A stretch of DNA of 64,000 nt, from NCBI GenBank assembly GCA_035527535.1, contig DATLAK010000182.1, positions 2,439 through 66,438 of the forward strand. Direction: 5' to 3'. The notes beneath the pieces are model-generated. The model was given only the letters and a program-made list of their open reading frames with translations. It did not search any database and was not told the origin of the DNA. Position 1 is the first letter of the stretch. Each line of letters begins with the position of its first letter. Positions 1 through 64,000 of the stretch are shown piece after piece. Made by a program: the position numbers and the translations under genes. This stretch comes from Armatimonadota bacterium (GTDB lineage: Bacteria; Armatimonadota; Hebobacteria; GCA-020354555; CP070648).

Positions 1-68
1 CGAGCGTCAAGGCGACTCGCCGGTCGGTTGACTGACGATGAGGCCAGCGATGTTACTGGCCAACCCAG

Positions 69-854
69 CTACTCCTTTCTGAAGACCGCGACGATCTGCT
101 CACCTGTGCCCAGAAGCTCCGGCGTGCCCAAGAAGCGTCGTTCCAGATCCAGCGCCCGGGCGAAGGCATCATCCGGCACGCCCACGTAGCCGTATGCGGC
201 CACCGTCGGCGCGGCGAACATCTCCTCGCAGCGGCAGCCGAGGTCGGCGAATAGGCCAGCCAGTTCTACCGGTGTGAAGCAGTAATCCGCGAACGTGTCG
301 CTGACGGTGCAGGTCAATCGCGTGTCACCCAAGAGTTCCGCCTCTTCTATCATCCCGGACTGTAAGTACTGGCGGATCTTGCCGTAGTAGGAATCCACGC
401 CGACGATGACGAGGCCGCCGGGGACGCAGCAGGCGGTGAGGTTGGTCACCGCCTGCCGATGGCGGGTGTTCGTGTGGCTGACTACACCGGTCAACGCAGT
501 ACACACATTGAACGGCTGCCCCACGAACGGAAGCGTCTCAGTCAAGTCGGCCTGCACGAATGTGATTCTGTCCATCACGCCTGCCCGGTCCGCGCGGTGC
601 CGGGCATGCTCCAGCAGGGACCGCGAGATGTCGAGCGCCGTGACCGCGAGCCCGCGTCTAGCCATCTTGACCGCTTCGATTCCCAGCCCGCAGCCTGCGT
701 CGAGCACCGCACCTTGCGTAGGCAGCCAGCGATCCAGGATCATGTGGTTGACATGGGGAACGGTCCAGCGCGATGTAGGGTGACCTGGGTCGCCTTCGAG
801 TCCCTCATGCCCCCACTTCTCGAAATGCTCTCGTACCTTCTTTGCATCGTACAT
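69..854 (-). CDS. class I SAM-dependent methyltransferase
   Basis: Motif I LDAGCGLG plus downstream acidic loop (FVQADL); stop at 69, abuts next methyltransferase. Confidence 0.7.
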   Translation of the reverse strand: MYDAKKVREHFEKWGHEGLEGDPGHPTSRWTVPHVNHMILDRWLPTQGAVLDAGCGLGIEAVKMARRGLAVTALDISRSLLEHARHRADRAGVMDRITFVQADLTETLPFVGQPFNVCTALTGVVSHTNTRHRQAVTNLTACCVPGGLVIVGVDSYYGKIRQYLQSGMIEEAELLGDTRLTCTVSDTFADYCFTPVELAGLFADLGCRCEEMFAAPTVAAYGYVGVPDDAFARALDLERRFLGTPELLGTGEQIVAVFRKE

Positions 855-857
855 GGT

Positions 858-1697
858 TCAGCCTTCCTTCCTGCGAGCAGGCTCAGGCCGCGCGGCAGCC
901 GCATGTCGCCGCGCCAGCGAAGCGAGCACCTCGCACTTGAGGCCCAGTGTTGCCTGCAAGCGCCGCAATTCGTCCATCGCGCGCTCACCACGCAGCCCTG
1001 CGCGGCGCGCAACAATCACAACGTTCTTGGGCGTTGCGGTGCTGGAGACGAACTCGCGCACTCGGACCTCGTAACCGGATGCGCGCAGAGCCAGGCAGCG
1101 CATAGCCTCGGTGACAAATTCCGAGAACCGGCTGCCGAGGAGTGGAAACGAGCGGGCGACATAACCCCACTGATGGTCGTGAGCGTTGTGGCGGAGCGAG
1201 CGCTGAACGGTCGACTGGCAGCACGGCGCGGCGACGATGTTCTCCGCTGCGAAATGGATGCCGGCAGCAAGCACGTGGTCCGTCACCACGTCGCAAGCAT
1301 GAAGGGAGGTGACGAGAAGCGGGGGGGCTGGGATGGCGAATTCCTCGCAGGTAGCCGCGGTGAAGTTGACCTCGTCCCAGCCGAGAGTGCTGCGAGCCTG
1401 CATGCAGCGACTCATGAGGTCGAGGTTGCGGTCGACACCGAGAATGCGTACCGGCGCGATCCCGAGGCCGCGCAGAGCTGCGGCCAGGAAGAAACTCAAG
1501 CACCCTTTGCCACACCCGAACTCGATGATAGTCGGGGGGAGGGCTGCGCTCTGACGGATCGGCCCCAGGAGCCAGGGAAGCATTCCCTCGATCTGCCGGA
1601 GCTTGCGAAGCGTGCCGGCCGACTGACGGCCAGCAGGCGACGCGAGGCGGAGGGCACCGAGCAGGTCTGTGCACCGACGGAGCGAACGGGTGTCCAT
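858..1697 (-). CDS. SAM-dependent methyltransferase (Methyltransf_32/METTL25-like)
   Basis: EFGCGKGCLS glycine-rich motif and LHACD...TD signature recalled for this family. Confidence 0.55.
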   Translation of the reverse strand: MDTRSLRRCTDLLGALRLASPAGRQSAGTLRKLRQIEGMLPWLLGPIRQSAALPPTIIEFGCGKGCLSFFLAAALRGLGIAPVRILGVDRNLDLMSRCMQARSTLGWDEVNFTAATCEEFAIPAPPLLVTSLHACDVVTDHVLAAGIHFAAENIVAAPCCQSTVQRSLRHNAHDHQWGYVARSFPLLGSRFSEFVTEAMRCLALRASGYEVRVREFVSSTATPKNVVIVARRAGLRGERAMDELRRLQATLGLKCEVLASLARRHAAAARPEPARRKEG

Positions 1698-2011
1698 GGA
1701 AGCCTCCCACGCTGGTCAATCACGCCGGAGGCCACCCGAGAAACATGGCGGGACCAGAAAACGCCATCAATCGCATCTCCTCCCGCGTGGCCAACCGGCC
1801 CCGCGAGCTCGACCCGACTACGGCGTTTCACGCCCCATGGTCTCTCGCTAGGTTAACGAGACAGCGCTGTATTCACTTGCGACTGAGAGGATAGCACGGG
1901 ACCGCCCAAGGGTCAACGGCATCCCTCAACGGCATCGCGTTGGGCATCGCGTTCTGCCCGGCAAGGCCGTATTCCGATGAAGCCGCGAGGAATCGGGGGG
2001 CGCTCACCAGA

Positions 2012-2041
2012 TGCATGGGCGGCTCGCGAGCCGCCCATGCA
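2012..2041. repeat. 30-bp perfect palindrome TGCATGGGCGGCTCGCGAGCCGCCCATGCA in a 460-bp intergenic region
   Basis: Read directly: 13-bp arms around CGCG centre; tandem GGCATCGCGTT x2 at 1931-1953 nearby. Confidence 0.6.
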
Positions 2042-2155
2042 CAGCCGCAGGCCGATCCTTGGGCAGGACAGATGGGCAAATGATGGTTCGGGAGGCGATC
2101 AGAATCGAAGTCGCTCACTCCCAGGTAGTTCTAGTGGCAACCAGCGCTCCCAGGC

Positions 2156-2473
2156 CTAGCTGCGGCGAGAGCCGCCACCTCGCCGCTCATGGGGCACCAT
2201 GACCACGCGCAAGTGTTTCGTCGCTTCGCTAGCGCGCAGACGCTCGAGCACTTCATCCGCGTCGAGGGGTGGGCTGAGGGCGCCCAGAAGAATCAGGTCC
2301 GGCTGCTCTGACTCTGCTTTCATTAGCGCCTCCTTGCCATCCGGGGCAGTAACGACTCGGTAGCCCGCACGCTCCAGGTTGACCTGGATGAGACGTGCGA
2401 TGTGACGCTCGGCTTCTGCCACGAGGATCTTGCTGCCTTTACGCGTCCCAGGGAACGGCATGGCAGCTGTCAT
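2156..2473 (-). CDS. single-domain response regulator (CheY-like receiver)
   Basis: KILVAEAE...DLILLG...receiver pattern; start moved to MTAAM (20 codons inside ORF), preceded by GGAGG. Confidence 0.6.
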   Translation of the reverse strand: MTAAMPFPGTRKGSKILVAEAERHIARLIQVNLERAGYRVVTAPDGKEALMKAESEQPDLILLGALSPPLDADEVLERLRASEATKHLRVVMVPHERRGGGSRRS

Positions 2474-2767
2474 GCTAGCAGACCTCCTGTGCCTCTGTCT
2501 GACGGCAGGGGGAATTCGGGGGATATACACCATGATTTCCTAACCAGCGGGCAGCTCTTACTTCTTTCTCGGCCCCCTCGGCCCCGGTTTGCCGCGCTGA
2601 GTGACGTGATGCGTCACCCCTGGCGGGACGATACGGGCGATGCGGGGCAGGACCCACTTGTACCACTGTCTGTGCTTCCGGTCAATAATCAGGTTGCGTG
2701 TCCCCGGAATGCCCGCTGAGGGAATCCCCCCTCGCCGCCGGGTCTCAGCGGGAAGCTGTCCCCGTCT

Positions 2768-3607
2768 TTACTCCCCAATCCGCCGCAGGGCTTCGACGAC
2801 CTCGTGAATCAGCCACTCGGGGGTGGAGGCGCCGGCGGTGACGCCGGTCTTGCGGGCCCCCCGGAACCACTGCGGGTCGAGCTCGGCGGCGGTCTCGACG
2901 TGGTGGGTGGGGACGCCCGTCTGCTCGCACAACTGGCTCAGGCGGTTGGTGTTGGCGCTGTTCTTGCCGCCGACGACGACCATGACCTCCACCTGCTGCG
3001 CCAGGCGCAGCGCCGACTCCTGGCGCTGGGAGGTCGCGCCGCAGATGGTGTTGAAGGCGCGCAGCTCGCGCGCTCTCACCGCCAGCGCCGCGGCCACCGC
3101 GCCCAGCCGCGCCGGCGCCTGGGTGGTCTGCACCACCAGTCCCACCCGCGGCCGGAGCTCTATCCCCGCCAGCTCATCCTCGTGCTCGATGACCACCGCC
3201 TGCCCGCCGGCGGCCCCCACCAGGCCCGCGACCTCGGGGTGCCCCTTGTCGCCGAGGATGATGACCTGGTAGCCCCCGTCGGCCAGCGCCCGCACGTGAT
3301 CCTGCGCTCGCGCCACGAACGGGCAGGTGGCGTCCGCTACATGCAGGCCGCGCTCGCGCGCCTGCCGCGAAACCTCCGGGCCCACCCCGTGGGAGGGGAT
3401 GACGACGGTGCCGCCGGCGACCTCGTCCAGGGATGACACCTGGCGCACTCCCTCCTGGCGCAGGCGCTCCACGACCTGGGGATTGTGGATCAGCGAGCCG
3501 AGCGTGTGCAGGGGGCGTGGGCCGGCCTCCTCCTCCCCCTTGACCATGTCGAGCGCGCGCTCGACGCCGAAGCAAAAACCCGCGTTGTCGGCGACGATGA
3601 TCTCCAC
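2768..3607 (-). CDS. ispH: 4-hydroxy-3-methylbut-2-enyl diphosphate reductase
   Basis: N-terminal IIVADNAGFCFGVERA and overall LytB/IspH architecture with conserved Cys positions. Confidence 0.9.
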   Translation of the reverse strand: MEIIVADNAGFCFGVERALDMVKGEEEAGPRPLHTLGSLIHNPQVVERLRQEGVRQVSSLDEVAGGTVVIPSHGVGPEVSRQARERGLHVADATCPFVARAQDHVRALADGGYQVIILGDKGHPEVAGLVGAAGGQAVVIEHEDELAGIELRPRVGLVVQTTQAPARLGAVAAALAVRARELRAFNTICGATSQRQESALRLAQQVEVMVVVGGKNSANTNRLSQLCEQTGVPTHHVETAAELDPQWFRGARKTGVTAGASTPEWLIHEVVEALRRIGE

Positions 3608-3619
3608 TTCGCCCTCATT

Positions 3620-4714
3620 TCATGCCAGCGAGGCGATGACGCTCGCCCAGGCGTTCTCCCAGCGTTCGCGCGAGAAGGTCCGGCGCACCTGCTCCCGCTG
3701 GCGCGCGCCGATCTCCGCGCGCTGTTCGTACACCCGCGCCATCGCCTGCGCCAGGCTCGCCGCGTGGGGTGCGCAGTGCTCGGTCGGCAGGTCCGCCAGC
3801 CCGCCGATGTCGGTCGAGAGAGTGGCGGCGCCGCAGGCCATCGCCTCCAGCGCCGACAGGGAGGTGCCCTCGCCCGCGACGGAGGGGATGACGACCATTT
3901 CGGCCGAGGCGTAAACGGCGGGCATGTCGGCGTGAGCGACCGACCCCCAGAACAGGACCTCGTCGCGCAAGTCGAGCTCGCGCACCAGGCGCCGCAGCCA
4001 GCGCGCGTAATCCCGTCGGCTGGGCGCGCCGACGACGACCAGCCGCGCCCCAGGGTGCACCCGCCGGAAGCGGGCGAAGGCGGCGATGGCGAGATGCGCG
4101 CCGCGGTTGAAGTAGAGGTTGCGGGGTACCACTATCGGGCGCAGCGTCCGCAGCTTATCCCATCCCCGGTTGGGGCGAAAGCGCTCGGTGTCCACGCAGT
4201 TGGGGATGAACCAGCGCCCCGGCGCCACCTGCTCGAAGAAACGATCGCCCGGCGCGACCTCGAGGCCCATCTCGCGCAGGAAGGCGCTGTCATTGGCGAC
4301 GAAGGCGGCGCAGCGGCGGAAGGCGGCGCGCGCCAACGCGCGCTTGACGCGGCTGCGCAGCGCCCCCGGGCGGTCGTCCCAGGTCACGCCATGGGAGAGG
4401 CCGACGACACGTGTGCGCCCTCCGACCAGAGCTGCCGCCAGCGCATAGACCGGGTAGTGGGCGATGACCGCGTCCTGGGCGCGGATGACGGCGACCCGCG
4501 CCGCCAGGCCCAGGAGGTGGGTCCAGAACTCCGCCGGCAGGCCGCGCAAAGGGTTCGGCGCCGGCACGAACCACGGCGCATCAGCGCTCGACGCGCGGGC
4601 GATGACAAGCTGGCGATGCCCGCGCGCGGCCAGGGCGCGGCGCAGGTTCTCGACATAGACGTCGCCGCCGCCGACCAGGGGCAGGTAGGTGTATGTGATG
4701 TGCGCCAGGCGCAT
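3620..4714 (-). CDS. glycosyltransferase family 4 (GT-B)
   Basis: C-terminal GEGTSLSALEAMACG (E-x7-E) motif; start moved to MRLAHITYTY (ORF M167) giving ATGA overlap with upstream GT2 stop at 4714. Confidence 0.7.
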   Translation of the reverse strand: MRLAHITYTYLPLVGGGDVYVENLRRALAARGHRQLVIARASSADAPWFVPAPNPLRGLPAEFWTHLLGLAARVAVIRAQDAVIAHYPVYALAAALVGGRTRVVGLSHGVTWDDRPGALRSRVKRALARAAFRRCAAFVANDSAFLREMGLEVAPGDRFFEQVAPGRWFIPNCVDTERFRPNRGWDKLRTLRPIVVPRNLYFNRGAHLAIAAFARFRRVHPGARLVVVGAPSRRDYARWLRRLVRELDLRDEVLFWGSVAHADMPAVYASAEMVVIPSVAGEGTSLSALEAMACGAATLSTDIGGLADLPTEHCAPHAASLAQAMARVYEQRAEIGARQREQVRRTFSRERWENAWASVIASLA

Positions 4715-5745
4715 CAGTGGCTCGCACTCCGGACCTGCGGGGCGCGCCCCAACGCCGCCAGCGCGAGGCGCTGCCCGATGCCGATGGTATAGCCGCAGAG
4801 ATGGGCGAGGTCCACGATCCCCATCGCCAGCGGCGCCAGCAGGGCGGTACCCGGGCCCGCGCCACGTCGGCGGGCGCGCCGGGCGAGCCGCGCCCCATAG
4901 AGGAGCGCGAGGGCCGGGAGCGCCCACAGCGCCGCTCGGTTCGCCCCCATGCCCAGCGCGATGATCGCCGCCGCCACCACCAGCTCCAGGTACGCCTTGC
5001 CGTAATGCGCGAACCACAGGCCGGACAACCCGTCGCCCCGGGCGAAGCGATAGAACTGTCGAAACAAGCGCGCCGGGCGCCCCTGTGGCCGCCAGCGCAC
5101 GACCGCCCGCGGCGCGAACGCGAACTTCATGCCCGCGCGCCGCAGCGCGACGTCGAAGACGGTGTCCTCGTTGTAGGGCGTCCACTCCGGATACCCGCCC
5201 ACCCGCTCCCACGCCGCGCGCCGAAAAGCGATGGAGCGGCTGGAGGGCAGGAAGGTCTCGGGGTCCACCTCCGCCGCCGCCGGCACCAGGGCGGCCGCCG
5301 CCGCGCGTTCCAACGTCGTGCGCGGCGCGGCCTCGTAGTAGCCGGCGACGACGTCAATATCGTCCTGCTCTTCCAGCGGTCGCACGATGGTCACCAGCCA
5401 TTCGGGATCGAGCACACACCCCGCGTCAACGCAGGCGATGACGGGCTCGTCGCCGACGGCAATGGCCGCGTTGCGCCCGCGCGAGCGATTGGCCCCGGGC
5501 AGGACGAGCACCGTCAGCGGCAAGCGGTCCTGGTAGCGGCGCGCGAGGTCGGCGGTGACGTCGGTGGAGCCCCCGTCGGCGACGACCACGCGTTCGGGCC
5601 GTCGCGTCTGCGCCTGGATGGAGTCCATGAGCTCGGCGATGCCCTCCGCCTCCTGGCGCACGGTGGTGATCAGGCAGACGCGGCTCACGCCGGCAGCCCC
5701 CGGCCGCGGTAGAGGTCGAGGTAGAGCGCTGCGACTCGCGCCCAC
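4714..5745 (-). CDS. glycosyltransferase family 2 with C-terminal TM segment (polyprenyl-phosphate sugar synthase-like)
   Basis: CLITTV...VVVADGGSTD...DAG GT-A motifs plus hydrophobic C-terminus; true start probably downstream of 5745 (overlaps next gene by 60 nt). Confidence 0.65.
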   Translation of the reverse strand: MGASRSALPRPLPRPGAAGVSRVCLITTVRQEAEGIAELMDSIQAQTRRPERVVVADGGSTDVTADLARRYQDRLPLTVLVLPGANRSRGRNAAIAVGDEPVIACVDAGCVLDPEWLVTIVRPLEEQDDIDVVAGYYEAAPRTTLERAAAAALVPAAAEVDPETFLPSSRSIAFRRAAWERVGGYPEWTPYNEDTVFDVALRRAGMKFAFAPRAVVRWRPQGRPARLFRQFYRFARGDGLSGLWFAHYGKAYLELVVAAAIIALGMGANRAALWALPALALLYGARLARRARRRGAGPGTALLAPLAMGIVDLAHLCGYTIGIGQRLALAALGRAPQVRSASH

Positions 5746-6719
5746 GTCTGCGCGCGGGCGTAGGCCTCGGCGGCGTCCAGGCCGGCGCTGGACGCTTCCG
5801 GCTGCTCCAGGTGGCGCGCGATGGCGGCGGCGAGGCGGTCGGGCTCATCGGCGGCGACCATGTGGGATGACGCCGGGAACAGCTCGAGGTAATCGCGCTT
5901 CAACGGGTTGTCGTAGAGCGCGCAGGCGAGGCGGCGATAGGCCATCGCCTCGAGGATGGTGAGATAGCCGGAGACGAAGGCGAAGCGGCAGCCCTCCAGA
6001 AACGGCCCGACCTCGCGCGTCCAGCCCTGCACGGCGACGCTGACTCCCGCCATCCGCGCGGCGCTCAGCACCGTGTCGCGCAGCGGCCCGTCGCCGCAGA
6101 TGACGAGCGGGAGGTCGTGCCCGCGTTCGCGCAGCCGGCGCAGGGTCTCGACGTATCGCATGATGCCGGTGTCGGGGGCGAGGCGGCCGACGTAGAGCGC
6201 GGGCGCCTGGGGCGGGGGATCAGGGACGCGCGCGGGCGGGGAATCAACGCCGCCGTACGATACCAGGTCGCACCTGTGGCCGTACCAGCGGGGTATGAAC
6301 TCGCCCATGCAGATGGTCGCCGCCGCGCGCGCGGCCAGACGCCGCCGCAGCCAGCGGGCGGTGCGACGCAGGGGATAGCCCTCGTAGCCGTGAAAGGTCA
6401 CGAACAGCGGCGGCCGCGGCCCGGGCCAGGCGGGGGCGATGAAGCGCAGGTAGGAGTAGAGGTCGTGGCAGTGAATGACCTGCGCGCGGTTCAGCACGTC
6501 GAGCTGGCGGTCGCACACCGCTTTCGCCATCCCCCCGGGGACGCGGCGCACGTGGATGCCGATGAGGTCCTCGTCCCGCGGCCACCCCGGCTTCCACAGG
6601 CGCGTCAGCACCGTGACCGCGTGCCCGAGGCGCGTCAGCTCCTCGCTCACGCGCAGGACGTGCTTCTCGACGCCGCCCAGCCGCGGAGCGAAGTGGGGGG
6701 TGATCATCAGCACGTTCAC
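5685..6719 (-). CDS. glycosyltransferase family 4
   Basis: MNVLMITPHFAPRLGGVEKHV N-terminus typical of GT4/RfaB-like GT-B enzymes. Confidence 0.7.
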   Translation of the reverse strand: MNVLMITPHFAPRLGGVEKHVLRVSEELTRLGHAVTVLTRLWKPGWPRDEDLIGIHVRRVPGGMAKAVCDRQLDVLNRAQVIHCHDLYSYLRFIAPAWPGPRPPLFVTFHGYEGYPLRRTARWLRRRLAARAAATICMGEFIPRWYGHRCDLVSYGGVDSPPARVPDPPPQAPALYVGRLAPDTGIMRYVETLRRLRERGHDLPLVICGDGPLRDTVLSAARMAGVSVAVQGWTREVGPFLEGCRFAFVSGYLTILEAMAYRRLACALYDNPLKRDYLELFPASSHMVAADEPDRLAAAIARHLEQPEASSAGLDAAEAYARAQTWARVAALYLDLYRGRGLPA

Positions 6720-6731
6720 GGCCCTATTCTC

Positions 6732-8243
6732 TCACAGAACGACGAACAGCGCCAGGTGGCGCTCGAAGACCGCGATCTGCAACATCTGGGCGGCAAGCAG
6801 GGTGGCGAGGCTCCACTCGGGCCGGCGGCCGACGGCGACGAAACCCCCGGCGGCAACCGTCGCGGGCAGCATCAGGAACATCCAGATGCGCCCGGCCTCG
6901 GCGCGCACCACCCCCGAGAGGTCGAGCGCGATCAGCGTGAACGCCAACGCCCATAGCAGCGGCGTGATCTGCGCGCGTTCGCCGCGCGCGAGCGCCCTCG
7001 CCTCCCCCCACATCTGGCACAGCAGCCACAGCCCGAGCCCGGCACCCAGGAACATCCAGAAGTCGAACAGGTTCCACCCCAGCCAGCGCCAGTAGGTGCG
7101 CGCGAATGCCTGCGTCGTCACCTCGCGGTGCGCCCCCAGCGCCGACCTCACGATCGCCGGGAAGTCTATCCCCGCCGCCGCGTGCGCCACCGCGAACACC
7201 GCTACCGCTGCGGTCAGCCACGCGCCCGCCACCCGCCACGCCGGGCGGGGTCGCGGTTCGCCGCTGCGGCCTCCGCCCGCAAGCTGCGCCATCGCCGCCC
7301 ACGCCGCCAGCAATAGCGGGAGCACCAGCACCGCCAGGCTCGTGAGCGCCGCTAGCGCCCACATCGCGCCTGCCGCCGCGCCCCACCCAGGGCGTCGCCG
7401 CGACCACCCCAGGTGGAAGAGATACAGGGCTAGCATAGTCTCCAGGGTGACCAGTTGCACGATGGAGGGGGTGAACAGGAGCAGGCTCGGCACCGCCCCT
7501 GCCAGCGCGGCGGCGCATACCGCCGCCGTCGCGCCCCCGCGCTCGCGCGCCAGCAGAAACACGGGGATGATGCTCAGGCACCCCAGCAGACCGAGGAGCC
7601 ACGCCGCCAGCACCGCCGCGACGGCCTCGGCGATCGGCACCGGACGACCGTACAGGCGTGCGTAGGCGCCCGCGATCTCCGCCGGTTCCATGCCGGTGTA
7701 CGCGGCGATGAAGCTGGAGGCCGCGTCGAGGAGACCGGGGGAATGGGCGACCGCCCGGCGCACCGCCCAGAAGAAGATGATGGGCCCCGGCGGGTAGGTC
7801 TGTGCGTGCTGGCTGAAAGCTCGCATGTGGTAGGCGTATTCGCGCAGGAACTGCGCCATGTCCCTGATGTTGCCCGCCTCGCCGAAATAGGTGGTCGCCA
7901 CCGGGCTCAGGATGACGGCGCCGGCAAAGGCGGTGGAGGCGGGGTGCATCTCCAGCACTGAAAGCTGCAGTGCAAACGCCAGCAGCACGAACAGCAGCAC
8001 CCACGCGGCGCAGACGCGGGCGCTGCGGCGCGCGCGGCGCAGCAGCCAGAGGCTGAAGGCGATCAGCGCCAATGAGGGCAGCGTCGGCCTCCACCAGCGC
8101 GCCCAAGCGATGTCGCCAGGCCCTCGGTGCGGCCACTGCCACTCGCTGGCGACGCCCCAGGCGCCGCGGGCGGCGAGCATTGCCGCCGCCATGCCGACCA
8201 ACAACGTGGCCGCCAGAAACGCGAAGTCGCGGGTGCGCATCAC
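6732..8243 (-). CDS. polytopic integral membrane protein, GT-C-like (hypothetical)
   Basis: More than 10 hydrophobic spans; ends 1 nt before next gene; family not recognised. Confidence 0.45.
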   Translation of the reverse strand: MMRTRDFAFLAATLLVGMAAAMLAARGAWGVASEWQWPHRGPGDIAWARWWRPTLPSLALIAFSLWLLRRARRSARVCAAWVLLFVLLAFALQLSVLEMHPASTAFAGAVILSPVATTYFGEAGNIRDMAQFLREYAYHMRAFSQHAQTYPPGPIIFFWAVRRAVAHSPGLLDAASSFIAAYTGMEPAEIAGAYARLYGRPVPIAEAVAAVLAAWLLGLLGCLSIIPVFLLARERGGATAAVCAAALAGAVPSLLLFTPSIVQLVTLETMLALYLFHLGWSRRRPGWGAAAGAMWALAALTSLAVLVLPLLLAAWAAMAQLAGGGRSGEPRPRPAWRVAGAWLTAAVAVFAVAHAAAGIDFPAIVRSALGAHREVTTQAFARTYWRWLGWNLFDFWMFLGAGLGLWLLCQMWGEARALARGERAQITPLLWALAFTLIALDLSGVVRAEAGRIWMFLMLPATVAAGGFVAVGRRPEWSLATLLAAQMLQIAVFERHLALFVVL

Positions 8244-9854
8244 CTACTCCGGAACCAGGCGCAAGAGCGCGGCCTGCGGACGCACGAATACCGCCTCGAA
8301 GTCACTCGCGGCGCCGGGGTTGAAAACCCCCAGCGCCCGTTCATACTCTGTGTAGAGCACGAAGCGCAAGCCGTTGTCCGCCATCAGCTCTCGGCGCTGC
8401 GAGGGCGAGGCGGCCGCGGAGAAGAACCACACGACCTGCTTCAGCTTGCGCGGGTAGTGCAGGGTCTCGTCCCAGTGCCCGACGAAGACTGTGTTGCCTG
8501 CGACGCCGGGGAGGTAGCTGCCCTCCAGCGACGCGCACATCACCCCCTGCTCCATGCGCGTGTTCTCGCGCAGCCAGGTCATCGCCTGCACCGCGTCGGC
8601 GCGCAGGTAGAGGGGCGGCATCAGCACCCGCAGGTAGGCGCGGTTATTGGTCATCAGGTCGCGCGCGCCCCGCGCCATGAAGAACACGTTCGACGGGCAG
8701 GCGGCGGCCACCAACAGCACCGCCAAGGCCAGGGCCGCCGACCGCGACATGCGCGGAGCCGCCCATTCGCCGACAAACGACGCGGCCAGCAGGCACAGCG
8801 GTATGTGCACCCCCTCCGCCAGCTTGCGCTGAAACGATACCGGCGTCAAGAACACGAGCAGGAAGGTCACCACCGCCCATATCACCGGCAGCGCCTGCGG
8901 CGCGCTGCGCCCGCGCAGAGCCGTCATCGCCCCGGGGATGGCGAACGCCAGCACCAGCCCGAAGCCGGCCGCAAAGTGCGCCAGGGGCGGCGTCAGCTTC
9001 TGCGTCACGGCCTTGTCGTGGAAGACCACATTGGTCTGGAACACCCAGTACTGGTAGGCGACGAAGGGCGCCGCCATGACCGCGATCAGCGCCGCGAACT
9101 TCATCTCGCGCAGCGGCATCCGGCGGCCGATAATCCCCGCCGCGACCACGTACACGGCAAGCGTCAGCCACGCCGGGAACACGTCGTAGGTGTGGACGTT
9201 GCCCAGCATCAGCGCCGCCGCACCCCCCAGCGCCGCCAGCCTCCACGAGTCGGCGCGCACCGCCGCCAGGTAGGCGGCCCACATCGCCACCAGCAGCGCC
9301 ACCGAGCAGGCGAACATCGGGTTGAGCAGGAGCGTGAGAAAAGTGATGGCCTCGGGCATGATCAGGCGCGGCCCGTAGTCAATCGGGTGCACGGTGGCAC
9401 CGGGGGCGGCCAGCGCGTAGAGCCAGCCCAGGCCCGACGAGAACGCCGCGAACGCCCACGCCAGCCGGCGCGTGAACCGCCGCTCGCATAGCTGCGCCGC
9501 CAGCGCGTACACCGCAACCAGCAGGAGCGCGCCGCAGATGACGCGGGCGAGGTGATAGACCCAGATCGGCGGGATATGAGTTCCGCGGGCCGCCAACCCC
9601 AAGGCCAGGAAGAAGCCGAGGAAGAAGCGCGCCGGCTGCGGCTCTGTGGTGAAGGGGTCGTGGAACAGCAGCTCCCCGCGCAGCACCTGGCGCATCCACC
9701 CCAGATAGACATTGTGCTCGTCGGGATTGGCGAGCAAGCCCATGTAGTGGTAGCCGGGGGGGGTGATGAACCAGCCGAAGAGGTAGGGCAGGCACGTCAA
9801 CCCCATCACCGCGAGCGAGGCCCAGAGCGCCCAGCGCCACTCGTCGCGGGTCAT
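8244..9854 (-). CDS. polytopic integral membrane protein, putative GT-C glycosyltransferase
   Basis: First loop carries ANPDEHN (DE motif as in GT-C enzymes); start moved to MTRDEW because first 40 ORF codons are read through an intergenic palindromic repeat. Confidence 0.5.
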   Translation of the reverse strand: MTRDEWRWALWASLAVMGLTCLPYLFGWFITPPGYHYMGLLANPDEHNVYLGWMRQVLRGELLFHDPFTTEPQPARFFLGFFLALGLAARGTHIPPIWVYHLARVICGALLLVAVYALAAQLCERRFTRRLAWAFAAFSSGLGWLYALAAPGATVHPIDYGPRLIMPEAITFLTLLLNPMFACSVALLVAMWAAYLAAVRADSWRLAALGGAAALMLGNVHTYDVFPAWLTLAVYVVAAGIIGRRMPLREMKFAALIAVMAAPFVAYQYWVFQTNVVFHDKAVTQKLTPPLAHFAAGFGLVLAFAIPGAMTALRGRSAPQALPVIWAVVTFLLVFLTPVSFQRKLAEGVHIPLCLLAASFVGEWAAPRMSRSAALALAVLLVAAACPSNVFFMARGARDLMTNNRAYLRVLMPPLYLRADAVQAMTWLRENTRMEQGVMCASLEGSYLPGVAGNTVFVGHWDETLHYPRKLKQVVWFFSAAASPSQRRELMADNGLRFVLYTEYERALGVFNPGAASDFEAVFVRPQAALLRLVPE

Positions 9855-9893
9855 GGCGCCCGCGCGCGCGGCCTGCTCGCCGGCCCCGTTCAC

Positions 9894-9970
9894 GGGTCGG
9901 CAGGGGACGGTTCCTTCCCGCCCCGGGCCTGGGCGCTGCCCTGGGCGACGGGGAACTGTCCCCTCGCGCC
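9894..9970. repeat. palindromic intergenic repeat family A, copy 1 (GGGGACGGTTCC...GGAACTGTCCCC)
   Basis: About 90% identical to 21384-21461; 12-bp arms around a ~40-nt loop. Confidence 0.8.
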
Positions 9971-9973
9971 CCA

Positions 9974-11635
9974 TTAGTGGTACACCTCCACGCGCGGCCA
10001 GGTGTAGAGCCAGTCGGGAGGGCAGGTGAGCTTCGCGGGCCGCAGGGCCGGCATCGGGGGCGCATGCTCGAAGGTCTCGAGCCGGTCGTAGCGTTTGGGC
10101 AGCTCCGCCATCAGCGCCGCGGGATCCGACTGCCCCAGCCGCAGCAGATCCGCATATTCCGTATCACTGACGACGAAGAAGTCGGAGCGCGCCCGCCGCA
10201 GCGCCGCCGCGTCCCAGCCGGTGACGATGACGCGATACGGCGGCTTCTCGCGCTGCCACCGGTGGAACTCCTCGGCGCTGCGCAGCCCGCCGTTGAAGGG
10301 GGTTAGGGGCGGGGTGAAATACCAGGGCGTGGAGGCGAGCCCGATGCGGGTGCGGGGCGCAGCCCGCGCCTGCAGCCACTCGGCGGCGCGGGTGCGCGGA
10401 TCGGCCGCGGTCATGGTGCCCACCATCTGCCCCGCGTACCAGGTGGTGCCAGCCAACACCGCCAGGCCCAGCACCGCCGGGGAGACGGCCCCCTTCCAGG
10501 CGGCGAGCGCGGGTGGAGTCGCCAATCGCAGGCGCTCCAGCGCATAGCCGCCCGCGATCACCAGCACCGGCAGCAAGGGCAAGCTGTAGCGCAGGAACCG
10601 CTCCTTGCCCGCGCCGATGACAAAGAAGTAGGGCAGGGCGAAGCTCAGCAGCACCATCGCCACTCCGGAGCCTGTCCCGAGCGAAGTCGAGGGGCCGCGC
10701 CGCAGCATGAGCCCGGCTCCCACCAGCCCCAGGAGCAGCGCCGGATAGCCCATGCCCGCCGGCAGGGCGCGCAGCAGATGGTAGAGCCAACCGTTGCCGG
10801 TGGCGGCGAAGGCCGGCGTGCCGCCGATGCGCATGTGCTGCAACTCGAAGTGCAGGTCGCGCAGGAAATCGGGGTTGAGGTGAAGCCCGTCGTCCCCCAG
10901 GAGCAGCAGGAAGGGCGTCACCGCCCAAAAAGCCAGGGCGGCGGCGGCGAGGCCGGCGATCGGCATCAGCAGGGAGGGGGCGTAGCCCTGCTCATCTCGC
11001 GCGAAGAGGTGGGCGAACAGCAGCGGCACCAACCCCAGGATCATCGTGTACTTGGCGGCCGTCGCCAGCCCCAGCGCGAGCCCGGCGACCAGGTAGATGG
11101 CGAGGTCCGCCATCCCGAACAGGCGCGGCAGCACGGCCAGCAGCAGCACGATCAGGAAGGTGGCGAGAACATCCACGGTCGCGTAGTGGGAGTTGACCAC
11201 GTGCGCGGGGAGCACCGCCAGCAGCGCCGCCGAACCCAGGCCGACCGGCGGCCCGCCGAGGTCCTTGCCGATGACGTACACCAAGTACACGGTGCCCACG
11301 CCCAGCAGCGCGGTCAGCGACCGGGCGAGCAAGTGCAGCTCGGTCCAGCCGCCTTCGGGCAGCGGCACCAAGCCCAGGAGGGCGCCGAACTTGGCGCAGA
11401 CGGCGACAAGGTAGATGTAGAAAGTGCCGTAGTTGTAGAAGTGTGGATCCCAGTCGCCGGTGTTGAGCATGTACCATACGGGGCCGAGCAGAGGGGCTTC
11501 GTCGGGGTGGTAGGAGAACAGGTGCGCTGCGCTCGGCAGCCCCCAGCGCAGCCCGGCGAAACGCAGCCCCATCGCCGCCAGCATGACCGCCGCGAGGCAG
11601 GCCCTCTCGATGCGCTCGACTTGGTAGGGCTTCAC
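9974..11635 (-). CDS. GT-C glycosyltransferase, ArnT/PMT (family 39)-like
   Basis: YHPDEAPLL first-loop DE motif, FYNYGTFYIYL, multi-TM N-terminal half and soluble C-terminal domain. Confidence 0.6.
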   Translation of the reverse strand: MKPYQVERIERACLAAVMLAAMGLRFAGLRWGLPSAAHLFSYHPDEAPLLGPVWYMLNTGDWDPHFYNYGTFYIYLVAVCAKFGALLGLVPLPEGGWTELHLLARSLTALLGVGTVYLVYVIGKDLGGPPVGLGSAALLAVLPAHVVNSHYATVDVLATFLIVLLLAVLPRLFGMADLAIYLVAGLALGLATAAKYTMILGLVPLLFAHLFARDEQGYAPSLLMPIAGLAAAALAFWAVTPFLLLLGDDGLHLNPDFLRDLHFELQHMRIGGTPAFAATGNGWLYHLLRALPAGMGYPALLLGLVGAGLMLRRGPSTSLGTGSGVAMVLLSFALPYFFVIGAGKERFLRYSLPLLPVLVIAGGYALERLRLATPPALAAWKGAVSPAVLGLAVLAGTTWYAGQMVGTMTAADPRTRAAEWLQARAAPRTRIGLASTPWYFTPPLTPFNGGLRSAEEFHRWQREKPPYRVIVTGWDAAALRRARSDFFVVSDTEYADLLRLGQSDPAALMAELPKRYDRLETFEHAPPMPALRPAKLTCPPDWLYTWPRVEVYH

Positions 11636-11658
11636 TTGTTCGCCCGTCCGCCGCCGAC

Positions 11659-14130
11659 TCAGACACGGCGCTTCGATTTCGCCCGCAGAACCCGCCGCCT
11701 GCGCCCGCCCAGGCTTGCGCCCACCCCGGCCATGCCGACCGCCGCCGCGATCATGCTCGCGAACAGCCCCAGCCGGAAAGAGGTCGGCGCGAACCGCATC
11801 TCGACCTCGTGCTCTCCGGGGCCGACCCGCACCGCGCGAAAGGCCCCGTTAGCAAGACATATCTCGGCCGGCTTCCCTTCCACCCACGCCCGCCAGCCGG
11901 GGTAGTAGGCGTCGCTCAGCACCAGGTATCCAGCCCGCGGCGCATCGAGGCGCACCCGGTTGATGCCGTCGCGCAGAATCATCGCCGCCACCATCCCCTC
12001 TTTCGTGGGCGGCACTTCGACAGGCTCAGGACCGTCCCGAGCGGAGTCGAGGGGCGCCACTCGCGGCAGCGGCTCGCCGGTCTCGAGCACCACCCCGCCA
12101 CCCGCGGCTTCGCCCAGCTGCGAAAGGGAGCCGAGCAGACCGCTCGCAACTACCGCACTCCGCGCCATGTAGGCCCGGGGCACAGAGTTCTGGACGCGGT
12201 ACAGGTTCACCTCCCCGGCCCGCTCCCGGGTCAGACCCGGCACGTCGAGCGGCGTCTCCGACAGCACGTATCGCACCCCCAGCACCGCCAGCAGCGCCGG
12301 ATCGCAGGGCGCCCCGAGCAGCATGTTGCCGTTGGCCCTGGGGCTCGGATCGCGCCCCTCCACCCGCGCCAGCACCTGGCGATAGCGCGCCAGGTAGAGC
12401 GAGTCATAGCCCTGGACATCGCGCAGTCCGTAAACCATGGCGGCGTTCGGCGGCAGCACCGCGCGGGGGAAGTCGTCCAGGCCCCAGGACTGGTGCAACG
12501 GCATGATGCGGCCGGCACCGTCGCGATCGCCGAGGTAGGCGGTGAGCTCCGTGGGCGGATAGACGCTGCCGGGGGGGGCGGTGCGGTAGTAACCCATGCC
12601 GAAGGCGAAGAGCTCGAATACCGACGCCGCCAGCAGCACCCCGAGCGCCGCGGCGGAACCGGACTGGCGGCGGCTGGCCACCCACAGCGCGCCGACGCCG
12701 GCGCACAGGGACAGCAGCGCCACCAGCAGGTTGACGGCGGGCGCACTCAGCAGGGCCGGCGCCGGCACGTGCAGCGAAGCGGCGATGCCGAGGACGAGGG
12801 CCCCGGCGGCGACGACCATGACGATGGCGGCGACGGCGAGGTGGCGCGCGAAGCGCCTCCCGCGGTCGGCTTCCGCCAGCGCCCTCGCCGCCGCATCGGC
12901 GCCCGAGCCGGCGAGGATGGCGATCGCGGTGGAGTAGATGAAGAGCATCCGCCCCGGGCCGCCGGTGCTGCTGAAGCCGGGAATGGCGTAGAACAGTAGC
13001 CGGCTGATCGGCGTCCCCAGCGCCGCCAGCAGGGCGAGAAGCGCCACCGCGGCGAAGAACACGGTGTGGCGGTCGCGCCGCCAGATGAGCGCGAGCGCCG
13101 CCAGCGCCAGCGGCAGCGCGCCCACGTATGCCGCGTACTCCGCGAAGTTGCCGCGCCCCCAATAGGTGCCGTAGGCGGGGTTGCCCATGAACTCGGGCAG
13201 CACCAGCGTGATCAACTGCTGCCACGGCATCGCGAACCGCAGGTAGGCGCTGTAGCCCTGGGCGCTGGCAGCGGTCGCGCGGTGGCTGAACGATAGCAGC
13301 TCCGCGCTCGGCAGGAGCTGCACCGCGCCCCACAGCAGCGCCAGCGCGGCGGCCGCCGCCGCGGCCAGCAGTGCGGCCCCCAGCCGCCCCGGGCTCGCCC
13401 GCCCCGCGCCCGCCCCGGTGACGGCGCAGGCGGCGAAATAGAGCGCGGTCACGCCGGCGACGTAGAGGAACATCTGCGGATGGCCGGCGAGCAGGGCGGT
13501 GCCGGTGACGAGACCCAGGCCGACGACATACCCCGGCCGCCGGGTGGCGAAGAACCGCGCGACGCAGAACAGGGCCAGCGGCAGCCAGACCGCGGTGTCG
13601 AGCACCGTGGGCAACTGCAGCCACGCCGCCAGAAAGCCGCTGAAGGCGAAGGCGACTCCGCCCAAGGCGGCGCCGAAGCGCCCGCGGCCCAGGGCGCGCA
13701 GGAACAGGTATGTGAACAGCCCCGCCAGCCACAGGTGCAGAGCGGCGGCGATGGCGAAGGCGCGCGCCGGCGGCAACAGGTAGAACAGCAGGTTGGGCGG
13801 ATAGAACACGGCGGACTGGCTGTTGGCGACGAAGGGCGTGCCGCAGAACTGGAACGGATTCCACAGGGGGATGATGCCGCGCGCGAGGGCGTCATGGGCG
13901 TAAGCCCGCCACGGGTAGTACTGCGCCATCGCATCCCAGATGAGGGCGTTCCAATGCTCGGGGGGCGGCGGCGCGGCCGATTGCCAGGGGGCGAAATGGT
14001 GGAGATAGCCGGCGGGCAGCAGCACGTCGCCGGTGAACAGCGCGCGGCCGAGGAACCCGACCGCAAGCGCGGCCATAAGCAGCGGCCTGGCGACGCGGCG
14101 CCCCACCGGCTCCGCCCCCGAGGCCGCCAT
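11659..14130 (-). CDS. YfhO-family membrane glycosyltransferase
   Basis: LWNPFQFCGTPFVANSQSAVFYP motif, N-terminal TM bundle, large extracytoplasmic domain, C-terminal TM anchor; start moved to MAASG (ORF M160) giving ATGA overlap with upstream small gene. Confidence 0.65.
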   Translation of the reverse strand: MAASGAEPVGRRVARPLLMAALAVGFLGRALFTGDVLLPAGYLHHFAPWQSAAPPPPEHWNALIWDAMAQYYPWRAYAHDALARGIIPLWNPFQFCGTPFVANSQSAVFYPPNLLFYLLPPARAFAIAAALHLWLAGLFTYLFLRALGRGRFGAALGGVAFAFSGFLAAWLQLPTVLDTAVWLPLALFCVARFFATRRPGYVVGLGLVTGTALLAGHPQMFLYVAGVTALYFAACAVTGAGAGRASPGRLGAALLAAAAAAALALLWGAVQLLPSAELLSFSHRATAASAQGYSAYLRFAMPWQQLITLVLPEFMGNPAYGTYWGRGNFAEYAAYVGALPLALAALALIWRRDRHTVFFAAVALLALLAALGTPISRLLFYAIPGFSSTGGPGRMLFIYSTAIAILAGSGADAAARALAEADRGRRFARHLAVAAIVMVVAAGALVLGIAASLHVPAPALLSAPAVNLLVALLSLCAGVGALWVASRRQSGSAAALGVLLAASVFELFAFGMGYYRTAPPGSVYPPTELTAYLGDRDGAGRIMPLHQSWGLDDFPRAVLPPNAAMVYGLRDVQGYDSLYLARYRQVLARVEGRDPSPRANGNMLLGAPCDPALLAVLGVRYVLSETPLDVPGLTRERAGEVNLYRVQNSVPRAYMARSAVVASGLLGSLSQLGEAAGGGVVLETGEPLPRVAPLDSARDGPEPVEVPPTKEGMVAAMILRDGINRVRLDAPRAGYLVLSDAYYPGWRAWVEGKPAEICLANGAFRAVRVGPGEHEVEMRFAPTSFRLGLFASMIAAAVGMAGVGASLGGRRRRVLRAKSKRRV

Positions 14131-14498
14131 CAGCTCTTGGCCACGAACGCTACCCCGGCGCAAATCAGCACCACCCCCAATATGCGCACGGGCGGGATCG
14201 CCTCGTGCAGCATGAGCCACGACAGGAAGAGCACGATGATGTAGGTCGAGGCGATCAGGGGATAGACGTAGCTCAGAGCGGTGGCCTGCTTGAGCACCAC
14301 CAGCCACACCATGGCCGACACCGCGTAGAGCCCGAGACCCAGAAAAACATAGGGCGTGAAGACCGCCCGCACCAGGCCGAGCAGCATGGTGATGCCGGGG
14401 CTGCCGAGCGTGCCGACCATGTTCATGCCGTGCTTCATGGAGATCTGGCCAAAGCTGGCCAGCACGACTGCGATCAACACCAGCAGCAGTATAGGCAA
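14130..14498 (-). CDS. small 4-TM EamA/SMR-like DMT protein (ArnE/ArnF-like flippase subunit candidate)
   Basis: 122 aa, four hydrophobic spans, ...SYVYPLIAS...E...G..LI.AGV pattern of EamA half-domains; start-coupled to YfhO. Confidence 0.5.
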   Translation of the reverse strand: MPILLLVLIAVVLASFGQISMKHGMNMVGTLGSPGITMLLGLVRAVFTPYVFLGLGLYAVSAMVWLVVLKQATALSYVYPLIASTYIIVLFLSWLMLHEAIPPVRILGVVLICAGVAFVAKS

Positions 14499-14522
14499 CG
14501 GAGGCGGCTCCTTTCGGTGGCG

Positions 14523-15116
14523 CTATTGCACGCGGCGGGCGCGGCCAAACGGGAAGTAGACGAAGATCGCTTTCCCCCGCACCGACGACAGGGCGACCGG
14601 CCCCCACGCCCGGCTGTCATCGCTATCGTCGCGGTTGTCGCCCAAGACGTAGACGCTGTTCTCCGGCACTCGCACCGGCGATCGGAAATCCCCGCGCCAG
14701 CTCGCGGTGTAGGGCTCGACCAGGCGGCCGCCGTTGACGAACACGTGATTGCTCCACACCCATACCCACTCGCCGGGCAGCCCCACCACGCGCTTGATGA
14801 CGACCTCGCGCCGCTTGCCCGGAGCGCTCAGAGTTATGACGTCGAAGCGCCTTGGGGCAGGGCGCCGGTACGCGATCTTCGATACCAGGACAAAGTCACC
14901 GGAGCGCAGCCCGGGGCGCATGGAGGAGCCTTCGACGATATCGGACTCATACACGTACAGCCGCAGCAGCACCGCCGCCGCCACCGCCAGGACGACCAGG
15001 CTCACCAGTGCGCGGCGCCGCGTGGCCGGCGCCGGTCGGGCTGCCGCCTGCGCGGGCGGCTGCCGCGGCACGCCGTTCGCATCGTTCTCCACTGCGGACC
15101 GTTCGCCCTCTTCCAT
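14523..15116 (-). CDS. lepB: signal peptidase I
   Basis: SSMRPGL (catalytic Ser box), KRVVGLPGE, VLGDNRDDSDDSR boxes of S26 peptidases. Confidence 0.8.
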   Translation of the reverse strand: MEEGERSAVENDANGVPRQPPAQAAARPAPATRRRALVSLVVLAVAAAVLLRLYVYESDIVEGSSMRPGLRSGDFVLVSKIAYRRPAPRRFDVITLSAPGKRREVVIKRVVGLPGEWVWVWSNHVFVNGGRLVEPYTASWRGDFRSPVRVPENSVYVLGDNRDDSDDSRAWGPVALSSVRGKAIFVYFPFGRARRVQ

Positions 15117-15119
15117 TCC

Positions 15120-16493
15120 TCAGGCCCTTCTGCGCAGACGCGCAATGAACATGCCGTCGGCGTCGTGCAGGTGCGGCAGCAGGCGCAGCGCACGACCGTC
15201 GGCCGCCAGCGCCGAATCGGGCAGCCCCGCCACCAGGCCGCGGCAATCCTCGGCGCGCGCGCGCCCGTCCGCCAGCGCCGCCGACACCACCCCCTCGTTC
15301 TCCTCCGGCTCCAGGCTGCAGGTGCTGTAAACCACGACCCCTTGCGGCCGCACCAAGGTCAGCGCCGTCGCCAGCAGCTCGCCCTGCAGCGCCGCCAGCT
15401 TGGCGAGCTGCTGCGGCGTCTTGCGCCAACGGCTGTCCGCACGCCGCCGCAGCGCCCCGGTGCCGGAGCAAGGCGCATCCACCAGGCACAGGTCGTACCC
15501 GCCTATCCCCTCCAGCGCGCGTGCGTCCTGCTCGCGCGTCTCGACGATGGTGACGCCCAAGCGCGCGCATTCTTCTTTCAGCCTCGCCAGCTTCCAGCCC
15601 TGCCGGTCCACCGCCAAGACCGGTCCCTGGTTGTCCATGAGCTCCGCCATGTGTGTCGCCTTGCCGCCGACACCGGCGCACAGGTCGAGCACGCGCGCCC
15701 CGGGTCGCGGCCGGGCCGCCAGTCCGACCACCATGGAACCATCTCCCTGCACCGTGAAGCGGCCGGCGGCGTACGCGGCCGCGCGCCGGGGATCGCCCCC
15801 CGAGGTCAGACGCAAGGCGCCCGCCACCAGGGGCGAGGGTTGGGTGGCCATGCCCGCGGCCGCCAGCTCCGCCGCCAGCTCTGCCGCGTCGCCGCGCAGG
15901 CGGTTGGGGCGCAGACACACCGGGGCGGGGCGATTGTCGGCGTCGCAGATGGCTTCCGCAGCGGCGACGCCGAAGTGGGTGATCCAGCGCTCCACCAGCC
16001 AGCGGGGGTGGCTGTGGACGACCGCGATGTGACTCGCCGCATCGGCGCCGCGATCGGGAGCAGGTGGCTCCCCCTGCTCCGCCAGGTGGCGCAGAACCGC
16101 GTTGACCAGCGCGATAGTGCCGGGATGGCCGCGGGCGCGCGCCATGCGCACCGCCTCGTCGCACGCGGCGCGGGCGGGCACGGCGTCCAGCAGCAGGATC
16201 TGGAAGGCGCCGAGACGCAGGATGCTGCGGATCGCCGGGGTCAGCGCCGCCAGCGGCCGCGCCAGGCACTGCGCAAGCGCGTAGTCGAGGCGCCCGCGCC
16301 AGCGCAGCGTCCCGTCCACCAGGGCGGTGACCAGGGCGCGGTCGCGGTCGCGCAGGGCGCAGGACGACAGGGCCTGATCGAGGGCGGCGTTGGCGAAGGC
16401 GCCGCGCTCCACGCGCCCCAGCACGCGCAGGGCCAGCGCCCGGGCGGGGGTGGGACCGCGGGGGGGTGCACCGGCGCCGGCAGGCCCGGGCAT
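15120..16493 (-). CDS. rsmB: 16S rRNA (cytosine967-C5)-methyltransferase
   Basis: NusB-like N-terminus, DLCAGVGGKATH SAM motif, DAPCSGTG catalytic Cys motif. Confidence 0.8.
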   Translation of the reverse strand: MPGPAGAGAPPRGPTPARALALRVLGRVERGAFANAALDQALSSCALRDRDRALVTALVDGTLRWRGRLDYALAQCLARPLAALTPAIRSILRLGAFQILLLDAVPARAACDEAVRMARARGHPGTIALVNAVLRHLAEQGEPPAPDRGADAASHIAVVHSHPRWLVERWITHFGVAAAEAICDADNRPAPVCLRPNRLRGDAAELAAELAAAGMATQPSPLVAGALRLTSGGDPRRAAAYAAGRFTVQGDGSMVVGLAARPRPGARVLDLCAGVGGKATHMAELMDNQGPVLAVDRQGWKLARLKEECARLGVTIVETREQDARALEGIGGYDLCLVDAPCSGTGALRRRADSRWRKTPQQLAKLAALQGELLATALTLVRPQGVVVYSTCSLEPEENEGVVSAALADGRARAEDCRGLVAGLPDSALAADGRALRLLPHLHDADGMFIARLRRRA

Positions 16494-16499
16494 CGGGCG

Positions 16500-17234
16500 C
16501 TAGTCCCTCTCACGCAGGATCAGCAGCCGCAGGAGGGTCATGATCGCCATCGCCGCCGCCGCGACGTAGGTGAGGGCGGCCGCGCCCAGCACCCGCCTGA
16601 CGCCTTGCAGCTCCGGCGGCGAGACGAAGCCGCCCTCTCGCAGCAGGGCGAGCGCTCGATGGCTGGCGTTGAACTCGACGGGCAGCGTGACGAGGGTGAA
16701 CGTCACCGCGGCGACGTAGAGCAGGATGCCGACATCCATCAGAAACTTCAGGCCTGTGGAGCTGGCGATGAGGCCGACAAAGAAGATCGGGAACGCGAGG
16801 GTGGAACCGAACTGCGCGGCGGGCACCAGCACCGCCCGCACCGACATGCCGGGGTAGCGAACCGCTTGCTGGATGGCATGGCCGGTCTCGTGGGCCGCGA
16901 CCCCGAGGGCGGCGATGGAATCGCTGCCGTACACCGGCTCGGACAGGCGCAGGACGTTGTCCCGGGGATCGTAGTGGTCGGTGAGCCGCCCGGCGATCGC
17001 CTCGACCGCCACCGCGCCCAGGGCTTGGGCGGCACGCCGATCGCCGGCTGGCGCGGTCTCCGCCGCGACCTCCGCCCGTTGCAGCAGCTCGCGCGCCAAT
17101 TGCGCCCCCGTGTAACCGCTGGATGCGCGCACGCGCGAGTAGCGCTCGAACGACGACTTGACCTTATGCTGCGCCCACAGCGCGAACACAAACGCCGGCG
17201 CCAGCAACCACAGGGTCCAGTCGAAGTAGAACAT
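16500..17234 (-). CDS. membrane zinc metallopeptidase (YugP/Zn_peptidase_2-like)
   Basis: HETGHAIQ zinc motif between N- and C-terminal TM segments. Confidence 0.65.
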   Translation of the reverse strand: MFYFDWTLWLLAPAFVFALWAQHKVKSSFERYSRVRASSGYTGAQLARELLQRAEVAAETAPAGDRRAAQALGAVAVEAIAGRLTDHYDPRDNVLRLSEPVYGSDSIAALGVAAHETGHAIQQAVRYPGMSVRAVLVPAAQFGSTLAFPIFFVGLIASSTGLKFLMDVGILLYVAAVTFTLVTLPVEFNASHRALALLREGGFVSPPELQGVRRVLGAAALTYVAAAAMAIMTLLRLLILRERD

Positions 17235-17269
17235 GGCAGCACCTCAAAACCGGAGCATGGCTTGAAACC

Positions 17270-17297
17270 GTAGGGGCGCACAGCGGTGCGCCCCTAC
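17270..17297. terminator. hairpin GTAGGGGCGCACAGCGGTGCGCCCCTAC (repeat family B) downstream of corrinoid gene
   Basis: 12-bp GC stem; on minus-strand RNA followed by GGUUUC; sits between convergent-operon boundary genes. Confidence 0.5.
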
Positions 17298-17334
17298 GGA
17301 AATTACTACCCGCGGCTGACGGACGGAAAACCGG

Positions 17335-17967
17335 TTAAGCGGCGAGGAGTTCCTGGGCCGTGTCCACGGCGCTGGCGGCATCGGGCGCATAGCCGTCGGC
17401 GCCGATCTCGTCGGCATAGCTCTGGGTGATCGGCGCGCCGCCGATCATGACCTTGACCCGGTCGCGCACGCCGGCGGCCTTGAGCGCGTTGATGGTTTCC
17501 GCCATGGCGGGCATGGTGGTGGTGAGCAGCGCCGACAGCGCCAGCACCTGGATGCCCTGGTCCCGCACCGCCTCGGCGAACTGCTCCGGCTTGACGTCCA
17601 CCCCCAGGTCCTTGACCTCGTAGCCCGCGCCCTCCAACATCATGGCGACCAGGTTCTTGCCGATGTCATGGAGGTCGCCCTTGACGGTGCCGATGGCCAC
17701 CCGCCCCACGGGTTCGATCCCGCCTTCTGCGATCAGCGGCCGCAGCAAGTCGAGGCTGGCGTGCATGGCGCGCGCCGCAATCAGCACCTCGGGCACGTAA
17801 AACTCGTTGTTCTTGAACTTCGCCCCCACCACCGACATGCCCGCGATCAGTCCGTCGTTAATGATCTGCTGCGGCGGCGTCTTCTCTGCGATCGCCTGCT
17901 CGGTGACTTCCCGCGCGCGGTCGCGATTCCCGGCGATGATGGCGTCGGCCAACTCCTTCAGCTCCAT
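17335..17967 (-). CDS. cobalamin-binding corrinoid protein (MtxC-type)
   Basis: B12-binding DxHxxG motif GDLHDIGKN, SALLTTT, MIGGA; N-terminal helical cap domain. Confidence 0.75.
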   Translation of the reverse strand: MELKELADAIIAGNRDRAREVTEQAIAEKTPPQQIINDGLIAGMSVVGAKFKNNEFYVPEVLIAARAMHASLDLLRPLIAEGGIEPVGRVAIGTVKGDLHDIGKNLVAMMLEGAGYEVKDLGVDVKPEQFAEAVRDQGIQVLALSALLTTTMPAMAETINALKAAGVRDRVKVMIGGAPITQSYADEIGADGYAPDAASAVDTAQELLAA

Positions 17968-18022
17968 GTGGCTACCTCCTATGGCGATACGTGAACGCTG
18001 TTTTTCTGCGTTCCCGCGACCG

Positions 18023-19888
18023 TCACCTTCCCGCGGCCTTGCTTTTTCCCGGCGCCAGCGGCGCCATCGTCATCGCCTCGGCGAAGCGCAGGTGAAAGTC
18101 GGGCCGCGCGGATAGCTCGATGTATTCCACCCGCGCGGCAAAGTCCTGTGCGCGCTCCCGGGCCGCGCGTGAGGCCAGCGCCAGCTTGGCGCCCACCCCG
18201 GCGGCGTTGCCGATGGAGCGAATGCGCTCCAGGGGCACCGCCGGCACCAGCCCCAGGGCGACCGCGCTCTCGCGTTTGACGTAGTTGCCGAACGCGCCCG
18301 CCAGCAGGATCTCCTCGACCTGGGAGGCATCGGCCCCCACTTCATCGAGCAAGGCTTCAATCCCGCTGTAGATGGCGCCTTTGGCGAGCTGGAGCTGGCG
18401 CACGTCGCGGGAGGTAATCGTCAGCGGTTCTCCGTTCTGCGTCTGCTCCTGCGAGGCGACGACGAATTCGGCGCCGGCGGCGCCCTCCCGCAGCCGCCGC
18501 GCCAGCGCGGGCGGCAGGCCGTCCGCCTGGGCGGGGGACCGCATGCGCCCGGTGTCGTCCACCACCCCCGCGCGCCGCATCTCCGCCACCGCGTCAATCA
18601 GCCCCGAACCGCAGATGCCGCGCACGCCCGCGCCGTCAATGGTGGTGAAGGTGACATCGTCGCCGATGGAGACGGCGTCAATCGCCCCGGCCGTGGCGCG
18701 CATGCCGCGGGAGATAGTGGCGCCCTCGAAGGCGGGACCCGCCGCCGTGGAGCAGGCGACAAGCCTGCCGCCGGCAGCGACCACGATCTCGCCGTTGGTG
18801 CCGATGTCAATGGCGATCCGCAGCTCGCGCGAGCGGTCGAGATCGGCGGCGAGGATGACCCCCACCGTGTCGGCGCCAACGAAACCTGCGATGCTGGGCA
18901 GGACATAGCAGCGGGCGGCGGCGTTGACCGCGAGCCCGACCTCGGCGGCGAGCAGGTCGCGAGCGGCGGTGATCACCGGCACGTAGGGCATGACCGCAAG
19001 CTGCCCCGGCGGTAGGCCCAGCAGCAGGTGGGTCATGCAGGTGTTGCCGACCATGGCCGCGTCGTAGATGTGACGCGCATCAATGCCCGCGCGGCGACAG
19101 CAGTGGCCGATGATACCGTTGAGCACGCCCACGATGTCACGCCGCAAGAGCTCGAGGCCGTGGGGATTATCGGTGGCGAACTGGATGCGGCTGATGACGT
19201 CCTCGCCATGGGCGACCTGCGCGTTCATGTCGGAGGCGACCGCGACCTGGCGCCCCGCGATCAGGTCCAGCAGGTAGCCGACGACGGTGGTGGTGCCGAC
19301 GTCGAAGGCGATGCCGTAGAGCGCGGCCGTGGTATCGTCGGGCTCGACCGCGAGCAGCCGGTCGCCGGCGAATGCCGCGGTCACTTGCCAGTCGGCCGCG
19401 CGCAGCGTGCGGCCGAGCTCGCGCAGCAGCGCCAGTGAGCACGATGCCCGGGGCCGCCCCGCCGCCGCCAGCAGCCGCTCGCGGTCACCTCGCTGATCCT
19501 CGAGCACGGGCGCGGGCACGGCCACGAACTGCTTGACCACCGCGGGGTCGAGGGCCAGCTCGTGGGCGACACCTTCGCTCAGGATGCTCTGCTGGAGCTG
19601 GCGCGACGCCGGGGGGATGTAAACCGTGAGGTCCGACCGCGGGCGGCACTGGCACGCCAGGCGAAAACCGGCGCCCAACAGCTCCGCCCCGAGCGCCTGG
19701 GTCTCCTCCGCCGTCGGCGGCGGCGCGGCGTCCCGCACCTTGACCCGGCACTTGCCGCAGCGGCCCTCCCCGCCGCACGGGGTCTCCAGCGTTATGCCCG
19801 CCTGCTGCGCGGCCTCCAGGATGGGGCTGCCCACAGGAACGCGCACGCGCAGTTTGTCGGGCAGGAATCGAATCTCTATGTCGGCCAT
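18023..19888 (-). CDS. corrinoid reductive activase, RamA/RACo-like (2Fe-2S ferredoxin + ASKHA domain)
   Basis: N-terminal CGGEGRCGKC plant-type ferredoxin cysteines; FDVGTTTV and IDIGTNGEIVVAA ASKHA phosphate motifs; start taken at MADIEIRF. Confidence 0.7.
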   Translation of the reverse strand: MADIEIRFLPDKLRVRVPVGSPILEAAQQAGITLETPCGGEGRCGKCRVKVRDAAPPPTAEETQALGAELLGAGFRLACQCRPRSDLTVYIPPASRQLQQSILSEGVAHELALDPAVVKQFVAVPAPVLEDQRGDRERLLAAAGRPRASCSLALLRELGRTLRAADWQVTAAFAGDRLLAVEPDDTTAALYGIAFDVGTTTVVGYLLDLIAGRQVAVASDMNAQVAHGEDVISRIQFATDNPHGLELLRRDIVGVLNGIIGHCCRRAGIDARHIYDAAMVGNTCMTHLLLGLPPGQLAVMPYVPVITAARDLLAAEVGLAVNAAARCYVLPSIAGFVGADTVGVILAADLDRSRELRIAIDIGTNGEIVVAAGGRLVACSTAAGPAFEGATISRGMRATAGAIDAVSIGDDVTFTTIDGAGVRGICGSGLIDAVAEMRRAGVVDDTGRMRSPAQADGLPPALARRLREGAAGAEFVVASQEQTQNGEPLTITSRDVRQLQLAKGAIYSGIEALLDEVGADASQVEEILLAGAFGNYVKRESAVALGLVPAVPLERIRSIGNAAGVGAKLALASRAARERAQDFAARVEYIELSARPDFHLRFAEAMTMAPLAPGKSKAAGR

Positions 19889-20029
19889 AGGCTCTGCGCC
19901 TGCGCTGCCTGCCTCTTCACCCCGCCTCACCCCGCCTCATGCCCGGCCCGGCGCGACCGGCCGTAACACAACGGGCGGGGGCTGAGCCCCGCCCCGGGAC
20001 CTCGTCCGCACCGCCGCCCGCTCGCGCGG

Positions 20030-20416
20030 CTACAACGGCGGCATGTCGCTCAGCAGCGCGAACTGCTTCTTGGCCTCGGCGTGGTCCGGCTGCAGTTCCA
20101 GGATCTTCGCGAAGTGCACCCGCGCCTCGTCATACATCCCGAGCATGCAGCAGGTCTTGGCGAGGTAAAGGAGCGCCTCCACCGAGTCGGGGGCGGTCTC
20201 CACGGTGCGCCGCAGTTCCGCCAGCGACTCATCGAACATGCCGATGAAACCATAGACCAGACCCAGGCCGATGCGGGCGTCGAGGTGGTCGGCGCGGCGC
20301 TCCAGCACGAAGCGGAACTCCGCCATCGCCTGGTCGTACTCGCCGGCGTTCTTATGAGCCGTGCCCTGTTGGTAGTGCTTCTCGAGCTCGTCGGGGGCTA
20401 TGCTCATGGCAGCCAC
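20030..20416 (-). CDS. tetratricopeptide repeat protein
   Basis: Three TPR-like helix pairs (AxxxY/GxxxxA spacing). Confidence 0.55.
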   Translation of the reverse strand: MAAMSIAPDELEKHYQQGTAHKNAGEYDQAMAEFRFVLERRADHLDARIGLGLVYGFIGMFDESLAELRRTVETAPDSVEALLYLAKTCCMLGMYDEARVHFAKILELQPDHAEAKKQFALLSDMPPL

Positions 20417-20429
20417 CTACACCCGAACG

Positions 20430-21380
20430 TCATTCGCCCGAGACGCCCCCCAGTGCCTCGCCCACCTCGACCCTATATCCGCGCACGTAGGCCGCGCCCG
20501 ACATCGGGCGCTTAGCGTCCGGCTGCACCTGCAGCAGCAGCACCGCTCCCGCTCCGGCCCTCACCAGCACCCCCCGCGCATCGGTTTCCACGATTTCCCC
20601 CGCGTTTCCTGCCGTCGGCAGCGCCTTTTCCGCCACCTGCGCCCGCAGCACCTTGAGGCGCTTGCCGCGATGAAAGGTGAACGCGCCCGGCGTCGGATTG
20701 GCGCCGCGCACCAAGTTGCAAATCTGGAGCGCGCTCTCGCCCCAGTCTATCTGCGCGCGCGCGCGGGCAAGGGCCGGGGCGTAGGTCGCCTGCCCGTCAT
20801 CCTGCGCCAGGCGCGGGGCGGCGCCGCGCTCGATCAGAGCCACCGCCTCGACCAGCGCCTGCGCGCCCAGCGCCGCGAGCTTGCGTTCGAGCTCACCCAC
20901 GTCCTCCTCGGGGGCAATGGGCAGCGCGCGCCGCAGAATGATGTCGCCGGCGTCCATGCGCTCGTCCATCCAGATGATGGTGACGCCGGTCTCGGTATCG
21001 CCGTTGAGCAGCGCGTGGTGGATGGGGGCGGCGCCGCGGTAGCGCGGCAGCAGGGAGGCGTGGACATTGACGCACCCGCGCGCCGGCGCCGCGAGCAAGC
21101 CCCGACCGAAGATGTGCCCGTAGGCGGCGACGGAGAAAAGCTCGGCCTTGAGGTCCTGGAGCAGACGGACGAAGGCCGCCGCGTTGGGGTCCGCGGGGGC
21201 CTCCACCCGCAGGCCCAGCTCCTGCGCGCGCTCTTTGATCGGCGACAGGCGTAGGCGCAGCCCCCGCCCCGCCGGCCGGTCCGGCTGCGTGACTACCGCC
21301 GGCAGCTCGTGCCCCGCCCGCGCCAGGGCGTGCAAGCAAACGGCGGCGAAATCCGTGGTTCCGAAGAAGATGATGCGCAT
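20430..21380 (-). CDS. fmt: methionyl-tRNA formyltransferase
   Basis: MRIIFFGT...VVTQPDRPAGRG, HASLLPRYRG formyltransferase motifs. Confidence 0.9.
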   Translation of the reverse strand: MRIIFFGTTDFAAVCLHALARAGHELPAVVTQPDRPAGRGLRLRLSPIKERAQELGLRVEAPADPNAAAFVRLLQDLKAELFSVAAYGHIFGRGLLAAPARGCVNVHASLLPRYRGAAPIHHALLNGDTETGVTIIWMDERMDAGDIILRRALPIAPEEDVGELERKLAALGAQALVEAVALIERGAAPRLAQDDGQATYAPALARARAQIDWGESALQICNLVRGANPTPGAFTFHRGKRLKVLRAQVAEKALPTAGNAGEIVETDARGVLVRAGAGAVLLLQVQPDAKRPMSGAAYVRGYRVEVGEALGGVSGE

Positions 21381-21383
21381 GAC

Positions 21384-21461
21384 GGGTCCGGCAGGGGACA
21401 GTTCCTTCCCGCCCCGGGCGTCGGCGGTGCGCTGGGCGACGGGGAACTGTCCCCTCGCGCC
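21384..21461. repeat. palindromic intergenic repeat family A, copy 2 (GGGGACAGTTCC...GGAACTGTCCCC) in the def-fmt spacer
   Basis: Near-identical to 9894-9970; begins 4 nt upstream of fmt ATG. Confidence 0.8.
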
Positions 21462-21478
21462 GACCCGAGGCCTGGTTC

Positions 21479-22036
21479 CTACCTGCGAGAGGCCATGTGC
21501 GCCTCGAACACCTTGAGCGCGTCCTCCAGCGTCGTTGGCACGCGCTGGGACTCGTCATCGTGCTGGGCGTCGCCCAGCGCCCAATAGAGGGTGTCGGGAT
21601 CAACGCGGTCCACGAACAGCACCCCCTGGAGGTGATCTATCTCGTGCTGCAGCACGCGCGCCAGCAGGTCCTCGGCCTCGCTGGTGACGGCGCGACCCTG
21701 GAGGTCGCGGCCGCTGACCACCGCGCGCTCGGCGCGCTGCACTTGTCCGTATAGCCGCGGGAGGCTCAGGCATCCCTCGACCGACGCCTGCTCGCCCTCG
21801 CTCTTCGCCACGCGGGGGTTGATCAGCACCTGCGGCCCGTCTCCGATGTCATAGGCGATGACGCACAGACCGGCCCCGATCTGGGGGGCCGCCAACCCCA
21901 GCCCCCCCGCGCGCTCGAGGGTGCTCGTCAGGCGCGCGGCGAGGTCGGCGATCTCGGCGTCGAGCTTGGCCACCGGCGCGGCCTTGCGCCGCAGCACGGA
22001 ATGACCGTAATGCAGGATGTCGTCGCTGGCGGACAT
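21479..22036 (-). CDS. def: peptide deformylase
   Basis: GxGxAAxQ, EGCLS, QHEIDHL metal-binding motifs. Confidence 0.9.
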   Translation of the reverse strand: MSASDDILHYGHSVLRRKAAPVAKLDAEIADLAARLTSTLERAGGLGLAAPQIGAGLCVIAYDIGDGPQVLINPRVAKSEGEQASVEGCLSLPRLYGQVQRAERAVVSGRDLQGRAVTSEAEDLLARVLQHEIDHLQGVLFVDRVDPDTLYWALGDAQHDDESQRVPTTLEDALKVFEAHMASRR

Positions 22037-22117
22037 CAGCTATAGTGTATCAAACTAGCCCGCCGGCGTCCATTACCCCAGCGCCTGCTATGACCGATTC
22101 CCAGGCTGCGGTAGCCT

Positions 22118-22146
22118 TTGACAGCCCTGGCCATGTGTCCTATGAT
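22118..22146 (+). promoter_or_regulatory. sigma70-type promoter TTGACA-17 bp-TATGAT
   Basis: Consensus -35 at 22118-22123 and near-consensus -10 at 22141-22146; predicted TSS ~8 nt before GTG start of downstream gene. Confidence 0.45.
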
Positions 22147-22161
22147 GACTAGACACCGCCC

Positions 22162-23139
22162 GTGAGGGAGCGCCATTTGCCCGCTGTGAACTCGACGCCG
22201 GCGCCGGAGACGCTGGTCGCAGTCCTCTGGCCCGACTATCGCCTCGCCGCGCCTACCGCCTGTCAGCCGCTCCAGAGCGGGTTCAATGACCACTATCTGA
22301 TCGCGACGGCGGAGGGCGAGTACGTGCTGCGGGTGTATCAGCGCGGGTGGCGGACGGCGCAGGACATCGCCTACGAACTCGCCGCGCTCACCCATCTGGA
22401 GGCGCGCGGCGTTCCCGTCTGCGCGCCGATTGCCGGGCGGGACGGCGCCTACCAACGCGCGATCCAGGAGGCGGAAGGACCGCGGATTGCCGTCCTCTTC
22501 CCGAGTGCGCCGGGGGAGAAGCCTGATGCCACAAACCCTGATGTGGTTCGCACCTGCGGCCGCGTCATGGCGCTGATCCACCACCATACTGACGGCTTCA
22601 CCTGCGAGTATCGGCGCTTCCGCCTTGATCTCGACCACCTGCTCGATCAGCCGCTCGCAGGAATCCTTCCTTACCTGGCAGACCGGCCGGCGGATACCGC
22701 GTTCCTTCAGGTGGTAGCCAGGGAACTGCGCGCGGGGTTGGAGGCCCGGATTAGCAGGCTGGACTGGGGGTTCTGCCATGGCGATTTCCACGGCGGCAAT
22801 GCCCGCCTCGATGCCGATGGCACGCTACGCGTGTTCGACTTCGACTGCGGCGGCCCCGGCTGGCGCGCCTATGACCTCTCTGTCTGCCGCTTGTACTGCG
22901 GGGAGCAGGCCCTGTGGGAGGCCTTTTGCAGGGGATACCAGGAAGTCCGTCCCCTGCCCGAGGCAACCGTCGCCGCGGTCTCTTGGTTCATCGTCGCCCG
23001 CCAACTATGGCGGCTGGCGCTGTTCGCAGACAACTGGCCCCGTCTCACCGGCTTCTCTGTGAACGATGATTTCCTTGACCGGCATCTCGGCGTCCTGCGC
23101 GAGCGCGTAGGCAAGTACTTGCCGGAGCTTGCAGGCTGA
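22162..23139 (+). CDS. phosphotransferase (APH/homoserine kinase II-like) family protein
   Basis: HGDFHGGN catalytic loop, VFDFD metal-binding motif; GTG start, little or no leader. Confidence 0.65.
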   Translation: MRERHLPAVNSTPAPETLVAVLWPDYRLAAPTACQPLQSGFNDHYLIATAEGEYVLRVYQRGWRTAQDIAYELAALTHLEARGVPVCAPIAGRDGAYQRAIQEAEGPRIAVLFPSAPGEKPDATNPDVVRTCGRVMALIHHHTDGFTCEYRRFRLDLDHLLDQPLAGILPYLADRPADTAFLQVVARELRAGLEARISRLDWGFCHGDFHGGNARLDADGTLRVFDFDCGGPGWRAYDLSVCRLYCGEQALWEAFCRGYQEVRPLPEATVAAVSWFIVARQLWRLALFADNWPRLTGFSVNDDFLDRHLGVLRERVGKYLPELAG

Positions 23140-23180
23140 GTTATGGCTTCTGATTTCGGTGCCAGACAAAGGAACACAAC

Positions 23181-23795
23181 GTGCCAGACAGATCGGACCG
23201 GTCGGACGACCGCCGGAGGCGGTTGATTCCGGCGCATGGCGGCTATCGCAAGTTGCGGAGCTTCCAGGTAGTGCAGACCATATATGACGGGACTGTGGTC
23301 TTCTGCGATCGCTTTGTCGAGAAACGCTCGCGCACCCACGACCAGATGGTGCAAGCGGCACGCAGCGGAGTTCAGAACATCGCTGAAGGCAGCATGGCGT
23401 CAGCGACCTCGAGAAAGACCGAGCTCAAGCTCACTGGCGTCGCCCGCGCGAGTTTGGAGGAACTGCTGCTCGATTACGAGGATTTCCTGCGCCAGCGCGG
23501 CTTGCCCATCTGGGACAAAAACTCGCCCCAAGCGCTGGCGGTGCGGGGAAGCTACTTGTCAGACGGGTCCCACACGTCCGACAGGTCAGACAAGTCCGAC
23601 ACGTCCGACCCCTACCATTTCGCCACCGCCTCGGCCCAAGAGGCCGCCAACACCCTCATCTGCCTGCTCAACCAGGCGAGTTTTCTCCTCGGCCGGCAGT
23701 TGCAGCGATTAAAGGAGACGTTTCTCCGCGACGGCGGGTTCACCGAGCGGCTGTACCGTGAGCGTTCGCGCACTCGCCATCACCGCGAAGGTTGA
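23181..23795 (+). CDS. four-helix-bundle protein with C-terminal extension
   Basis: QMVQAARSGVQNIAEGS and ARASLEEL resemble four-helix-bundle (23S rRNA IVS-type) family; SDRSD low-complexity repeats. Confidence 0.5.
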   Translation: MPDRSDRSDDRRRRLIPAHGGYRKLRSFQVVQTIYDGTVVFCDRFVEKRSRTHDQMVQAARSGVQNIAEGSMASATSRKTELKLTGVARASLEELLLDYEDFLRQRGLPIWDKNSPQALAVRGSYLSDGSHTSDRSDKSDTSDPYHFATASAQEAANTLICLLNQASFLLGRQLQRLKETFLRDGGFTERLYRERSRTRHHREG

Positions 23796-23829
23796 CGCAC
23801 AGCTCCGCGTCAATTGCCACCGCCCACCA

Positions 23830-26307
23830 TCACGTCAGCGACACGGGATCCATGTCCACCGTAACCGAGACGTCCTTAGGCGGGCGTTCGTGGTCGAGGG
23901 CGCGCACCAGGGCGGCGCGGATGGGCTCTGCCTCTGCTGCCCGTAGCAGCAAGTGCCAGCGGTGCTTGCCGCGCACCTTGGCCAGGGGCGCGGAGGCAGG
24001 GCCGAGGACGGTCAGGCCGGGAGCGGCACCGGTTTCTCCGAGGGTACAGTCCATCATTTTCCCGGAAGAAAATGGGGACAGTCCCTGCGGTGCCAGTCCC
24101 ACGGCGCGGGCGAGCGCCTCGGCGTAGGCCCGCGCGGCGCCCTCGCTGGGCGCGCTTACCACCACGTTGCACAGATAACCGAAGGGCGGATACCCGTGCT
24201 CCCGGCGCGCCTCCGATTCCTCGGCGAAGAAGGCCTCGTAGTCGTGGCGGCGGGAGGCGGTGACGGCGTAGTGTTCGGGGGCGTAGGTCTGGATCACCAC
24301 CCGGCCGGGGCGGTCGCCGCGGCCGCAACGCCCGGCGACCTGCGCCAGGAGCTGGAAGGTGCGCTCGCCGGCGCGCAGGTCGGGCAGGTTGAGGCCGACA
24401 TCGGCGCACAGCACGCCCACCAGCGTCACCCCCGGGAAGTGGAAGCCCTTGGTCACCATCTGCGTGCCGACCAGGACGTCGGCGTCGGCGCGGCGGAAGT
24501 CCTCGACGATGCGCACGTGCGCCCCTTTGCGGGTGGTGGTGTCGCGGTCCATGCGGGTGGGACGCGCCCGGGGCAGCCGGCGCCGCAGCTCCTGCTCGAC
24601 GCGCTCGGTGCCCCAGCCCGCGAACTGGATGTTGGCGCCGCCGCACTTGCCGCAGGTGGTGGGGGGGGTCTCGCTCAGGCCGCAGTGGTGGCACTCGACG
24701 GTGCGCGCGGCGCGATGGAAGATGAGGGCGACATCGCAGTGGGGGCAGCGCAGGGCGGTGCCGCACTCGGGGCACAGCACGATGGTGGCATAGCCGCGGC
24801 GGTTGAGGAAGAGGATGATCTGCTCGCCGGCGTCGAGCGCCTGCTTCATCAGGTAGATCAGGCGCGGGGTGAAGATGGACTGCCGCACCCCGCGCAGGTC
24901 CGCCACCTCCACCGCCGGCGGCGGGCGCTCGCCGATGCGGGTGGGCAGCGCCAGCAGGGTGTAGTCGCCGGCGCGGGCGCGGTGGAAGGACTCGAGGCTG
25001 GGGGTGGCGCTCGCCAGCACCACCGCGGCGCCCGCCAGTCGCGCGCGCTCGATGGCGGTGTCGCGCGCGTGATAACGCGGCGGGAAATCCTGCTTGTACG
25101 ACGGATCGTGCTCTTCGTCGAGGACGATCAGCCCCAGGTCGGGGCAGGGTGCGAACAGCGCCGAGCGCGCGCCGATGACGACCTGGGCCTCGCCGGCGTG
25201 GATGCGCCGCCACTCGCCGCCGCGCTCGCCCGGGCCGAGCGCGCTGTGCAGCACCGCCACCCGCGCGCCAAAGCGCCCGCGGAAGATGCCGACCGCCTGC
25301 GCGGTGAGGGCGATCTCGGGCATGAGGATGACGGCCTGCCGCCCCCGCGCCAGCGCGCGCTCGGCCGCGCGCACGAAGACCTCGGTCTTGCCGCTGGCGG
25401 TCACGCCATAGAGCAGAAACGTTTCCGCGCGCCGGGCCTCGATTGCAGCCGCGATGCGCTCCACCGCCGACTCCTGCTCGGTGGTGAGGCGCGCAGGGAG
25501 GTCTCCCACCAGCTCGGCCTCCGCCCAGGGCGCGCGGAGCAGGGGGCTGCTGAACACGCGCACCAACCCCTTGGCCGCCAGGCCGCGCACGGCGCCGACG
25601 CCGGTGCCGGCCCGCCGCGCCAGGTGGCGAATGTCAACCGGTTCACCTGCCGCCAGCAGTTGTTCGAGCACCAGCGCCTGCTTGGGGGCGCGCCGGCGCA
25701 GCGCTGCCGCCGCCCGGCGCACCTCGGGCGCCGGGTGCACCAGCTCCGCCATCTGCGCCGCCAGCGTTCGCCCCGCCACGATGCGCGCGTCCACCGCGAT
25801 CACCCCGCTCGCCCGCAACCGGCGCACGGCCGCCACCCCGGCCTCGCGCTCCAGGCGGCGCACCGAGGTCTCGCCCCCCTCCTCGCGCAGGAGGCGCACG
25901 GCGCAGGCGCACTCCGGGTGCTGACGGCAGAGGTCGCGCGCGGTTTCCGAGTCAGCGCTCACCGCCAGCCGCGCGCGGCGCGCCAGGCGGGGACTTCCCG
26001 GCGGCATCACCGGCTGCAGCGCCTCGCCCAGGGGGCACAGGTAGTATTCGCTCATCCATCGCGCGAGGCGAACCAGCGGCGCGGGCAGCGTCGGCGCCTC
26101 GCGCAGAAGTTGCTGCACCGGCTTGAGGTCGCTGACTTGGGGCGCGCTGTGCAGGCGCACCACGAACCCCGGCACCATGCGCGCCCCCAGCGGCACCACC
26201 ACCTGGCCGCCTTCGCTGATGCGTGACGCCAGCTCCGGCGGCACGGCATAGGTGAAGACCTGATCGAAGGGCCTTCCGGGATTCGGAAGCACGTCGGCGC
26301 AGTACAT
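23830..26307 (-). CDS. priA: primosomal protein N' (replication restart helicase)
   Basis: Walker A GVTASGKT, DEEH box, CxxC...CxxC zinc-binding insertion (CPECGTALRCPHCD, CHHCG). Confidence 0.85.
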   Translation of the reverse strand: MYCADVLPNPGRPFDQVFTYAVPPELASRISEGGQVVVPLGARMVPGFVVRLHSAPQVSDLKPVQQLLREAPTLPAPLVRLARWMSEYYLCPLGEALQPVMPPGSPRLARRARLAVSADSETARDLCRQHPECACAVRLLREEGGETSVRRLEREAGVAAVRRLRASGVIAVDARIVAGRTLAAQMAELVHPAPEVRRAAAALRRRAPKQALVLEQLLAAGEPVDIRHLARRAGTGVGAVRGLAAKGLVRVFSSPLLRAPWAEAELVGDLPARLTTEQESAVERIAAAIEARRAETFLLYGVTASGKTEVFVRAAERALARGRQAVILMPEIALTAQAVGIFRGRFGARVAVLHSALGPGERGGEWRRIHAGEAQVVIGARSALFAPCPDLGLIVLDEEHDPSYKQDFPPRYHARDTAIERARLAGAAVVLASATPSLESFHRARAGDYTLLALPTRIGERPPPAVEVADLRGVRQSIFTPRLIYLMKQALDAGEQIILFLNRRGYATIVLCPECGTALRCPHCDVALIFHRAARTVECHHCGLSETPPTTCGKCGGANIQFAGWGTERVEQELRRRLPRARPTRMDRDTTTRKGAHVRIVEDFRRADADVLVGTQMVTKGFHFPGVTLVGVLCADVGLNLPDLRAGERTFQLLAQVAGRCGRGDRPGRVVIQTYAPEHYAVTASRRHDYEAFFAEESEARREHGYPPFGYLCNVVVSAPSEGAARAYAEALARAVGLAPQGLSPFSSGKMMDCTLGETGAAPGLTVLGPASAPLAKVRGKHRWHLLLRAAEAEPIRAALVRALDHERPPKDVSVTVDMDPVSLT

Positions 26308-26390
26308 TGGAGAGTAGTCCGCAGACTTGTGCGCCCATGGCGCATTGCGCGGATTGCGCGGACCGTCGGCATCTGCCGCGGGACCCGGTC

Positions 26391-27533
26391 CTATCCGGCG
26401 GCGGCGTGCAAGGTCTCGGCCATGTCGGTATGCTCCCAGCTCACATCGAGGTCGGTGCGGCCGAAGTGCCCGTACGCCGCTACCTGCCGGTACTGCGGTT
26501 TGCGCAGTTCCAGCTTCTCGATCATGCCGGCGGGCGTGAGGTCGAAGCGGTCGCGGATGAGGCGAATCAGCACTTCATCCTCCACCTTGCCGGTGCCGAA
26601 GGCGTCCACCCCCAGCGCCAGCGGCGAGGGCTCGCCGATGGAATAGGCCACCTGCACCTCGAGCTTGTCGGCGAGGCCCGCGGCCACCAGGTTCTTGGCG
26701 ATGTAGCGCATCATGTAGGACGCCGAGCGGTCCACCTTGGTCGCATCCTTGCCGGAGAAGCACCCGCCGCCGTGCCGCGCCACGCCGCCGTAGGTGTCAA
26801 CGATGATCTTGCGCCCGGTGAGCCCGGTGTCGGCCTGCGGGCCGCCCTTCTCGAAGCGGCCGGTGGGATTGACCAGGATGCGCGTGTTGTCATCCATGTA
26901 GTCGGCGGGCACGATGGGGCGGATCACGTGTTCGATGACATCGCGGCGGATGGTCTCCAGGCCCACGTCCGGGCGATGGTGAGCGGAAACGACGAGCTTA
27001 TCAATGCGCACCGGCTTGCCGTTTTCATACTCGACGGTGACCTGGGTCTTGCCGTCGGGGCGCAGGTAGTCCACGACGCCTTCGCGGCGAATCGCCGCCA
27101 GCCGCCGCGCCAGCTTGTGCGCGACCATGATCGGCATCGGCATCAGCTCCGGCGTCTCGGTGCAGGCATAGCCGAACATCATGCCCTGGTCGCCGGCGCC
27201 GCCGATGTTGACGCCCTTGGCGATGTCGGGCGACTGCGGCTGAATGGATGACAGCACCCCCGCGGTCTCGAAATCGAAGCCGTACTTCGCGCGCGTGTAG
27301 CCGATGCTCTCGACCATGTTGCGCACGATCTGAGGGATCTCGACGTAGCAGTCGGTCGTGATCTCCCCCGCGACGATCACCAGCCCCGTGGTCACCAGGG
27401 TTTCACAGGCGACGCGCCCCAGCGGATCCTGTTCGAGAATGGCATCGAGCACGGCGTCCGAGATCTGGTCGGCCATCTTGTCGGGATGGCCCTCGGTCAC
27501 GCTCTCCGAGGTGAAGACGTACCTATTCGACAT
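26391..27533 (-). CDS. metK: S-adenosylmethionine synthetase
   Basis: [19 protein letters not shown]..., GGGAFSGKD; start at ORF M27, preceded by AAAGGA. Confidence 0.9.
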
Positions 27534-27639
27534 GCGGTGTCCTTTCGCCTCACGGTCGCAGCCGAGGCTTGCCCGCCGATCCGGTGGCGGGGCGGCTGCG
27601 CCGCGTTTCATGGTACGATTACGATTGCGATGTGAACGC

Positions 27640-28908
27640 TCAGGCGCCCCGGCGCTCCCGCGCCAGGCGCGCGATCACCTCCATCACCCGCTGGGCGAGC
27701 TCGAGCTTGCTCATCAGCGGCAGCTCCTCCACGCGCCCATCGGGGAACACCAGGGCCGCCACATTCGTGTCCGCCGCGAAGCCCGCGCCCTCCACCGTCA
27801 CGTCATTGGCTACCATCAGGTCGAGGCGCTTGCGCGCAAGCTTGTCCTGGGCGCGCGCGATGAGGTCCGAGGTCTCCGCGGCAAAGCCAACCAGGACGCG
27901 CTCACCTTTGCGCTCGGCCACCCACGCCAGCAGGTCCGGCGTACGCTCCAGCTTGAGGGCGATGTGCGGCGCGGACTTAGTGATCTTGTGCGCCGCGGGT
28001 TCCTGGGGCGCATAGTCCGAGGGCGCGGCGGCGCCGATCACGACATCGGCGTGCTCCACATGCTGCTCCACCGCCGCCAGCATCTCCGCCGTCGTCTCCA
28101 CTCGCACCACCTGCGTCCCGGGCGGGTCCGGCAGGGCGGTGGGCCCGCTGACGAGAATCACGCGCGCCCCGCGGCCCGCCGCGGCTTGCGCCAGCGCATA
28201 ACCCATCTTGCCGGTGGAGCGATTGGAGATGAAGCGCACGGCGTCTATCGGTTCCCGCGTCGGCCCCGAGGTGATGAGCACCGTCAGGCCCTCGAGCGCC
28301 GGCCCCTTCGTTGCACTCAGGGCAAGCTCTGAGCGGCCCGCAGGGTCGCGCGCGCCGCCCAGGATGCGCTCCACCTCGGCCACCATCGCCGCCGGCTCGG
28401 GCAGGCGCCCCTGGCCCGTGGCGCCGCATGCCAGGTGGCCCTCGCCGCACTCCATGACGTGGTAGCCGAAGGCGCGCAGGCGCGCGAGGTTGTCCTGGGT
28501 CGCGCGATGCGCCAGCATGTGCTCATTCATCGCCGGGGCGATGATGACCGGCGCGCGGGTCGCCAGCGCAACCGCGGTCACCATGTTGTCGGCCAGGCCG
28601 GCGGCGAGCTTGGCGATGGTGTTGGCGCTCGCGGGCGCGACCAGGAACGCGTCGGCGCGATCGGCGAGCGCGACGTGCTTGATCTCCCAGTGCGCGGGCC
28701 GCTCGAACATGTCCGCGACTACCTCGTTGCCGGACAGGGTCGCGAAGGTAAGCGGCGAGATGAAGTGGGTGGCGGCCGCGGTCATGATGACGTGGACGTC
28801 GGCCCCGGCCTGGCGCAGGGCGCTGGCGACCCCGGCCACCTTGTAGGCGGCGATCCCGCCGGTGACGCCGATTGCTATGCACTTATCGCGCAAGTGGCAG
28901 TGGCTCAT
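27640..28908 (-). CDS. coaBC: bifunctional phosphopantothenoylcysteine decarboxylase/phosphopantothenate-cysteine ligase
   Basis: N-terminal flavoprotein [10 protein letters not shown] plus C-terminal DFP ligase domain; overlaps gmk by 4 nt. Confidence 0.9.
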
Positions 28909-29561
28909 GGTGTGCGCTTAGCGCGGCTGGCGTCGGCGCGCAGGCGGTTCAGGTCCACCCGCTGGGGGCGGGCGTGTTCGGCGCGCACGATAGCGCGGAA
29001 CAGGTCCACCGCGTCGGCGAGGCGATCGTTGATGATGACGTAATCATATTCCTCGGCGCACTCGAGCTCGGCCCGCGCGACCTCCAGGCGACGGGTGAGC
29101 GCGTCGCCGGTTTCGCTCTGGCGGGCGCCGAGACGGGCCGCCAGCGCCTCCCAGGTCGGCGGCGCCGCGAACACCAGCACGGCTTCGGGGTAGAGGCCGC
29201 GAATGCTGCGCGCGCCCTTGACGTCCACCTCGAAGACCAGCGTTTCGCCGGCGGCGAGGTCGCGTTCCGCCTCCCGGCGGGGGGTGCCGTAGTAGTCATC
29301 CAGGTACTGCGCCCACTCCAGCAATTCGCCCGCGTCGCGCAGGCGGCGGAACTCGTCATGCGACTTGAAGTAGTAGCTCTTGCCCTCGACCTCGCCCGCG
29401 CGCGGGGCGCGGGTGGTGGCCGACACGGCGCGCCGCAGGCCCGGCAAGCGGTCGCCGGCGCCGGCGACGATGGCGCCCTTGCCCACGCCCGAGGGGCCGG
29501 AGATGACGACCAGAAGCCCGGCGCCGCCCGCCGAGCGCTGCTTGCGCGGAGGAGGCGTCAC
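28905..29561 (-). CDS. gmk: guanylate kinase
   Basis: P-loop ISGPSGVGKG, GMP-binding residues. Confidence 0.85.
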   Translation of the reverse strand: MTPPPRKQRSAGGAGLLVVISGPSGVGKGAIVAGAGDRLPGLRRAVSATTRAPRAGEVEGKSYYFKSHDEFRRLRDAGELLEWAQYLDDYYGTPRREAERDLAAGETLVFEVDVKGARSIRGLYPEAVLVFAAPPTWEALAARLGARQSETGDALTRRLEVARAELECAEEYDYVIINDRLADAVDLFRAIVRAEHARPQRVDLNRLRADASRAKRTP

Positions 29562-29797
29562 AGGGGGACCTTGAGGTTGTTGACGACGTCGCGCACAGCC
29601 TTCATGCGGCGAATGACTTCCTCGATGATCTCGCGCTCCCGGCGCAGATCGAGCCGCATCCCCCGCACGGCGCGTAGCTCCCCCTCCAGGTGCACGACGA
29701 AGTTGACCACGCTGACGTTGATCTGGTTCGACTCGATGTCGCGCTTGACCAGCTCTTTTTGGATGTCCCGGCGCAGCCGGGTATCGGCAAGGGTCAT
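29558..29797 (-). CDS. small BON-domain protein
   Basis: INVSVVNFVVHLEGEL...VRDVVNNLKV resembles BON consensus; start-coupled to gmk. Confidence 0.4.
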   Translation of the reverse strand: MTLADTRLRRDIQKELVKRDIESNQINVSVVNFVVHLEGELRAVRGMRLDLRREREIIEEVIRRMKAVRDVVNNLKVPL

Positions 29798-29892
29798 GAC
29801 TCTTCCCCCGCGCAGCCGCGAGGATTATAGTTATCAGCGCCGAGCCGTGTCAAGGAACGGTTGCCAGGCGTCTGTGCGAGATTGCGCGTTTT

Positions 29893-29943
29893 CCCCGACG
29901 CGTCGGGGCGACCACGTAGGGGCAAGGCATGCCTTGCCCCTAC
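29893..29943. terminator. tandem GC hairpins CCCCGACGCGTCGGGG and GTAGGGGCAAGGCATGCCTTGCCCCTAC (family B) downstream of DUF1844 gene
   Basis: Two perfect palindromes; second shares GTAGGGGC...GCCCCTAC arms with 17270 and 46138 copies. Confidence 0.5.
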
Positions 29944-29953
29944 TGTGCCACCC

Positions 29954-30048
29954 GTGGCTAGGCCCAAAGGCCGCCGTGGCGGGCAAAGCCCTAGCCACCG
30001 CCACGGCGGTCGCAATGCGACCTAGCCGCCGGTCTCTGACCTAGGGAC
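29954..30048. repeat. left copy of ~70-95 bp inverted repeat pair
   Basis: 48-nt core 29998-30045 is exact reverse complement of 31697-31744; contains GGTCGCAATGCGACC palindrome. Confidence 0.85.
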
Positions 30049-30059
30049 CGGGATCGTTC

Positions 30060-30515
30060 TCACGCGCCCTGGGCGCCCTGGCGCACGAAGTTGATCCGCA
30101 AGTCGTTCAGAGCCTGCTGCAGCTGGCGCGCCTGCGCCTCGGGCATGCCCGCCTGCGACTGCTTGAGCAGAGCCTCGATGCAGTCAATGGCGACCCGCGC
30201 CTGGGCCAGATCCCGTTCGACGCTCTTGGTCACGGGGTTCATCACCAGCCCCATCCACTGCCAGGCGTGGCCGTTGAGGAGCGCGATGCAGTACTGGACG
30301 ACGCCGTACACGTCAATGGATTCCAGCTCCGGCGCCTGCTCGCCCTCCTCGGCCTGCTCAGCACCGGGGCGGCTCCCCGTGTCTGCCGGCGCCTCCGCAG
30401 GGTGCTCGTCCGCCGCTTGCCCGTTTGCCTGGCCTCCCCCTTCGCTCGCCGCCCCCTGGCGCTTGTCCACGACGCGGAATCCCGGGTCCAGTTCGTCCTG
30501 TTTCTCATCTGACAT
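30060..30515 (-). CDS. DUF1844 domain protein
   Basis: VVQYCIALLNGHAWQWMGLVMNPVT...DLAQARVAIDCIEAL resembles recalled DUF1844 consensus; acidic N-terminus. Confidence 0.45.
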   Translation of the reverse strand: MSDEKQDELDPGFRVVDKRQGAASEGGGQANGQAADEHPAEAPADTGSRPGAEQAEEGEQAPELESIDVYGVVQYCIALLNGHAWQWMGLVMNPVTKSVERDLAQARVAIDCIEALLKQSQAGMPEAQARQLQQALNDLRINFVRQGAQGA

Positions 30516-30558
30516 GACCTCACCTCCGCCTACCTGTGGTACTGGGCGGCCGCCGGCG

Positions 30559-31677
30559 TCAGAACCTGATGCGCTGGCGGCGCATGGCGATGCTCAGCAG
30601 CAGGCCCACCGCCGCCATGCTCGCGACCATGCTGCTGCCCCCATAGCTGAAAAACGGTAGCGGCAGTCCGGTGATCGGCATGATGCTGACCGTCATGCCG
30701 ATATTGACCAGCACCTGCAGCGCAAACATGGCGACGATGCCGCCCGCAAGCAGCATTCCCAGCGCGTCGTCGGCGTGATCCATGATCGCGAGCCCGCGCC
30801 ACAGCACGACCAGGTACAACGCGAGCAGGCACGCGGCGCCGACGAACCCAAGTTCCTCGCCCACCACGGTGAAGATGAAGTCGGTGTGCTGGGAGGGGAT
30901 GAAACGAAGCTGGCTCTGCGTGCCCCCCAGATAGCCCTTGCCCCACCAGCGCCCCGAGCCGACGGCGATCTTGGACTGGATGACGTGGTAGCCGCTGCCG
31001 AGCGGATCCACGCCCGGGTTGAGGAAAACCGACAGGCGCGCCTTCTGGTAGGGCCGCAGCACATCGAGCTTCCACGCGCCCGCAAACAGCAGCGCCAGGG
31101 CCAGCGCCGCCACCCCCAGATGGAGCTTGCGCGCCCCCGCCAGGAAAAGCATGACGAACCACAATGCCACCAGCACCAGCGCCGTCCCCAGGTCGGGTTG
31201 CAGCGCGATCAGCGCGGCCGGCGCCGCGACGTGCATCACCGTCACCGCGATCGTGCCCAGCCGCGTCACGGTTTGCCGCCGGCGAGCCAGCAGCGCGGCC
31301 AGGGTCATGATCAACCCCACTTTGGCGAGCTCCGATGGCTGCAGCCGGAAGCCGCCGATGCTCACCCAGCGCGCCGCCCCCCCCGCGGACTGGCCCCGCC
31401 ACATCACCCCCAGCAGACCGATGATGACGACAACGTAGATCAGGCGGTGGCGGCGGGCCGGCCCCCGATAGTCTACACCTGCGCAGGCTGCCGCTGTCGC
31501 CAATCCCACCCCCAGCCACCAGGCCTGGCGCTTGACGAAGAAGAACGCGTCGCCGCCGGTAAGGGAGCGGTTGGAGAAGCTGGCGCTGTAGATCATCGCC
31601 AGCCCGTAGAGGGCCAGCGCCATGGTCGCCGCGATCAGCGCCCAGTCGAGGTGCTTGAGCAAGCGCCGTTCGAACAT
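30559..31677 (-). CDS. SEDS family peptidoglycan glycosyltransferase (FtsW/RodA/SpoVE)
   Basis: 10-TM profile, conserved extracytoplasmic loop and C-terminal SEDS pattern; alternative overlapping frame 30530-31693 rejected. Confidence 0.8.
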   Translation of the reverse strand: MFERRLLKHLDWALIAATMALALYGLAMIYSASFSNRSLTGGDAFFFVKRQAWWLGVGLATAAACAGVDYRGPARRHRLIYVVVIIGLLGVMWRGQSAGGAARWVSIGGFRLQPSELAKVGLIMTLAALLARRRQTVTRLGTIAVTVMHVAAPAALIALQPDLGTALVLVALWFVMLFLAGARKLHLGVAALALALLFAGAWKLDVLRPYQKARLSVFLNPGVDPLGSGYHVIQSKIAVGSGRWWGKGYLGGTQSQLRFIPSQHTDFIFTVVGEELGFVGAACLLALYLVVLWRGLAIMDHADDALGMLLAGGIVAMFALQVLVNIGMTVSIMPITGLPLPFFSYGGSSMVASMAAVGLLLSIAMRRQRIRF

Positions 31678-31696
31678 CTCGTCCCCGCATCATGTC

Positions 31697-31768
31697 CCTA
31701 GGTCAGAGACCGGCGGCTAGGTCGCATTGCGACCGCCGTGGCGGCCCTCCGGGTCTAGCCACTCGCAC
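31697..31768. repeat. right copy of inverted repeat pair (reverse orientation)
   Basis: Reverse complement of 29998-30045 plus diverged flank; lies in 5' leader of SEDS gene. Confidence 0.85.
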
Positions 31769-31795
31769 GGGCCGACGCCCTCATCGCGGATTCTC

Positions 31796-32992
31796 TCACA
31801 CCCCCCCCTTGCCCGGATAGAGGGGCGACATCGCCCGCAGCTTCTCGACCATCGGCGGCAGCGCCTCGATCACGGCGGCGATTTCCTCCTCGGTGTTGTC
31901 GTGGCCCAGGGACAGGCGCAGGGAGCCGTGGGCGACGTCGTGCTCGAGGCCGATGGCGAGCAGGACGTGGGAGGCCTCGAGCGAGCCGGAGGTGCAGGCG
32001 GAGCCGCTGGAGGCGGCGATGCCGGCGGCGTCGAGATTGAGGAGCATGGACTCGCCCTCGACGTAGCGGATACAGACGCTGGCGTTGTTGGGCAGGCGTT
32101 GGGTGGGGTGGCCGGTGCGAACGGTGTCGGCGATGGCGCGCTCGATACCCTCGAGCAGGCGGTCGCGCAGCGCCGCCTGGCGGGGGGCCTCGGCGGGCAT
32201 GTCCTCGAGCGCCAGACGCGCGGCCTCGCCGAGGCCGGCGATGCCGGGGACGTTTTCGGTGCCGGAGCGCAGGCCGCGCTCGTGGCCCCCGCCGTAGATG
32301 AGGGGGGTGATGCGCACCCCCTTGCGCTTGTAGAGCGCCCCCACCCCCTTGGGGCCGTAGAGCTTGTGCGCGGACAGGGACAGCAGATCAACGTTCAGCG
32401 CCGCGACGTCGAGCGGGATATGGCCCACGCTCTGCACGGCGTCGGTGTGGAAGATGACACCGCGCTCGCGGCATACCCGGCCGATGTCGGCGATGGGCTC
32501 GATGGTGCCGATCTCGTTATTGGCGTGCATGACCGAGACCAGGATGGTATCGTCGTTGATCGCGGCGGCGACCTGGTCGGGGGTGACCATGCCGTGTCGG
32601 TCCACCGGCAGGTAGGTGATCCGCGCGCCGCGCTTCGCCAGCGCCTGACAGCTGTGCAGCACCGCATGGTGCTCGATGGTGGTGGTGATGATGTGAGTGC
32701 CCTGGTCGCGGCGCGCGTGGAAGACGCCGAAGAGGGCCATGGTATCGGCCTCGGAGCCGCCGCTGGTGAAGAAGATCTCCTCCGGCTGGGCGCCGATGAG
32801 CGCCGCCAGCGACGTCCTTCCTTCCTCCACCGCCCGCGCCGCCTCCTGGCCGAAGCCGTGGATGCTGGAGGGGTTGCCGAACTGGCCCTCCAGGTAAGGC
32901 AGCATGGCGTCGCGCACCCGCGGGTGAACGGGGGTGGTGGCGGCATGATCGAGATATACGCGTGCCAAGGTCTTCTCCGTCGGGGCCTGCAA
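31796..32992 (-). CDS. cysteine desulfurase (NifS/IscS class V aminotransferase)
   Basis: VYLDHAATTP..., PLP-Lys region SAHKLYGPKG, active-site SGSACTSG. Confidence 0.8.
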   Translation of the reverse strand: MQAPTEKTLARVYLDHAATTPVHPRVRDAMLPYLEGQFGNPSSIHGFGQEAARAVEEGRTSLAALIGAQPEEIFFTSGGSEADTMALFGVFHARRDQGTHIITTTIEHHAVLHSCQALAKRGARITYLPVDRHGMVTPDQVAAAINDDTILVSVMHANNEIGTIEPIADIGRVCRERGVIFHTDAVQSVGHIPLDVAALNVDLLSLSAHKLYGPKGVGALYKRKGVRITPLIYGGGHERGLRSGTENVPGIAGLGEAARLALEDMPAEAPRQAALRDRLLEGIERAIADTVRTGHPTQRLPNNASVCIRYVEGESMLLNLDAAGIAASSGSACTSGSLEASHVLLAIGLEHDVAHGSLRLSLGHDNTEEEIAAVIEALPPMVEKLRAMSPLYPGKGGV

Positions 32993-33089
32993 CCCGAAGT
33001 GCGAGATATTGTGTCAGGCGCCGGCACGGCGCCGCGGACGATGGATTCGGCGGCAATAGGCCGCGGCCCTGTCGCGCGAGCACCACCGG

Positions 33090-33977
33090 CTACGTGGGAT
33101 GGGACTTGCGCAGGAAGCGCGTGAGCGACACCGCCGTTGCCAGGCCGGCGGCGAGCAGCCCGCCGATAACCAGCAGCACGCCGCAGTCAACGAGCACGCT
33201 CAGCGGCGCCAGGGGGAACAGCGTCAGGATCCTGGCCAGCGCGTGGCGGGCCCAGACGTAGCCGGGCACGAGCACGCACAGCGCGATGAGCGCGCCGGCG
33301 AGACCGTAGAATACTCCCTCCAAGAGGAACGGCGCGGCGACGAAGGCCGGGGTCGCGCCCACCAGCTGCATGATGCCGATTTCCCTGCGGCGAGCGAGCA
33401 GCGCGAGGCGGATGGTATTGTGCACGATGAGCATCGCCGCCAGCGTCAGGAGCACCCCCGCGCCGACGCTGGCGCGGGTAACGATGCGGCGCACGGTGAG
33501 CAGGATGCGGATGGTGGACTCCGCATGCACCACTTTGCGCACCGCGGGCCAGGTCGCTACCGTCGCCGCCACCGCCGCCACCCGGCCGGCGTCATCGGTG
33601 CGCACGTGAATGGCGTCGGGCAGGGGGTTGCCCACGCCCTCGAATAGCCCGGGGTCGAAGTGGTAGCTCTCCTGGAACCGGCGCAGCCCCGCCTCGCGCG
33701 GGACGAACTCGGTGTGGACGACATGCGGCAGCGCACTGATGCGCCGCTGCAGCGCGAGGGCGTCGGCGCGCGAAAGGTCGCGCCTGGCATAGACGTAGAT
33801 CTCGACCTCGCTCACCGCCGTGCGCGTCCAGGCGTTGACATTGAGCAGGGCCAGGCCGGCGGCGCCGACGATGGACAGCGTCACCGCGATGGTGGAGGTC
33901 GCGGCGACGCTCATCAGGCTGTGCCGTCGCATGTTGGCGAGCGCCCGCTGCAGCGCGAAGTCAAGGGTGCGTAGCAT
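33090..33977 (-). CDS. ftsX: cell division permease-like protein
   Basis: N-terminal TM, extracytoplasmic domain, three C-terminal TMs; overlapped by ftsE upstream. Confidence 0.75.
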   Translation of the reverse strand: MLRTLDFALQRALANMRRHSLMSVAATSTIAVTLSIVGAAGLALLNVNAWTRTAVSEVEIYVYARRDLSRADALALQRRISALPHVVHTEFVPREAGLRRFQESYHFDPGLFEGVGNPLPDAIHVRTDDAGRVAAVAATVATWPAVRKVVHAESTIRILLTVRRIVTRASVGAGVLLTLAAMLIVHNTIRLALLARRREIGIMQLVGATPAFVAAPFLLEGVFYGLAGALIALCVLVPGYVWARHALARILTLFPLAPLSVLVDCGVLLVIGGLLAAGLATAVSLTRFLRKSHPT

Positions 33978-34650
33978 AGTAGTAGCCCCGCGGGACGTCG
34001 CGGACGATGCGACCCCGGTGCAGCGACATGACGCGCTTGTTGAGGGCGTCCACGATGTAGCGGTCGTGGGTGGCGACGATCACGGTGGTGCCGCGGACGT
34101 TGATGTCGCGCAGCAGCAAGATGATGTCGAGCGAGGTGTCGGGATCGAGGTTGCCGGTCGGTTCGTCGGCGAGCAGGATGGGCGGATGGTTGGCGATGGC
34201 GCGGGCGATGCACGCCCGCTGCTGCTCGCCGCCCGACAACTCATCCGGGAAGGCATCTGTACGGTGCCCGAGCCCGACCTGGCGCAGCACCTCCTGCGCC
34301 TGCCGGCGCATGTCGCGTCGGGGCACGGCCATCGCCTCCAGCGCGAACAGAATGTTCTCGGTGATGGTCTGGTCGGACAGCAACCGGAAGTCCTGAAACA
34401 CGACGCCGACGCGTCGCCGCAGGTGCGGCACCCGCCGCCGCGGCAGGCGCCCGATGTCAGTGCCGGCGACGATCACGCGCCCGCTGGTGGGAACCTGCTC
34501 GCGGTAGATGAGCTTGAGAACAGTGGTCTTCCCCTCACCCGTGGGGCCGACGAGGAAGACGAACTCGCCCTTGTCGATGTGAACGTTGATGTCGTGGAGA
34601 GCCTCGACATCGTTATCGTAGACGAACGAAACGCGTTCGAAGTCTATCAC
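33961..34650 (-). CDS. ftsE: cell division ATP-binding protein
   Basis: Walker A GPTGEGKTT, LSGGEQQR signature, Walker B ILLADEPTGNLD. Confidence 0.85.
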   Translation of the reverse strand: MIDFERVSFVYDNDVEALHDINVHIDKGEFVFLVGPTGEGKTTVLKLIYREQVPTSGRVIVAGTDIGRLPRRRVPHLRRRVGVVFQDFRLLSDQTITENILFALEAMAVPRRDMRRQAQEVLRQVGLGHRTDAFPDELSGGEQQRACIARAIANHPPILLADEPTGNLDPDTSLDIILLLRDINVRGTTVIVATHDRYIVDALNKRVMSLHRGRIVRDVPRGYYYATHP

Positions 34651-34743
34651 GGCCTGCGCTCCGCGAAGATTATAGCCGAGGAAAGGAGCGAGGGCAATCC
34701 CGATGGGCCGGGGGCAGCCGGCGCCGGCCGCCGCGGCTGCCTA

Positions 34744-35103
34744 TCATGGCCCCGTCACCGCCTCGAGCACCGCGGACACTTCGGCCAGCGCCGCCTTGGC
34801 CCGGTCCCAGTCCGGCGGCAGGGGATTGACGGCGCTCGCCTCGACGCGCCGCGCTACGTCGTGGAGCCGAGCCAGGGCCTCCTGGGCGATGCGACGCAGC
34901 CGGGCGTCCTCGGCACGGCCGTCGAAGTAGTCGTAGAGGTAGTTGTAGATCGGGAAGACGTCGGTGACCGGAAACCAGCGGGCGCTCTTGTCGCTGTGGA
35001 TCGCCTCAGCCGCGGTGCGCGCGCGCTTGCGCAAGGGCGAAACCGGGACCTCACCCTTCCTGCGCTGCCGATGCTTGCCGCGCCGGAAGATGCTGGCGCA
35101 CAT
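34744..35103 (-). CDS. hypothetical protein
   Basis: Only candidate in a 570-bp gap; no recognisable motif. Confidence 0.2.
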   Translation of the reverse strand: MCASIFRRGKHRQRRKGEVPVSPLRKRARTAAEAIHSDKSARWFPVTDVFPIYNYLYDYFDGRAEDARLRRIAQEALARLHDVARRVEASAVNPLPPDWDRAKAALAEVSAVLEAVTGP

Positions 35104-35221
35104 AGGATGGCGATTCGCCGCCCCGCGCCGACCTCCTTCCCGACACCGCGCGCGACCCGGCTTCGCCTAGGCCGCGCGGGGGGCGCGGCGCGGCCGGCCG
35201 GCGAGGTCAGCGGCGGCTTCC

Positions 35222-36601
35222 TCATCCGACGCTGACCGCATAGACGGTCGCCTGCCGCAGCCGCAGCCGCAGCATCACCGGTTTCCCCATCAGCGGCGTC
35301 AGCTCGCCTTTCCAGCTCAGCGCTCCCGCCGGCTGATCGCCGACAATCGGCCGGCAATCCGCAAAGTCGAATCCGGCCGCGATCTTCCCATCGCAGATGA
35401 GTGCGGCGCGCGCTTCGCCGCCGGGCGCGGTCTCGGCATTGACGGAGAGGCCTCCCTCCAGCGCAAACGGCTGCAGGCTGAAGGCGAACTCGTCATCGGC
35501 GTGAATGCCCTGGAAGCGGTCGCGCGGTAAGGTCACCATGCCTAGGGCGCCCTGATACTGGATCTGCGAGGGGGAGGCTTCGCCGTGCTTGTAGGAAACG
35601 CCGTGGTAGTAGATGGCGAGGCCGCGGCGGAAGGGGAGGACGCCCGGCGCGGTGTAGATGCCGCCGCGGTCGAAGGGCGCGGGGCCGTTGGGAATGAACG
35701 ACGCGCGGTCAAAGCGGTCGAAGGCGATACCGTCGCGACTGGTGGCGAGCTGAACGTAGAGGTCGTCGCGGTCGTGGTTAAAGACGGAGGTGAAGATGAA
35801 ATAGGCGCTGTCGCCGCCGCTCTCATAGCGGCTGGCGGCGTTGTTATACAGATCGGCGCCCGGGGCGTCCAGATGGTCGCAGCGGATGATGGTGCGCGGC
35901 GCGGGCCAGTTATAGAAGTCGTTCGTTTCCGACCGCCCGATGCACCGTGCGTAGCCTGGTTCCCAGGTGCGGAAATAGCCCACATACTGCCGCCGTGACG
36001 GGTCCCAGAAGACCACCGTCTGCGTGTCGCTGGCGTGCGCCAGCAGCGTGGGCGGGCCGTCCCAGCAGCTGTGGCGCCGCGCCTGCCAGTGCAGGCCGTC
36101 GTCGGAGTAGGCCTGCACCACGGCGCAGCCCCAACCGTCGAAATACCCCTTCATCTGTCCCATGTAGATGAGCTTGTAGCGTTCCTGCTCCGGAGCGGTC
36201 GGATCAAGAAAGACGCTGCTGCCGTGTAAGCCGTAGCCGTAGAAGGCCGTTTCCCCGGCGATGAGGATATTGTTCGCCGTCGCCCCCCGATACTCGACCA
36301 GTCCCAGCTCGGGCTTGTGCCAGCTCAGGCCGTCATCGCTTTCCGCGTAGCACAACTGGCCCTCGCTATCATGGGCATAGGTTTCGCCCCATGCCTCGTA
36401 CCAACAGCGGTAGCGGCCGCCGTCATGGAGCACGGTATGCCAGCCGGTGGACATCGCCTCCCAAGGCTTGTCGGCGGTGAGCAGCGGCTCCGCGTGCTTC
36501 GCTGGCGGGCAGACGCGGAAGCGGAACCTCCCCTCCGGCGCCCAGTCGCCGAAATCCCAGTGCAACCACTTGCGGTCAGCCAGCAAGAAAGTGCGGGCCA
36601 T
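35222..36601 (-). CDS. BNR/Asp-box repeat glycoside hydrolase-like protein (sialidase-like beta-propeller)
   Basis: Repeated S-x-D-x-G-x-x-W/F boxes (SDDGLSWH, SDDGLHWQ, SRDGIAFD); no signal peptide examined. Confidence 0.4.
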   Translation of the reverse strand: MARTFLLADRKWLHWDFGDWAPEGRFRFRVCPPAKHAEPLLTADKPWEAMSTGWHTVLHDGGRYRCWYEAWGETYAHDSEGQLCYAESDDGLSWHKPELGLVEYRGATANNILIAGETAFYGYGLHGSSVFLDPTAPEQERYKLIYMGQMKGYFDGWGCAVVQAYSDDGLHWQARRHSCWDGPPTLLAHASDTQTVVFWDPSRRQYVGYFRTWEPGYARCIGRSETNDFYNWPAPRTIIRCDHLDAPGADLYNNAASRYESGGDSAYFIFTSVFNHDRDDLYVQLATSRDGIAFDRFDRASFIPNGPAPFDRGGIYTAPGVLPFRRGLAIYYHGVSYKHGEASPSQIQYQGALGMVTLPRDRFQGIHADDEFAFSLQPFALEGGLSVNAETAPGGEARAALICDGKIAAGFDFADCRPIVGDQPAGALSWKGELTPLMGKPVMLRLRLRQATVYAVSVG

Positions 36602-36936
36602 CGCGGTCTCCCTTCAGGGTGGCAGCCTTCTTCCCCAGCAAAGCGCCTTATCCTGCCCGGCATCGCTCCCACCTCGGTTAGCTGCGCGCGGTGCCGGACC
36701 GCATCCGGCCTCCGGGAAGGTTCCCCGCGCGCGGCGCAGAAGATCGGAGGCCGAACATGTGACACCGCCGCCTCGCGCGATCATTCCCTAGCTTACCAGC
36801 CCCTATACCGCCTCCCGGCTGAAGGCCGGGGAGGGCGTGTCCGGCGATGATGGGGGTGCAAGGCGCAGTGGGGCTAGCCCCCCGGTGGGTCGAGGTGATC
36901 AGGTGACGCCTGGACATGCCGGGGCTCTGGCCGGAA

Positions 36937-37389
36937 TCACGGATGATTCAGTCTGGGCGGCGGGATCTCCGTGCCCAGCCCTCGCAGCGCTCGCCGCAGG
37001 ATCGGGCGCAGGTTGCGATACCCCAGCATGGACAGCGCCTGCCCGGGGACGAACCAGCCGGCGTCGCGCACGCGCTCGGCGCGCATGGGGGTGACCTCGG
37101 CTCCGGGCGCGGCCGCCATCAGGAACCAGCGCACGGTCTTCTTGTAGATGTCGTCGCCGCGGGCGAACCGATACTTGCTGGCGCCCAGGTCCGCGACGAT
37201 CCGCACGTCGGCGAGGCCGATCTCCTCCCGCACCTCACGGCGGGCGGTGTCGGGGAGCGCCTCCCCCGTTTCCACCTTGCCCTTGGGAAAGGTCCACGCA
37301 TCGTAGTCGTCGAGGATCAAGCACACCTGCACGTCTTGCCCCCGGCGGCGAACGACGATGCCGCCGGCCGATGTCTGGGAATGTATCAT
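36937..37389 (-). CDS. NUDIX hydrolase
   Basis: Nudix box GKVETGEALPDTARREVREEIGL. Confidence 0.75.
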   Translation of the reverse strand: MIHSQTSAGGIVVRRRGQDVQVCLILDDYDAWTFPKGKVETGEALPDTARREVREEIGLADVRIVADLGASKYRFARGDDIYKKTVRWFLMAAAPGAEVTPMRAERVRDAGWFVPGQALSMLGYRNLRPILRRALRGLGTEIPPPRLNHP

Positions 37390-37419
37390 CTCAGTTCGCG
37401 CGCCGGCCGCGGAGGGTGT

Positions 37420-38304
37420 TCACCCGGCGCTTAGCTGTCGTCTGATCGCGTCGGCGGTGATGGGCGCGCGCGAACCGGCCGCGGCCGCTGCCGCGCCGAT
37501 GCGCGCCGCCGCCAGGGGCTCCGCCCCGATCGCCGCGGCGGCGGCGACGCCGGCGATGAACTGCTCCCATGCCCGCGGATCGCCCCGGTCGAGCGCGGCG
37601 GCGAAGCTCGCGGTTTCCACCCTGCCCCCCAGCACCTGGACGCTGCCGTCATCCCGCACAGCGATGAGCGCCTCGGGGGTCGCGGCGGGCGCGTCATCCG
37701 CCGGTCCCTGCACCACGACGTCACCGGGTGGCAGCGGGCTGTCGCCCAGGGCGCCGATGACCAGCTTGCCTCGTCCCCGTGCGAACTCGGCGGCACGGGC
37801 GAGCGTCTCCGGCGCCGCCGCCCGCGGGGACACCATCACCAGCGCATCCGCCCGCGCGATCAGCGGTTCGATGTGCTGGAGCATCTCCTGCGCCGGCGGT
37901 CCTTCCAGGGGTGGGGGCGGCGCTAGCTCGATCTCCACCCTCGACCACGGCCCCGCTGCGTCGAACTCCACGACCATGCTCTCGCCCGTGCGAGCGCCCG
38001 CCGCCGTGACCATGCCGAAGGGGTCAACCCCCGCGCCGGCGAGGGCGCGCAGCACCTCGCCGGACTGCGGATCCTGCCCCAGGATACCAGCCGCCCACAC
38101 CTGGGCGCCAACCGCGGCCGCGGCCGCGGCGATGCCGCCCGCCGCGCCCACCCGCGTCGTCTGCTCCGGGGCCCGCAGCCTGAGCACGCCCGGCCCGGCC
38201 TCTACCGCTTCCCCGCGCAGCACCCGTTCCAAGGCGATATCGCCGAGCACCAGCAGCTTGGCCTGGTCAAGTCGCCCTACGATCTCCTCTAGCGGGTCAT
38301 CCAT
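37420..38304 (-). CDS. PfkB-family sugar kinase (HldE/RfaE domain-I-like)
   Basis: LLVLGDIALERVLRGE...resembles HldE kinase N-terminus VLVVGDVMLDRY; Gly-rich anion hole near C-terminus. Confidence 0.5.
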   Translation of the reverse strand: MDDPLEEIVGRLDQAKLLVLGDIALERVLRGEAVEAGPGVLRLRAPEQTTRVGAAGGIAAAAAAVGAQVWAAGILGQDPQSGEVLRALAGAGVDPFGMVTAAGARTGESMVVEFDAAGPWSRVEIELAPPPPLEGPPAQEMLQHIEPLIARADALVMVSPRAAAPETLARAAEFARGRGKLVIGALGDSPLPPGDVVVQGPADDAPAATPEALIAVRDDGSVQVLGGRVETASFAAALDRGDPRAWEQFIAGVAAAAAIGAEPLAAARIGAAAAAAGSRAPITADAIRRQLSAG

Positions 38305-38315
38305 CGGTCAACCTC

Positions 38316-38702
38316 TCAGGCCGGGCCTATGCCGAAACCGCGCCGGATGACATCACGAGCTCGCACGGCAGCCCGCCAGCATCTCTCGGCGTCCTGCCTC
38401 TGGGCGAAGACGCCGGGGTAACGAATCTCCACCGCGAAGCTGGTCAACAGCCGCAGATCATCCATGACGACATCCAACTCCGACAGCGAAGGGAGGCATA
38501 GCTTGGCAAGCGCCTCCAGGTCATGTATCTTGGGAAAGCCCAACCCCTGTTCGGCCAGCCAGGCTTTGAGGTATTTCTCTGCGCACTGCTGCGCGTGGAA
38601 GCAGATCGCGTCGTACACAGGCTCGGCGTCCTGCCGTTGGCCGACGGCCACCCGGTAGTCGCCTTCCGCCTTCTCAACCCACTCCTGCGTCATGGCCTTC
38701 AT
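38316..38702 (-). CDS. HEPN domain protein (toxin of HEPN/MNT pair)
   Basis: HEPN helices with R-x4-6-H-like motif region (EIRYPG); overlaps MNT gene by 29 nt. Confidence 0.65.
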   Translation of the reverse strand: MKAMTQEWVEKAEGDYRVAVGQRQDAEPVYDAICFHAQQCAEKYLKAWLAEQGLGFPKIHDLEALAKLCLPSLSELDVVMDDLRLLTSFAVEIRYPGVFAQRQDAERCWRAAVRARDVIRRGFGIGPA

Positions 38703-39021
38703 ACAGCACCCGGCCTTTCGTCAGCACTTCGCGCAGGAAGACGTCCCCCAGGGCCAAGCGTTCCGCGACTTGCGCGGGAGTTCTGACCAGCAGATCAGCC
38801 GGAAACGGTAGGTCCACCGCCCGGCGAATCTCCACCGCCTGTTCTACGTTCGGCAGCGACGTTTCCATTTCGACGAGCAAGTCCACATCGCTGTCCGGAC
38901 CGGGCCTGCCGCCGGCATGGGACCCGAACAGGATCACCCGGCGCGGATGGAAGCGCTCCCCAATTTGTTGCACCACCTGCTGGATGTCGGCCAGTGTGGG
39001 CGTGGTTATCAGTTCATGCAT
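38674..39021 (-). CDS. minimal nucleotidyltransferase (MNT antitoxin partner)
   Basis: GSHAGG...SDVDLLVE nucleotidyltransferase GS/DxD motif. Confidence 0.7.
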   Translation of the reverse strand: MHELITTPTLADIQQVVQQIGERFHPRRVILFGSHAGGRPGPDSDVDLLVEMETSLPNVEQAVEIRRAVDLPFPADLLVRTPAQVAERLALGDVFLREVLTKGRVLYEGHDAGVG

Positions 39022-39204
39022 CCCGGCCTACCCGTCTCGCCCGCCGGCAGGTTTCGTCCCCAGCCTTATCACCGGCAGCATTACCATGTTCCTCCGGACG
39101 GATCATGCGCAGGCGTCATTCCGAAGTAGCACAACGGCTTATCCCTCGGGCGCGCACCGACTCGTCGGGGCGCCAGAACCACATTGCCCCCCGCTGCGAC
39201 GCGG

Positions 39205-40200
39205 TCACAGACCGTACTGCCGCCGATAATACTCCAAAAACTCTCCCGACTTGATCTTGCGCCACCAGGCCTGGTTCTCCCGGTACCACTCGACGGTGGC
39301 GGCGAGGGCGGACTTGAGATCATAGGTCGGCGCCCAGCCCAGGGCCCGCAGCTTGGAGGCGTCCACCGCATAGCGCCGATCGTGGCCGGGGCGATCCTTG
39401 ACGTGGGTGATGAGGTCGTGCGGCTTGCCGAGGGCGTCGAGGATCATGGTCGCGATTTCGATGTTGGTGGCGGTCGGCGTGCCGCCGATGTTGTAGATTT
39501 CGCCCGGCTCGCCGCGCTCCAGCAGCAGCTCGCACGCGCGGCAGTGATCCTCGACGTGCATCCAGTCGCGCATCTGCCGCCCGTCGCCATAGACCGGCAG
39601 CGGCTGGTCCTCGAGGGCATTGGTGATGAACAGCGACGCCATCTTCTCCGGGTACTGGTGGGGGCCGAGGTTATTGGTGGCGCGGCTGATGATGACCGGC
39701 GCGCCATAGGTCTTCCAGTACGAGTGGGCAAGCAGCTCTCCCCCCGCCTTGCTCGCGGCATAGGGATTGCCGGGGCGCAGGCGGTCGTCCTCGCGGAATG
39801 CACCCTGCTCGATGGGGCCGTAGACCTCGTCGGTGCTGATCTGCAGGACGCGCCTGATGCCCAACTCGCGCGCGACCTCGAGCAGGACATGGACGCCGAA
39901 GATGTCGGTGCGCAGGAAGCCGCCGGGGTCGGCGATGGAGCGGTCCACGTGGCTCTCGGCGGCGAAGTTGACGATGGCGTCACAGCCCCGGGCGGCGCCG
40001 CGGGCCGCCTCGACGTCGCAGATGTCGCCCTGGACGAAGGTGTAGCGGGGATCGCCGGCGACCTCGACCAGGTTGTCGAGGTTGCCGGCGTAGGTCAGCT
40101 TGTCGAGATTGACCACCTCCCAATCGGGGTGGCCGCGCAGCAGGTAGCGGATGAAGTTGCTGCCGATGAACCCGGCGCCGCCGGTGACGAGAAGCTTCAT
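39205..40200 (-). CDS. rfbB: dTDP-glucose 4,6-dehydratase
   Basis: MKLLVTGGAGFIGSNF Rossmann motif, YAASKAG catalytic YxxxK, extended SDR architecture. Confidence 0.85.
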   Translation of the reverse strand: MKLLVTGGAGFIGSNFIRYLLRGHPDWEVVNLDKLTYAGNLDNLVEVAGDPRYTFVQGDICDVEAARGAARGCDAIVNFAAESHVDRSIADPGGFLRTDIFGVHVLLEVARELGIRRVLQISTDEVYGPIEQGAFREDDRLRPGNPYAASKAGGELLAHSYWKTYGAPVIISRATNNLGPHQYPEKMASLFITNALEDQPLPVYGDGRQMRDWMHVEDHCRACELLLERGEPGEIYNIGGTPTATNIEIATMILDALGKPHDLITHVKDRPGHDRRYAVDASKLRALGWAPTYDLKSALAATVEWYRENQAWWRKIKSGEFLEYYRRQYGL

Positions 40201-40212
40201 GATCCTATCACC

Positions 40213-40899
40213 TCACTCTGCAGGGACATTCAAGGGCATAGTGTCTCCGCGGCGTCTGTCTGTCTGGATCTCGGCGGTCGGCCTCTGCGATTCTTGAACG
40301 CCCGCGGAGCTCTGATTCCCGGATGATTCTCGTGTGACCAGTATTCCTGGAAACAGAAGCCCTATGAGGAAGAACAAGGCGAACAGACCGAACGTGACCG
40401 TGGCCAGGTGGGACTGGTTCAACTTCCACAGGCGCGGCACCCAGGTGGGCGTGAATCTCTCCATTCCTTTCTCGCCTTCTACCTCCTGCCCGTCAGAACG
40501 GAACGGGAGATCGGCAACCTCGTCGGAGAAGAACTTGCGCCCGACGGTGAACTGCGAGATGAACGGCCAGCCGTCGGCCACGCACTTTATTCTCTCCTCG
40601 ATTCTCCGGAGATAGTGCCAGATCAGCTTGTGGTCGTTTCTGATGCGGTTCAGGCTGATCATAGCGAGCAGGGCGACAGCAGCCCCGATCCCTGACACGG
40701 TCCGCCATGCAAACGACGAGATGCGCCCGCCGACGTCCGCGCTGCCCACGGCGAGTACTGTAATCATAGCTCCCATGATGATACCCAAGACAGTCAAATA
40801 CACCCTCCAATGGTCGTTCCATCGGATATGATGGTGCTCGCTTCGACTGATGAGTATCTCGTACTGCCTCATCAGGAATGCCAATTCGTTGTTCTCCAT
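40213..40899 (-). CDS. hypothetical membrane protein (low-GC gene)
   Basis: Start moved to MENNELAF with GGGAGAGAG upstream; 2-3 TM spans; GC visibly lower than flanks. Confidence 0.4.
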   Translation of the reverse strand: MENNELAFLMRQYEILISRSEHHHIRWNDHWRVYLTVLGIIMGAMITVLAVGSADVGGRISSFAWRTVSGIGAAVALLAMISLNRIRNDHKLIWHYLRRIEERIKCVADGWPFISQFTVGRKFFSDEVADLPFRSDGQEVEGEKGMERFTPTWVPRLWKLNQSHLATVTFGLFALFFLIGLLFPGILVTRESSGNQSSAGVQESQRPTAEIQTDRRRGDTMPLNVPAE

Positions 40900-41039
40900 A
40901 TTGCTCTCTCCCACATCGCGGTGCGGGGCAACTAGGTTCCTTGTCCACGTGGCAGAAACACCTTTTTGCCGAGTCACCACGCCGAGCCGGAACACTGGCA
41001 GCCCGGATGCGCAGCAGGGACCCTCCCGTGTATATCGCG

Positions 41040-41072
41040 CCACAGCCGAGGGCGGCTGTGCCACACTAACGG
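41040..41072. repeat. hairpin repeat family C (CCACAGCCGAGGGCGGCTGTGCCACACTAACGG)
   Basis: 8-bp stem CACAGCCG/CGGCTGTG + conserved CCACACTRAC tail; related copies at 46164-46192 and 55358-55386. Confidence 0.7.
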
Positions 41073-41213
41073 CCGCAGTACACCGCGACGGCGCATCATT
41101 CCGGTGAGGTTCCACGCACGTCCGCTGCCCCGGGAGTCATCACCGCAAGGCAACAATGTCTCTGGCAGCCTGCTCTTGCCGCTCTGCATTCGTGCGATTT
41201 CGGTTCTTGTTGC

Positions 41214-42311
41214 CTACACGGTCTCCAGCAGGGCATCCACAATGCGTTCGGCGGCGCGGCCGTCCCAGGCGGCGGGCCGCCTGGCTTGCGGGTACCGATT
41301 CTCCATCACCGCCGCCACCGCCTGCCCCGCCGGCTCCGCATCGAGGCCGACCAGCGTGTTGTTGCCGCAGACCACCGTTGCCGCGCGATCGGTGGCATCG
41401 GCGAGCGTAAGACAGGGCACCCCCAGGACGGCCGCCTCATCTTGGATGCCCCCGACGTCGGTCAGCACCAGGCGCGCCGAGTCGAGCAGCGACAGGAACT
41501 CGACGTATCCGCGCGGCTCGACCTCACGCACGTGCGGCAGCTCCGCGACACTCTGCGCCAGGTCCCAGTGTTTCAGCTTCTCCGACAGCCGCCGATGGAC
41601 GCACATAGCGATGGGCACCTGGTCCTGCACGCGCGCCAGCACGTCCACCAGCTTACGCAGGTTGACGACGTTCTCGATGGTGGCCGGTGACTCCACCAGC
41701 GCCAGCGCGAACTCCTTGCGCTGCAAGCCCGCCCGCGCCGGGGCATCGCTCTCACGCGCCGGCTTCAGCCAGCGCGCAACGGCGTCGGCGGCCAGGGTGC
41801 CCGCCAGCATCACCGTTTCTTCCGCCGCGCCCTCGTTCAGCAGCCGGTCGTGGGCGGGCTCGGAGGCCGCCAACAGCAGCCCGCAGGCTCGATCCATCTG
41901 CGCGGCGAGGCCGGTGCGCCCGCTGACCCCAGGGGCGCGCAGACCCGCGTCCGCGTGCGCGACCACAGCGCGGGAGCGCGCGCACGCGATGGCGCAGCCT
42001 AGCATCGTCGGCGACTGGCCCACCAGGACGACGGCGCGCAGGTCACGGGCGGCGGCGAATCGCTCGCAGCCGGTCATGACCCGCGCTAGACGTTCGGCGC
42101 GCGTGCCCTCGCTGGCGCCGATGACCGCGTCGGCATAGGGCAGCCCCAGGTCGTGGAAGAGCTCGGAGGCGGCCCAGGGGACGTAGTCCTCGCCGGCAAA
42201 GACGAACCGGGGATTGCATTCCGGGCGCGCGCGCAGCTCGGCAAGCAGAGGCGCCGCGCGCACGAAGCCGCCCCGTTCGGCGGCGATGACCGCGATGTTG
42301 AAGACGCTCAT
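41214..42311 (-). CDS. UDP-N-acetylglucosamine 2-epimerase family protein
   Basis: LTDVGGIQDEAAVLGVPCLTLADATDR matches epimerase TDSGGIQEEA...R motif; divergent N-terminus. Confidence 0.6.
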   Translation of the reverse strand: MSVFNIAVIAAERGGFVRAAPLLAELRARPECNPRFVFAGEDYVPWAASELFHDLGLPYADAVIGASEGTRAERLARVMTGCERFAAARDLRAVVLVGQSPTMLGCAIACARSRAVVAHADAGLRAPGVSGRTGLAAQMDRACGLLLAASEPAHDRLLNEGAAEETVMLAGTLAADAVARWLKPARESDAPARAGLQRKEFALALVESPATIENVVNLRKLVDVLARVQDQVPIAMCVHRRLSEKLKHWDLAQSVAELPHVREVEPRGYVEFLSLLDSARLVLTDVGGIQDEAAVLGVPCLTLADATDRAATVVCGNNTLVGLDAEPAGQAVAAVMENRYPQARRPAAWDGRAAERIVDALLETV

Positions 42312-43288
42312 GATGCCGTCAGGAACTGAGCGGCGCGCAGGGCCGCCCCGCGCTGCCCCTCGATCTCCGGTGGATGGGGGGGCGGGGGCGCCTGCGCGGC
42401 CGCGATGATGGCGTCCTCGTCCACCGCCACCGGGCGCACCCAGCCCGTGCGCTCGCCGTCGGGGAAATCGGCGGGCGCCAGCCCGATGGCGACGGTGCCG
42501 CGGAAGTACGCCTCACGCTGCAAGGTGGCGCTGTCGGTGATCACGAGAGCGGCGCGCGCGACGGCCTCCTGCAGCGGGGCGTAGTCGAGCGGCTCGACCA
42601 CGGCCAGGTTTCCCCGCGGCAGCCCGGCGGCGGCCAGGAGGGCTTGCGCGCGCGGTCCCGCGGGCATGGTCACGGCCATGGGCAACCGTCGCAGCGCCGC
42701 CAGCACGGCGGGCAGCACCGCCGGCCCCACGGCGACCCCGGCCAGGTAGCAAAGGCAGCCGTCCGCCGCGCCACTGGCCACACCCGCGACCGGGGGTGAA
42801 TCCGCCAGGGTGTCGCCGCACAGGTAGGCCGCGTCCTCCATGCCGCGCGCGGCCAGCCGCTGCACCGCCTCCAGGTGCGGCGCCAGCAGGAATGCGGCGG
42901 CCTGATCGAGCAGGCGGGCGTTGGGGTTCGCGGGATCGAGCATCACCCCGGCATCGAGATGCGCGATGGTGACCTCGGCCAGGCACGCCGCGATCGCGGC
43001 GCCGACCGCCATATCGGACTCCCCGCATGTCAGCAGCAGGTCGAACCGCCCCTCCGCCAGCAGGGACTCCGACCAGCGCAACACCGATCCCACCCGCGAC
43101 GCCGGAGTGGGGTCCTCAATCTCCAAACCCCAGTCCGGGGGCGGCGGGGCGGTCAGGTCCCAGGTGGGCACCTCGCCCGCGCATGAAACATATGCGCAGA
43201 CGATGTCGTGTTCGCCTTCCAGGCACTGGACCACCGGCGCCAGCCGGGCACGCTCGCCGCGGCTACCGGCGACGCAGAGGAGCTTCAC
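42308..43288 (-). CDS. UDP-N-acetylglucosamine 2-epimerase-like paralog
   Basis: KLLCVAGSRGERARLAPV, LLTCGESD...HLDAG, ITDSATLQREA align with WecB/NeuC-family blocks; 4-nt overlap with downstream paralog. Confidence 0.5.
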   Translation of the reverse strand: MKLLCVAGSRGERARLAPVVQCLEGEHDIVCAYVSCAGEVPTWDLTAPPPPDWGLEIEDPTPASRVGSVLRWSESLLAEGRFDLLLTCGESDMAVGAAIAACLAEVTIAHLDAGVMLDPANPNARLLDQAAAFLLAPHLEAVQRLAARGMEDAAYLCGDTLADSPPVAGVASGAADGCLCYLAGVAVGPAVLPAVLAALRRLPMAVTMPAGPRAQALLAAAGLPRGNLAVVEPLDYAPLQEAVARAALVITDSATLQREAYFRGTVAIGLAPADFPDGERTGWVRPVAVDEDAIIAAAQAPPPPHPPEIEGQRGAALRAAQFLTAS

Positions 43289-43414
43289 CCCGTCGTTCTC
43301 CGCGCACTGTGTGGTAGGGGGTCAGGACGCATGACGCAATCGCCGCGGCAGACGAGACCCAATGGGTCGGCTGCCCGCCGCCGATGTCGGCCGCCGCCCC
43401 CGAGCCCGCCGCGC

Positions 43415-44707
43415 TCACAGGCGCACGATGTTGTCCGCCCGGTAGCGCCGCAGCGCGTTGCGCGTGTCGAGGATCAGCCGGCAGCGCCGCACCAGCTCGC
43501 GGTAGGGCAGCGAGCTGTGGTCCGTGACCACCACCGCGCAGTCACAGCTCTCCATTTCCCGGGCCGTCAGCGCCACCGAATGGAGCGCCTCCCCGGTGCC
43601 GTTGACCTCCGGCACCAGGGGATCGTGATAGCGCACCAGCGCTCCCTTCTGCCGCAGCTTGTGAATCACCTTCAACGCCGGCGACTCCCGGGTGTCGGCG
43701 ACGTCGCGCTTGTAGGCCGCCCCCAGCACCAGGATGCGCGCCCCGCGCAGCGCCTGGCTGCGCTGGTTGAGGGCGTCCGCCACCCGCGCCACCACGTAGT
43801 CCGGCATCTCCTCGTTGACCGCCTCCGCCAGCTCCACGAACCGCGCCTGGCGCCCCAGCTCCCGCACGCGATAGGACAGATAGCAGGGGTCAATGGGGAT
43901 GCAATGGCCCCCCACGCCCGGCCCGGGGTAGAAGGGCATGTAGCCGAAGGGCTTGGTCGCGGCGGCGTCAATCATCTCCCATACGTCCACCCCCAGATCG
44001 GTGCACAGCACCGCCATCTCGTTGACCAGGGCGATGTTGACGTGGCGAAAGGTGTTCTCCATCAGCTTCGCCATCTCCGCGGTCTCGAGCGAGCCGACGG
44101 TGCGCACGTCGGGGGTCACCTGCGAGTAGAACGCCTTGGCCGCGCGCGCGCAGCGCGGGGTCAGGCCGCCGACGATGCGCGGCGTGTTCTCGATGTGGAA
44201 GCTGGGGTTGCCGGGGTCCACGCGCTCGGGGGCGAAGGCGAGGGCGAAATCGCGCCCCGCCTTCAGCCCCGAGCCCTCCAGCAGCGGGCGCACGATGTCG
44301 CGGGTGGTGCCGGGGTAGGTCGTGCTCTCGAGCACCACCATTGTCCCCCGCCGCAGGTGCTGGGAGACGGTGCGCGCGGCGGCGGTCACGCACGACAGGT
44401 CCGGCTGGCGGGCCTTGCCGAACGGCGTCGGCACGCAGATGGCGAAGACATCGGCCGCCAGCTCGCCAGCGTCGGCCAGCAGTTGCAGCTTGCCGTGCGC
44501 AAGCGCCTGCCGCAGGCGCTTGCGCGAGACATCGGCGACATCGCTGGCGCCGGTGCGCAGGCGGCGCACGCGCTCGGCGTTGATGTCGAAGCCGGTGACC
44601 GCGAACCCCGCCTCGGCCATGCTCACGCTCAGGGGCAAGCCGACATAGCCCAGGCCGAGAATGGTGACGCGCGCGCCGCGCCCGCGGATAGCTTGCAGCA
44701 GTGACAT
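43415..44707 (-). CDS. nucleotide-sugar dehydrogenase (UDP-ManNAc/GlcNAc 6-dehydrogenase, WecC/WbpA-like)
   Basis: N-terminal GLGYVGLP Rossmann, catalytic Cys region, UDPG_MGDP_dh domains; start moved to MSLLQAIRG. Confidence 0.8.
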   Translation of the reverse strand: MSLLQAIRGRGARVTILGLGYVGLPLSVSMAEAGFAVTGFDINAERVRRLRTGASDVADVSRKRLRQALAHGKLQLLADAGELAADVFAICVPTPFGKARQPDLSCVTAAARTVSQHLRRGTMVVLESTTYPGTTRDIVRPLLEGSGLKAGRDFALAFAPERVDPGNPSFHIENTPRIVGGLTPRCARAAKAFYSQVTPDVRTVGSLETAEMAKLMENTFRHVNIALVNEMAVLCTDLGVDVWEMIDAAATKPFGYMPFYPGPGVGGHCIPIDPCYLSYRVRELGRQARFVELAEAVNEEMPDYVVARVADALNQRSQALRGARILVLGAAYKRDVADTRESPALKVIHKLRQKGALVRYHDPLVPEVNGTGEALHSVALTAREMESCDCAVVVTDHSSLPYRELVRRCRLILDTRNALRRYRADNIVRL

Positions 44708-45087
44708 GACAGCGCCTCCGTGGCCCGGCGCCGGTGACAACCGCGGGGAACCTGCGACGCCAGCGAGGGGAAGGTGCGCTCGACCACCGCACACCATGCC
44801 CGGAGTCGGCGTCGCCGGCTGCCCCGCGCGGTCTCGAGGGCGACAGGCGAACTGCCGTCAGTCATCCTGCGCAGGCGATCAATGACTGCAACGAGCCGCG
44901 CCGAACCCAGAGCGAAGCGATTATAGCGGCGCTTGCCAGGCCGAGTCAACGCCGCCGCGCGCGAGGATGTGAAGGGTTGCGACAAGGGGGGCGCCGCGCA
45001 CGCCCAGTACCGCGCCGCAGGTTGCGGCGACGCAGGCGGCGAATAGGCAGCGCGCTGTCCATGACGGACCAAAGCGAGGAGCAGGCG

Positions 45088-46119
45088 ATGAGTTACCAGC
45101 GCGGTTGGCAGGCGATCCACCTGGAGATGCCGGAGCAAATCCCGCATACCGAGTATGTCACCCATCGCCAGTTCGTCCTCAAGGTCACCGGGTTCGATCT
45201 TGACAACCCGGAGCAGGCCGCCCAGGCCGGCCCCGCGCTCGCCAAGGCCCTGGATTACGACTTCATCTGGTCCGCCTATGGCCGCGACTGGGGCACGCCG
45301 CGCACCGACATGGGCCGGGCGAAGTATTACGAATCGGAAACGCCGTGGGCGGCGTCCTATCCGTTCAAGACGGAAGAGGAGGTGCTGGCCTTCGATCCGC
45401 TGGCGACCGCAAACCTGCCGACCATGGAGGAGCTGACGGCCGACGTCCGGCGCGCTTACGAGGCGGGCCAGGCCGCTTACCCCGATGCGGTGTTCCCCGG
45501 CGGATTCTACAACTCGGTGTTCACGTGGCCCATCCTGACCTTCGGCTGGGACTTGTTCATGACCGCGGCGATGGATGACCCCGACCGTTTCGAGCGCGTG
45601 CTGGACGGGTTCACGGAGATCAGCGCGATGGTGGTGGAGGCGCATGTCCGCGCGGAGGTGCCGATCTTCCTGTGCCACGATGACATCGTGTGGGCGAGCG
45701 GGCCGTCGTTCTCGCCGGCGTGGATGCGGCGCTATGTGTTCCCGCGCCTGAAGCGCCTGCTGCGGCCGCTGCGGGAGGCGGGAATCAAGGTGCTGTTCTG
45801 CTCCGACGGGAACTTCGACGCTTTCGTTGATGACATCGCGGAGGCGGGGGCCGAGGGGTTCATCTTCGAGCCGCTGACGGATCTGCGCTACATCGTGGAG
45901 CGCTATGGGCAAACCCACGTCATCATCGGCAACATTGACTCGCGCATACTCCAAACCAAGGGGCCGGCGGAGATCCGCGCCGAGGTCAAGCGCTGCGCCG
46001 ATCTCGGCAAGGCGTGCCCCGGGTACTTCTTCGCCGTGGGCAATCACATTCCATACGTGGTGCCCATCCCCAACATCGAGTGCTACCTCGAAGCCATCGC
46101 GGAGTACGGGAAGAGGTAG
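45088..46119 (+). CDS. uroporphyrinogen decarboxylase (URO-D) family protein, MtaA/CmuA-like
   Basis: FCSDGN and HVIIGNID blocks align with URO-D/MtaA C-terminal HxCGN and GNxDP motifs; GAGGAG 6 nt before chosen ATG. Confidence 0.6.
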   Translation: MSYQRGWQAIHLEMPEQIPHTEYVTHRQFVLKVTGFDLDNPEQAAQAGPALAKALDYDFIWSAYGRDWGTPRTDMGRAKYYESETPWAASYPFKTEEEVLAFDPLATANLPTMEELTADVRRAYEAGQAAYPDAVFPGGFYNSVFTWPILTFGWDLFMTAAMDDPDRFERVLDGFTEISAMVVEAHVRAEVPIFLCHDDIVWASGPSFSPAWMRRYVFPRLKRLLRPLREAGIKVLFCSDGNFDAFVDDIAEAGAEGFIFEPLTDLRYIVERYGQTHVIIGNIDSRILQTKGPAEIRAEVKRCADLGKACPGYFFAVGNHIPYVVPIPNIECYLEAIAEYGKR

Positions 46120-46137
46120 GGCGAGGGTGAGGAATGC

Positions 46138-46192
46138 GTAGGGGCGCACGGCGTGCGCCCTGTCCACAGCCGAGGGCGACTGTGCTACATCC
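46138..46192. repeat. fused family B hairpin (GTAGGGGCGCACGGCGTGCGCCC) and family C hairpin (CCACAGCCGAGGGCGACTGTGCTACATCC)
   Basis: Immediately downstream of the URO-D-like gene stop; likely terminator/REP. Confidence 0.6.
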
Positions 46193-46247
46193 GGGTATGC
46201 AGCCGGCCATCCCCACAGGAAACGAACATACCCAGGGTTATCGCGCG

Positions 46248-46275
46248 TGACATTTGTAGTACATCGTGATATACT
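46248..46275 (+). promoter_or_regulatory. candidate promoter/operator of TA operon (TGACAT-16 bp-TATACT) overlapping an imperfect palindrome
   Basis: TAGTACATCGTGATATACTA near-inverted repeat; AGAGGTGG SD 8 nt before ATG at 46296. Confidence 0.35.
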
Positions 46276-46295
46276 AGCGGCAGAGGTGGTGGACC

Positions 46296-46610
46296 ATGCC
46301 GACCGCACGTGTGAAGTCTGAAAACCTGTCCTGCCGGGTGTCTCCGGAACACAAGAAGATGATCGAGCGAGCCGCTCGGCGATCCGGCTTCTCGGTGTCC
46401 GATTTCGTCATCCACACCCTGGTCACGGCAGCCTCCGACGTGCTCCATGACGACTCAACCATCCGGCTCACCAAGGAGGAGTGGGATCGCTTCACCCGCG
46501 CCCTCGAGCGGCCGGCGCGAGAACCTGACGAGGCTACGAAGCGCGCCGTTTCTCTTTACCGAAAGGGTCGGGACGAGGGAGACAGACGGGTGTGGCGAGC
46601 GAAACAGTGA
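46296..46610 (+). CDS. DUF1778 (TacA-like RHH) antitoxin
   Basis: ~100 aa, N-terminal ribbon-helix-helix segment (RVSPEHKKMIERAA), paired with GNAT gene. Confidence 0.65.
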   Translation: MPTARVKSENLSCRVSPEHKKMIERAARRSGFSVSDFVIHTLVTAASDVLHDDSTIRLTKEEWDRFTRALERPAREPDEATKRAVSLYRKGRDEGDRRVWRAKQ

Positions 46611-47128
46611 ACCCCACTCCCCTGGTCATTGAGCGCCTCGATAAGAGCGTCCACGACCGGATGAATTTCGATTGCGGAGAACCGGAACTCAATGACTACC
46701 TCCGTTTCACCGCACGCCAGCATGTTGACAAGGGATACGCTCAGGTCTGGGTGGCGGTGACCGCACCGGGCTCCGCGCAAGTGCTCGGCTACTACGCGCT
46801 TTCCATGACCTCCCTCGCTCCAGGGGAACTGCCCAGGAAGAACGCGATCAAGAAGGTCCCCGCGCTTCTCCTCGGCAAGCTTGCAGTTGATAAACGCTAC
46901 CAGGGCCAAAGCATCGGTGTTCGCCTCTTGATGGATGCTCAACGCAGCGCCCTGCTCGTTTCTCGGCAGGTCGGCGTATATGCGCTTGTGGTTGATGCCC
47001 TCAACGACCGGACAGCGGCGTTCTACCGGAAGTACGGTTTCGAGGAACTCTCGACTGGGCCGCAGCACTTGTTCAAGACGATCAAGGACATTGAGCGCAT
47101 GGGATTGCTGGACGCACCTAACGAATGA
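46592..47128 (+). CDS. GNAT-family acetyltransferase toxin (TacT-like)
   Basis: GNAT acetyl-CoA motif (QGQSIGVRLL) and FYRKYGF C-terminal block; overlaps antitoxin by 19 nt. Confidence 0.65.
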   Translation: MASETVNPTPLVIERLDKSVHDRMNFDCGEPELNDYLRFTARQHVDKGYAQVWVAVTAPGSAQVLGYYALSMTSLAPGELPRKNAIKKVPALLLGKLAVDKRYQGQSIGVRLLMDAQRSALLVSRQVGVYALVVDALNDRTAAFYRKYGFEELSTGPQHLFKTIKDIERMGLLDAPNE

Positions 47129-47751
47129 TCTTCGGCCTCAGCTCGGGGCGTGACTCCCACATGCAGATCACACTCTACCAACATCACCTGCCCGGCGAGG
47201 TCCGGGTCTTCCGATACCTATCGCCGCCCGTCCAGGCGGACGATGAGGTAATCGTCTGTGACGGGTGGTATTCCAGCGGGGCGACTCGGGGCTATTGCCG
47301 CAGCTACATGTTCCTGAGGCGTTGGCTCCACGTCTTAGCAACATTCGGCCATGACTTAATGCCCGCGGAGGATCGGTCTCATGGGTTCCCCTTCGCGTTC
47401 AACTGTGATATCACAACGCCTCATTATCGGGTGCGCGACAAGCTGTACACGACGGACCTGTGCGTTGATGTGCTTATCAGTGCCAGTGGCCGCAACTGCG
47501 TGATCAAGGATAGAGAAGAACTCACGGCAATGCACGCTGCTAGTCAGTTCGGTGACCTCTGGCAAGAGATGGCGCTGCGCGAGGTGCGGTGGTTGGAGGA
47601 TCTGGTGAGCCAGGGGCGGCTCGTTGACTTCCTGAACGCGTTCGCTCCTTTCCCGACTGCCGCGATACCCTGCGAGATATCAGAGACAGCGCAGCGCCGA
47701 CTGGAAACCCTAGGCTTCGTCTTCCATCCGTCTTACCCACGGTACGCATGA
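47125..47751 (+). CDS. hypothetical protein, possibly DUF402 (FomD-like)
   Basis: FNCDITTP...DLCVDVLISASG...DREEL resembles recalled DUF402 blocks; low-GC. Confidence 0.3.
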   Translation: MIFGLSSGRDSHMQITLYQHHLPGEVRVFRYLSPPVQADDEVIVCDGWYSSGATRGYCRSYMFLRRWLHVLATFGHDLMPAEDRSHGFPFAFNCDITTPHYRVRDKLYTTDLCVDVLISASGRNCVIKDREELTAMHAASQFGDLWQEMALREVRWLEDLVSQGRLVDFLNAFAPFPTAAIPCEISETAQRRLETLGFVFHPSYPRYA

Positions 47752-47761
47752 GCCGCGCGCC

Positions 47762-48565
47762 CTACAGTGCCGGGTCACCGCCCAGCACGTCGCGGGCGAT
47801 GGTGGTGAGCTTGCCCATCAGCTCGCGCCCGGCCTGGTGCACCAGCTGGAGGTCGCCGCTGACCACGAATAGGCGCATGCCCAAGGTCATGTACCGTCGG
47901 ATGCGCTCCAGGTCGCCGATGAACATGCCGGAGGCGATGCCGACGGTGGCGCAGGCCGCGGTCAGGCGCTCGACGCTGCGCACGAACTCGGGGTGATCGA
48001 GGTCGTGGGGGGCGCCGATGGAAATCGAGAGGTCGGCGGGGCCGATCATGATCGCGTCCAGGCCGGGCGTCGCCGCCAGCTCGTCCACGCATTCAATGGC
48101 CCGCCGGGACTCCGCCTGGATGACGACCAGGGTGTTGCGATTCCAGTGCGCCAGCGCCTCCGGCAGCGGCACCGACTCGTAGTCGTAGAGCAGCGGTCCG
48201 GGGCCGCAGCCGCGCTGGCCCTCGGGCGGGAAGCGCGCCCAGGACACCACCTCGGCGGCGCGCTCCGGCGTCTCCACCCGCGGCACGATCACGCCCTCGC
48301 TGCCGGTGTCCAGGGTGCGCGCCACCAGGTGATACTCGGCGTCGGGCACGCGGGTGATGGCGGTGATGTCGGCGGCGCGCGCCGCCCGCACCAGCAGCTG
48401 CCCCGACTCCAGCGACATCGGCCAGTGCTCGTTCTCGATCAGCAGGAAATCGAACCCCGATGCGGCCAGGGCGTGGGCGATTTCCGGGTTGGCCACGCCG
48501 AAAGCGGCGCAGCCGAAGACCGGCTCGCCACGACTCAGCTTTTCCTTCACGTGGTTGGTTCGCAT
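47762..48565 (-). CDS. HpcH/HpaI-family 2-keto-3-deoxy acid aldolase
   Basis: TIM-barrel aldolase blocks (FLLIENEHWP, VIVPRVETPE, DAIMIGPADLS); start moved to MRTNHVKEKL. Confidence 0.65.
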   Translation of the reverse strand: MRTNHVKEKLSRGEPVFGCAAFGVANPEIAHALAASGFDFLLIENEHWPMSLESGQLLVRAARAADITAITRVPDAEYHLVARTLDTGSEGVIVPRVETPERAAEVVSWARFPPEGQRGCGPGPLLYDYESVPLPEALAHWNRNTLVVIQAESRRAIECVDELAATPGLDAIMIGPADLSISIGAPHDLDHPEFVRSVERLTAACATVGIASGMFIGDLERIRRYMTLGMRLFVVSGDLQLVHQAGRELMGKLTTIARDVLGGDPAL

Positions 48566-48653
48566 AGGTAGTGCCTGGAGCCGACGATGGCGCCCACTTC
48601 GTTGGAGGGGCCACCGACCCCTTCCGGGGCGCGACGCGGCTCGCCAAGCGGTG

Positions 48654-49430
48654 TCACGAACGGAGCAGGGAGTCGAGGTAGGCGGCGCGGACGTCTTCGA
48701 TGCGGCGCACCTGCTGCCGCTGCAGGTTCCCCAGCAGCTCGCGCAGCGCCGCTCGCTCCGCGGGCGGCACCTGGGCGTCGAGGTCGGCCTCGCGGCGGAA
48801 GCGGTCGGATCGGCGATCCCATCTGAACAGCGCCGGCGCGTCCGCGGCGGCCCCGGCGTGCACGGCAGACACCCTCCGGCGCACCTCACGGCCACATCTG
48901 TCGGCGGCGACGAAGAGCGTGAAACCGAGGGTCGCCAGGGCATCTTCCTCGACGCCAAGCGGCGGCGACAGCAGGATATCCCGGAGCTGAGGCAGCGTAT
49001 CCGCGTGCAAGCCGGTGGCGATCATGTGCCCGCGGCGGGCGAGGTCGAGATATTCACGCACCGCCCGCCCCCAGATGTAGCCGTACCAGTGGCCGGCCCC
49101 GATCTCGTGCGCCAGGTAGCAGCGGCGCGCGCCCGGCTTGCCCGCGGAGTCGGCGCCGGCGATCACGCGCTCGCCGTCAACGGTGCTGATCTCCATGTCC
49201 GGCGGCAGGAAGGCCAGGATCGCAGCCATAATCGTGGTCTTGCCCGCGCCGCCGGGCACCGCGCCGGAGAGGAAACTCGCCCCGCGCGCCACCAGCGCGC
49301 ACAGGGCGCTCGCCAGGTCGAGGTCCATGGTGCCGGCATCGAGCAGGTCCACCACGCTCAACATCCGCCCCCCGCGCTGGTTGAGGGCATTGATCTGAGC
49401 GACATTCAGGCTGTCATTCCACTTCGTCAT
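48654..49430 (-). CDS. P-loop NTPase, hypothetical
   Basis: Walker A GGAGKTT; no further family assignment. Confidence 0.35.
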   Translation of the reverse strand: MTKWNDSLNVAQINALNQRGGRMLSVVDLLDAGTMDLDLASALCALVARGASFLSGAVPGGAGKTTIMAAILAFLPPDMEISTVDGERVIAGADSAGKPGARRCYLAHEIGAGHWYGYIWGRAVREYLDLARRGHMIATGLHADTLPQLRDILLSPPLGVEEDALATLGFTLFVAADRCGREVRRRVSAVHAGAAADAPALFRWDRRSDRFRREADLDAQVPPAERAALRELLGNLQRQQVRRIEDVRAAYLDSLLRS

Positions 49431-49496
49431 TTCGCCCAGCTAACAGTTGCGCTCCACCTCCTTCTCAATCTGCGCCCATCGGCGGTCAATCTCTGG

Positions 49497-50732
49497 TCAC
49501 GGCCCACGCTCGGCGGTGACTTCGTTGGCGATCTTCACCCAGTTGTGCAGGGTCTCGGGATGCCCGTGCACGGTGTGGGTGTCCTTGAGAACCATCTCGA
49601 CGATGCAGCCGTCGGCGGCGTCCAGACACTCATTGATCTCGCGGCGGATGCGGCCGGCGTCGAAACTCAGGAGTACCGGCGACGGGTTGGGCTTCCACGA
49701 ATAGACGATGCGATCCTGAAGCGCCTCGGCCGCCGCGCCCAGATCGGTCCACGGGCTGACCGACAGCCGCCGCAGGCGCGGGATCGTGCGCTTGATCATC
49801 TCGAGCTTCTGCGTGACGTCCTCGCAGCAGCCGTAGCAGTTGAGGCCGAAGCGCTCCAGCAGGCGCCCCTGGTAGCGCAGCACGAACTCCTCGTGCATCG
49901 CCGGCGACACCAGCGCCAGCTCCTGCGCCTCGGCGAACCCCCATAGGTCGCGCAGGCGCACGCGTCCATCGAAACCCGGCCCCGGCAGGTCGTCGGTATA
50001 CCCCACCCCGCCCGAACCGACATAGTCGTCGCCGTTATTGAGGCTCAAGTCTGGCGCCTGCTCGACCAGGTCGAGCAGGCGCTCGGTGGCCTCGGTCATG
50101 AAGGTCATGACCTGGTGCACCCATTGCGGGCGGTCGCACATGTCGAGCATGATCTCGTTCAGCCCGCGCAGATTGACCAGGTGGCCGATGAGACTGGTAT
50201 TCACGTGGACGCGCCGATGGGCACGCACCTCCAGGATGTCCCCGAAGAGGTCGGCCACCGCTTCGAGGTCGCGCTGCGTCTGCTCCTCGTCCACTATGAG
50301 GTCGGGCTGCGTGAGCTTGGCGGCGTCGGCGGGGTCACTTATCACGGGGTCGAAGGTCCACGCGCCGCGGCGCTCGGGGCTCGGCTTGCGCGCGGGCTCC
50401 AGGCCCCAGCCGGTGATGCGATGGGACAGCCCGACCTTGCACATCGGCTCGATGACGTTGTCGTCGCGCAAGTGGTGCCAGCGATAGATGATACGGCGCA
50501 GGTGCAACTCCCAGGGGCGAAAAGCGGGATCGCTGACCGTGAGCACCTCGTCGGGCAACAGCTCCTCCCACGCGCCCTCGGGGAAGATGAGCACCATCGC
50601 CTTGCCGGGCCGCAAGCCATTGTGGCGTTTCCATTCGGTGCGGTTGCGCGCATTCTGCGGGTCGGCGGCGATCTCGGCCACCTGCCGGGCCAGGTCGCGC
50701 AAGGTCTCTCGTTCGGGCTTGGACAGGGCCAT
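49497..50732 (-). CDS. hypothetical protein with URO-D/MtaA-like C-terminal blocks
   Basis: CYGCCED and later Gly/His blocks loosely match URO-D family; start moved to MALSKPE with GGAGGA 5 nt upstream. Confidence 0.35.
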   Translation of the reverse strand: MALSKPERETLRDLARQVAEIAADPQNARNRTEWKRHNGLRPGKAMVLIFPEGAWEELLPDEVLTVSDPAFRPWELHLRRIIYRWHHLRDDNVIEPMCKVGLSHRITGWGLEPARKPSPERRGAWTFDPVISDPADAAKLTQPDLIVDEEQTQRDLEAVADLFGDILEVRAHRRVHVNTSLIGHLVNLRGLNEIMLDMCDRPQWVHQVMTFMTEATERLLDLVEQAPDLSLNNGDDYVGSGGVGYTDDLPGPGFDGRVRLRDLWGFAEAQELALVSPAMHEEFVLRYQGRLLERFGLNCYGCCEDVTQKLEMIKRTIPRLRRLSVSPWTDLGAAAEALQDRIVYSWKPNPSPVLLSFDAGRIRREINECLDAADGCIVEMVLKDTHTVHGHPETLHNWVKIANEVTAERGP

Positions 50733-50912
50733 GCGTTTCCTCCGACCATGAACTACCACGCACGCCGGGATTATCCCTTCGCCGCCGCCGGGCGGGGGGG
50801 CAATCTGCCGTGGAGACAACGAGGACGCGGACGAGGTCGGAGAGCCAACGGCTAGTTGCATCCGCTCAAGGAAAACGACCTGGAGATAGGCAAGTGTCCC
50901 AGGTCTCGGCGG

Positions 50913-51503
50913 CTAACCACGCGGGATGTTGATCGCCACAATCACCGCAACCCACAGCATGGCGAATAGGGTGTTGACCACCAGCCCGGCGATCGCTAGC
51001 CCCCGTCCTGTGAGCCTCCCGCGCCTCGCACCGATCTGCCACAGGGCCACTGCCGCCATCGGCAGTCCCACCATCGGCAACCACGCCATGATGAGGGACC
51101 AGTAGGATAGCCGGGATAACCTGGGAGTGTCTTCTTGCCCGGGACCGCGGTCGACCGTGTCGGCGATGTGGAAATCCACCACCATGACGGTGATGATGCC
51201 GATCAGTGGAATCAGGACCAGGACTGCAATCGGCACTAAGGCCGGCACGGACATCCCCGCGAGCCGGGCGGTCCCCAGAAACACCCACAAGAACGCTATT
51301 AACCACACTAGGAGTAGAATGCCCAGGACCACGCTGAGGGCCGGGGTGTGCACCGCGCGCGCGGCGACCGCCACCGGTATCTGCGCGAGGATCAGCACGT
51401 AGTACACCGTCCGCCGTCGGTCAAGCTCGGCGGCTGAGATCGGCGGACCGGCCTGCGCGGGAGCAGTCGCTGCACTATCAACCCGACGATCATCGCTGCT
51501 CAT
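50913..51503 (-). CDS. hypothetical membrane protein
   Basis: Four or more hydrophobic spans; no motif recognised. Confidence 0.35.
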   Translation of the reverse strand: MSSDDRRVDSAATAPAQAGPPISAAELDRRRTVYYVLILAQIPVAVAARAVHTPALSVVLGILLLVWLIAFLWVFLGTARLAGMSVPALVPIAVLVLIPLIGIITVMVVDFHIADTVDRGPGQEDTPRLSRLSYWSLIMAWLPMVGLPMAAVALWQIGARRGRLTGRGLAIAGLVVNTLFAMLWVAVIVAINIPRG

Positions 51504-51783
51504 CTGGTTGCCTTCCCTGTGCGCGTTCTACAAACTGCAATTTTGGGCAATGGAGGGCAGTACCTATTCTCCCCTTTTCGCTCTTCGCTGTGTCGGCCTA
51601 TTCGTTGGGCAAGAGCTGTTCTCCTGCCCAGTCAGTTAGGGCGGTAGGAATCCCTGGCCGTGTGGCTCGGGCAGCCTCCGGCCGGTCGGCCCGGGCAGCG
51701 TTTGCTCGATTCGCCGACACGCCCAATCAGTCCGGTGGGCAGCTTGGCAATGCGTCTTGGCCTAGTCGTCTGCGAACAGTATG

Positions 51784-52026
51784 CTACCACAAGTGTCGCT
51801 TAGCGAAGGCGTGGCCAGTGCCTTGCTTCAGATAGCGTTCGAAGGCGTCAGCCTTCGCGCGGCTAGCGAAGTGGACGGCAACCACAACCCTCCACGGGAT
51901 GTGCCTTGCGGTGTGCGGTGATTTGCCTGAGTTATGTTCTGCCAGGCGTCTCTCAAGGTCGTCTGTGGAACCCACGTAACGTCTGCTAGGATTAGCAGTG
52001 CTTTGGAGCAGGTAGACGCACCTCAT
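51784..52026 (-). CDS. GIY-YIG nuclease family protein (stand-alone URI domain)
   Basis: VYLLQS...RRYVGST.DL.RRL.EHN GIY-YIG signature; low-GC surroundings. Confidence 0.6.
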   Translation of the reverse strand: MRCVYLLQSTANPSRRYVGSTDDLERRLAEHNSGKSPHTARHIPWRVVVAVHFASRAKADAFERYLKQGTGHAFAKRHLW

Positions 52027-52144
52027 ATAGCCCTACTTCGTCCCACCTCGCCCGAGCCCCTGCTCGGGCGAAGCGGTACTACGAAGGGCACCATCCTGCA
52101 TAGCTCTTCGTCGGTTCTGCGAAGCTATGAAGAGCGACGCAGGA

Positions 52145-52219
52145 TGGTGGGCCCGGCAGGATTCGAACCTGCGACCAACCGGTTATGAGCCGGGGGCTCT
52201 GCCGCTGAGCTACGGGCCC
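52145..52219 (-). tRNA. tRNA-Met (anticodon CAU; could also be tRNA-Ile2 lysidine type)
   Basis: Cloverleaf folded by hand: 7-bp acceptor GGGCCCG/CGGGCCC, GTTCGAATC T-loop, anticodon loop CUCAUAA, encoded CCA; G1-C72 so not initiator. Confidence 0.8.
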
Positions 52220-52401
52220 GGCCGCGGCGGGACGCTCGTGCGCCATCGGCACGATTATAGCAGCGGGGTTGTGGCCGGTCAATCAACGACGCGGGAGGCG
52301 ATGCCCCGACATAGGCGGTTGCAGGAGTCTGCTCCGCGCGTGTGGTATTCAGCGTGACACGCGACCTTCGCGCAGCGAGGGAACCATGGAGGAGAACGTT
52401 A

Positions 52402-53451
52402 ATGGCTGCCAAACGAACGCAGGGCCGCCGGGCGCAAGCGTCCGGCAAGCAGAACGTCATCCGCTGCGGGCTGATCGGCTGCGGCGGGCGGTTCGGGATG
52501 GCGCGGCTGCACGCGCAATACATCACCGCCGCGCCGGGCCTGGAAACGGTGGCATTGTGCGATATTGATCCCCGCGCCCTGGCCATGGGGCACGAGGTTC
52601 TGCCCGACCTTGAGACCTATTCCAGCGTCGCCACCATGCTGCGTAAGTCTAATCTCGACATGGTGACCATCATCACGCCCCACAACACCCACGCGCAGCT
52701 CGTGGCGCAGTGCGCCCGCGCGGGCAAGCACGTGGTGGTGGAGAAGCCGATGTGCATCACCGTCGCCGAGGCCGACCGCATGATCCAGGCGGCTGCGGAC
52801 AACAAGGTCATGCTGTCGGTCTTCCACAATCGCCGTTGGGACGGCGACTTCATGACCCTGCGCGACATCATCGGCCGCGGCCTCATCGGCGACGTCTTTC
52901 ACATCGAGGCCTACATGGGTAGCTACGCGCACCCGGGCACGTGGTGGCGTTCCAACAAGCGCATCTCGGGTGGGGCGATGTATGACTGGGGCGCCCACTA
53001 CCTCGACTGGCTGCTCAACCTGGTGCCCGCGCAGATGGAAAGCGTCACCGGTTACTTCCACAAGCTGGTGTGGCGCGACGTCACCAACGAGGATCAGGTG
53101 CGGGCGATCATCCGCTTCCGCAACGGGGCGGTGGCCGAGCTGCAGATCTCGCACATCGCGGCGGTGGGCAAGGACCGCTGGCGCATCCTGGGCACCAAGG
53201 GCGGCATCCGCGACGGCCGCCGCGAGAAGCACTTCCTGGTCGCCACCGACGTCGCTGGCCTGCGTGCGGAGATGGAGGTACCCTACCAGGAGCAGAACTG
53301 GGAGGCCTACTACCGCAGCATCGCCGACCACCTGCTGCGGGGCAAGGAGCTGGCGGTCAAGCCGGAAGAGGCGCGGCGCGTGATCGCGATCCTGGAGGCC
53401 GCCGAGAAGTCCGCCCAGACCGGCAAAGCCGTCAAGCCGAAATATGCGTGA
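52402..53451 (+). CDS. Gfo/Idh/MocA-family NAD(P)-dependent oxidoreductase
   Basis: IRCGLIGCGGRFG Rossmann motif, EKP motif (VVVEKPM); start at MAAKRT with GGAGGAG upstream. Confidence 0.8.
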   Translation: MAAKRTQGRRAQASGKQNVIRCGLIGCGGRFGMARLHAQYITAAPGLETVALCDIDPRALAMGHEVLPDLETYSSVATMLRKSNLDMVTIITPHNTHAQLVAQCARAGKHVVVEKPMCITVAEADRMIQAAADNKVMLSVFHNRRWDGDFMTLRDIIGRGLIGDVFHIEAYMGSYAHPGTWWRSNKRISGGAMYDWGAHYLDWLLNLVPAQMESVTGYFHKLVWRDVTNEDQVRAIIRFRNGAVAELQISHIAAVGKDRWRILGTKGGIRDGRREKHFLVATDVAGLRAEMEVPYQEQNWEAYYRSIADHLLRGKELAVKPEEARRVIAILEAAEKSAQTGKAVKPKYA

Positions 53452-53578
53452 AAGGGAGCCATCCGCGGATTACGCGGATTTCAGATCCGAACGATTTAGA
53501 GCGCGGATGGCACAGAGTAAGGTAGGGCAGCCGTCCTGGCTGCCGCGGCGGTCGTGTGTCTGTGGCGCCGTCGTCCGC

Positions 53579-54220
53579 TCATATCCCCCGCAGGAACGGG
53601 TTATGGCGACGCTCCTGGCCGATGGTGGTCTCGGGGCCGTGGCCGGGATAGACGATGGTCTCGTCGGGCAGGGCGAGCAGCTTGTCGCGGATGGTCTGCA
53701 GGAGCTGGTACTCGGAGCCGCCGGGGAGGTCGGTGCGGCCGATGCCGCCGGCGAACAGACAGTCCCCGGTGAAGACGAACCCATCCCCCGCCAGCGACAT
53801 CCCGCCCGGGGTGTGCCCGGGGGTGTGAATCACCCGCAGCCGGATCTCGTCGGCGTGCCCCTCGCCGATGACGACGGCGTCGCCCTCGCGCAGCTCGCGG
53901 TCGGGCGGGGCGGTTTCGCAGTCGAAGCCGGTCCACGCCAGCAGGTTGGTCTCGGCGTCGGTCAACATGCGCGCCTCGGCCTGGTGCGCCCACACCGGCG
54001 CGCCGGTGGCTTGCTTGAGCGGGACGTTGCCCGCGATGTGGTCACCGTGGCCGTGGGTGTTGATGATGGCCTGCAGCGCAAACTCGTTCTGGCGCAGGAG
54101 GTCCAGCAGCGGTTCCGGCGGCCCCCCGGGGTCTATGACCAGGGCCTCGCGGCTGGTCTCGTGGGCGATCAGGTAGGCGTTGGTCTCGATGGGGCCGAGG
54201 GGGAGGCGGCGAATGAACAT
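53579..54220 (-). CDS. MBL-fold metallo-hydrolase (glyoxalase II-like)
   Basis: THGHGDH zinc motif and downstream His/Asp ligands. Confidence 0.8.
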   Translation of the reverse strand: MFIRRLPLGPIETNAYLIAHETSREALVIDPGGPPEPLLDLLRQNEFALQAIINTHGHGDHIAGNVPLKQATGAPVWAHQAEARMLTDAETNLLAWTGFDCETAPPDRELREGDAVVIGEGHADEIRLRVIHTPGHTPGGMSLAGDGFVFTGDCLFAGGIGRTDLPGGSEYQLLQTIRDKLLALPDETIVYPGHGPETTIGQERRHNPFLRGI

Positions 54221-54236
54221 GGGGTCTCCGTTCTCG

Positions 54237-55148
54237 CTAGTCGGCGGTTAGCTGGGGGCGATACTCGCCGCGGCGGCGGCGGACGAACTCCCACTCGTAG
54301 GCGTCGAGGTCGCCGGCGAATTCCCGGCAGGATTGCGCATGCTGGTCGAACCCGGCCAGGATGTAGGCGTCGGCGAGCAGCATGTGGTAGGAGCGGTTGC
54401 GCGGCGCGTTCTCGATCGCCCGCCGGTAGGCGGCGATGGCGCGCGCCGGTTGGCCGAGCGCCACCAGGGCGGAGGCGAGCCGCGCGTGGTAGTAGTCGTC
54501 GCAGGGCGCCAGCGTCACCGCCTGCTCGAACTGACCCACCGCCTCGTCCAGACGGCCGCACGCCAGCAGCAGCTCCGCCAGGCGGAAGCGGTAGAAGGCC
54601 TGGCGGGGGTCGAGCTTGACCGCCAGGCGCAGGGTGTCCAACGCCTCCGCGCCCATGCCCAGCGCCCAAGCGATGTCGGCGAGCTTGTAGCGATAGTAGG
54701 CGCGGCTGCCGTCGAGGCGCACCGCCTCGCGGTAGCGCGACAGCGCCTCCTCCATCATGGCGTAGCGGCGGTAGAGGTCGCCCAGGCTGGCGTGCGCCTC
54801 GGCGTGGCGGGGATCGCTGCGCACGACCTTGCGGTACTCGCGCATCGCCTGGTCAATCATCTCCACCAGGACGTAGGCGTCCGCCAGGCGCATGCGGCAC
54901 TGGACGTTGTTGCCGTCGAGCCTGATCGCGCGCTTGTACTCGGCGATGGCGCGCCGCGGGTTGCCTTGCTCGAGGTAGGAATCGCCGAGCTTGAGGCGCA
55001 GGTGGGCGGTGACGGCCTGCACTTCCTGGTCGCGCCAGCTCTGCAGTTCGTCCTCGCGCTGCATCTGCTCGAAGCGTCGTATGCGCTCGTCCAGCTCGTC
55101 GTCGTGACCCATGGTCACCCCGCACCCGCGGCAGCTGTCCAACTGCAT
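54237..55148 (-). CDS. tetratricopeptide repeat protein
   Basis: At least 7 TPR units; start tentatively at MQLDSCRGCGV (ORF M35). Confidence 0.55.
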   Translation of the reverse strand: MQLDSCRGCGVTMGHDDELDERIRRFEQMQREDELQSWRDQEVQAVTAHLRLKLGDSYLEQGNPRRAIAEYKRAIRLDGNNVQCRMRLADAYVLVEMIDQAMREYRKVVRSDPRHAEAHASLGDLYRRYAMMEEALSRYREAVRLDGSRAYYRYKLADIAWALGMGAEALDTLRLAVKLDPRQAFYRFRLAELLLACGRLDEAVGQFEQAVTLAPCDDYYHARLASALVALGQPARAIAAYRRAIENAPRNRSYHMLLADAYILAGFDQHAQSCREFAGDLDAYEWEFVRRRRGEYRPQLTAD

Positions 55149-55330
55149 TATAGCCGATTCATCCGCCCCTGGTAAACCCGCGCCGCGCGCCGCTATTGAC
55201 ACCCGCCGGATTCGGCAGGTAACATGGGGTGTGGCTTGATTGTCCGACATGCGGCTGGATGGCGTCCCGCCCGCAGCACCGACTTATGCTGCGCCTCTGC
55301 GCTTTCACCGACGTCGCGCCCGCCACATGT

Positions 55331-55386
55331 GGGGGCAGGCTCGCAGCCTGCCCCCGTCACAGGCTCAGCGCCTGTGCCACACTGAC
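55331..55386. repeat. GC hairpin GGGGGCAGGCTCGCAGCCTGCCCCC followed by family C hairpin CACAGGCTCAGCGCCTGTGCCACACTGAC
   Basis: Located in divergent spacer between TPR gene and yceD-rpmF operon. Confidence 0.6.
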
Positions 55387-55451
55387 TGCGCAGGACTGCG
55401 CGCCGCGGGTGTGATCCGCCGGCTCGTGGGGGCGGCGACGGGCGCGGGCAG

Positions 55452-55982
55452 ATGAAGATTGACCTTCGCGAGATAGCGCGAACGCCGGGCGCGCATGCGA
55501 CCCACGATTTCGAGGAGCCGCTCGCGCGCGACGCCGATGTGGAACTGGCGGAGCCGGCGCGAGGTAGCTTCAGCGTCACCAACACCGGCCGCCTGCTGGT
55601 GCTGCGCGGGTGCATGACGGCGACGGTGAACCTGCAATGTAGCCGCTGCTGCGGGCCGCTGGTGATGACGGTGGAGATACCGTTGAGCGAGGAGTTCAGC
55701 ATCGGCGATGCCGCCGGGGCGGCGCCGGAGCCCACCGTTGACGTCGAGGAGCCGGAGCGCGCCGCGTTCCATGACGCCATCCTGGACTTGACCGAACTGG
55801 TGCGTCAGCATATCATAGTCAATCTGCCGCTGCGGCCGCTGTGCCGGGAAGACTGCCCGGGAATCTGCCCGCGCTGCGGGAACGACCTCAACGCCGGCGC
55901 CTGCGGGTGTCCTGCGGGATCGCCCCCGGGCCCACTGTGGGATCTCAAGCGGCTGCTCGAACCTGGCCCGGAGGGAGGATAA
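55452..55982 (+). CDS. yceD: YceD/DUF177 family protein
   Basis: Conserved position upstream of rpmF; CxxC...CxxC pairs (CREDCPGICPRCG). Confidence 0.7.
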   Translation: MKIDLREIARTPGAHATHDFEEPLARDADVELAEPARGSFSVTNTGRLLVLRGCMTATVNLQCSRCCGPLVMTVEIPLSEEFSIGDAAGAAPEPTVDVEEPERAAFHDAILDLTELVRQHIIVNLPLRPLCREDCPGICPRCGNDLNAGACGCPAGSPPGPLWDLKRLLEPGPEGG

Positions 55983-55986
55983 TACC

Positions 55987-56184
55987 TTGGCGCTGCCCAA
56001 GCGAAGACATTCGAGAAGTCGCACCCACAAGCGACGTGCGAGCAACTTCAAGTTGACGGCACCCAACATCAGCCGCTGCCACCAGTGCCACGAGTTCCGC
56101 TTGCCGCACCAGGCATGCCCGTCCTGCGGGCACTACGCCGGCCGTGCCGCGGTGCAGGTGAAGGCCCGCAAGTCGGAGAAATAG
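55987..56184 (+). CDS. rpmF: 50S ribosomal protein L32
   Basis: MALPKRRHSRSRTHKRRA N-terminus and CxxC...CxxC zinc ribbon. Confidence 0.85.
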   Translation: MALPKRRHSRSRTHKRRASNFKLTAPNISRCHQCHEFRLPHQACPSCGHYAGRAAVQVKARKSEK

Positions 56185-56320
56185 TGGCCCGCGCGCACGG
56201 TAACATCGCTCCCGCCCTGCTCGCAGTCGGCGCGACCCCGGTGTTCCCATTCCCGCGCACGAGGCGCCGGACGGCGCCGGACATGCGGTCGCGCACACCA
56301 CACCCTGAAAGACTGACGAG

Positions 56321-57373
56321 ATGGCAATGCGCATAGCCCTGGACGCCATGGGAGGCGACCACGCGCCGGCTGCGATCGTGGAAGGCGCGGTGCTGGCGGC
56401 GCGTGAGCTCGATATCGGGGTGGCGCTGGTGGGGGACGAGCGCAGCGTCCAGGTCGAGCTCGCCAAGCACGATGCGCCCGCCGGCCGCATTGAAGTGGTG
56501 CACGCCTCCCAGGTGATCGAGATGCACGAATCCCCCGCCACCGCCCTGCGCGCCAAGCTCGATGCGTCCATGATCAGGGCGGTGGACCTGGTGGCGTCCG
56601 GGGATGCGCAAGCGGTGGTTTCGGCCGGCAACTCGGGAGCCTTCATGGGCGCTGCCCTGTGGCGGTTGGGCGCCGTCAAGGGCGTGGCGCGCCCGGCGAT
56701 TGCCGCCCTCCTTCCCGCCCGCAGCGGCAGCATCGTGCTCCTCGACGCCGGCGCCAATTGCGACTGCCGTCCCAAGCACTTGCTGCAATTCGCCATCATG
56801 GGCGATGTCTATGCCCGCCGCGTGCTGCGCATCGCCCATCCCCGGGTGGCGCTCCTCAACATCGGCGAGGAACCCGCCAAGGGCAACGAGCTGACCAAGC
56901 GCGCCTATGCGGTCCTACGCGCCAGCGACCTCAACTTCGTCGGCAACCTCGAGGGCACGGAGTTCGCCAGCGGCAGCGCGGACGTGGTGGTGTGCGATGG
57001 GTTCGTCGGCAACCTCGCGCTCAAGCTGGGGGAGGGGTGGGCGCACCTGTTCGTGGGGCGGCTGCAGCAGGCGCTGGCCCAGGTGTCACCGGCGGTGCGC
57101 GAGGATCAGTCGTTGGCGCGAGCCCTGCACTATCTGCAGCGCACCCTCGACTACTCGGAGTACGGCGGCGCCCTCCTGCTCGGAGTCAAGGCCGTCGTCG
57201 TCATCAGCCACGGGCGCTCGAGCCCCAAGGCGCTCTTCAGCGCCCTGCGCGTGGCCAAGGAGTCCGTCGAGAGCGGGGTGGTGACGGGCGTCGCTCGCTC
57301 CCTCCACGATCGCAGCCTGATCGCCCAGGCCGAAGCCGACCACTCGCAACCGCAGGAGCTGGGCAGCAATTGA
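56321..57373 (+). CDS. plsX: phosphate acyltransferase
   Basis: IALDAMGGDHAP N-terminus and full-length PlsX architecture. Confidence 0.9.
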   Translation: MAMRIALDAMGGDHAPAAIVEGAVLAARELDIGVALVGDERSVQVELAKHDAPAGRIEVVHASQVIEMHESPATALRAKLDASMIRAVDLVASGDAQAVVSAGNSGAFMGAALWRLGAVKGVARPAIAALLPARSGSIVLLDAGANCDCRPKHLLQFAIMGDVYARRVLRIAHPRVALLNIGEEPAKGNELTKRAYAVLRASDLNFVGNLEGTEFASGSADVVVCDGFVGNLALKLGEGWAHLFVGRLQQALAQVSPAVREDQSLARALHYLQRTLDYSEYGGALLLGVKAVVVISHGRSSPKALFSALRVAKESVESGVVTGVARSLHDRSLIAQAEADHSQPQELGSN

Positions 57374-58362
57374 GCGCACCTATCCGCCCCGTCGGTATCA
57401 GCGGCGTCGGCTTCCATGTCCCGCCGCGCGTCCTCACCAACTTCGACCTCGAAAAGTCGGTGGACACCACGGACGAGTGGATCCGCACCCGCACCGGCAT
57501 CATCGAGCGGCGCATCGCCGAGCCCGAGGTGGCCACCTCCGACCTCGGCCTGGAGGCGGCACGCGCGGCGCTCGAACGCGCTCACCTCGACCCCCGCGAG
57601 CTCGACCTCATCATCGTCGCCACCATCACCCCCGACATGGCCTTCCCCGCCACCGCCTGCCTGGTGCAGCACCGCCTCGGCGCCGAGCGCGCCGGCGCCT
57701 TCGACCTGCAAGCGGGGTGCACCGGCTTCGTCTATGCCCTGAGCCTGGCGAGCCAAGTGATCGCCACCGGGGCCTGTGACAACGTCCTCATCATCGGCGC
57801 CGAAGTCCTCTCGCGCATCGTTGACTGGAACGATCGCGCGACCTGCGTCATCTTCGGCGACGGCGCGGGGGCGGCGCTGCTGCAGCCGACCACGCAGGGG
57901 CGAGGCGTCCTCGCCTTCGCGCTGCGCGCGGACGGCTCGGGCAGCGAGGCGCTCAAGCTGCCCGCCGGCGGCTCCCGCCTGCCGACCACCGCCGAGACGG
58001 TGGCGCGCGGCCTGCACTATACCTACATGGACGGCCAGGAGGTCTTCCGCTTCGCCCTGCGCGCGGTCGAGGAAGTAACGCTCGAGTGTCTGCGCCGGGC
58101 GGGATTGACACTGGCGCAGGTGGACCTCATCATCCCCCATCAGGCCAACAGCCGCATCATCGAGGCGTGCGCCAAGCGCCTGGACTTCCCCGAGGACCAC
58201 TGGGTGTGCAATGTTGATCGCTACGGCAACACGTCAGCCGCCTCCATCCCCATCGCCCTCGCCGAGAGCGTCGAGTCGGGCCGGCTGCGCGAGGGGATGG
58301 TGGTGGTGCTGGTGGGCTTTGGCGCGGGGCTCACCCATGGCGCGGTCGTGATTCGGTGGTGA
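57370..58362 (+). CDS. fabH: 3-oxoacyl-ACP synthase III
   Basis: Active-site AGCTGF Cys, His/Asn region; TTG start overlapping plsX TGA. Confidence 0.85.
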   Translation: MSAPIRPVGISGVGFHVPPRVLTNFDLEKSVDTTDEWIRTRTGIIERRIAEPEVATSDLGLEAARAALERAHLDPRELDLIIVATITPDMAFPATACLVQHRLGAERAGAFDLQAGCTGFVYALSLASQVIATGACDNVLIIGAEVLSRIVDWNDRATCVIFGDGAGAALLQPTTQGRGVLAFALRADGSGSEALKLPAGGSRLPTTAETVARGLHYTYMDGQEVFRFALRAVEEVTLECLRRAGLTLAQVDLIIPHQANSRIIEACAKRLDFPEDHWVCNVDRYGNTSAASIPIALAESVESGRLREGMVVVLVGFGAGLTHGAVVIRW

Positions 58363-58373
58363 GCGGGCGGGGC

Positions 58374-59303
58374 ATGGTGACAGACGCTGACGCGGCCTTC
58401 ATCTTTCCCGGGCAGGGCTCCCAGCGCGCGGGCATGGGGCGCGATGTCTGCCAAACCTGGGAGCAGGCGCGCGAGGTCTTCGATCAGGTCTCGCGGGCGA
58501 CCGGATTCGACGTCGCCGAGGCCTGTTTTGAGCAATCCGGGCGCGCCCTCGAATCCACGGCGGTGGCGCAGCCGGCGCTGCTGGCGGTGGAGCTGGCATG
58601 TGCCGCGGTGCTGCGCCGGGGCGGAGTGCGCCCCGCGGCGGTGGCCGGCCACAGCCTGGGCGAGTTCGCCGCGTGGGTGGCGTGCGAGGCCATCGAGCAA
58701 GCCGATGCCGCGCGCCTAGTGGCGCTGCGCGCGCGGGTCATGGAGCGGGCGGCGAGCGACCGTCCGGGGGCGATGGCCGCCATCTTGGGGCTGGAGGCCG
58801 CCCAGGTCGAGGAATTGTGCCGCCAGGCGGCGCGGGCGGGAGTGGTGGTGCCCGCGAACTTCAACGCGCCGGGGCAGGTCGTCATCTCGGGCGAGAAAGA
58901 GGCGGTGCAGCTCGCGGCGCGGCTGGCCGGGGAGCGTGGAGCGAAGACGCGATGGCTCGCCGTCGCGGGCGGTTTTCACTCGCCCCTGATGGCGCCGGCG
59001 GCCGAGAGGTTTGCCGCCGCCCTTGGCGAAGTCAACGCCTCCGAGCCCCAGGTGCCGGTGGCGGCCAATGCGACCGGCGAGCTGGTGCGCACCGCCGACG
59101 AGGTGCGCGCGGCGGCGGCGGCGCAGATGACCGGCGCCGTGCGCTGGGAGAGTTGCGTCCGGCGGCTGCTGAGCCTGGGCCTGCGCCGGTTCTACGAGGT
59201 GGGCCCGGGCAATGTGCTGGCGGGTCTGGTGCGCCGGATCGAGCCGGCGGCCGAGGTCGTCGCCGCCGGCGATGCGGATTCGCTGCGGCGGATCGTGGGT
59301 TGA
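58374..59303 (+). CDS. fabD: malonyl CoA-ACP transacylase
   Basis: FIFPGQGSQ and GHSLGE active-site Ser motif. Confidence 0.85.
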   Translation: MVTDADAAFIFPGQGSQRAGMGRDVCQTWEQAREVFDQVSRATGFDVAEACFEQSGRALESTAVAQPALLAVELACAAVLRRGGVRPAAVAGHSLGEFAAWVACEAIEQADAARLVALRARVMERAASDRPGAMAAILGLEAAQVEELCRQAARAGVVVPANFNAPGQVVISGEKEAVQLAARLAGERGAKTRWLAVAGGFHSPLMAPAAERFAAALGEVNASEPQVPVAANATGELVRTADEVRAAAAAQMTGAVRWESCVRRLLSLGLRRFYEVGPGNVLAGLVRRIEPAAEVVAAGDADSLRRIVG

Positions 59304-59326
59304 GGCGCGACATGGGTGAGGCGGGA

Positions 59327-60076
59327 ATGATTGACCTTCGCGGCCAGACCGCGCTCGTGACCGGGGCGCGCCGCGGTCTCGGGCAGGCCATCGCCGTGGC
59401 CCTGGCGCGGGCGGGGGCGCGGGTCGCCATCAACGACATTGCCGACGGCGCGCACGAGGCGCAGGCGGTGGCAGAGCAGATCCGCGGCGACGGCGGGGAG
59501 GCGCTGGTGGTTGTCGCCGATATCACCGACCCCGCCCAGGTGCAGGCCATGGTGGAGGCGGTGCTGGCGCAGGCGGGCGGGCTTGACATTCTAATCAACA
59601 ACGCCGGCATCACCCGCGACACCTTGCTCGTGCGCATGAGCGACGACGACTGGCGCCGGGTGATTGATATCAACCTCGGCGGCGCCTTCCTGTGCACGCG
59701 CGCGGTCGCGCGCCACATGCTGAAGCACGGGGGCGCGATCGTCAACGTCAGCTCCGTGGTGGGGGTGATGGGCAATGCGGGGCAGGCCAACTACGCCGCC
59801 TCCAAGGCCGGCCTCATCGGCCTCACCAAGAGCTGCGCGCGCGAGCTGGGGCCGCGCGGGGTGCGCGTCAACGCCATCGCCCCCGGGTTCATCGAGAGCG
59901 CGATGACGCAAGCGCTGCCCCCGGAGGCGCGCGCGCGCTGGCTGTCGCAGATCCCGCTGGGGCGTGCGGGCACAGCGCAGGAGGTGGCCGCGGTCACCGT
60001 CTTCCTGGCGTCTCCGGCCGCCGCCTACGTGACCGGGCAAGTGCTGTGCATTGACGGCGGCATGGTGACGGGATGA
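59327..60076 (+). CDS. fabG: 3-oxoacyl-ACP reductase
   Basis: ALVTGARRGLG Rossmann, NNAG, YAASKAG catalytic YxxxK. Confidence 0.85.
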   Translation: MIDLRGQTALVTGARRGLGQAIAVALARAGARVAINDIADGAHEAQAVAEQIRGDGGEALVVVADITDPAQVQAMVEAVLAQAGGLDILINNAGITRDTLLVRMSDDDWRRVIDINLGGAFLCTRAVARHMLKHGGAIVNVSSVVGVMGNAGQANYAASKAGLIGLTKSCARELGPRGVRVNAIAPGFIESAMTQALPPEARARWLSQIPLGRAGTAQEVAAVTVFLASPAAAYVTGQVLCIDGGMVTG

Positions 60077-60206
60077 GGCGCTGGCGGCGATCGGAAGTAC
60101 GCCGTCCGTGATTCGCCCGACGGCGCCGGCCGGCCCGCGGATTCGGGTCTCGGCGGCGCCGCCGCGGCGCGCCGATAGCATCACTATTCGGAGGAGGTGA
60201 CAACCC

Positions 60207-60467
60207 GTGGAGGAAGAGATCTTTGCCAAGGTGAAGAAGCTGGTCGCCGAGGAGCTCAACGTGGACGAGAGCGAGGTCACCGCCGAAGCTACGTTCCAGG
60301 ATGACCTCGGGGCCGACTCCCTCGCCCTGGTCGAACTGATAATGGCGTTCGAGGAGAAGTTCGAGATCGAGAGCATCCCCGACGAGGACGCCGAGCAGAT
60401 CAAGAGCGTCCAGGACGCGGTGACCTATCTCACGCGGCGCAAGCGCGCCGAGGCCGGCACCGCCTGA
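60207..60467 (+). CDS. acpP: acyl carrier protein
   Basis: [12 protein letters not shown] phosphopantetheine-attachment Ser motif. Confidence 0.9.
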
Positions 60468-60513
60468 CCGGCGCCCGCGCGTCCCGCTGCGGGTGCGCGG
60501 CAGGCACCTCACC

Positions 60514-61806
60514 ATGGAGCGACGGGTACTGATAACGGGCCTGGGCGCGGTGACGCCGCTGGCGGTCGGCGTCGCCCCGTCATGGGCGGGCCTCGTCGCC
60601 GGCAAGTCTGGCATCGCGCCCATCGCGGCCTTTGACGCCCGCGAATACACGACCCGCTTCGCGGGCGAAGTGCGCGACTTCGATCCGCTGCCGTTCATGG
60701 AGGCCAAGGACGCCAAGCGCATGGACCGCTTCGCCCAGTTCGCGGTCGCCTCTACGCGCATGGCGGTCGCGGACGCGCGCCTTGACATCTGCGCCCGCCC
60801 GCAGCGGGTGGGCGTGCTCATCGGCACCGGCATCGGCGGCATCCGCACCTGGGAGCAGCAGCACGCGGTGCTGCGCGACAAGGGGCCCAATCGCATCAGC
60901 CCCTTCTTCATCCCCATGGTCATCAACGACATGGCCTCCGGCCAGGTCAGCATCCTGTTCGGCGCCCAGGGGCCCAACCACGCCGTCGTCAGCGCCTGCG
61001 CCACCGGCACCCATGCCATCGGCGACGCCTTCGAGATCATCCGCCGCGGCGACGCCGACGCCATGCTCGCGGGCGGGTCCGAGGCTGCGGTCACGCCGCT
61101 CGGGGTCGGGGGTTTCTGCGCTATGCGCGCCCTATCCACCCGCAACGACGACCCCCAGCGCGCCAGCCGTCCCTTCGACCGCGAGCGCGACGGCTTCGTC
61201 ATTGCCGAGGGCGCGGGGGTGGTGGTGCTGGAGGAGGCGCAGTCGGCCATCGCGCGCGGCGCTCCCATTTACTGCGAGGTCATCGGCTACGGCATGAGCG
61301 CCGACGCCTACCACATCACGGCCCCCGCTCCCGGCGGCGAGGGCGGCGCGCGCGCCATGGCCGCCGCCATCACCCAGGCTGGCATTGAGCCCTGCGACCT
61401 CGACTACATCAACGCCCACGGCACCTCGACCCCGCTCAATGACAAGCTCGAAACCGACGGCATCAAGGCCTGCCTGGGCGCAGCCGCCTACCACACCGCC
61501 ATCAGCTCCACCAAGTCCATGACCGGCCACCTGCTCGGCGCCGCCGGCGGGGTCGAAGCCATCGCCTGTGCGCTTGCCATCACCCAGGGCGTGATTCCCC
61601 CCACCATCAACTACGAGTATCCCGACCCCGAATGCGACCTCGACTACGTGCCCAACCAGGCGCGTCACACGCCGGTGCGAGTGGCGATGTCCAATTCCTT
61701 CGGCTTCGGCGGCCACAACGCCGCCCTCATCTTGCGCGCATGGGACCACGGCGGTGAACCAGCGCACAGCGGCCGGCCCGGTGCCGCAGAAGAAGCAGGG
61801 AAATGA
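60514..61806 (+). CDS. fabF: 3-oxoacyl-ACP synthase II
   Basis: Active-site SACATG Cys, HGTSTPLND and GHLLGAAG His blocks; start at MERRVLITG. Confidence 0.9.
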
Positions 61807-61927
61807 CCCACAGGGGCAGAATGGCCTATCTGGTCGAGCCGGGGATAGCGTGCGTGCGGGAGCGGACTTCCGCCGCCCGGGGGGTGAGTTCGCGCGCTGC
61901 AGCGGCTCGCTCGGGGAGTGATCTCGC

Positions 61928-63226
61928 ATGAAAACGTGCCCTCGATGCGGCGTTGAAAACAAGCCCGAGAAGGCGGCTTGCTGGAACTGCTGGGCGCCGT
62001 TGGCGCCGCCGGCGGGCGGGGCCCGCCAGCCGGCGCCCACCAGACTGCGGCTGTCGCTGACCATTCCGTGGACGGCGGTGGCGGTGGTGGCGCTGGTGCT
62101 GATCGCGGCGGCCGGCGCTTATTTCTTCCTCCTTGCCAGCAGACCCGCCGACGTCACGCTCCAGTACCTCGATGCGGTGCGCAACGGCAACGAAATCAAG
62201 CGTGACCGACTCGCCACCGCCGACACCAGCGGTCAGTTGCTGCTCCCGCCGGTGCTGATGATCAAGACCGCTCCTGAGGTCGACCGCGCAGGCATCACCA
62301 CCGCCGGAGGACAGGCCGAGGTCCCGGCGAGCTTGCAGCTGACAGTGGATCCGTTCGTGATCGGCCTCGAGCGCGCAGACATCAGTGACGCCCTCATCAA
62401 GCACCTGACACGGGGCCCCGCGCGCGTCAGCGTGGTGCTGGTCAGAGAAGGCCTCAATTGGCGCGTGGACCAGAACCAGACCCGACAGCGAGTAATTGAC
62501 GCTGCGCTGGCCGATATGCCCCCCGATCTCAAGAACCATCTGTGGGTGGCCGGGCTCCGCAGCCCCGCGGGGGCGCCGGCGTCGCCGCCGGCTGGTGCGG
62601 CCGTGCCCGCGCCCCCGGCGCTGACGCGCGCAGCCGGCATTCCGCTAACGCCGTCGCCTCCCGTCGCGCCTTCACCAGTCCCAACACCTAGCGCCGCCGC
62701 CCCCACAACCCCGGCCGCCCCTGGGGCTCAGCCGCCACCGGCGCCACAGCCCTACGGGCAGCCGGCGGGCACTCCCACCGCACCCGCGATGCCTGATATG
62801 GGGTCCCCGACGGGAACCCCCATGGCCACTGCTACCGGCTCGGGAGCGTGGCTGCCCATCGTCATGGCGCTCGGCCTCTGGCTGGTGGTCGTGCTGGTGG
62901 TCATCATCTACCTGTATTCTGCTTTCTGTCTCTACTCCATCGCCAAGAAGGCGCGGTCATCCGAGCCGTTGTGGACGGCGTGGGTGCCAATCGCCAATAT
63001 CTACCTCATGTGCAAGCTTGGGGGCGTGCCGGGGTGGTGGACCATCGTCTGCGTCATCCCGTACGTCAATGTCCTGGCCGTTCTATGGCCCTTGTTTCAA
63101 CTGCCGACCGCGATCGGGAGGACCGGCGCCGAGAGGATCCTCATGCTGCTGCCGGTCGTCAACTTGATCTACATGGGTTATCTGGCGTTCTCTGCCGAGC
63201 CCGTTCGGCTGGCCGCCACGCCCTAA
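61928..63226 (+). CDS. zinc-ribbon membrane protein with Pro-rich linker
   Basis: N-terminal CPRCG...CWNC ribbon, TM, ~150-aa domain, long P/A/T-rich linker, C-terminal 4-TM module. Confidence 0.45.
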   Translation: MKTCPRCGVENKPEKAACWNCWAPLAPPAGGARQPAPTRLRLSLTIPWTAVAVVALVLIAAAGAYFFLLASRPADVTLQYLDAVRNGNEIKRDRLATADTSGQLLLPPVLMIKTAPEVDRAGITTAGGQAEVPASLQLTVDPFVIGLERADISDALIKHLTRGPARVSVVLVREGLNWRVDQNQTRQRVIDAALADMPPDLKNHLWVAGLRSPAGAPASPPAGAAVPAPPALTRAAGIPLTPSPPVAPSPVPTPSAAAPTTPAAPGAQPPPAPQPYGQPAGTPTAPAMPDMGSPTGTPMATATGSGAWLPIVMALGLWLVVVLVVIIYLYSAFCLYSIAKKARSSEPLWTAWVPIANIYLMCKLGGVPGWWTIVCVIPYVNVLAVLWPLFQLPTAIGRTGAERILMLLPVVNLIYMGYLAFSAEPVRLAATP

Positions 63227-63344
63227 GCTCGACGCTGGCGCCCCCCTGGCGCAGGGGCAAGGCATGCCCTGGTCCCATTTCGCCACCCTACCGGGCGGCG
63301 GGCCCCAGGAGACGAGGCCGGCGCGCAGCAGCAACGGTCCTCCA

Positions 63345-64000
63345 TGAAACCTCTGCTCTGCTCCTTGAAAGCGCTCATCTTTGACTTCGACGGCACCCTC
63401 GCCGCCGCCGGCTACGATTTCGACGCCATGCGCGCCGGCGTGCGCGCGCTGGCCGCCGACCACGGCGTGACCGCCGCCGACCTCGACGGCCTCTACGTTC
63501 TGGAAGCGGTGGCGCGAGCGGCCGACCTCATCGGCCGCGAGACCCTTGCCGGCCGCGCTTTCCGTGAGTCCGCCGAGCGCCTCATTCTCGACCTGGAGCT
63601 GCGCGGCGCGCGACACGCCTCCCTGCTGCCCGGCGTCGAGCCGGCGCTGGCGGCCCTGCGCCGCGCCGGATTGCGAATCGCGGTCGTCACCCGCAACTCC
63701 CACGCCGCGGTTGACACCATCGCCGGCGTCGCGGGCCTGGCGTGCGACGCTTTCCTCACTCGCGAGGAGACGCCCAGGGTCAAGCCCCACCCCGAGCACC
63801 TCTTACGGGCGCTTGACGCCGTCGGCGCCGACCCGCAGCACGCCGCCATGGTCGGCGACCATCCGATGGATGTGACGGCGGGCAAGGCGGCGGGCGTGAC
63901 TACCATCGGCGTGCTCACCGGCGCCGGCACCCGCGAGTCCCTGGCCGCCGCCGGCGCCGACCTCATCGTCGGGTCGGTGGTGGAGCTGGCCCCCATGCTC
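63345..64000 (+). CDS. HAD-superfamily hydrolase (phosphoglycolate phosphatase-like), 3'-truncated by window end
   Basis: Motif I FDFDGTL, motif II VVTRNS, motif IV GDHPMD; open at window edge so absent from ORF track. Confidence 0.6.

Follow-up and report, generated by a model that had tools for sequence, protein, structure and literature searches.

A Conserved Armatimonadota Locus Encoding Four GT-C-Like Membrane Proteins and Its Probable Role in Transmembrane Glycosylation

Described Glycosylation Systems and the Armatimonadota Locus

A lipid-phosphate-sugar synthase, a small flippase, and a GT-C glycosyltransferase together form an established three-component paradigm (PMC11127046, PMC8035078), represented by GtrA/GtrB/Gtr*, CsbB-GtcA-YfhO (LTA/WTA), and ArnC-ArnE/F-ArnT. 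The known parts of the mycobacterial PIM/LM/LAM and arabinogalactan systems are PimA/PimB' (GT4), Ppm1 or PpgS (GT2), the GT-Cs PimE/MptA/MptB/Emb/Aft, and a small flippase of the SMR/GtrA type. Two further points of comparison are the STT3/AglB/PglB enzymes (GT66) and the Pgf system of Streptococcus mutans, which comprises the GT2 PgfS and the GT-Cs PgfM1/PgfM2.

Here, we analyzed a locus within a 64-kb stretch of DNA (the window) from a member of the Armatimonadota, a phylum with very few cultivated members and an almost uncharted envelope chemistry. A first-pass annotation had described eight genes on the minus strand; all eight ORFs were confirmed at their coordinates, and identical copies with the same gene calls are present in independent ENA and Logan metagenome assemblies, as are the same genes in an Armatimonadota MAG at NCBI (HUT75819-HUT75826). 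Because the GC3 of the cluster genes is 0.80-0.92 and homologues turned up for every gene sought (M5, M4, and, in tblastn searches of related loci, the full set of eight), these are evidently real genes and not chance ORFs. They encode a cytoplasmic module (GT4a, GT2, GT4b), four membrane proteins back to back (M4, M5, a PMT-like protein, and YfhO), and a four-TM protein (TM4). We propose that the locus probably encodes the central part of a conserved, multi-component machine for transmembrane glycosylation in Armatimonadota.

As in the three-component systems, a small four-TM flippase-like protein lies beside GT-Cs that include a genuine YfhO, an ArnC-type GT2 is part of the relatives' version of the locus, and the GT-Cs are expected from their families to act outside the cytoplasm. 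However, four GT-Cs of four unrelated sequence families stand in a row here (six in relatives) where those systems have one, the flippase is of the ArnE/F type and not the GtrA/GtcA type, the window's GT2 does not belong to the Und-P-sugar synthase type, and the locus also carries a cytoplasmic GT4/GT2/GT4 module and is phylum-wide, not a serotype or stress accessory. With the mycobacterial systems it would share cytoplasmic GT4 steps on a lipid anchor combined with several GT-Cs that use polyprenyl-phosphate-sugars outside; in addition, a short soluble GT2 of the relatives matches PpgS, and AftA is among the structural matches of M5. By analogy, the proposed scheme as a whole is comparable to PIM to LM/LAM assembly in mycobacteria or to the ALG pathway of the ER. 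Nevertheless, we found no sequence-level PimE, Emb, or Aft membership here, the genes are in one locus whereas the mycobacterial ones are dispersed, and the host is not an actinobacterium. As here, the Pgf system has multiple GT-Cs, one of them YfhO-like, and a PgfS-like GT2 occurs in the relatives; however, scores fall far under the equivalog cutoffs (27 bits vs. 1400), genes for an epimerase or an adhesin substrate are absent, and taxon and gene content differ.

The Membrane Proteins

The first-pass claim of four consecutive GT-C-like membrane proteins holds, on Pfam matches for the PMT-like protein and YfhO and on fold similarity for M4 and M5, and the motifs quoted for them (ANPDEHN, YHPDEAPLL, and the YfhO motif LWNPFQFCGTPFVANSQSAVFYP) are all present in the named proteins. 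Recognition by profile HMMs was borne out for the two GT4s, the GT2, PMT/PMT_2, and YfhO, all of which score above cutoff, but not for the product of 6732-8243, which falls below cutoff, or that of 8244-9854, which has no Pfam match.

The YfhO-family protein (11659..14130, 823 aa) scores 85.9 bits against Pfam YfhO (PF09586; cutoff 28.5) over aa 111-659, carries LWNPFQFCGTPFVANSQSAVFYP at aa 89-111, and has about a dozen hydrophobic segments plus one at the C-terminus; its C-terminus also gives weak matches to PgfM1/PgfM2. The PMT/GT39-like protein (9974..11635, 553 aa), which has a C-terminal soluble region, is above cutoff for both PMT (PF02366, 37.3 bits) and PMT_2 (PF13231, 36.1 bits). Its YHPDEAPLL motif spans aa 42-50, with the loop-1 HPDE at aa 43-46 following TM1, and it is named "glycosyltransferase family 39 protein" by PGAP and "Ara4N transferase-like" by JGI. 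M4 (6732..8243, 502-503 aa) is an all-helical polytopic protein of a narrow family that is "hypothetical" in PGAP. Its fold resembles those of solved GT-C enzymes; against PMT_2 (PF13231) it scores 23.9 bits, below the cutoff of 26.1, and some orthologues carry a precomputed PF13231 hit. The loop-1 residue Glu34 is invariant in an 18-sequence alignment, yet it is Gln in the orthologue from the related locus L089, and the non-catalytic GT-C-fold proteins PIGU and GAB1 are among the M4 hits; M4 may for these reasons not be an enzyme. Sequence searches of PDB chains with M4, PMT, and YfhO returned nothing usable. Since hhalign detected no relationship of M5 with PMT or with M4, the four GT-Cs do not appear to be recent paralogues, and they could serve different acceptors.

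M5 (8244..9974, 536-576 aa) has an ambiguous start (ATG 9974, GTG ~9893, or ATG 9854), is "hypothetical" in PGAP, and matched no Pfam or NCBIfam model at E<=0.01, STT3/OST models included. Superposition on solved GT-C enzymes nevertheless identified STT3/AglB/PglB as its nearest structures, including their C-terminal domain: the C-terminal periplasmic alpha/beta core domain of M5 is homologous to that of oligosaccharyltransferases (OSTs). AftA is also among the best matches, with 461 residues aligned. By its fold, M5 belongs to the GT-C glycosyltransferase superfamily. At the sequence level, an M5 profile gave only a marginal hit among PDB sequences, to AglB-S2 (3vu0, E 0.087). The WWDYG motif is absent, the SWWDYGNW of AglB-S2 aligning opposite CASLEGSY in the HMMER alignment, and the corresponding columns 441-444 are variable among 249 family sequences; about 15 residues downstream, the family has its own conserved motif, GHWxET. 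M5 further differs from the GT66 enzymes in its length (about 540 aa vs. >700), in having no Pfam STT3 match, and in its partners, YfhO and an ArnC-like GT2. ANPDEHN corresponds to aa 42-48, and position 46, which lies in the first external loop, carries an acidic residue (Asp or Glu) in 248 of the 249 sequences. D159 (99%), E168 (100% acidic), R104 (99%), R343 (98%), and K/R344 (100%) are similarly conserved, and together these acidic and basic residues look like an active-site-like set. The family is large (>3,700 clusters at 50% identity score E<=1e-30) and is without a Pfam model, and literature searches found no description of it or of the locus. Two "hypothetical" families, M4 and M5, thereby gain a fold and a likely activity, and M5, the closest structural neighbor of OSTs, lacks their hallmark motif and is linked to YfhO in several phyla.

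The OST-like fold of M5 bears on whether the pathway glycosylates proteins. In one form of this explanation, the GT4/GT2/GT4 enzymes would build a lipid-linked glycan, YfhO, PMT, and M4 would trim or extend it, and M5 would move it en bloc to secreted proteins; in another, the PMT-like protein and YfhO would themselves attach O-glycans directly to proteins, in the manner of actinobacterial PMT or streptococcal Pgf systems. In both forms, glycosylation would be linked to export through Sec and to the cleavage of signal peptides. The presence of a PMT-family member and the resemblance of the YfhO C-terminus to the protein glycosyltransferases PgfM1/PgfM2 are in keeping with this, as is signal peptidase I (14523..15116, minus strand, Peptidase_S26), which lies immediately upstream in many loci and is a conserved neighbor of TM4 in part of the phylum (12 related loci). 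This adjacency, however, is lost in many lineages, where a RACo and a B12-binding gene abut TM4, and M5 has neither a Pfam STT3 hit nor the sequon-binding WWDYG, the columns of which vary in the family. Moreover, Pfam searches revealed no priming phosphoglycosyltransferase (PGT), Wzx, or ABC glycan exporter in the cluster or among 30 further ORFs in the rest of the window, and the neighborhood contains no Wzx/PglK flippase that could handle a PP-linked oligosaccharide. With YfhO and an ArnC-like GT2 as genomic partners, M5 seems to point to monophosphate donors and not to a PGT/Wzx LLO pathway. We consider protein glycosylation unlikely and prefer an envelope glycoconjugate as the product.

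The protein that the first-pass annotation described as a 122-aa, four-TM EamA/SMR-like protein, TM4 (14130..14498), is indeed a small DMT/SMR-like protein and a full-length homologue of ArnF (NCBIfam, 43.7 bits, E 3.3e-11; equivalog cutoff 99), with 24.8 bits to NCBIfam ArnE and 26% identity to Escherichia coli ArnF in BLASTP (E 0.019). Its Pfam hits are EamA (24.4 bits, below 28.2) and SLC35F only, with no GtrA (PF04138) match, and it is annotated in PGAP as a multidrug resistance protein. Homology to ArnF is thus clear from these searches, and equivalence is not; we regard TM4 as a candidate polyprenyl-phosphate-sugar flippase. Where detected, it directly precedes the GT-C block, usually YfhO and sometimes M5, and four related loci (L069, L082, L083, and L085) have a tandem TM4 pair resembling the ArnE/ArnF pair. 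That ArnF is the best model for TM4, together with the JGI name of the PMT-like protein, could suggest an ArnT-like pathway in which the ArnE/F-like protein flips sugars that several GT-Cs then add to lipid A or core, tuning outer-membrane charge. Yet ArnA, ArnB, ArnC, and ArnD are absent from the 64-kb window, the locus looks constitutive, lying amid housekeeping genes and not in a stress island, and the YfhO-M5 pair is also found in genomes of Chloroflexota and CPR, monoderm lineages that are not known to have LPS. Modification of lipid A or LPS is therefore highly improbable.

The Cytoplasmic Module

Both GT4s and the GT2 exceed the Pfam gathering threshold. GT4a (3620..4714, 364 aa), a cytoplasmic GT-B glycosyltransferase named "glycosyltransferase family 4 protein" by PGAP (HUT75819.1), matches Glyco_trans_1_4 (80 bits), Glycos_transf_1 (77 bits), and Glyco_transf_4 (44 bits), and no specific NCBIfam equivalog was found for it. 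GT4b (5685..6719, 340-344 aa, start ATG 6707 or GTG 6719), the second cytoplasmic GT4, matches Glyco_transf_4 (62.6 bits) and Glyco_trans_4_4 (51.8 bits) and adjoins GT2 in relatives too.

GT2 (4714..5688, 324 aa), which has a hydrophobic C-terminal tail, had been annotated as extending to 5745, but the 61-nt overlap with GT4b that this implies is probably not real; the start is most likely GTG 5688, because orthologues and public gene calls agree on it. The first-pass annotation had assigned this protein to the polyprenyl-phosphate sugar synthases (GtrB/CsbB/ArnC). We found no ArnC (PRK10714) hit at E<=0.01 in the profile search and no GtrB or DPMS chains among its matches in PDB sequences; AglJ scored 23.5 bits, and BLASTP similarity to E. 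coli ArnC (23% identity over 121 residues) covers the N-terminal GT-A core only. Since the likeness is limited to the generic GT-A core, assignment to the GtrB/CsbB/ArnC/DPMS/Ppm1-type synthases is not supported. Pfam matches are Glycos_transf_2, Glyco_tranf_2_3, Glyco_trans_2_3, and Glyco_transf_21, and the best NCBIfam model is MftF (63.8 bits), with EpsD and PgaC also among the best and a weaker match to HpnI over aa 102-310. By these profiles, the protein is of the MftF/EpsD/HpnI type and not ArnC/GtrB-like. Its hydrophobic segments lie at ~aa 251-273 and 299-317 (numbering of the 343-aa ORF), and an even number of TM passes is suggested by the fusion of GT2 to cytoplasmic GT4a in L089. 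The GT-A plus C-terminal TM architecture is also common to HpnI/MftF-type GT2s and does not discriminate between these types. A QxxRW processive-synthase motif was considered and rejected: the window protein reads AVVRW, but the Arg is His in the orthologue from L005.

Gene Order, Fusions, and the Proposed Pathway

The order TM4-YfhO-(PMT)-M5-(M4)-...-GT4b-GT2-GT4a is kept in distant Armatimonadota and is conserved across classes of the phylum; the GT4b-GT2-GT4a block is found mainly in closer relatives. Close relatives have six GT-Cs in a row and add YfhO2, PMT_2, and a separate short GT2 that matches ArnC, AglJ, PpgS, and PgfS (its ArnC and AglJ scores are 58-65 bits). The relatives L006 and L089 encode synthase, flippase, and GT-C together, and L090 has the ArnC-like GT2 and the GT-C fusion, with no flippase identified there. 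YfhO2 and PMT_2 are not present in the 64-kb window, tblastn did not detect the ArnC-like GT2 in it, and a Pfam search of the rest of the window was also negative; no ArnC/GtrB/Ppm1-type polyprenyl-phosphate sugar synthase lies in the cluster or elsewhere in the window. The locus had been viewed as a complete pathway; because the ArnC/AglJ/PpgS-type GT2 of the relatives is missing from the window, completeness is not supported.

Several observations link the genes to one another. In one contig, YfhO and M5 are naturally fused (P0207, which matches the YfhO of the window at E 1e-57) and an ArnC/PgfS-like GT2 follows the fusion, GT2 and GT4a are naturally fused in L089, a Chloroflexota genome has YfhO-M5-YfhO with overlapping genes, and the YfhO-M5 pairing occurs in Armatimonadota, Chloroflexota, and CPR genomes. 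In the window, the GT2/GT4a junction at 4714, previously read as an ATGA overlap, is a 1-nt TGATG overlap, as is TM4/YfhO at 14130, and GT2 starting from GTG 5688 has a 4-nt GTGA overlap with the GT4b stop; the overlaps at these three junctions are consistent with co-translation. The conserved order, overlapping junctions, and YfhO-M5 and GT2-GT4a fusions support the view that the cluster genes form a functional unit.

All eight genes are co-directional, as had been noted, but the run is much longer, extending to def (22036) on one side and a response-regulator gene (2156) on the other, if not farther, and the edges of the "island" are therefore functional and not structural. The run also holds rsmB, a Zn peptidase, RACo, a B12-binding protein, and ispH. 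Scans for promoters and terminators found as many as in shuffled sequence and so set no operon limits. Inherited synteny alone, with the GT4/GT2/GT4 block and each GT-C serving unrelated pathways, would account for the clearly unrelated genes in the run, for the restriction of the GT4b-GT2-GT4a block mainly to closer relatives, and for M5 homologues that stand alone, as in L088. It would not account for the fusions, the stop/start codon overlaps at three block junctions, the persistence of TM4-YfhO-M5 across classes and of YfhO-M5 across phyla, or the insertion of the ArnC-like GT2 within the same block in relatives, and we judge it very unlikely. The locus had also been called an island, but horizontal acquisition is rejected on composition and synteny: its GC content is 0.715, compared with 0.688 in the remainder of the window, housekeeping genes surround it, and the synteny is phylum-wide. 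Because it is phylum-wide and lies amid housekeeping genes, the locus probably makes a core envelope glycoconjugate.

In the order of steps that we infer for such a machine, the MftF/HpnI-like GT2 and the two GT4s would use nucleotide sugars at the cytoplasmic face to build a short glycan on a membrane lipid acceptor, the lipid being a guess from weak HpnI/GT21-type similarity. An ArnC/PpgS-type GT2, in-cluster in relatives and absent from the 64 kb here, would make polyprenyl-monophosphate sugars, which the ArnE/F-like four-TM protein would flip to the outer face. There, YfhO, the PMT/GT39-like protein, M5, and M4 would use these putative lipid-linked donors to extend or decorate an envelope glycoconjugate, most likely a lipoglycan, a cell-wall-associated glycan, or a surface glycoprotein; in agreement with the first-pass annotation, the acceptor itself could not be deduced. 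The locus offers concrete targets for new lipid-linked glycosylation chemistry, a new CAZy GT-C family, and glyco-engineering.

A more far-reaching reading, which we hold to be improbable, is that M5 founds a bacterial STT3-like branch in which GHWxET replaces the sequon-binding WWDYG. M5 and YfhO would then be an ancient two-enzyme module of Armatimonadota, Chloroflexota, CPR, and a low-GC lineage that finishes an ER-like pathway, in which GT4/GT2 enzymes assemble a glycan on a lipid in the cytoplasm, several GT-Cs extend it outside with polyprenyl-phosphate-sugars, and M5 transfers it en bloc to an acceptor, either a protein or the cell wall. If true, ALG/OST logic would have a prokaryotic analogue or relative beyond the PglB/AglB systems known so far.

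Two minor features of the window were also noted. The 9855-9973 spacer contains a GC-rich hairpin (z -2.07) that is not conserved in relatives, and an epimerase/dehydratase gene and two UDP-GlcNAc-2-epimerase-like genes lie about 25 kb from the cluster.

Gene content and boundaries of the proposed glycosylation locus

The locus at 3620–14498 contains eight minus-strand open reading frames: the glycosyltransferases GT4a (3620–4714), GT2 (4714–5688), and GT4b (5685–6719), and the membrane proteins M4 (6732–8243), M5 (8244–9854), a PMT-like protein (9974–11635), YfhO (11659–14130), and the 122-aa protein TM4 (14130–14498). All eight are present as open reading frames at the coordinates assigned in the first-pass annotation (for GT2, with an upper end at 5745), and the three motifs quoted there were found at aa 42–48 of M5, aa 42–50 of the PMT-like protein, and aa 89–111 of YfhO. 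Their GC3 values (0.80–0.92) are those of real genes in this genome, where the window has a GC content of ∼69–70%. Identical proteins in unchanged gene order are found in four further assemblies, two metagenome assemblies from ENA and two from Logan, and exact copies are also encoded in a third-party-annotated Armatimonadota MAG at NCBI (HUT75819–HUT75826).

The junction at 4714, previously described as an ATGA overlap, is actually a 1-nt TGATG overlap, as is the TM4/YfhO junction at 14130. For GT2 the most probable start is GTG 5688, which creates a GTGA overlap with GT4b and gives a protein of 324 aa, in line with its orthologs and with public gene calls. The start of M5 is ambiguous, with candidates at 9974, about 9893, and 9854, because the PMT and M5 genes abut or overlap in relatives and the spacer at 9855–9973, between the PMT stop codon and ATG 9854, is not conserved. 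This spacer is GC-rich, can form a long hairpin (−75 kcal/mol, z −2.07) and, if read from ATG 9974, encodes a GREGTVP...GREGTVP repeat. The co-directional run continues upstream with genes for signal peptidase I, rsmB, a Zn peptidase, a B12-binding protein, RACo, fmt, and def; on its downstream side it includes ispH. The latter gene (2768–3607, minus strand), which encodes the last step of isoprenoid precursor synthesis, begins 12 nt past the GT4a stop; this adjacency is probably coincidental, as it is not conserved in two related loci (L006 and L089).

Both GT4s and GT2 exceed the Pfam threshold, as do YfhO (Pfam YfhO, 85.9 bits) and the PMT-like protein (PMT, 37.3 bits; PMT_2, 36.1 bits). 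M4 reaches just 23.9 bits against PMT_2, for which the cutoff is 26.1, and M5 has no match in Pfam or NCBIfam; PGAP names both hypothetical and TM4 a multidrug resistance protein. TM4 aligns end to end with the NCBIfam ArnF model (43.7 bits, E 3e-11, under the equivalog cutoff) and more weakly with ArnE, and it was also compared pairwise with Escherichia coli ArnF. Because of the NCBIfam alignments we assign TM4, on sequence similarity, to the ArnE/F branch of small DMT proteins.

M4 and M5 as unannotated GT-C families

We aligned 40 homologs of M5 and 18 of M4 and predicted both structures (M5: pLDDT 95.1, pTM 0.94; M4: pLDDT 86.6, pTM 0.90). Both models have the fold of GT-C membrane glycosyltransferases, and with these two predicted folds the earlier description of four consecutive GT-C-like proteins is correct. 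M4 may be non-catalytic because Glu34 in its first loop is replaced by Gln in the L089 ortholog.

M5 was also considered as a canonical oligosaccharyltransferase, a reading that we rejected: in the HMMER alignment the AglB segment SWWDYGNW, which carries the WWDYG hallmark of STT3, AglB, and PglB, lies opposite CASLEGSY in M5, and the columns opposite WWDYG are variable in a 249-sequence alignment. M5 has a conserved motif of its own, G459-H460-W461-x-E463-T464, ∼15 residues beyond the WWDYG position. In the first external loop, 248 of the 249 sequences carry Asp or Glu at position 46; D159 and R104 are each conserved at 99%, position 168 (E168) is acidic in 100%, and Q342-R343-K/R344 is about 100% conserved. 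By these conservation patterns the membrane domain appears to keep the requirements of a putative GT-C active site. That M5 represents a new kind of bacterial oligosaccharyltransferase completing an ER-like pathway seems to us improbable.

The family is large: a profile search against 1.84 billion representatives yielded 8,291 clusters with E ≤ 1e-3, 3,749 of them with E ≤ 1e-30. None of eight sampled members had an above-threshold Pfam match in the M5 region, one of them showing a weak DUF6541 match. Among GTDB species representatives, M5 relatives are encoded at 225 loci, the best 80 of which are almost all from Armatimonadota, in many classes; remoter members, all annotated as hypothetical, occur in Leptolinea (Chloroflexota) and in the CPR lineages Levyibacteriota and Gottesmanbacteria. 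Carriers of the family include MAGs of Fimbriimonadaceae and Armatimonadaceae. M5 stands for a large, STT3-like family that lacks WWDYG and is tied to YfhO across phyla, and we found no description of it or of the locus in the searchable literature.

Conserved gene order and natural fusions

When 86 related loci were searched by tblastn with the window proteins, a recurrent order emerged of RACo, B12-binding protein, (Zn peptidase, RsmB, signal peptidase), TM4, YfhO, (PMT), and M5, with TM4 tandemly duplicated in four loci. In CP070648 and CP070816, the complete genomes most closely related to this one, and in a 440-kb contig, TM4, YfhO, PMT, M5, and M4 are followed by a second YfhO, a second PMT_2, a short GT2, GT4b, GT2, and GT4a, so that six GT-Cs are encoded consecutively; the M4 slot in this order is filled by a true ortholog (E 1e-63). 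The locus is therefore a conserved core locus and not the island proposed in the first-pass annotation, a view contradicted by this recurring order, by the GC content of the cluster (0.715 vs. 0.688 in the remaining window), and by its housekeeping surroundings (priA, metK, coaBC, gmk, ftsW/rodA, ftsEX, plsX, fabD, and fabF).

Two natural fusions, YfhO-M5 and GT2-GT4a, link the components. The first is a 1,352-aa protein, P0207, encoded at 4756–8814 of locus L090 on a Logan contig of 32% GC from an organism quite unlike that of the window (70% GC). The N-terminal half of P0207 matches the window YfhO along 769 residues (E 1e-57), and downstream are encoded a 244-aa ArnC/PgfS-like GT2 and a Wzy_C/IctB-like (O-antigen-ligase-like) protein. 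The second, in L089 (18749–20821), is 690 aa long and retains the hydrophobic linker, which implies that the GT2 tail crosses the membrane an even number of times and that GT2 and GT4a act jointly. In Leptolinea (L091, 4362–11952) the M5 homolog lies between two YfhO genes, with gene overlaps, and the set is preceded by a 511-aa unannotated membrane-sized protein that is not an M4 homolog. The Levyibacteriota homolog (L092, 3861–9219) is preceded by a 701-aa and a 513-aa protein, both unannotated.

The genes for a RACo-type corrinoid reductive activator and a small B12-binding-domain protein (17335–19930, minus strand) lie just upstream of TM4-YfhO-M5 on the same strand in most of the Armatimonadota loci (L005–L082), and in Zipacnadia they adjoin TM4 directly. 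We know of no functional tie of either protein to glycosylation.

Donor synthesis, proposed pathway, and acceptor

The transmembrane tail of GT2 had been taken as a signature of GtrB, CsbB, and ArnC; the evidence points elsewhere. The top NCBIfam models are MftF (63.8 bits), EpsD, TIGR04283, and PgaC, the HpnI alignment extends through the hydrophobic region, and ArnC is not matched at E ≤ 0.01. Further Pfam matches are Glyco_tranf_2_3, Glyco_trans_2_3, and Glyco_transf_21, no GtrB or DPMS chain is among the matches to PDB sequences, and the 23% identity to E. coli ArnC is confined to 121 N-terminal residues. The short soluble GT2 that accompanies the extra PMT_2 in L089 and L006 behaves differently and matches AglJ (65 bits), ArnC (58 bits), Dol-P-hexose transferase, PpgS, and PgfS, a pattern shared by the GT2 behind P0207. 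In CP070648 (locus L005, 17309–18825), the extra GT2 beside the second PMT_2 is a 310-aa soluble, MftF-like protein rather than this ArnC-like type, and is followed by a 182-aa unannotated protein. Given these differences, the window GT2 is less likely to be the donor synthase than to work with the GT4s on a membrane-bound acceptor. A tblastn search with the relatives' GT2 detected no ArnC/AglJ/PpgS-type short GT2 anywhere in the 64-kb window; the complete pathway that had been suggested is thus not supported here, and the gene for the donor synthase must lie in another part of the genome.

We propose that GT2 and the two GT4s would assemble a short lipid-linked glycan on the cytoplasmic side of the membrane, that an ArnC/PpgS-type enzyme would make polyprenyl-phosphate sugars to be flipped by TM4, and that YfhO, the PMT-like enzyme, M5, and perhaps M4 would add these sugars outside. 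Lipid-carrier-dependent extracytoplasmic glycosylation is a known kind of system, and three-component systems of the same logic have been described (PMC11127046, PMC8035078). The present locus differs in its expansion to four to six unrelated GT-Cs in fixed order, which resembles mycobacterial LM/LAM assembly or the ER ALG pathway, in its putative ArnE/F-type flippase, and in its inclusion of two unannotated GT-C families, those of M4 and M5.

Chloroflexota and CPR bacteria, which are generally regarded as lacking LPS, also have the YfhO-M5 pair, and this makes lipid A an unlikely acceptor; more probable acceptors are a lipoglycan, a wall glycan, or a surface glycoprotein. Nucleotide sugars could come from the products of genes ∼25 kb from the cluster (39205–43288, minus strand), one for an NAD-dependent sugar epimerase/dehydratase and two, next to each other, that are UDP-GlcNAc 2-epimerase-like.

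Follow-up and report, generated by a model that had tools for sequence, protein, structure and literature searches.

Intergenic repeat doublets in an Armatimonadota genome as probable members of a family of inverted-repeat units associated with TIRYT-type transposases

Tyrosine transposases flanked by terminal inverted repeats (TIRs) were described under the name TIRYT by Di Nocera et al. (2013; PMC3733652), who called the gene together with its TIRs a TIRtron. TIRYT genes are RAYT-like and are flanked by TIRs in place of GTAG REPs; the TIRs have the common motif GGGGWSAS, some of them are self-complementary, and "moderately abundant" families of TIRs can be single, dimeric, or clustered (PMC3733652). 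According to Quentin et al. (2018; PMC6006769), TIRYTs constitute subclass 2.1 of TnpA-Y1, which is characterized by the motifs NHVH, FQ/WE, and Y..NP, a C-terminal helix-turn-helix, and a median length of 238 aa; no REP-like sequences were seen beside subclass 2.1 genes. The TIRtron enzymes correspond to RAYT Group 1, in which the flanking 16-mers have only ~12 genome-wide copies, and RAYT genes are usually single-copy (Bertels et al., 2017; PMC5581495). No biochemical test of any TIRYT is described in PMC3733652 or PMC6006769, and our literature search for RAYTs in Firmicutes returned nothing useful. Among the RAYTs, Group 1 (subclass 2.1) is both the largest group and the most widely distributed, yet little has been described of its DNA partners.

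The DNA analyzed here is a 64,000-nt stretch of an Armatimonadota genome, referred to as the window. A repeat search found a pair of 73-nt segments (9898-9970 and 21389-21461) that form its longest two-copy direct repeat. A first-pass annotation, made from the sequence alone, had reported two near-identical palindromic copies at these places with ~90% identity; both copies are present and their high similarity holds, with a measured identity of 93%. Copy 1 (9894-9971, no strand assigned) consists of a left arm, a box, an inner stem, an inverted box, and a right arm, and is located in the spacer from the stop of a gene for a PMT-like glycosyltransferase (9974-11635, minus strand) to the gene that follows (ATG 9854). 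Its 12-nt box GGGGACGGTTCC is located at 9903-9914 (plus strand), and its inverted 12-nt box at 9952-9963 (minus strand; read as GGAACTGTCCCC on the plus strand and GGGGACAGTTCC on the minus strand). Copy 2 (21385-21462, no strand assigned) falls between the stop codon of def (TAG, 21479-21481) and the start codon of fmt (ATG, 21380). It has the 12-nt box GGGGACAGTTCC, which matches the published motif GGGGWSAS, at 21394-21405 (plus strand) and the inverted 12-nt box at 21443-21454 (minus strand), such that the arms are GGGGACGGTTCC and GGAACTGTCCCC in copy 1 and GGGGACAGTTCC and GGAACTGTCCCC in copy 2.

Pfam searches of the flanking genes returned Pep_deformylase, Formyl_trans_N/C, and PMT/PMT_2, with no match for the 536-aa protein encoded after the PMT-like gene. 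Both copies occupy intercistronic spacers on the minus strand (PMT-like gene to next gene, and def to fmt), which agrees with the operon-internal placement given in the first-pass annotation. The further claim that each copy lies a few nucleotides upstream of a start codon is accurate for copy 2, which ends 8-13 nt from the fmt ATG (21380), but not for copy 1, which is 44 nt from ATG 9854 (the start conserved in relatives) and close only to the in-frame GTG 9893 (5-9 nt). Similarly, the peptide MGREGTVPRRPGQRPGPGREGTVPCRP (GREGTVP) does form a spurious extension of ORF 8244-9974, but of this single ORF rather than of two; copy 2 reads otherwise in the fmt frame.

Each copy is a long imperfect palindrome, in which the 12-nt arms GGGGAC(G/A)GTTCC and GGAACTGTCCCC are complementary and the pairing extends inward and slightly outward. 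The inverted repeats in the copies are 35 nt (74% complementary) and 27 nt (78%) long with 9 nt between, and the ~40-nt loop proposed previously is not a free loop, since the 37 nt between the arms pair further. Predicted folding gave a very stable hairpin, with minimum free energies of -76.5 and -59.6 kcal/mol (z-scores of -2.0 and -3.0 against shuffles). A hairpin of this stability just 5' of a start codon in two operons, with no obvious Shine-Dalgarno sequence between copy 2 and fmt and the sole SD-like GGAAGGA contained within the stem, is compatible with a structured RNA selected by the host. Such an RNA would be an intercistronic leader or processing site that controls how fmt and the gene behind the PMT-like gene are translated, e.g., by masking or unmasking the ribosome-binding region or by placing the stop codon close to the start codon. 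This reading has to accommodate the C-A mismatch that copy 1 has in its transcribed strand, and no Rfam family reached its gathering score at copy 2 (E up to 10) or matched at ten loci; within the window, the sole gathering-level match is a tRNA gene (52148-52219, minus strand). There is also no U run 3' of the window hairpins, and a scan for terminators around both copies returned no terminator-like site.

Sister metagenomes were scanned with the boxes plus the first six bases of the inner arm of the window subfamily, and five further distinct loci were found, which gives seven distinct copies together with the window pair. All seven measure exactly 61 nt from box to box, and their flanks are unrelated to one another; the fmt gene of the window was matched as the same gene only on metagenome contigs. 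A simple local duplication in the 64-kb region without a wider family, which the first-pass annotation had linked to the existence of only two copies genome-wide, agrees with the window, where only two copies are seen. With at least seven distinct copies in the source population, five of them from sister metagenomes, and at least 120 loci in other genomes (described below), the probability of this explanation is negligible.

These seven copies and the syntenic relatives also bear on the structured-RNA reading. The paired columns are essentially invariant, and the sole two-sided change, at one outermost pair of 25, is nonetheless disrupted in three copies, which leaves no covariation signal of use; the other variable positions lie near the tip, where the changes break pairs. 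No compensatory changes were found among the seven copies (n = 7). Relatives with 67-70% Fmt identity have the same gene order (def, fmt, ... YfhO, PMT, next gene), but the element is absent from both of their spacers, which are 42 and 55 nt long. Both copies thus arrived in the def-fmt and PMT-next-gene spacers after the split from the known relatives.

Two other features of these populations were observed. In L137 (8385-8500), a window-type copy separates, in frame, an upstream ATG from a GTG at the start of a predicted membrane helix, such that an ORF caller would yield a false N-terminal extension there. In Armatimonadota relatives (L130, 17670-17735 and 18287-18353; also L131), there is a different repeat with the order GGGGACNGTCCCC, ATTGAG...CTCATA, and GGGGACNGTCCCC, the box of which is a perfect 13-nt palindrome, and a lone GGGGACAGTCCC is found at 24074-24085 of the window. 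This palindromic-box repeat of L130 and L131 may be a sister family.

To survey the family more widely, one genome per species was scanned with the pattern GGGGACNGTTCC, a gap of 25-55 nt, and GGAACNGTCCCC. At least 120 loci matched, from ~72 assemblies in six phyla among the matches listed, whereas roughly 2 matches would be expected by chance (a rough figure: 596 Gb on two strands with 31 gap lengths, over 4^22). Among the matches listed, the exact 12-nt block is present in Actinomycetota, Bacillota, Cyanobacteriota, Bacteroidota, Pseudomonadota, and Elusimicrobiota; counting the Armatimonadota source, in which the copies have the A variant at box position 7, the family extends to at least seven phyla. 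The hosts listed include Propionibacteriales, Micrococcales, Coriobacteriia, Bifidobacteriaceae, many Clostridia, Thermoanaerobacter, Neobacillus, Halomicronema, Bacteroidales, gamma- and alphaproteobacterial genomes, and one Elusimicrobiota genome. A phage-borne element was considered and rejected, as the pattern matched just three viral contigs. The box strings returned only primers and unrelated matches in a full-text literature search and were absent from the supplements of two REP survey papers.

Within the listed loci, 394 boxes are exact and 61 have one mismatch (5 expected), and boxes with two mismatches are at the level of shuffled sequence. The free position of the pattern is G in 95% of units. 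The commonest box elsewhere is GGGGACGG, with G where GGGGWSAS has A (position 7), and the Firmicutes box ends in T (GGGGACGGTTCT). Outside this near-invariant box, the arms are lineage-specific; a position-frequency table of 409 units gave a weak overall consensus of approximately GAACGGAAA-box-TTTYCCGNTC. Pairing at eight or more of 10 positions is found for the inner stem in 71% of elements and for the outer flanks in 47%, and a flank also pairs at this level with its adjacent inner arm in 33-41% of elements (control, ~4-6% in each case). The latter pairing places the box in the loop of a hairpin.

The family occurs as singles (L018), dimers (the window and most loci), and clusters (L006, L051, L087, and L118). 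Single units, such as CAGACAAG-box-TTTTGTCTG in a Thermoanaerobacter genome, are found in either orientation inside one co-directional row of genes. In nested arrays (+ + + followed by - - -), extra left boxes are in the plus orientation in 48 of 58 cases and extra right boxes in the minus orientation in 47 of 53, and the conserved sequence often reaches beyond the boxes. The same intergenic site is occupied in two rumen Clostridia (L053, 7180-7236; L109, 4450-4498) with flanks that are 85% identical, and the two doublets differ in all four arms in concert (GAGAT vs. GGAAT). The 3' end of guaA is occupied in three Propionibacteriales genera (L011, 1394-1451; L012, 1454-1576; L077, 6358-6415) by elements with genus-specific arms at unequal distances from the stop codon. 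The two comparisons point to repeated insertion or homogenization, not passive inheritance.

A crude count of gene contexts gave 59 co-directional, 45 convergent, and 13 divergent clusters, with a further 24 located inside a stop-to-stop ORF and 30 at the locus edge, and the elements usually lie 10-40 nt past a stop codon. This distribution would suit a terminator, an attenuator, or a stabilizer of mRNA 3' ends that had spread through benefit to the host, and stabilization of upstream mRNA is known for both REPs and MITEs (PMC3733652). We consider this explanation unlikely: the window hairpins have neither a U run nor a hit in the terminator scan, the downstream genes of both operons (fmt and the gene for the 536-aa protein) must be expressed, and an effect of this kind would be secondary to the mode of spread rather than an alternative to it. 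The context count bears on the structured-RNA reading as well. Copies that follow convergent genes, the 13 clusters between divergent genes, and single units in both orientations within one co-directional row are hard to reconcile with an intercistronic leader, as are the near-invariant stems, the lack of an Rfam match, and the empty spacers of the relatives. The "structured leader" half of the first-pass annotation is therefore not upheld, and a host-selected structured RNA appears quite improbable. We regard the element as a selfish passenger that sits between genes rather than as a leader with a regulatory role.

Among the neighbors of the at least 120 loci, no recurrent transposase was found; the recurring neighbors belong to common housekeeping families such as ABC ATPases, response regulators, LacI, and GuaA. 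An acetamidase/formamidase gene lies between two doublets in Neobacillus (L071, 3742-5259), and a homologue in Halomicronema (L003, 2136-3629) is followed by one doublet; this enzyme was considered as a partner of the repeats and set aside as coincidence or co-transfer. It was inspection of the genes bracketed by arrays, unlike neighbor clustering, that found a Y1 gene. In Propionicimonas (L116), an ORF of 261 aa (5612-6394) lies between the boxes 5487+/5533+ and 6592-/6615-/6662-. Its product matches Pfam Y1_Tnp (E = 1.9e-11) and scores 63 bits against NCBIfam REP_Tyr_transpos ("REP-associated tyrosine transposase"), which is under the 80-bit cut-off. A homologue in Thermoanaerobacter (L018, ORF 3626-4429), 35% identical to the L116 protein (E = 2e-46, tblastn), sits exactly between the single units 3579+ and 4467-. 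A profile search returned more than 4,000 relatives, which are called "transposase" or "RayT" where the source gives names, and their taxa overlap with the carriers of the box (Propionicimonas, Micropruina, Syntrophomonadaceae, Desulforudis, and Herbivorax).

All eight genes examined (L116, L018, L139, L140, L142, L143, L144, and L145) are bracketed in the same manner, with a plus unit upstream of the gene and a minus unit directly past its stop codon. The distance from the upstream unit to the ATG is ~40-65 nt in most Firmicutes loci, ~90 nt in L145, and 140-220 nt in Micropruina. Alignment of the proteins, which have lengths of 261 and 267 aa, shows the motifs SNHVHL, LFQDRF, and YVWDNP or YIHQNP, and there are weak C-terminal matches to helix-turn-helix families (HTH_23, HTH_19, and Sigma70_r4). 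In BLASTP comparisons, identity to the published TIRYTs (aba_2776 and dau_2153) is 34-38%, with 38% (E = 1e-27) in one comparison and 34% (E = 3e-30) in another, and identity to the E. coli RAYT is 22% (E = 1e-7). The eight bracketed genes belong to the "YHVLLRG" subgroup of TIRYTs. In the actinobacterial TIRtrons (L139 and L116), tandem units of box plus arm lack a complementary left arm, which means that the arrangement with the box in a hairpin loop is not universal.

The right arm of the upstream unit merges into a -35-like TTGACA in L144 (~1135-1200) and into CTTGACT in L143 (~1435-1500), and in both loci this -35-like element is ~17-18 nt ahead of a TATAAT. Given the C-terminal helix-turn-helix of the product, this layout raises the possibility that the upstream unit of Firmicutes may double as an operator for the transposase gene. 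Many TIRYT homologues are found on contigs of ~0.9-1.5 kb, the gene itself being 0.78 kb; short contigs of this kind would result if the assembly broke at high-copy repeats flanking the gene on either side.

The doublet resembles two terminal inverted repeats with a short interior, and the inverted repeats of the Tn3 family likewise begin with GGGG. A classical MITE, i.e., a deletion derivative of a DDE insertion sequence with terminal inverted repeats that start with GGGG, is thus conceivable but very improbable. No recurrent DDE transposase is present near the at least 120 loci, the genes that the units bracket are Y1/HUH, and the conservation often extends outside the boxes. In addition, no flanking direct repeat or target-site duplication was found at the seven window-type copies, which is a weak test without an empty site at close range.

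The window itself carries a trace of a TIRYT gene 7 kb from copy 1. At 2591-2650 (minus strand), the first 20 codons of a TIRYT-type Y1 transposase (LPRIARIVPPGVTHHVTQRG) are preserved, with a CTG start in place of ATG; in tblastn, this remnant shares 80% identity with residues 1-20 of the published TIRYT pca_3049 (E = 1.5e-5), and its similarity to transposases stops at approximately codon 21. Upstream of it, box-like motifs are found at 2696-2763 (minus strand), namely GGGGACAGCTTCC at 2751-2763, a palindrome CGCTGAG...CTCAGCG, and GGGGACAC at 2698-2705. The latter is 48 nt ahead of the start of the remnant; the placement is matched in an intact relative, the TIRtron of L147 (Desulfuromonadales), with GGGGACACTTCCC 51 nt before the ATG. 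On the minus strand, the region begins directly past the stop of ORF 2768-3607, presumably an ispH-like gene. On these similarities, 2591-2763 is recognizable as a decayed left end of a TIRtron, and it ties the source genome to the TIRYT system.

The remnant belongs to the "HHVTQRGN" subgroup of TIRYTs, which has boxes of the type GGGGACAC (as in L147) and differs from the subgroup of the eight bracketed genes; the cognate pairing for the GGGGACAGTTCC variant of the window is consequently indirect. A search of the window and of 13 other contigs of the organism and its relatives (L121-L123 and L127-L138) turned up no intact TIRYT gene. A second TIRYT fragment suspected at 240-407 of the window was discarded as a noise match, as this region belongs to an SAM methyltransferase. 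In L147, a tandem partial duplicate of the gene's own promoter region and first ~55 codons (MPRIARIIASHYPHHITQRGNNR...) is present upstream of the intact gene (540-800).

Taken together, we consider it probable (roughly 80%) that the window copies are non-autonomous, REPIN-like doublets of TIRtron TIR units that were spread by a TIRYT-type transposase. A unit comprises the 12-nt box GGGGAC(G/A)GTTCC and an arm of ~10 nt, with two inverted units joining as one long hairpin, and a TIRtron is the gene for an IS200-like Y1/HUH transposase of the TIRYT type (RAYT subclass 2.1) between outward-facing box units. IS200/IS605 TnpA and E. coli TnpA-REP act on folded single-stranded DNA, as established by biochemistry. 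By analogy with these enzymes, we infer that the TIRYT-type transposase would bind a folded unit on single-stranded DNA and would cut and rejoin it nearby, and that this chemistry could copy or move units and doublets into new intergenic sites. In this scheme, the box would be invariant because the enzyme reads it, and the arms would need only to pair and would therefore drift and become genome-specific; an invariant box next to arms that merely pair fits recognition of the box combined with a structural requirement for the stem. In the window, the side effect is a very stable hairpin in two polycistronic mRNAs, and any effect of this hairpin on mRNA stability or on the translation of fmt is conjecture.

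For annotation, the consequence is that two spurious N-terminal extensions are removed and that two odd spacers are explained as selfish repeats instead of regulators. A broader proposal, to which we give slightly less than even odds, is that the box-plus-arm units are the missing cognate repeats of RAYT Group 1 (subclass 2.1) and drive high-copy, REPIN-like populations in at least seven phyla. If so, the enzyme would read sequence in or beside the hairpin loop, unlike E. coli TnpA-REP with its reading of the GTAG foot, and the genome-specific arms at orthologous sites would reflect frequent re-insertion or homogenization. The proposal would also account for the many TIRYT genes on metagenome contigs of ~1 kb, and a 12-nt signature that locates the partners in Actinomycetota, Clostridia, cyanobacteria, and candidate phyla would render the system testable.

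When compared with known systems, the window family is closest to the TIRs of TIRtrons. Like these, it flanks a TIRYT-type Y1 gene in inverted orientation (eight of eight loci; the window holds only the 20-codon remnant) and is dispersed as singles, dimers, and clusters, and the enzyme is likewise a Y1/HUH protein of ~260 aa with NHVH, FQ, Y..NP, and a C-terminal helix-turn-helix. The motif GGGGWSAS is fitted exactly by GGGGACAG (copy 2, and the minus strand of copy 1) and by GGGGACAC of the remnant, whereas the commonest box GGGGACGG departs from it at position 7. Published TIRtrons are mostly from Proteobacteria and Acidobacteria, while the 12-nt block GGGGAC(G/A)GTTCC described here is found across phyla; unlike published TIRs, the box is often located in the loop of a short hairpin and the units form nested arrays.

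REPs and REPINs with their RAYTs (E. coli and Pseudomonas, GTAG-tagged) are similar in being short extragenic palindromes with inverted doublets that fold into one long hairpin, and, as in REPtrons, the units flank a Y1 transposase gene and are mostly positioned downstream of genes. The GT[AG]G tag at the hairpin foot is absent here (in the 409-unit table and in both window copies); instead, the conserved part is a 12-nt block in or beside the hairpin, and the enzyme is only 22% identical to the E. coli RAYT. The CGTC-tagged REPs (Di Nocera et al., 2013) are also small palindromes, mostly in head-to-head dimers, and CGTC occurs within the inverted box of the window family. In those REPs, the tag is at the foot of an 8-9 bp stem that starts with AT, with a 4-5 nt loop, a CCA tail, and no transposase, whereas in the window family CGTC is internal to the box with CCC after it, the arms do not consistently begin with AT, and the box strings are not in the supplements. 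Integron attC sites resemble the element in their conserved inverted ends, variable self-complementary center, and location past gene stops, but here there is no RYYYAAC/GTTRRRY core and no cassette array or integrase, and the neighbors are housekeeping genes. Together with attC sites, DNA uptake sequences, CsrA sites, group II intron domain V, ECF sigma promoters, and KOPS were dropped as having no matching anatomy.

The element is thus of a kind that is already known, being a new member, in a new phylum, of the repeat families associated with TIRYTs and RAYTs. What goes beyond the published accounts is that the 12-nt box is common to several phyla, that genes of the subclass 2.1 type are consistently bracketed, and that the arrays are nested, for which the evidence consists of eight loci and one scan of at least 120 loci. 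The window element is not filed with the canonical GTAG REPs, the CGTC REPs, attC sites, terminators, or MITEs derived from DDE insertion sequences. The "REP/MITE-like" half of the first-pass annotation, which had no name for the feature, is borne out, and we file the element as a putative REPIN-like doublet of TIRYT-type (TIRYT/RAYT-type) inverted-repeat TIR units.
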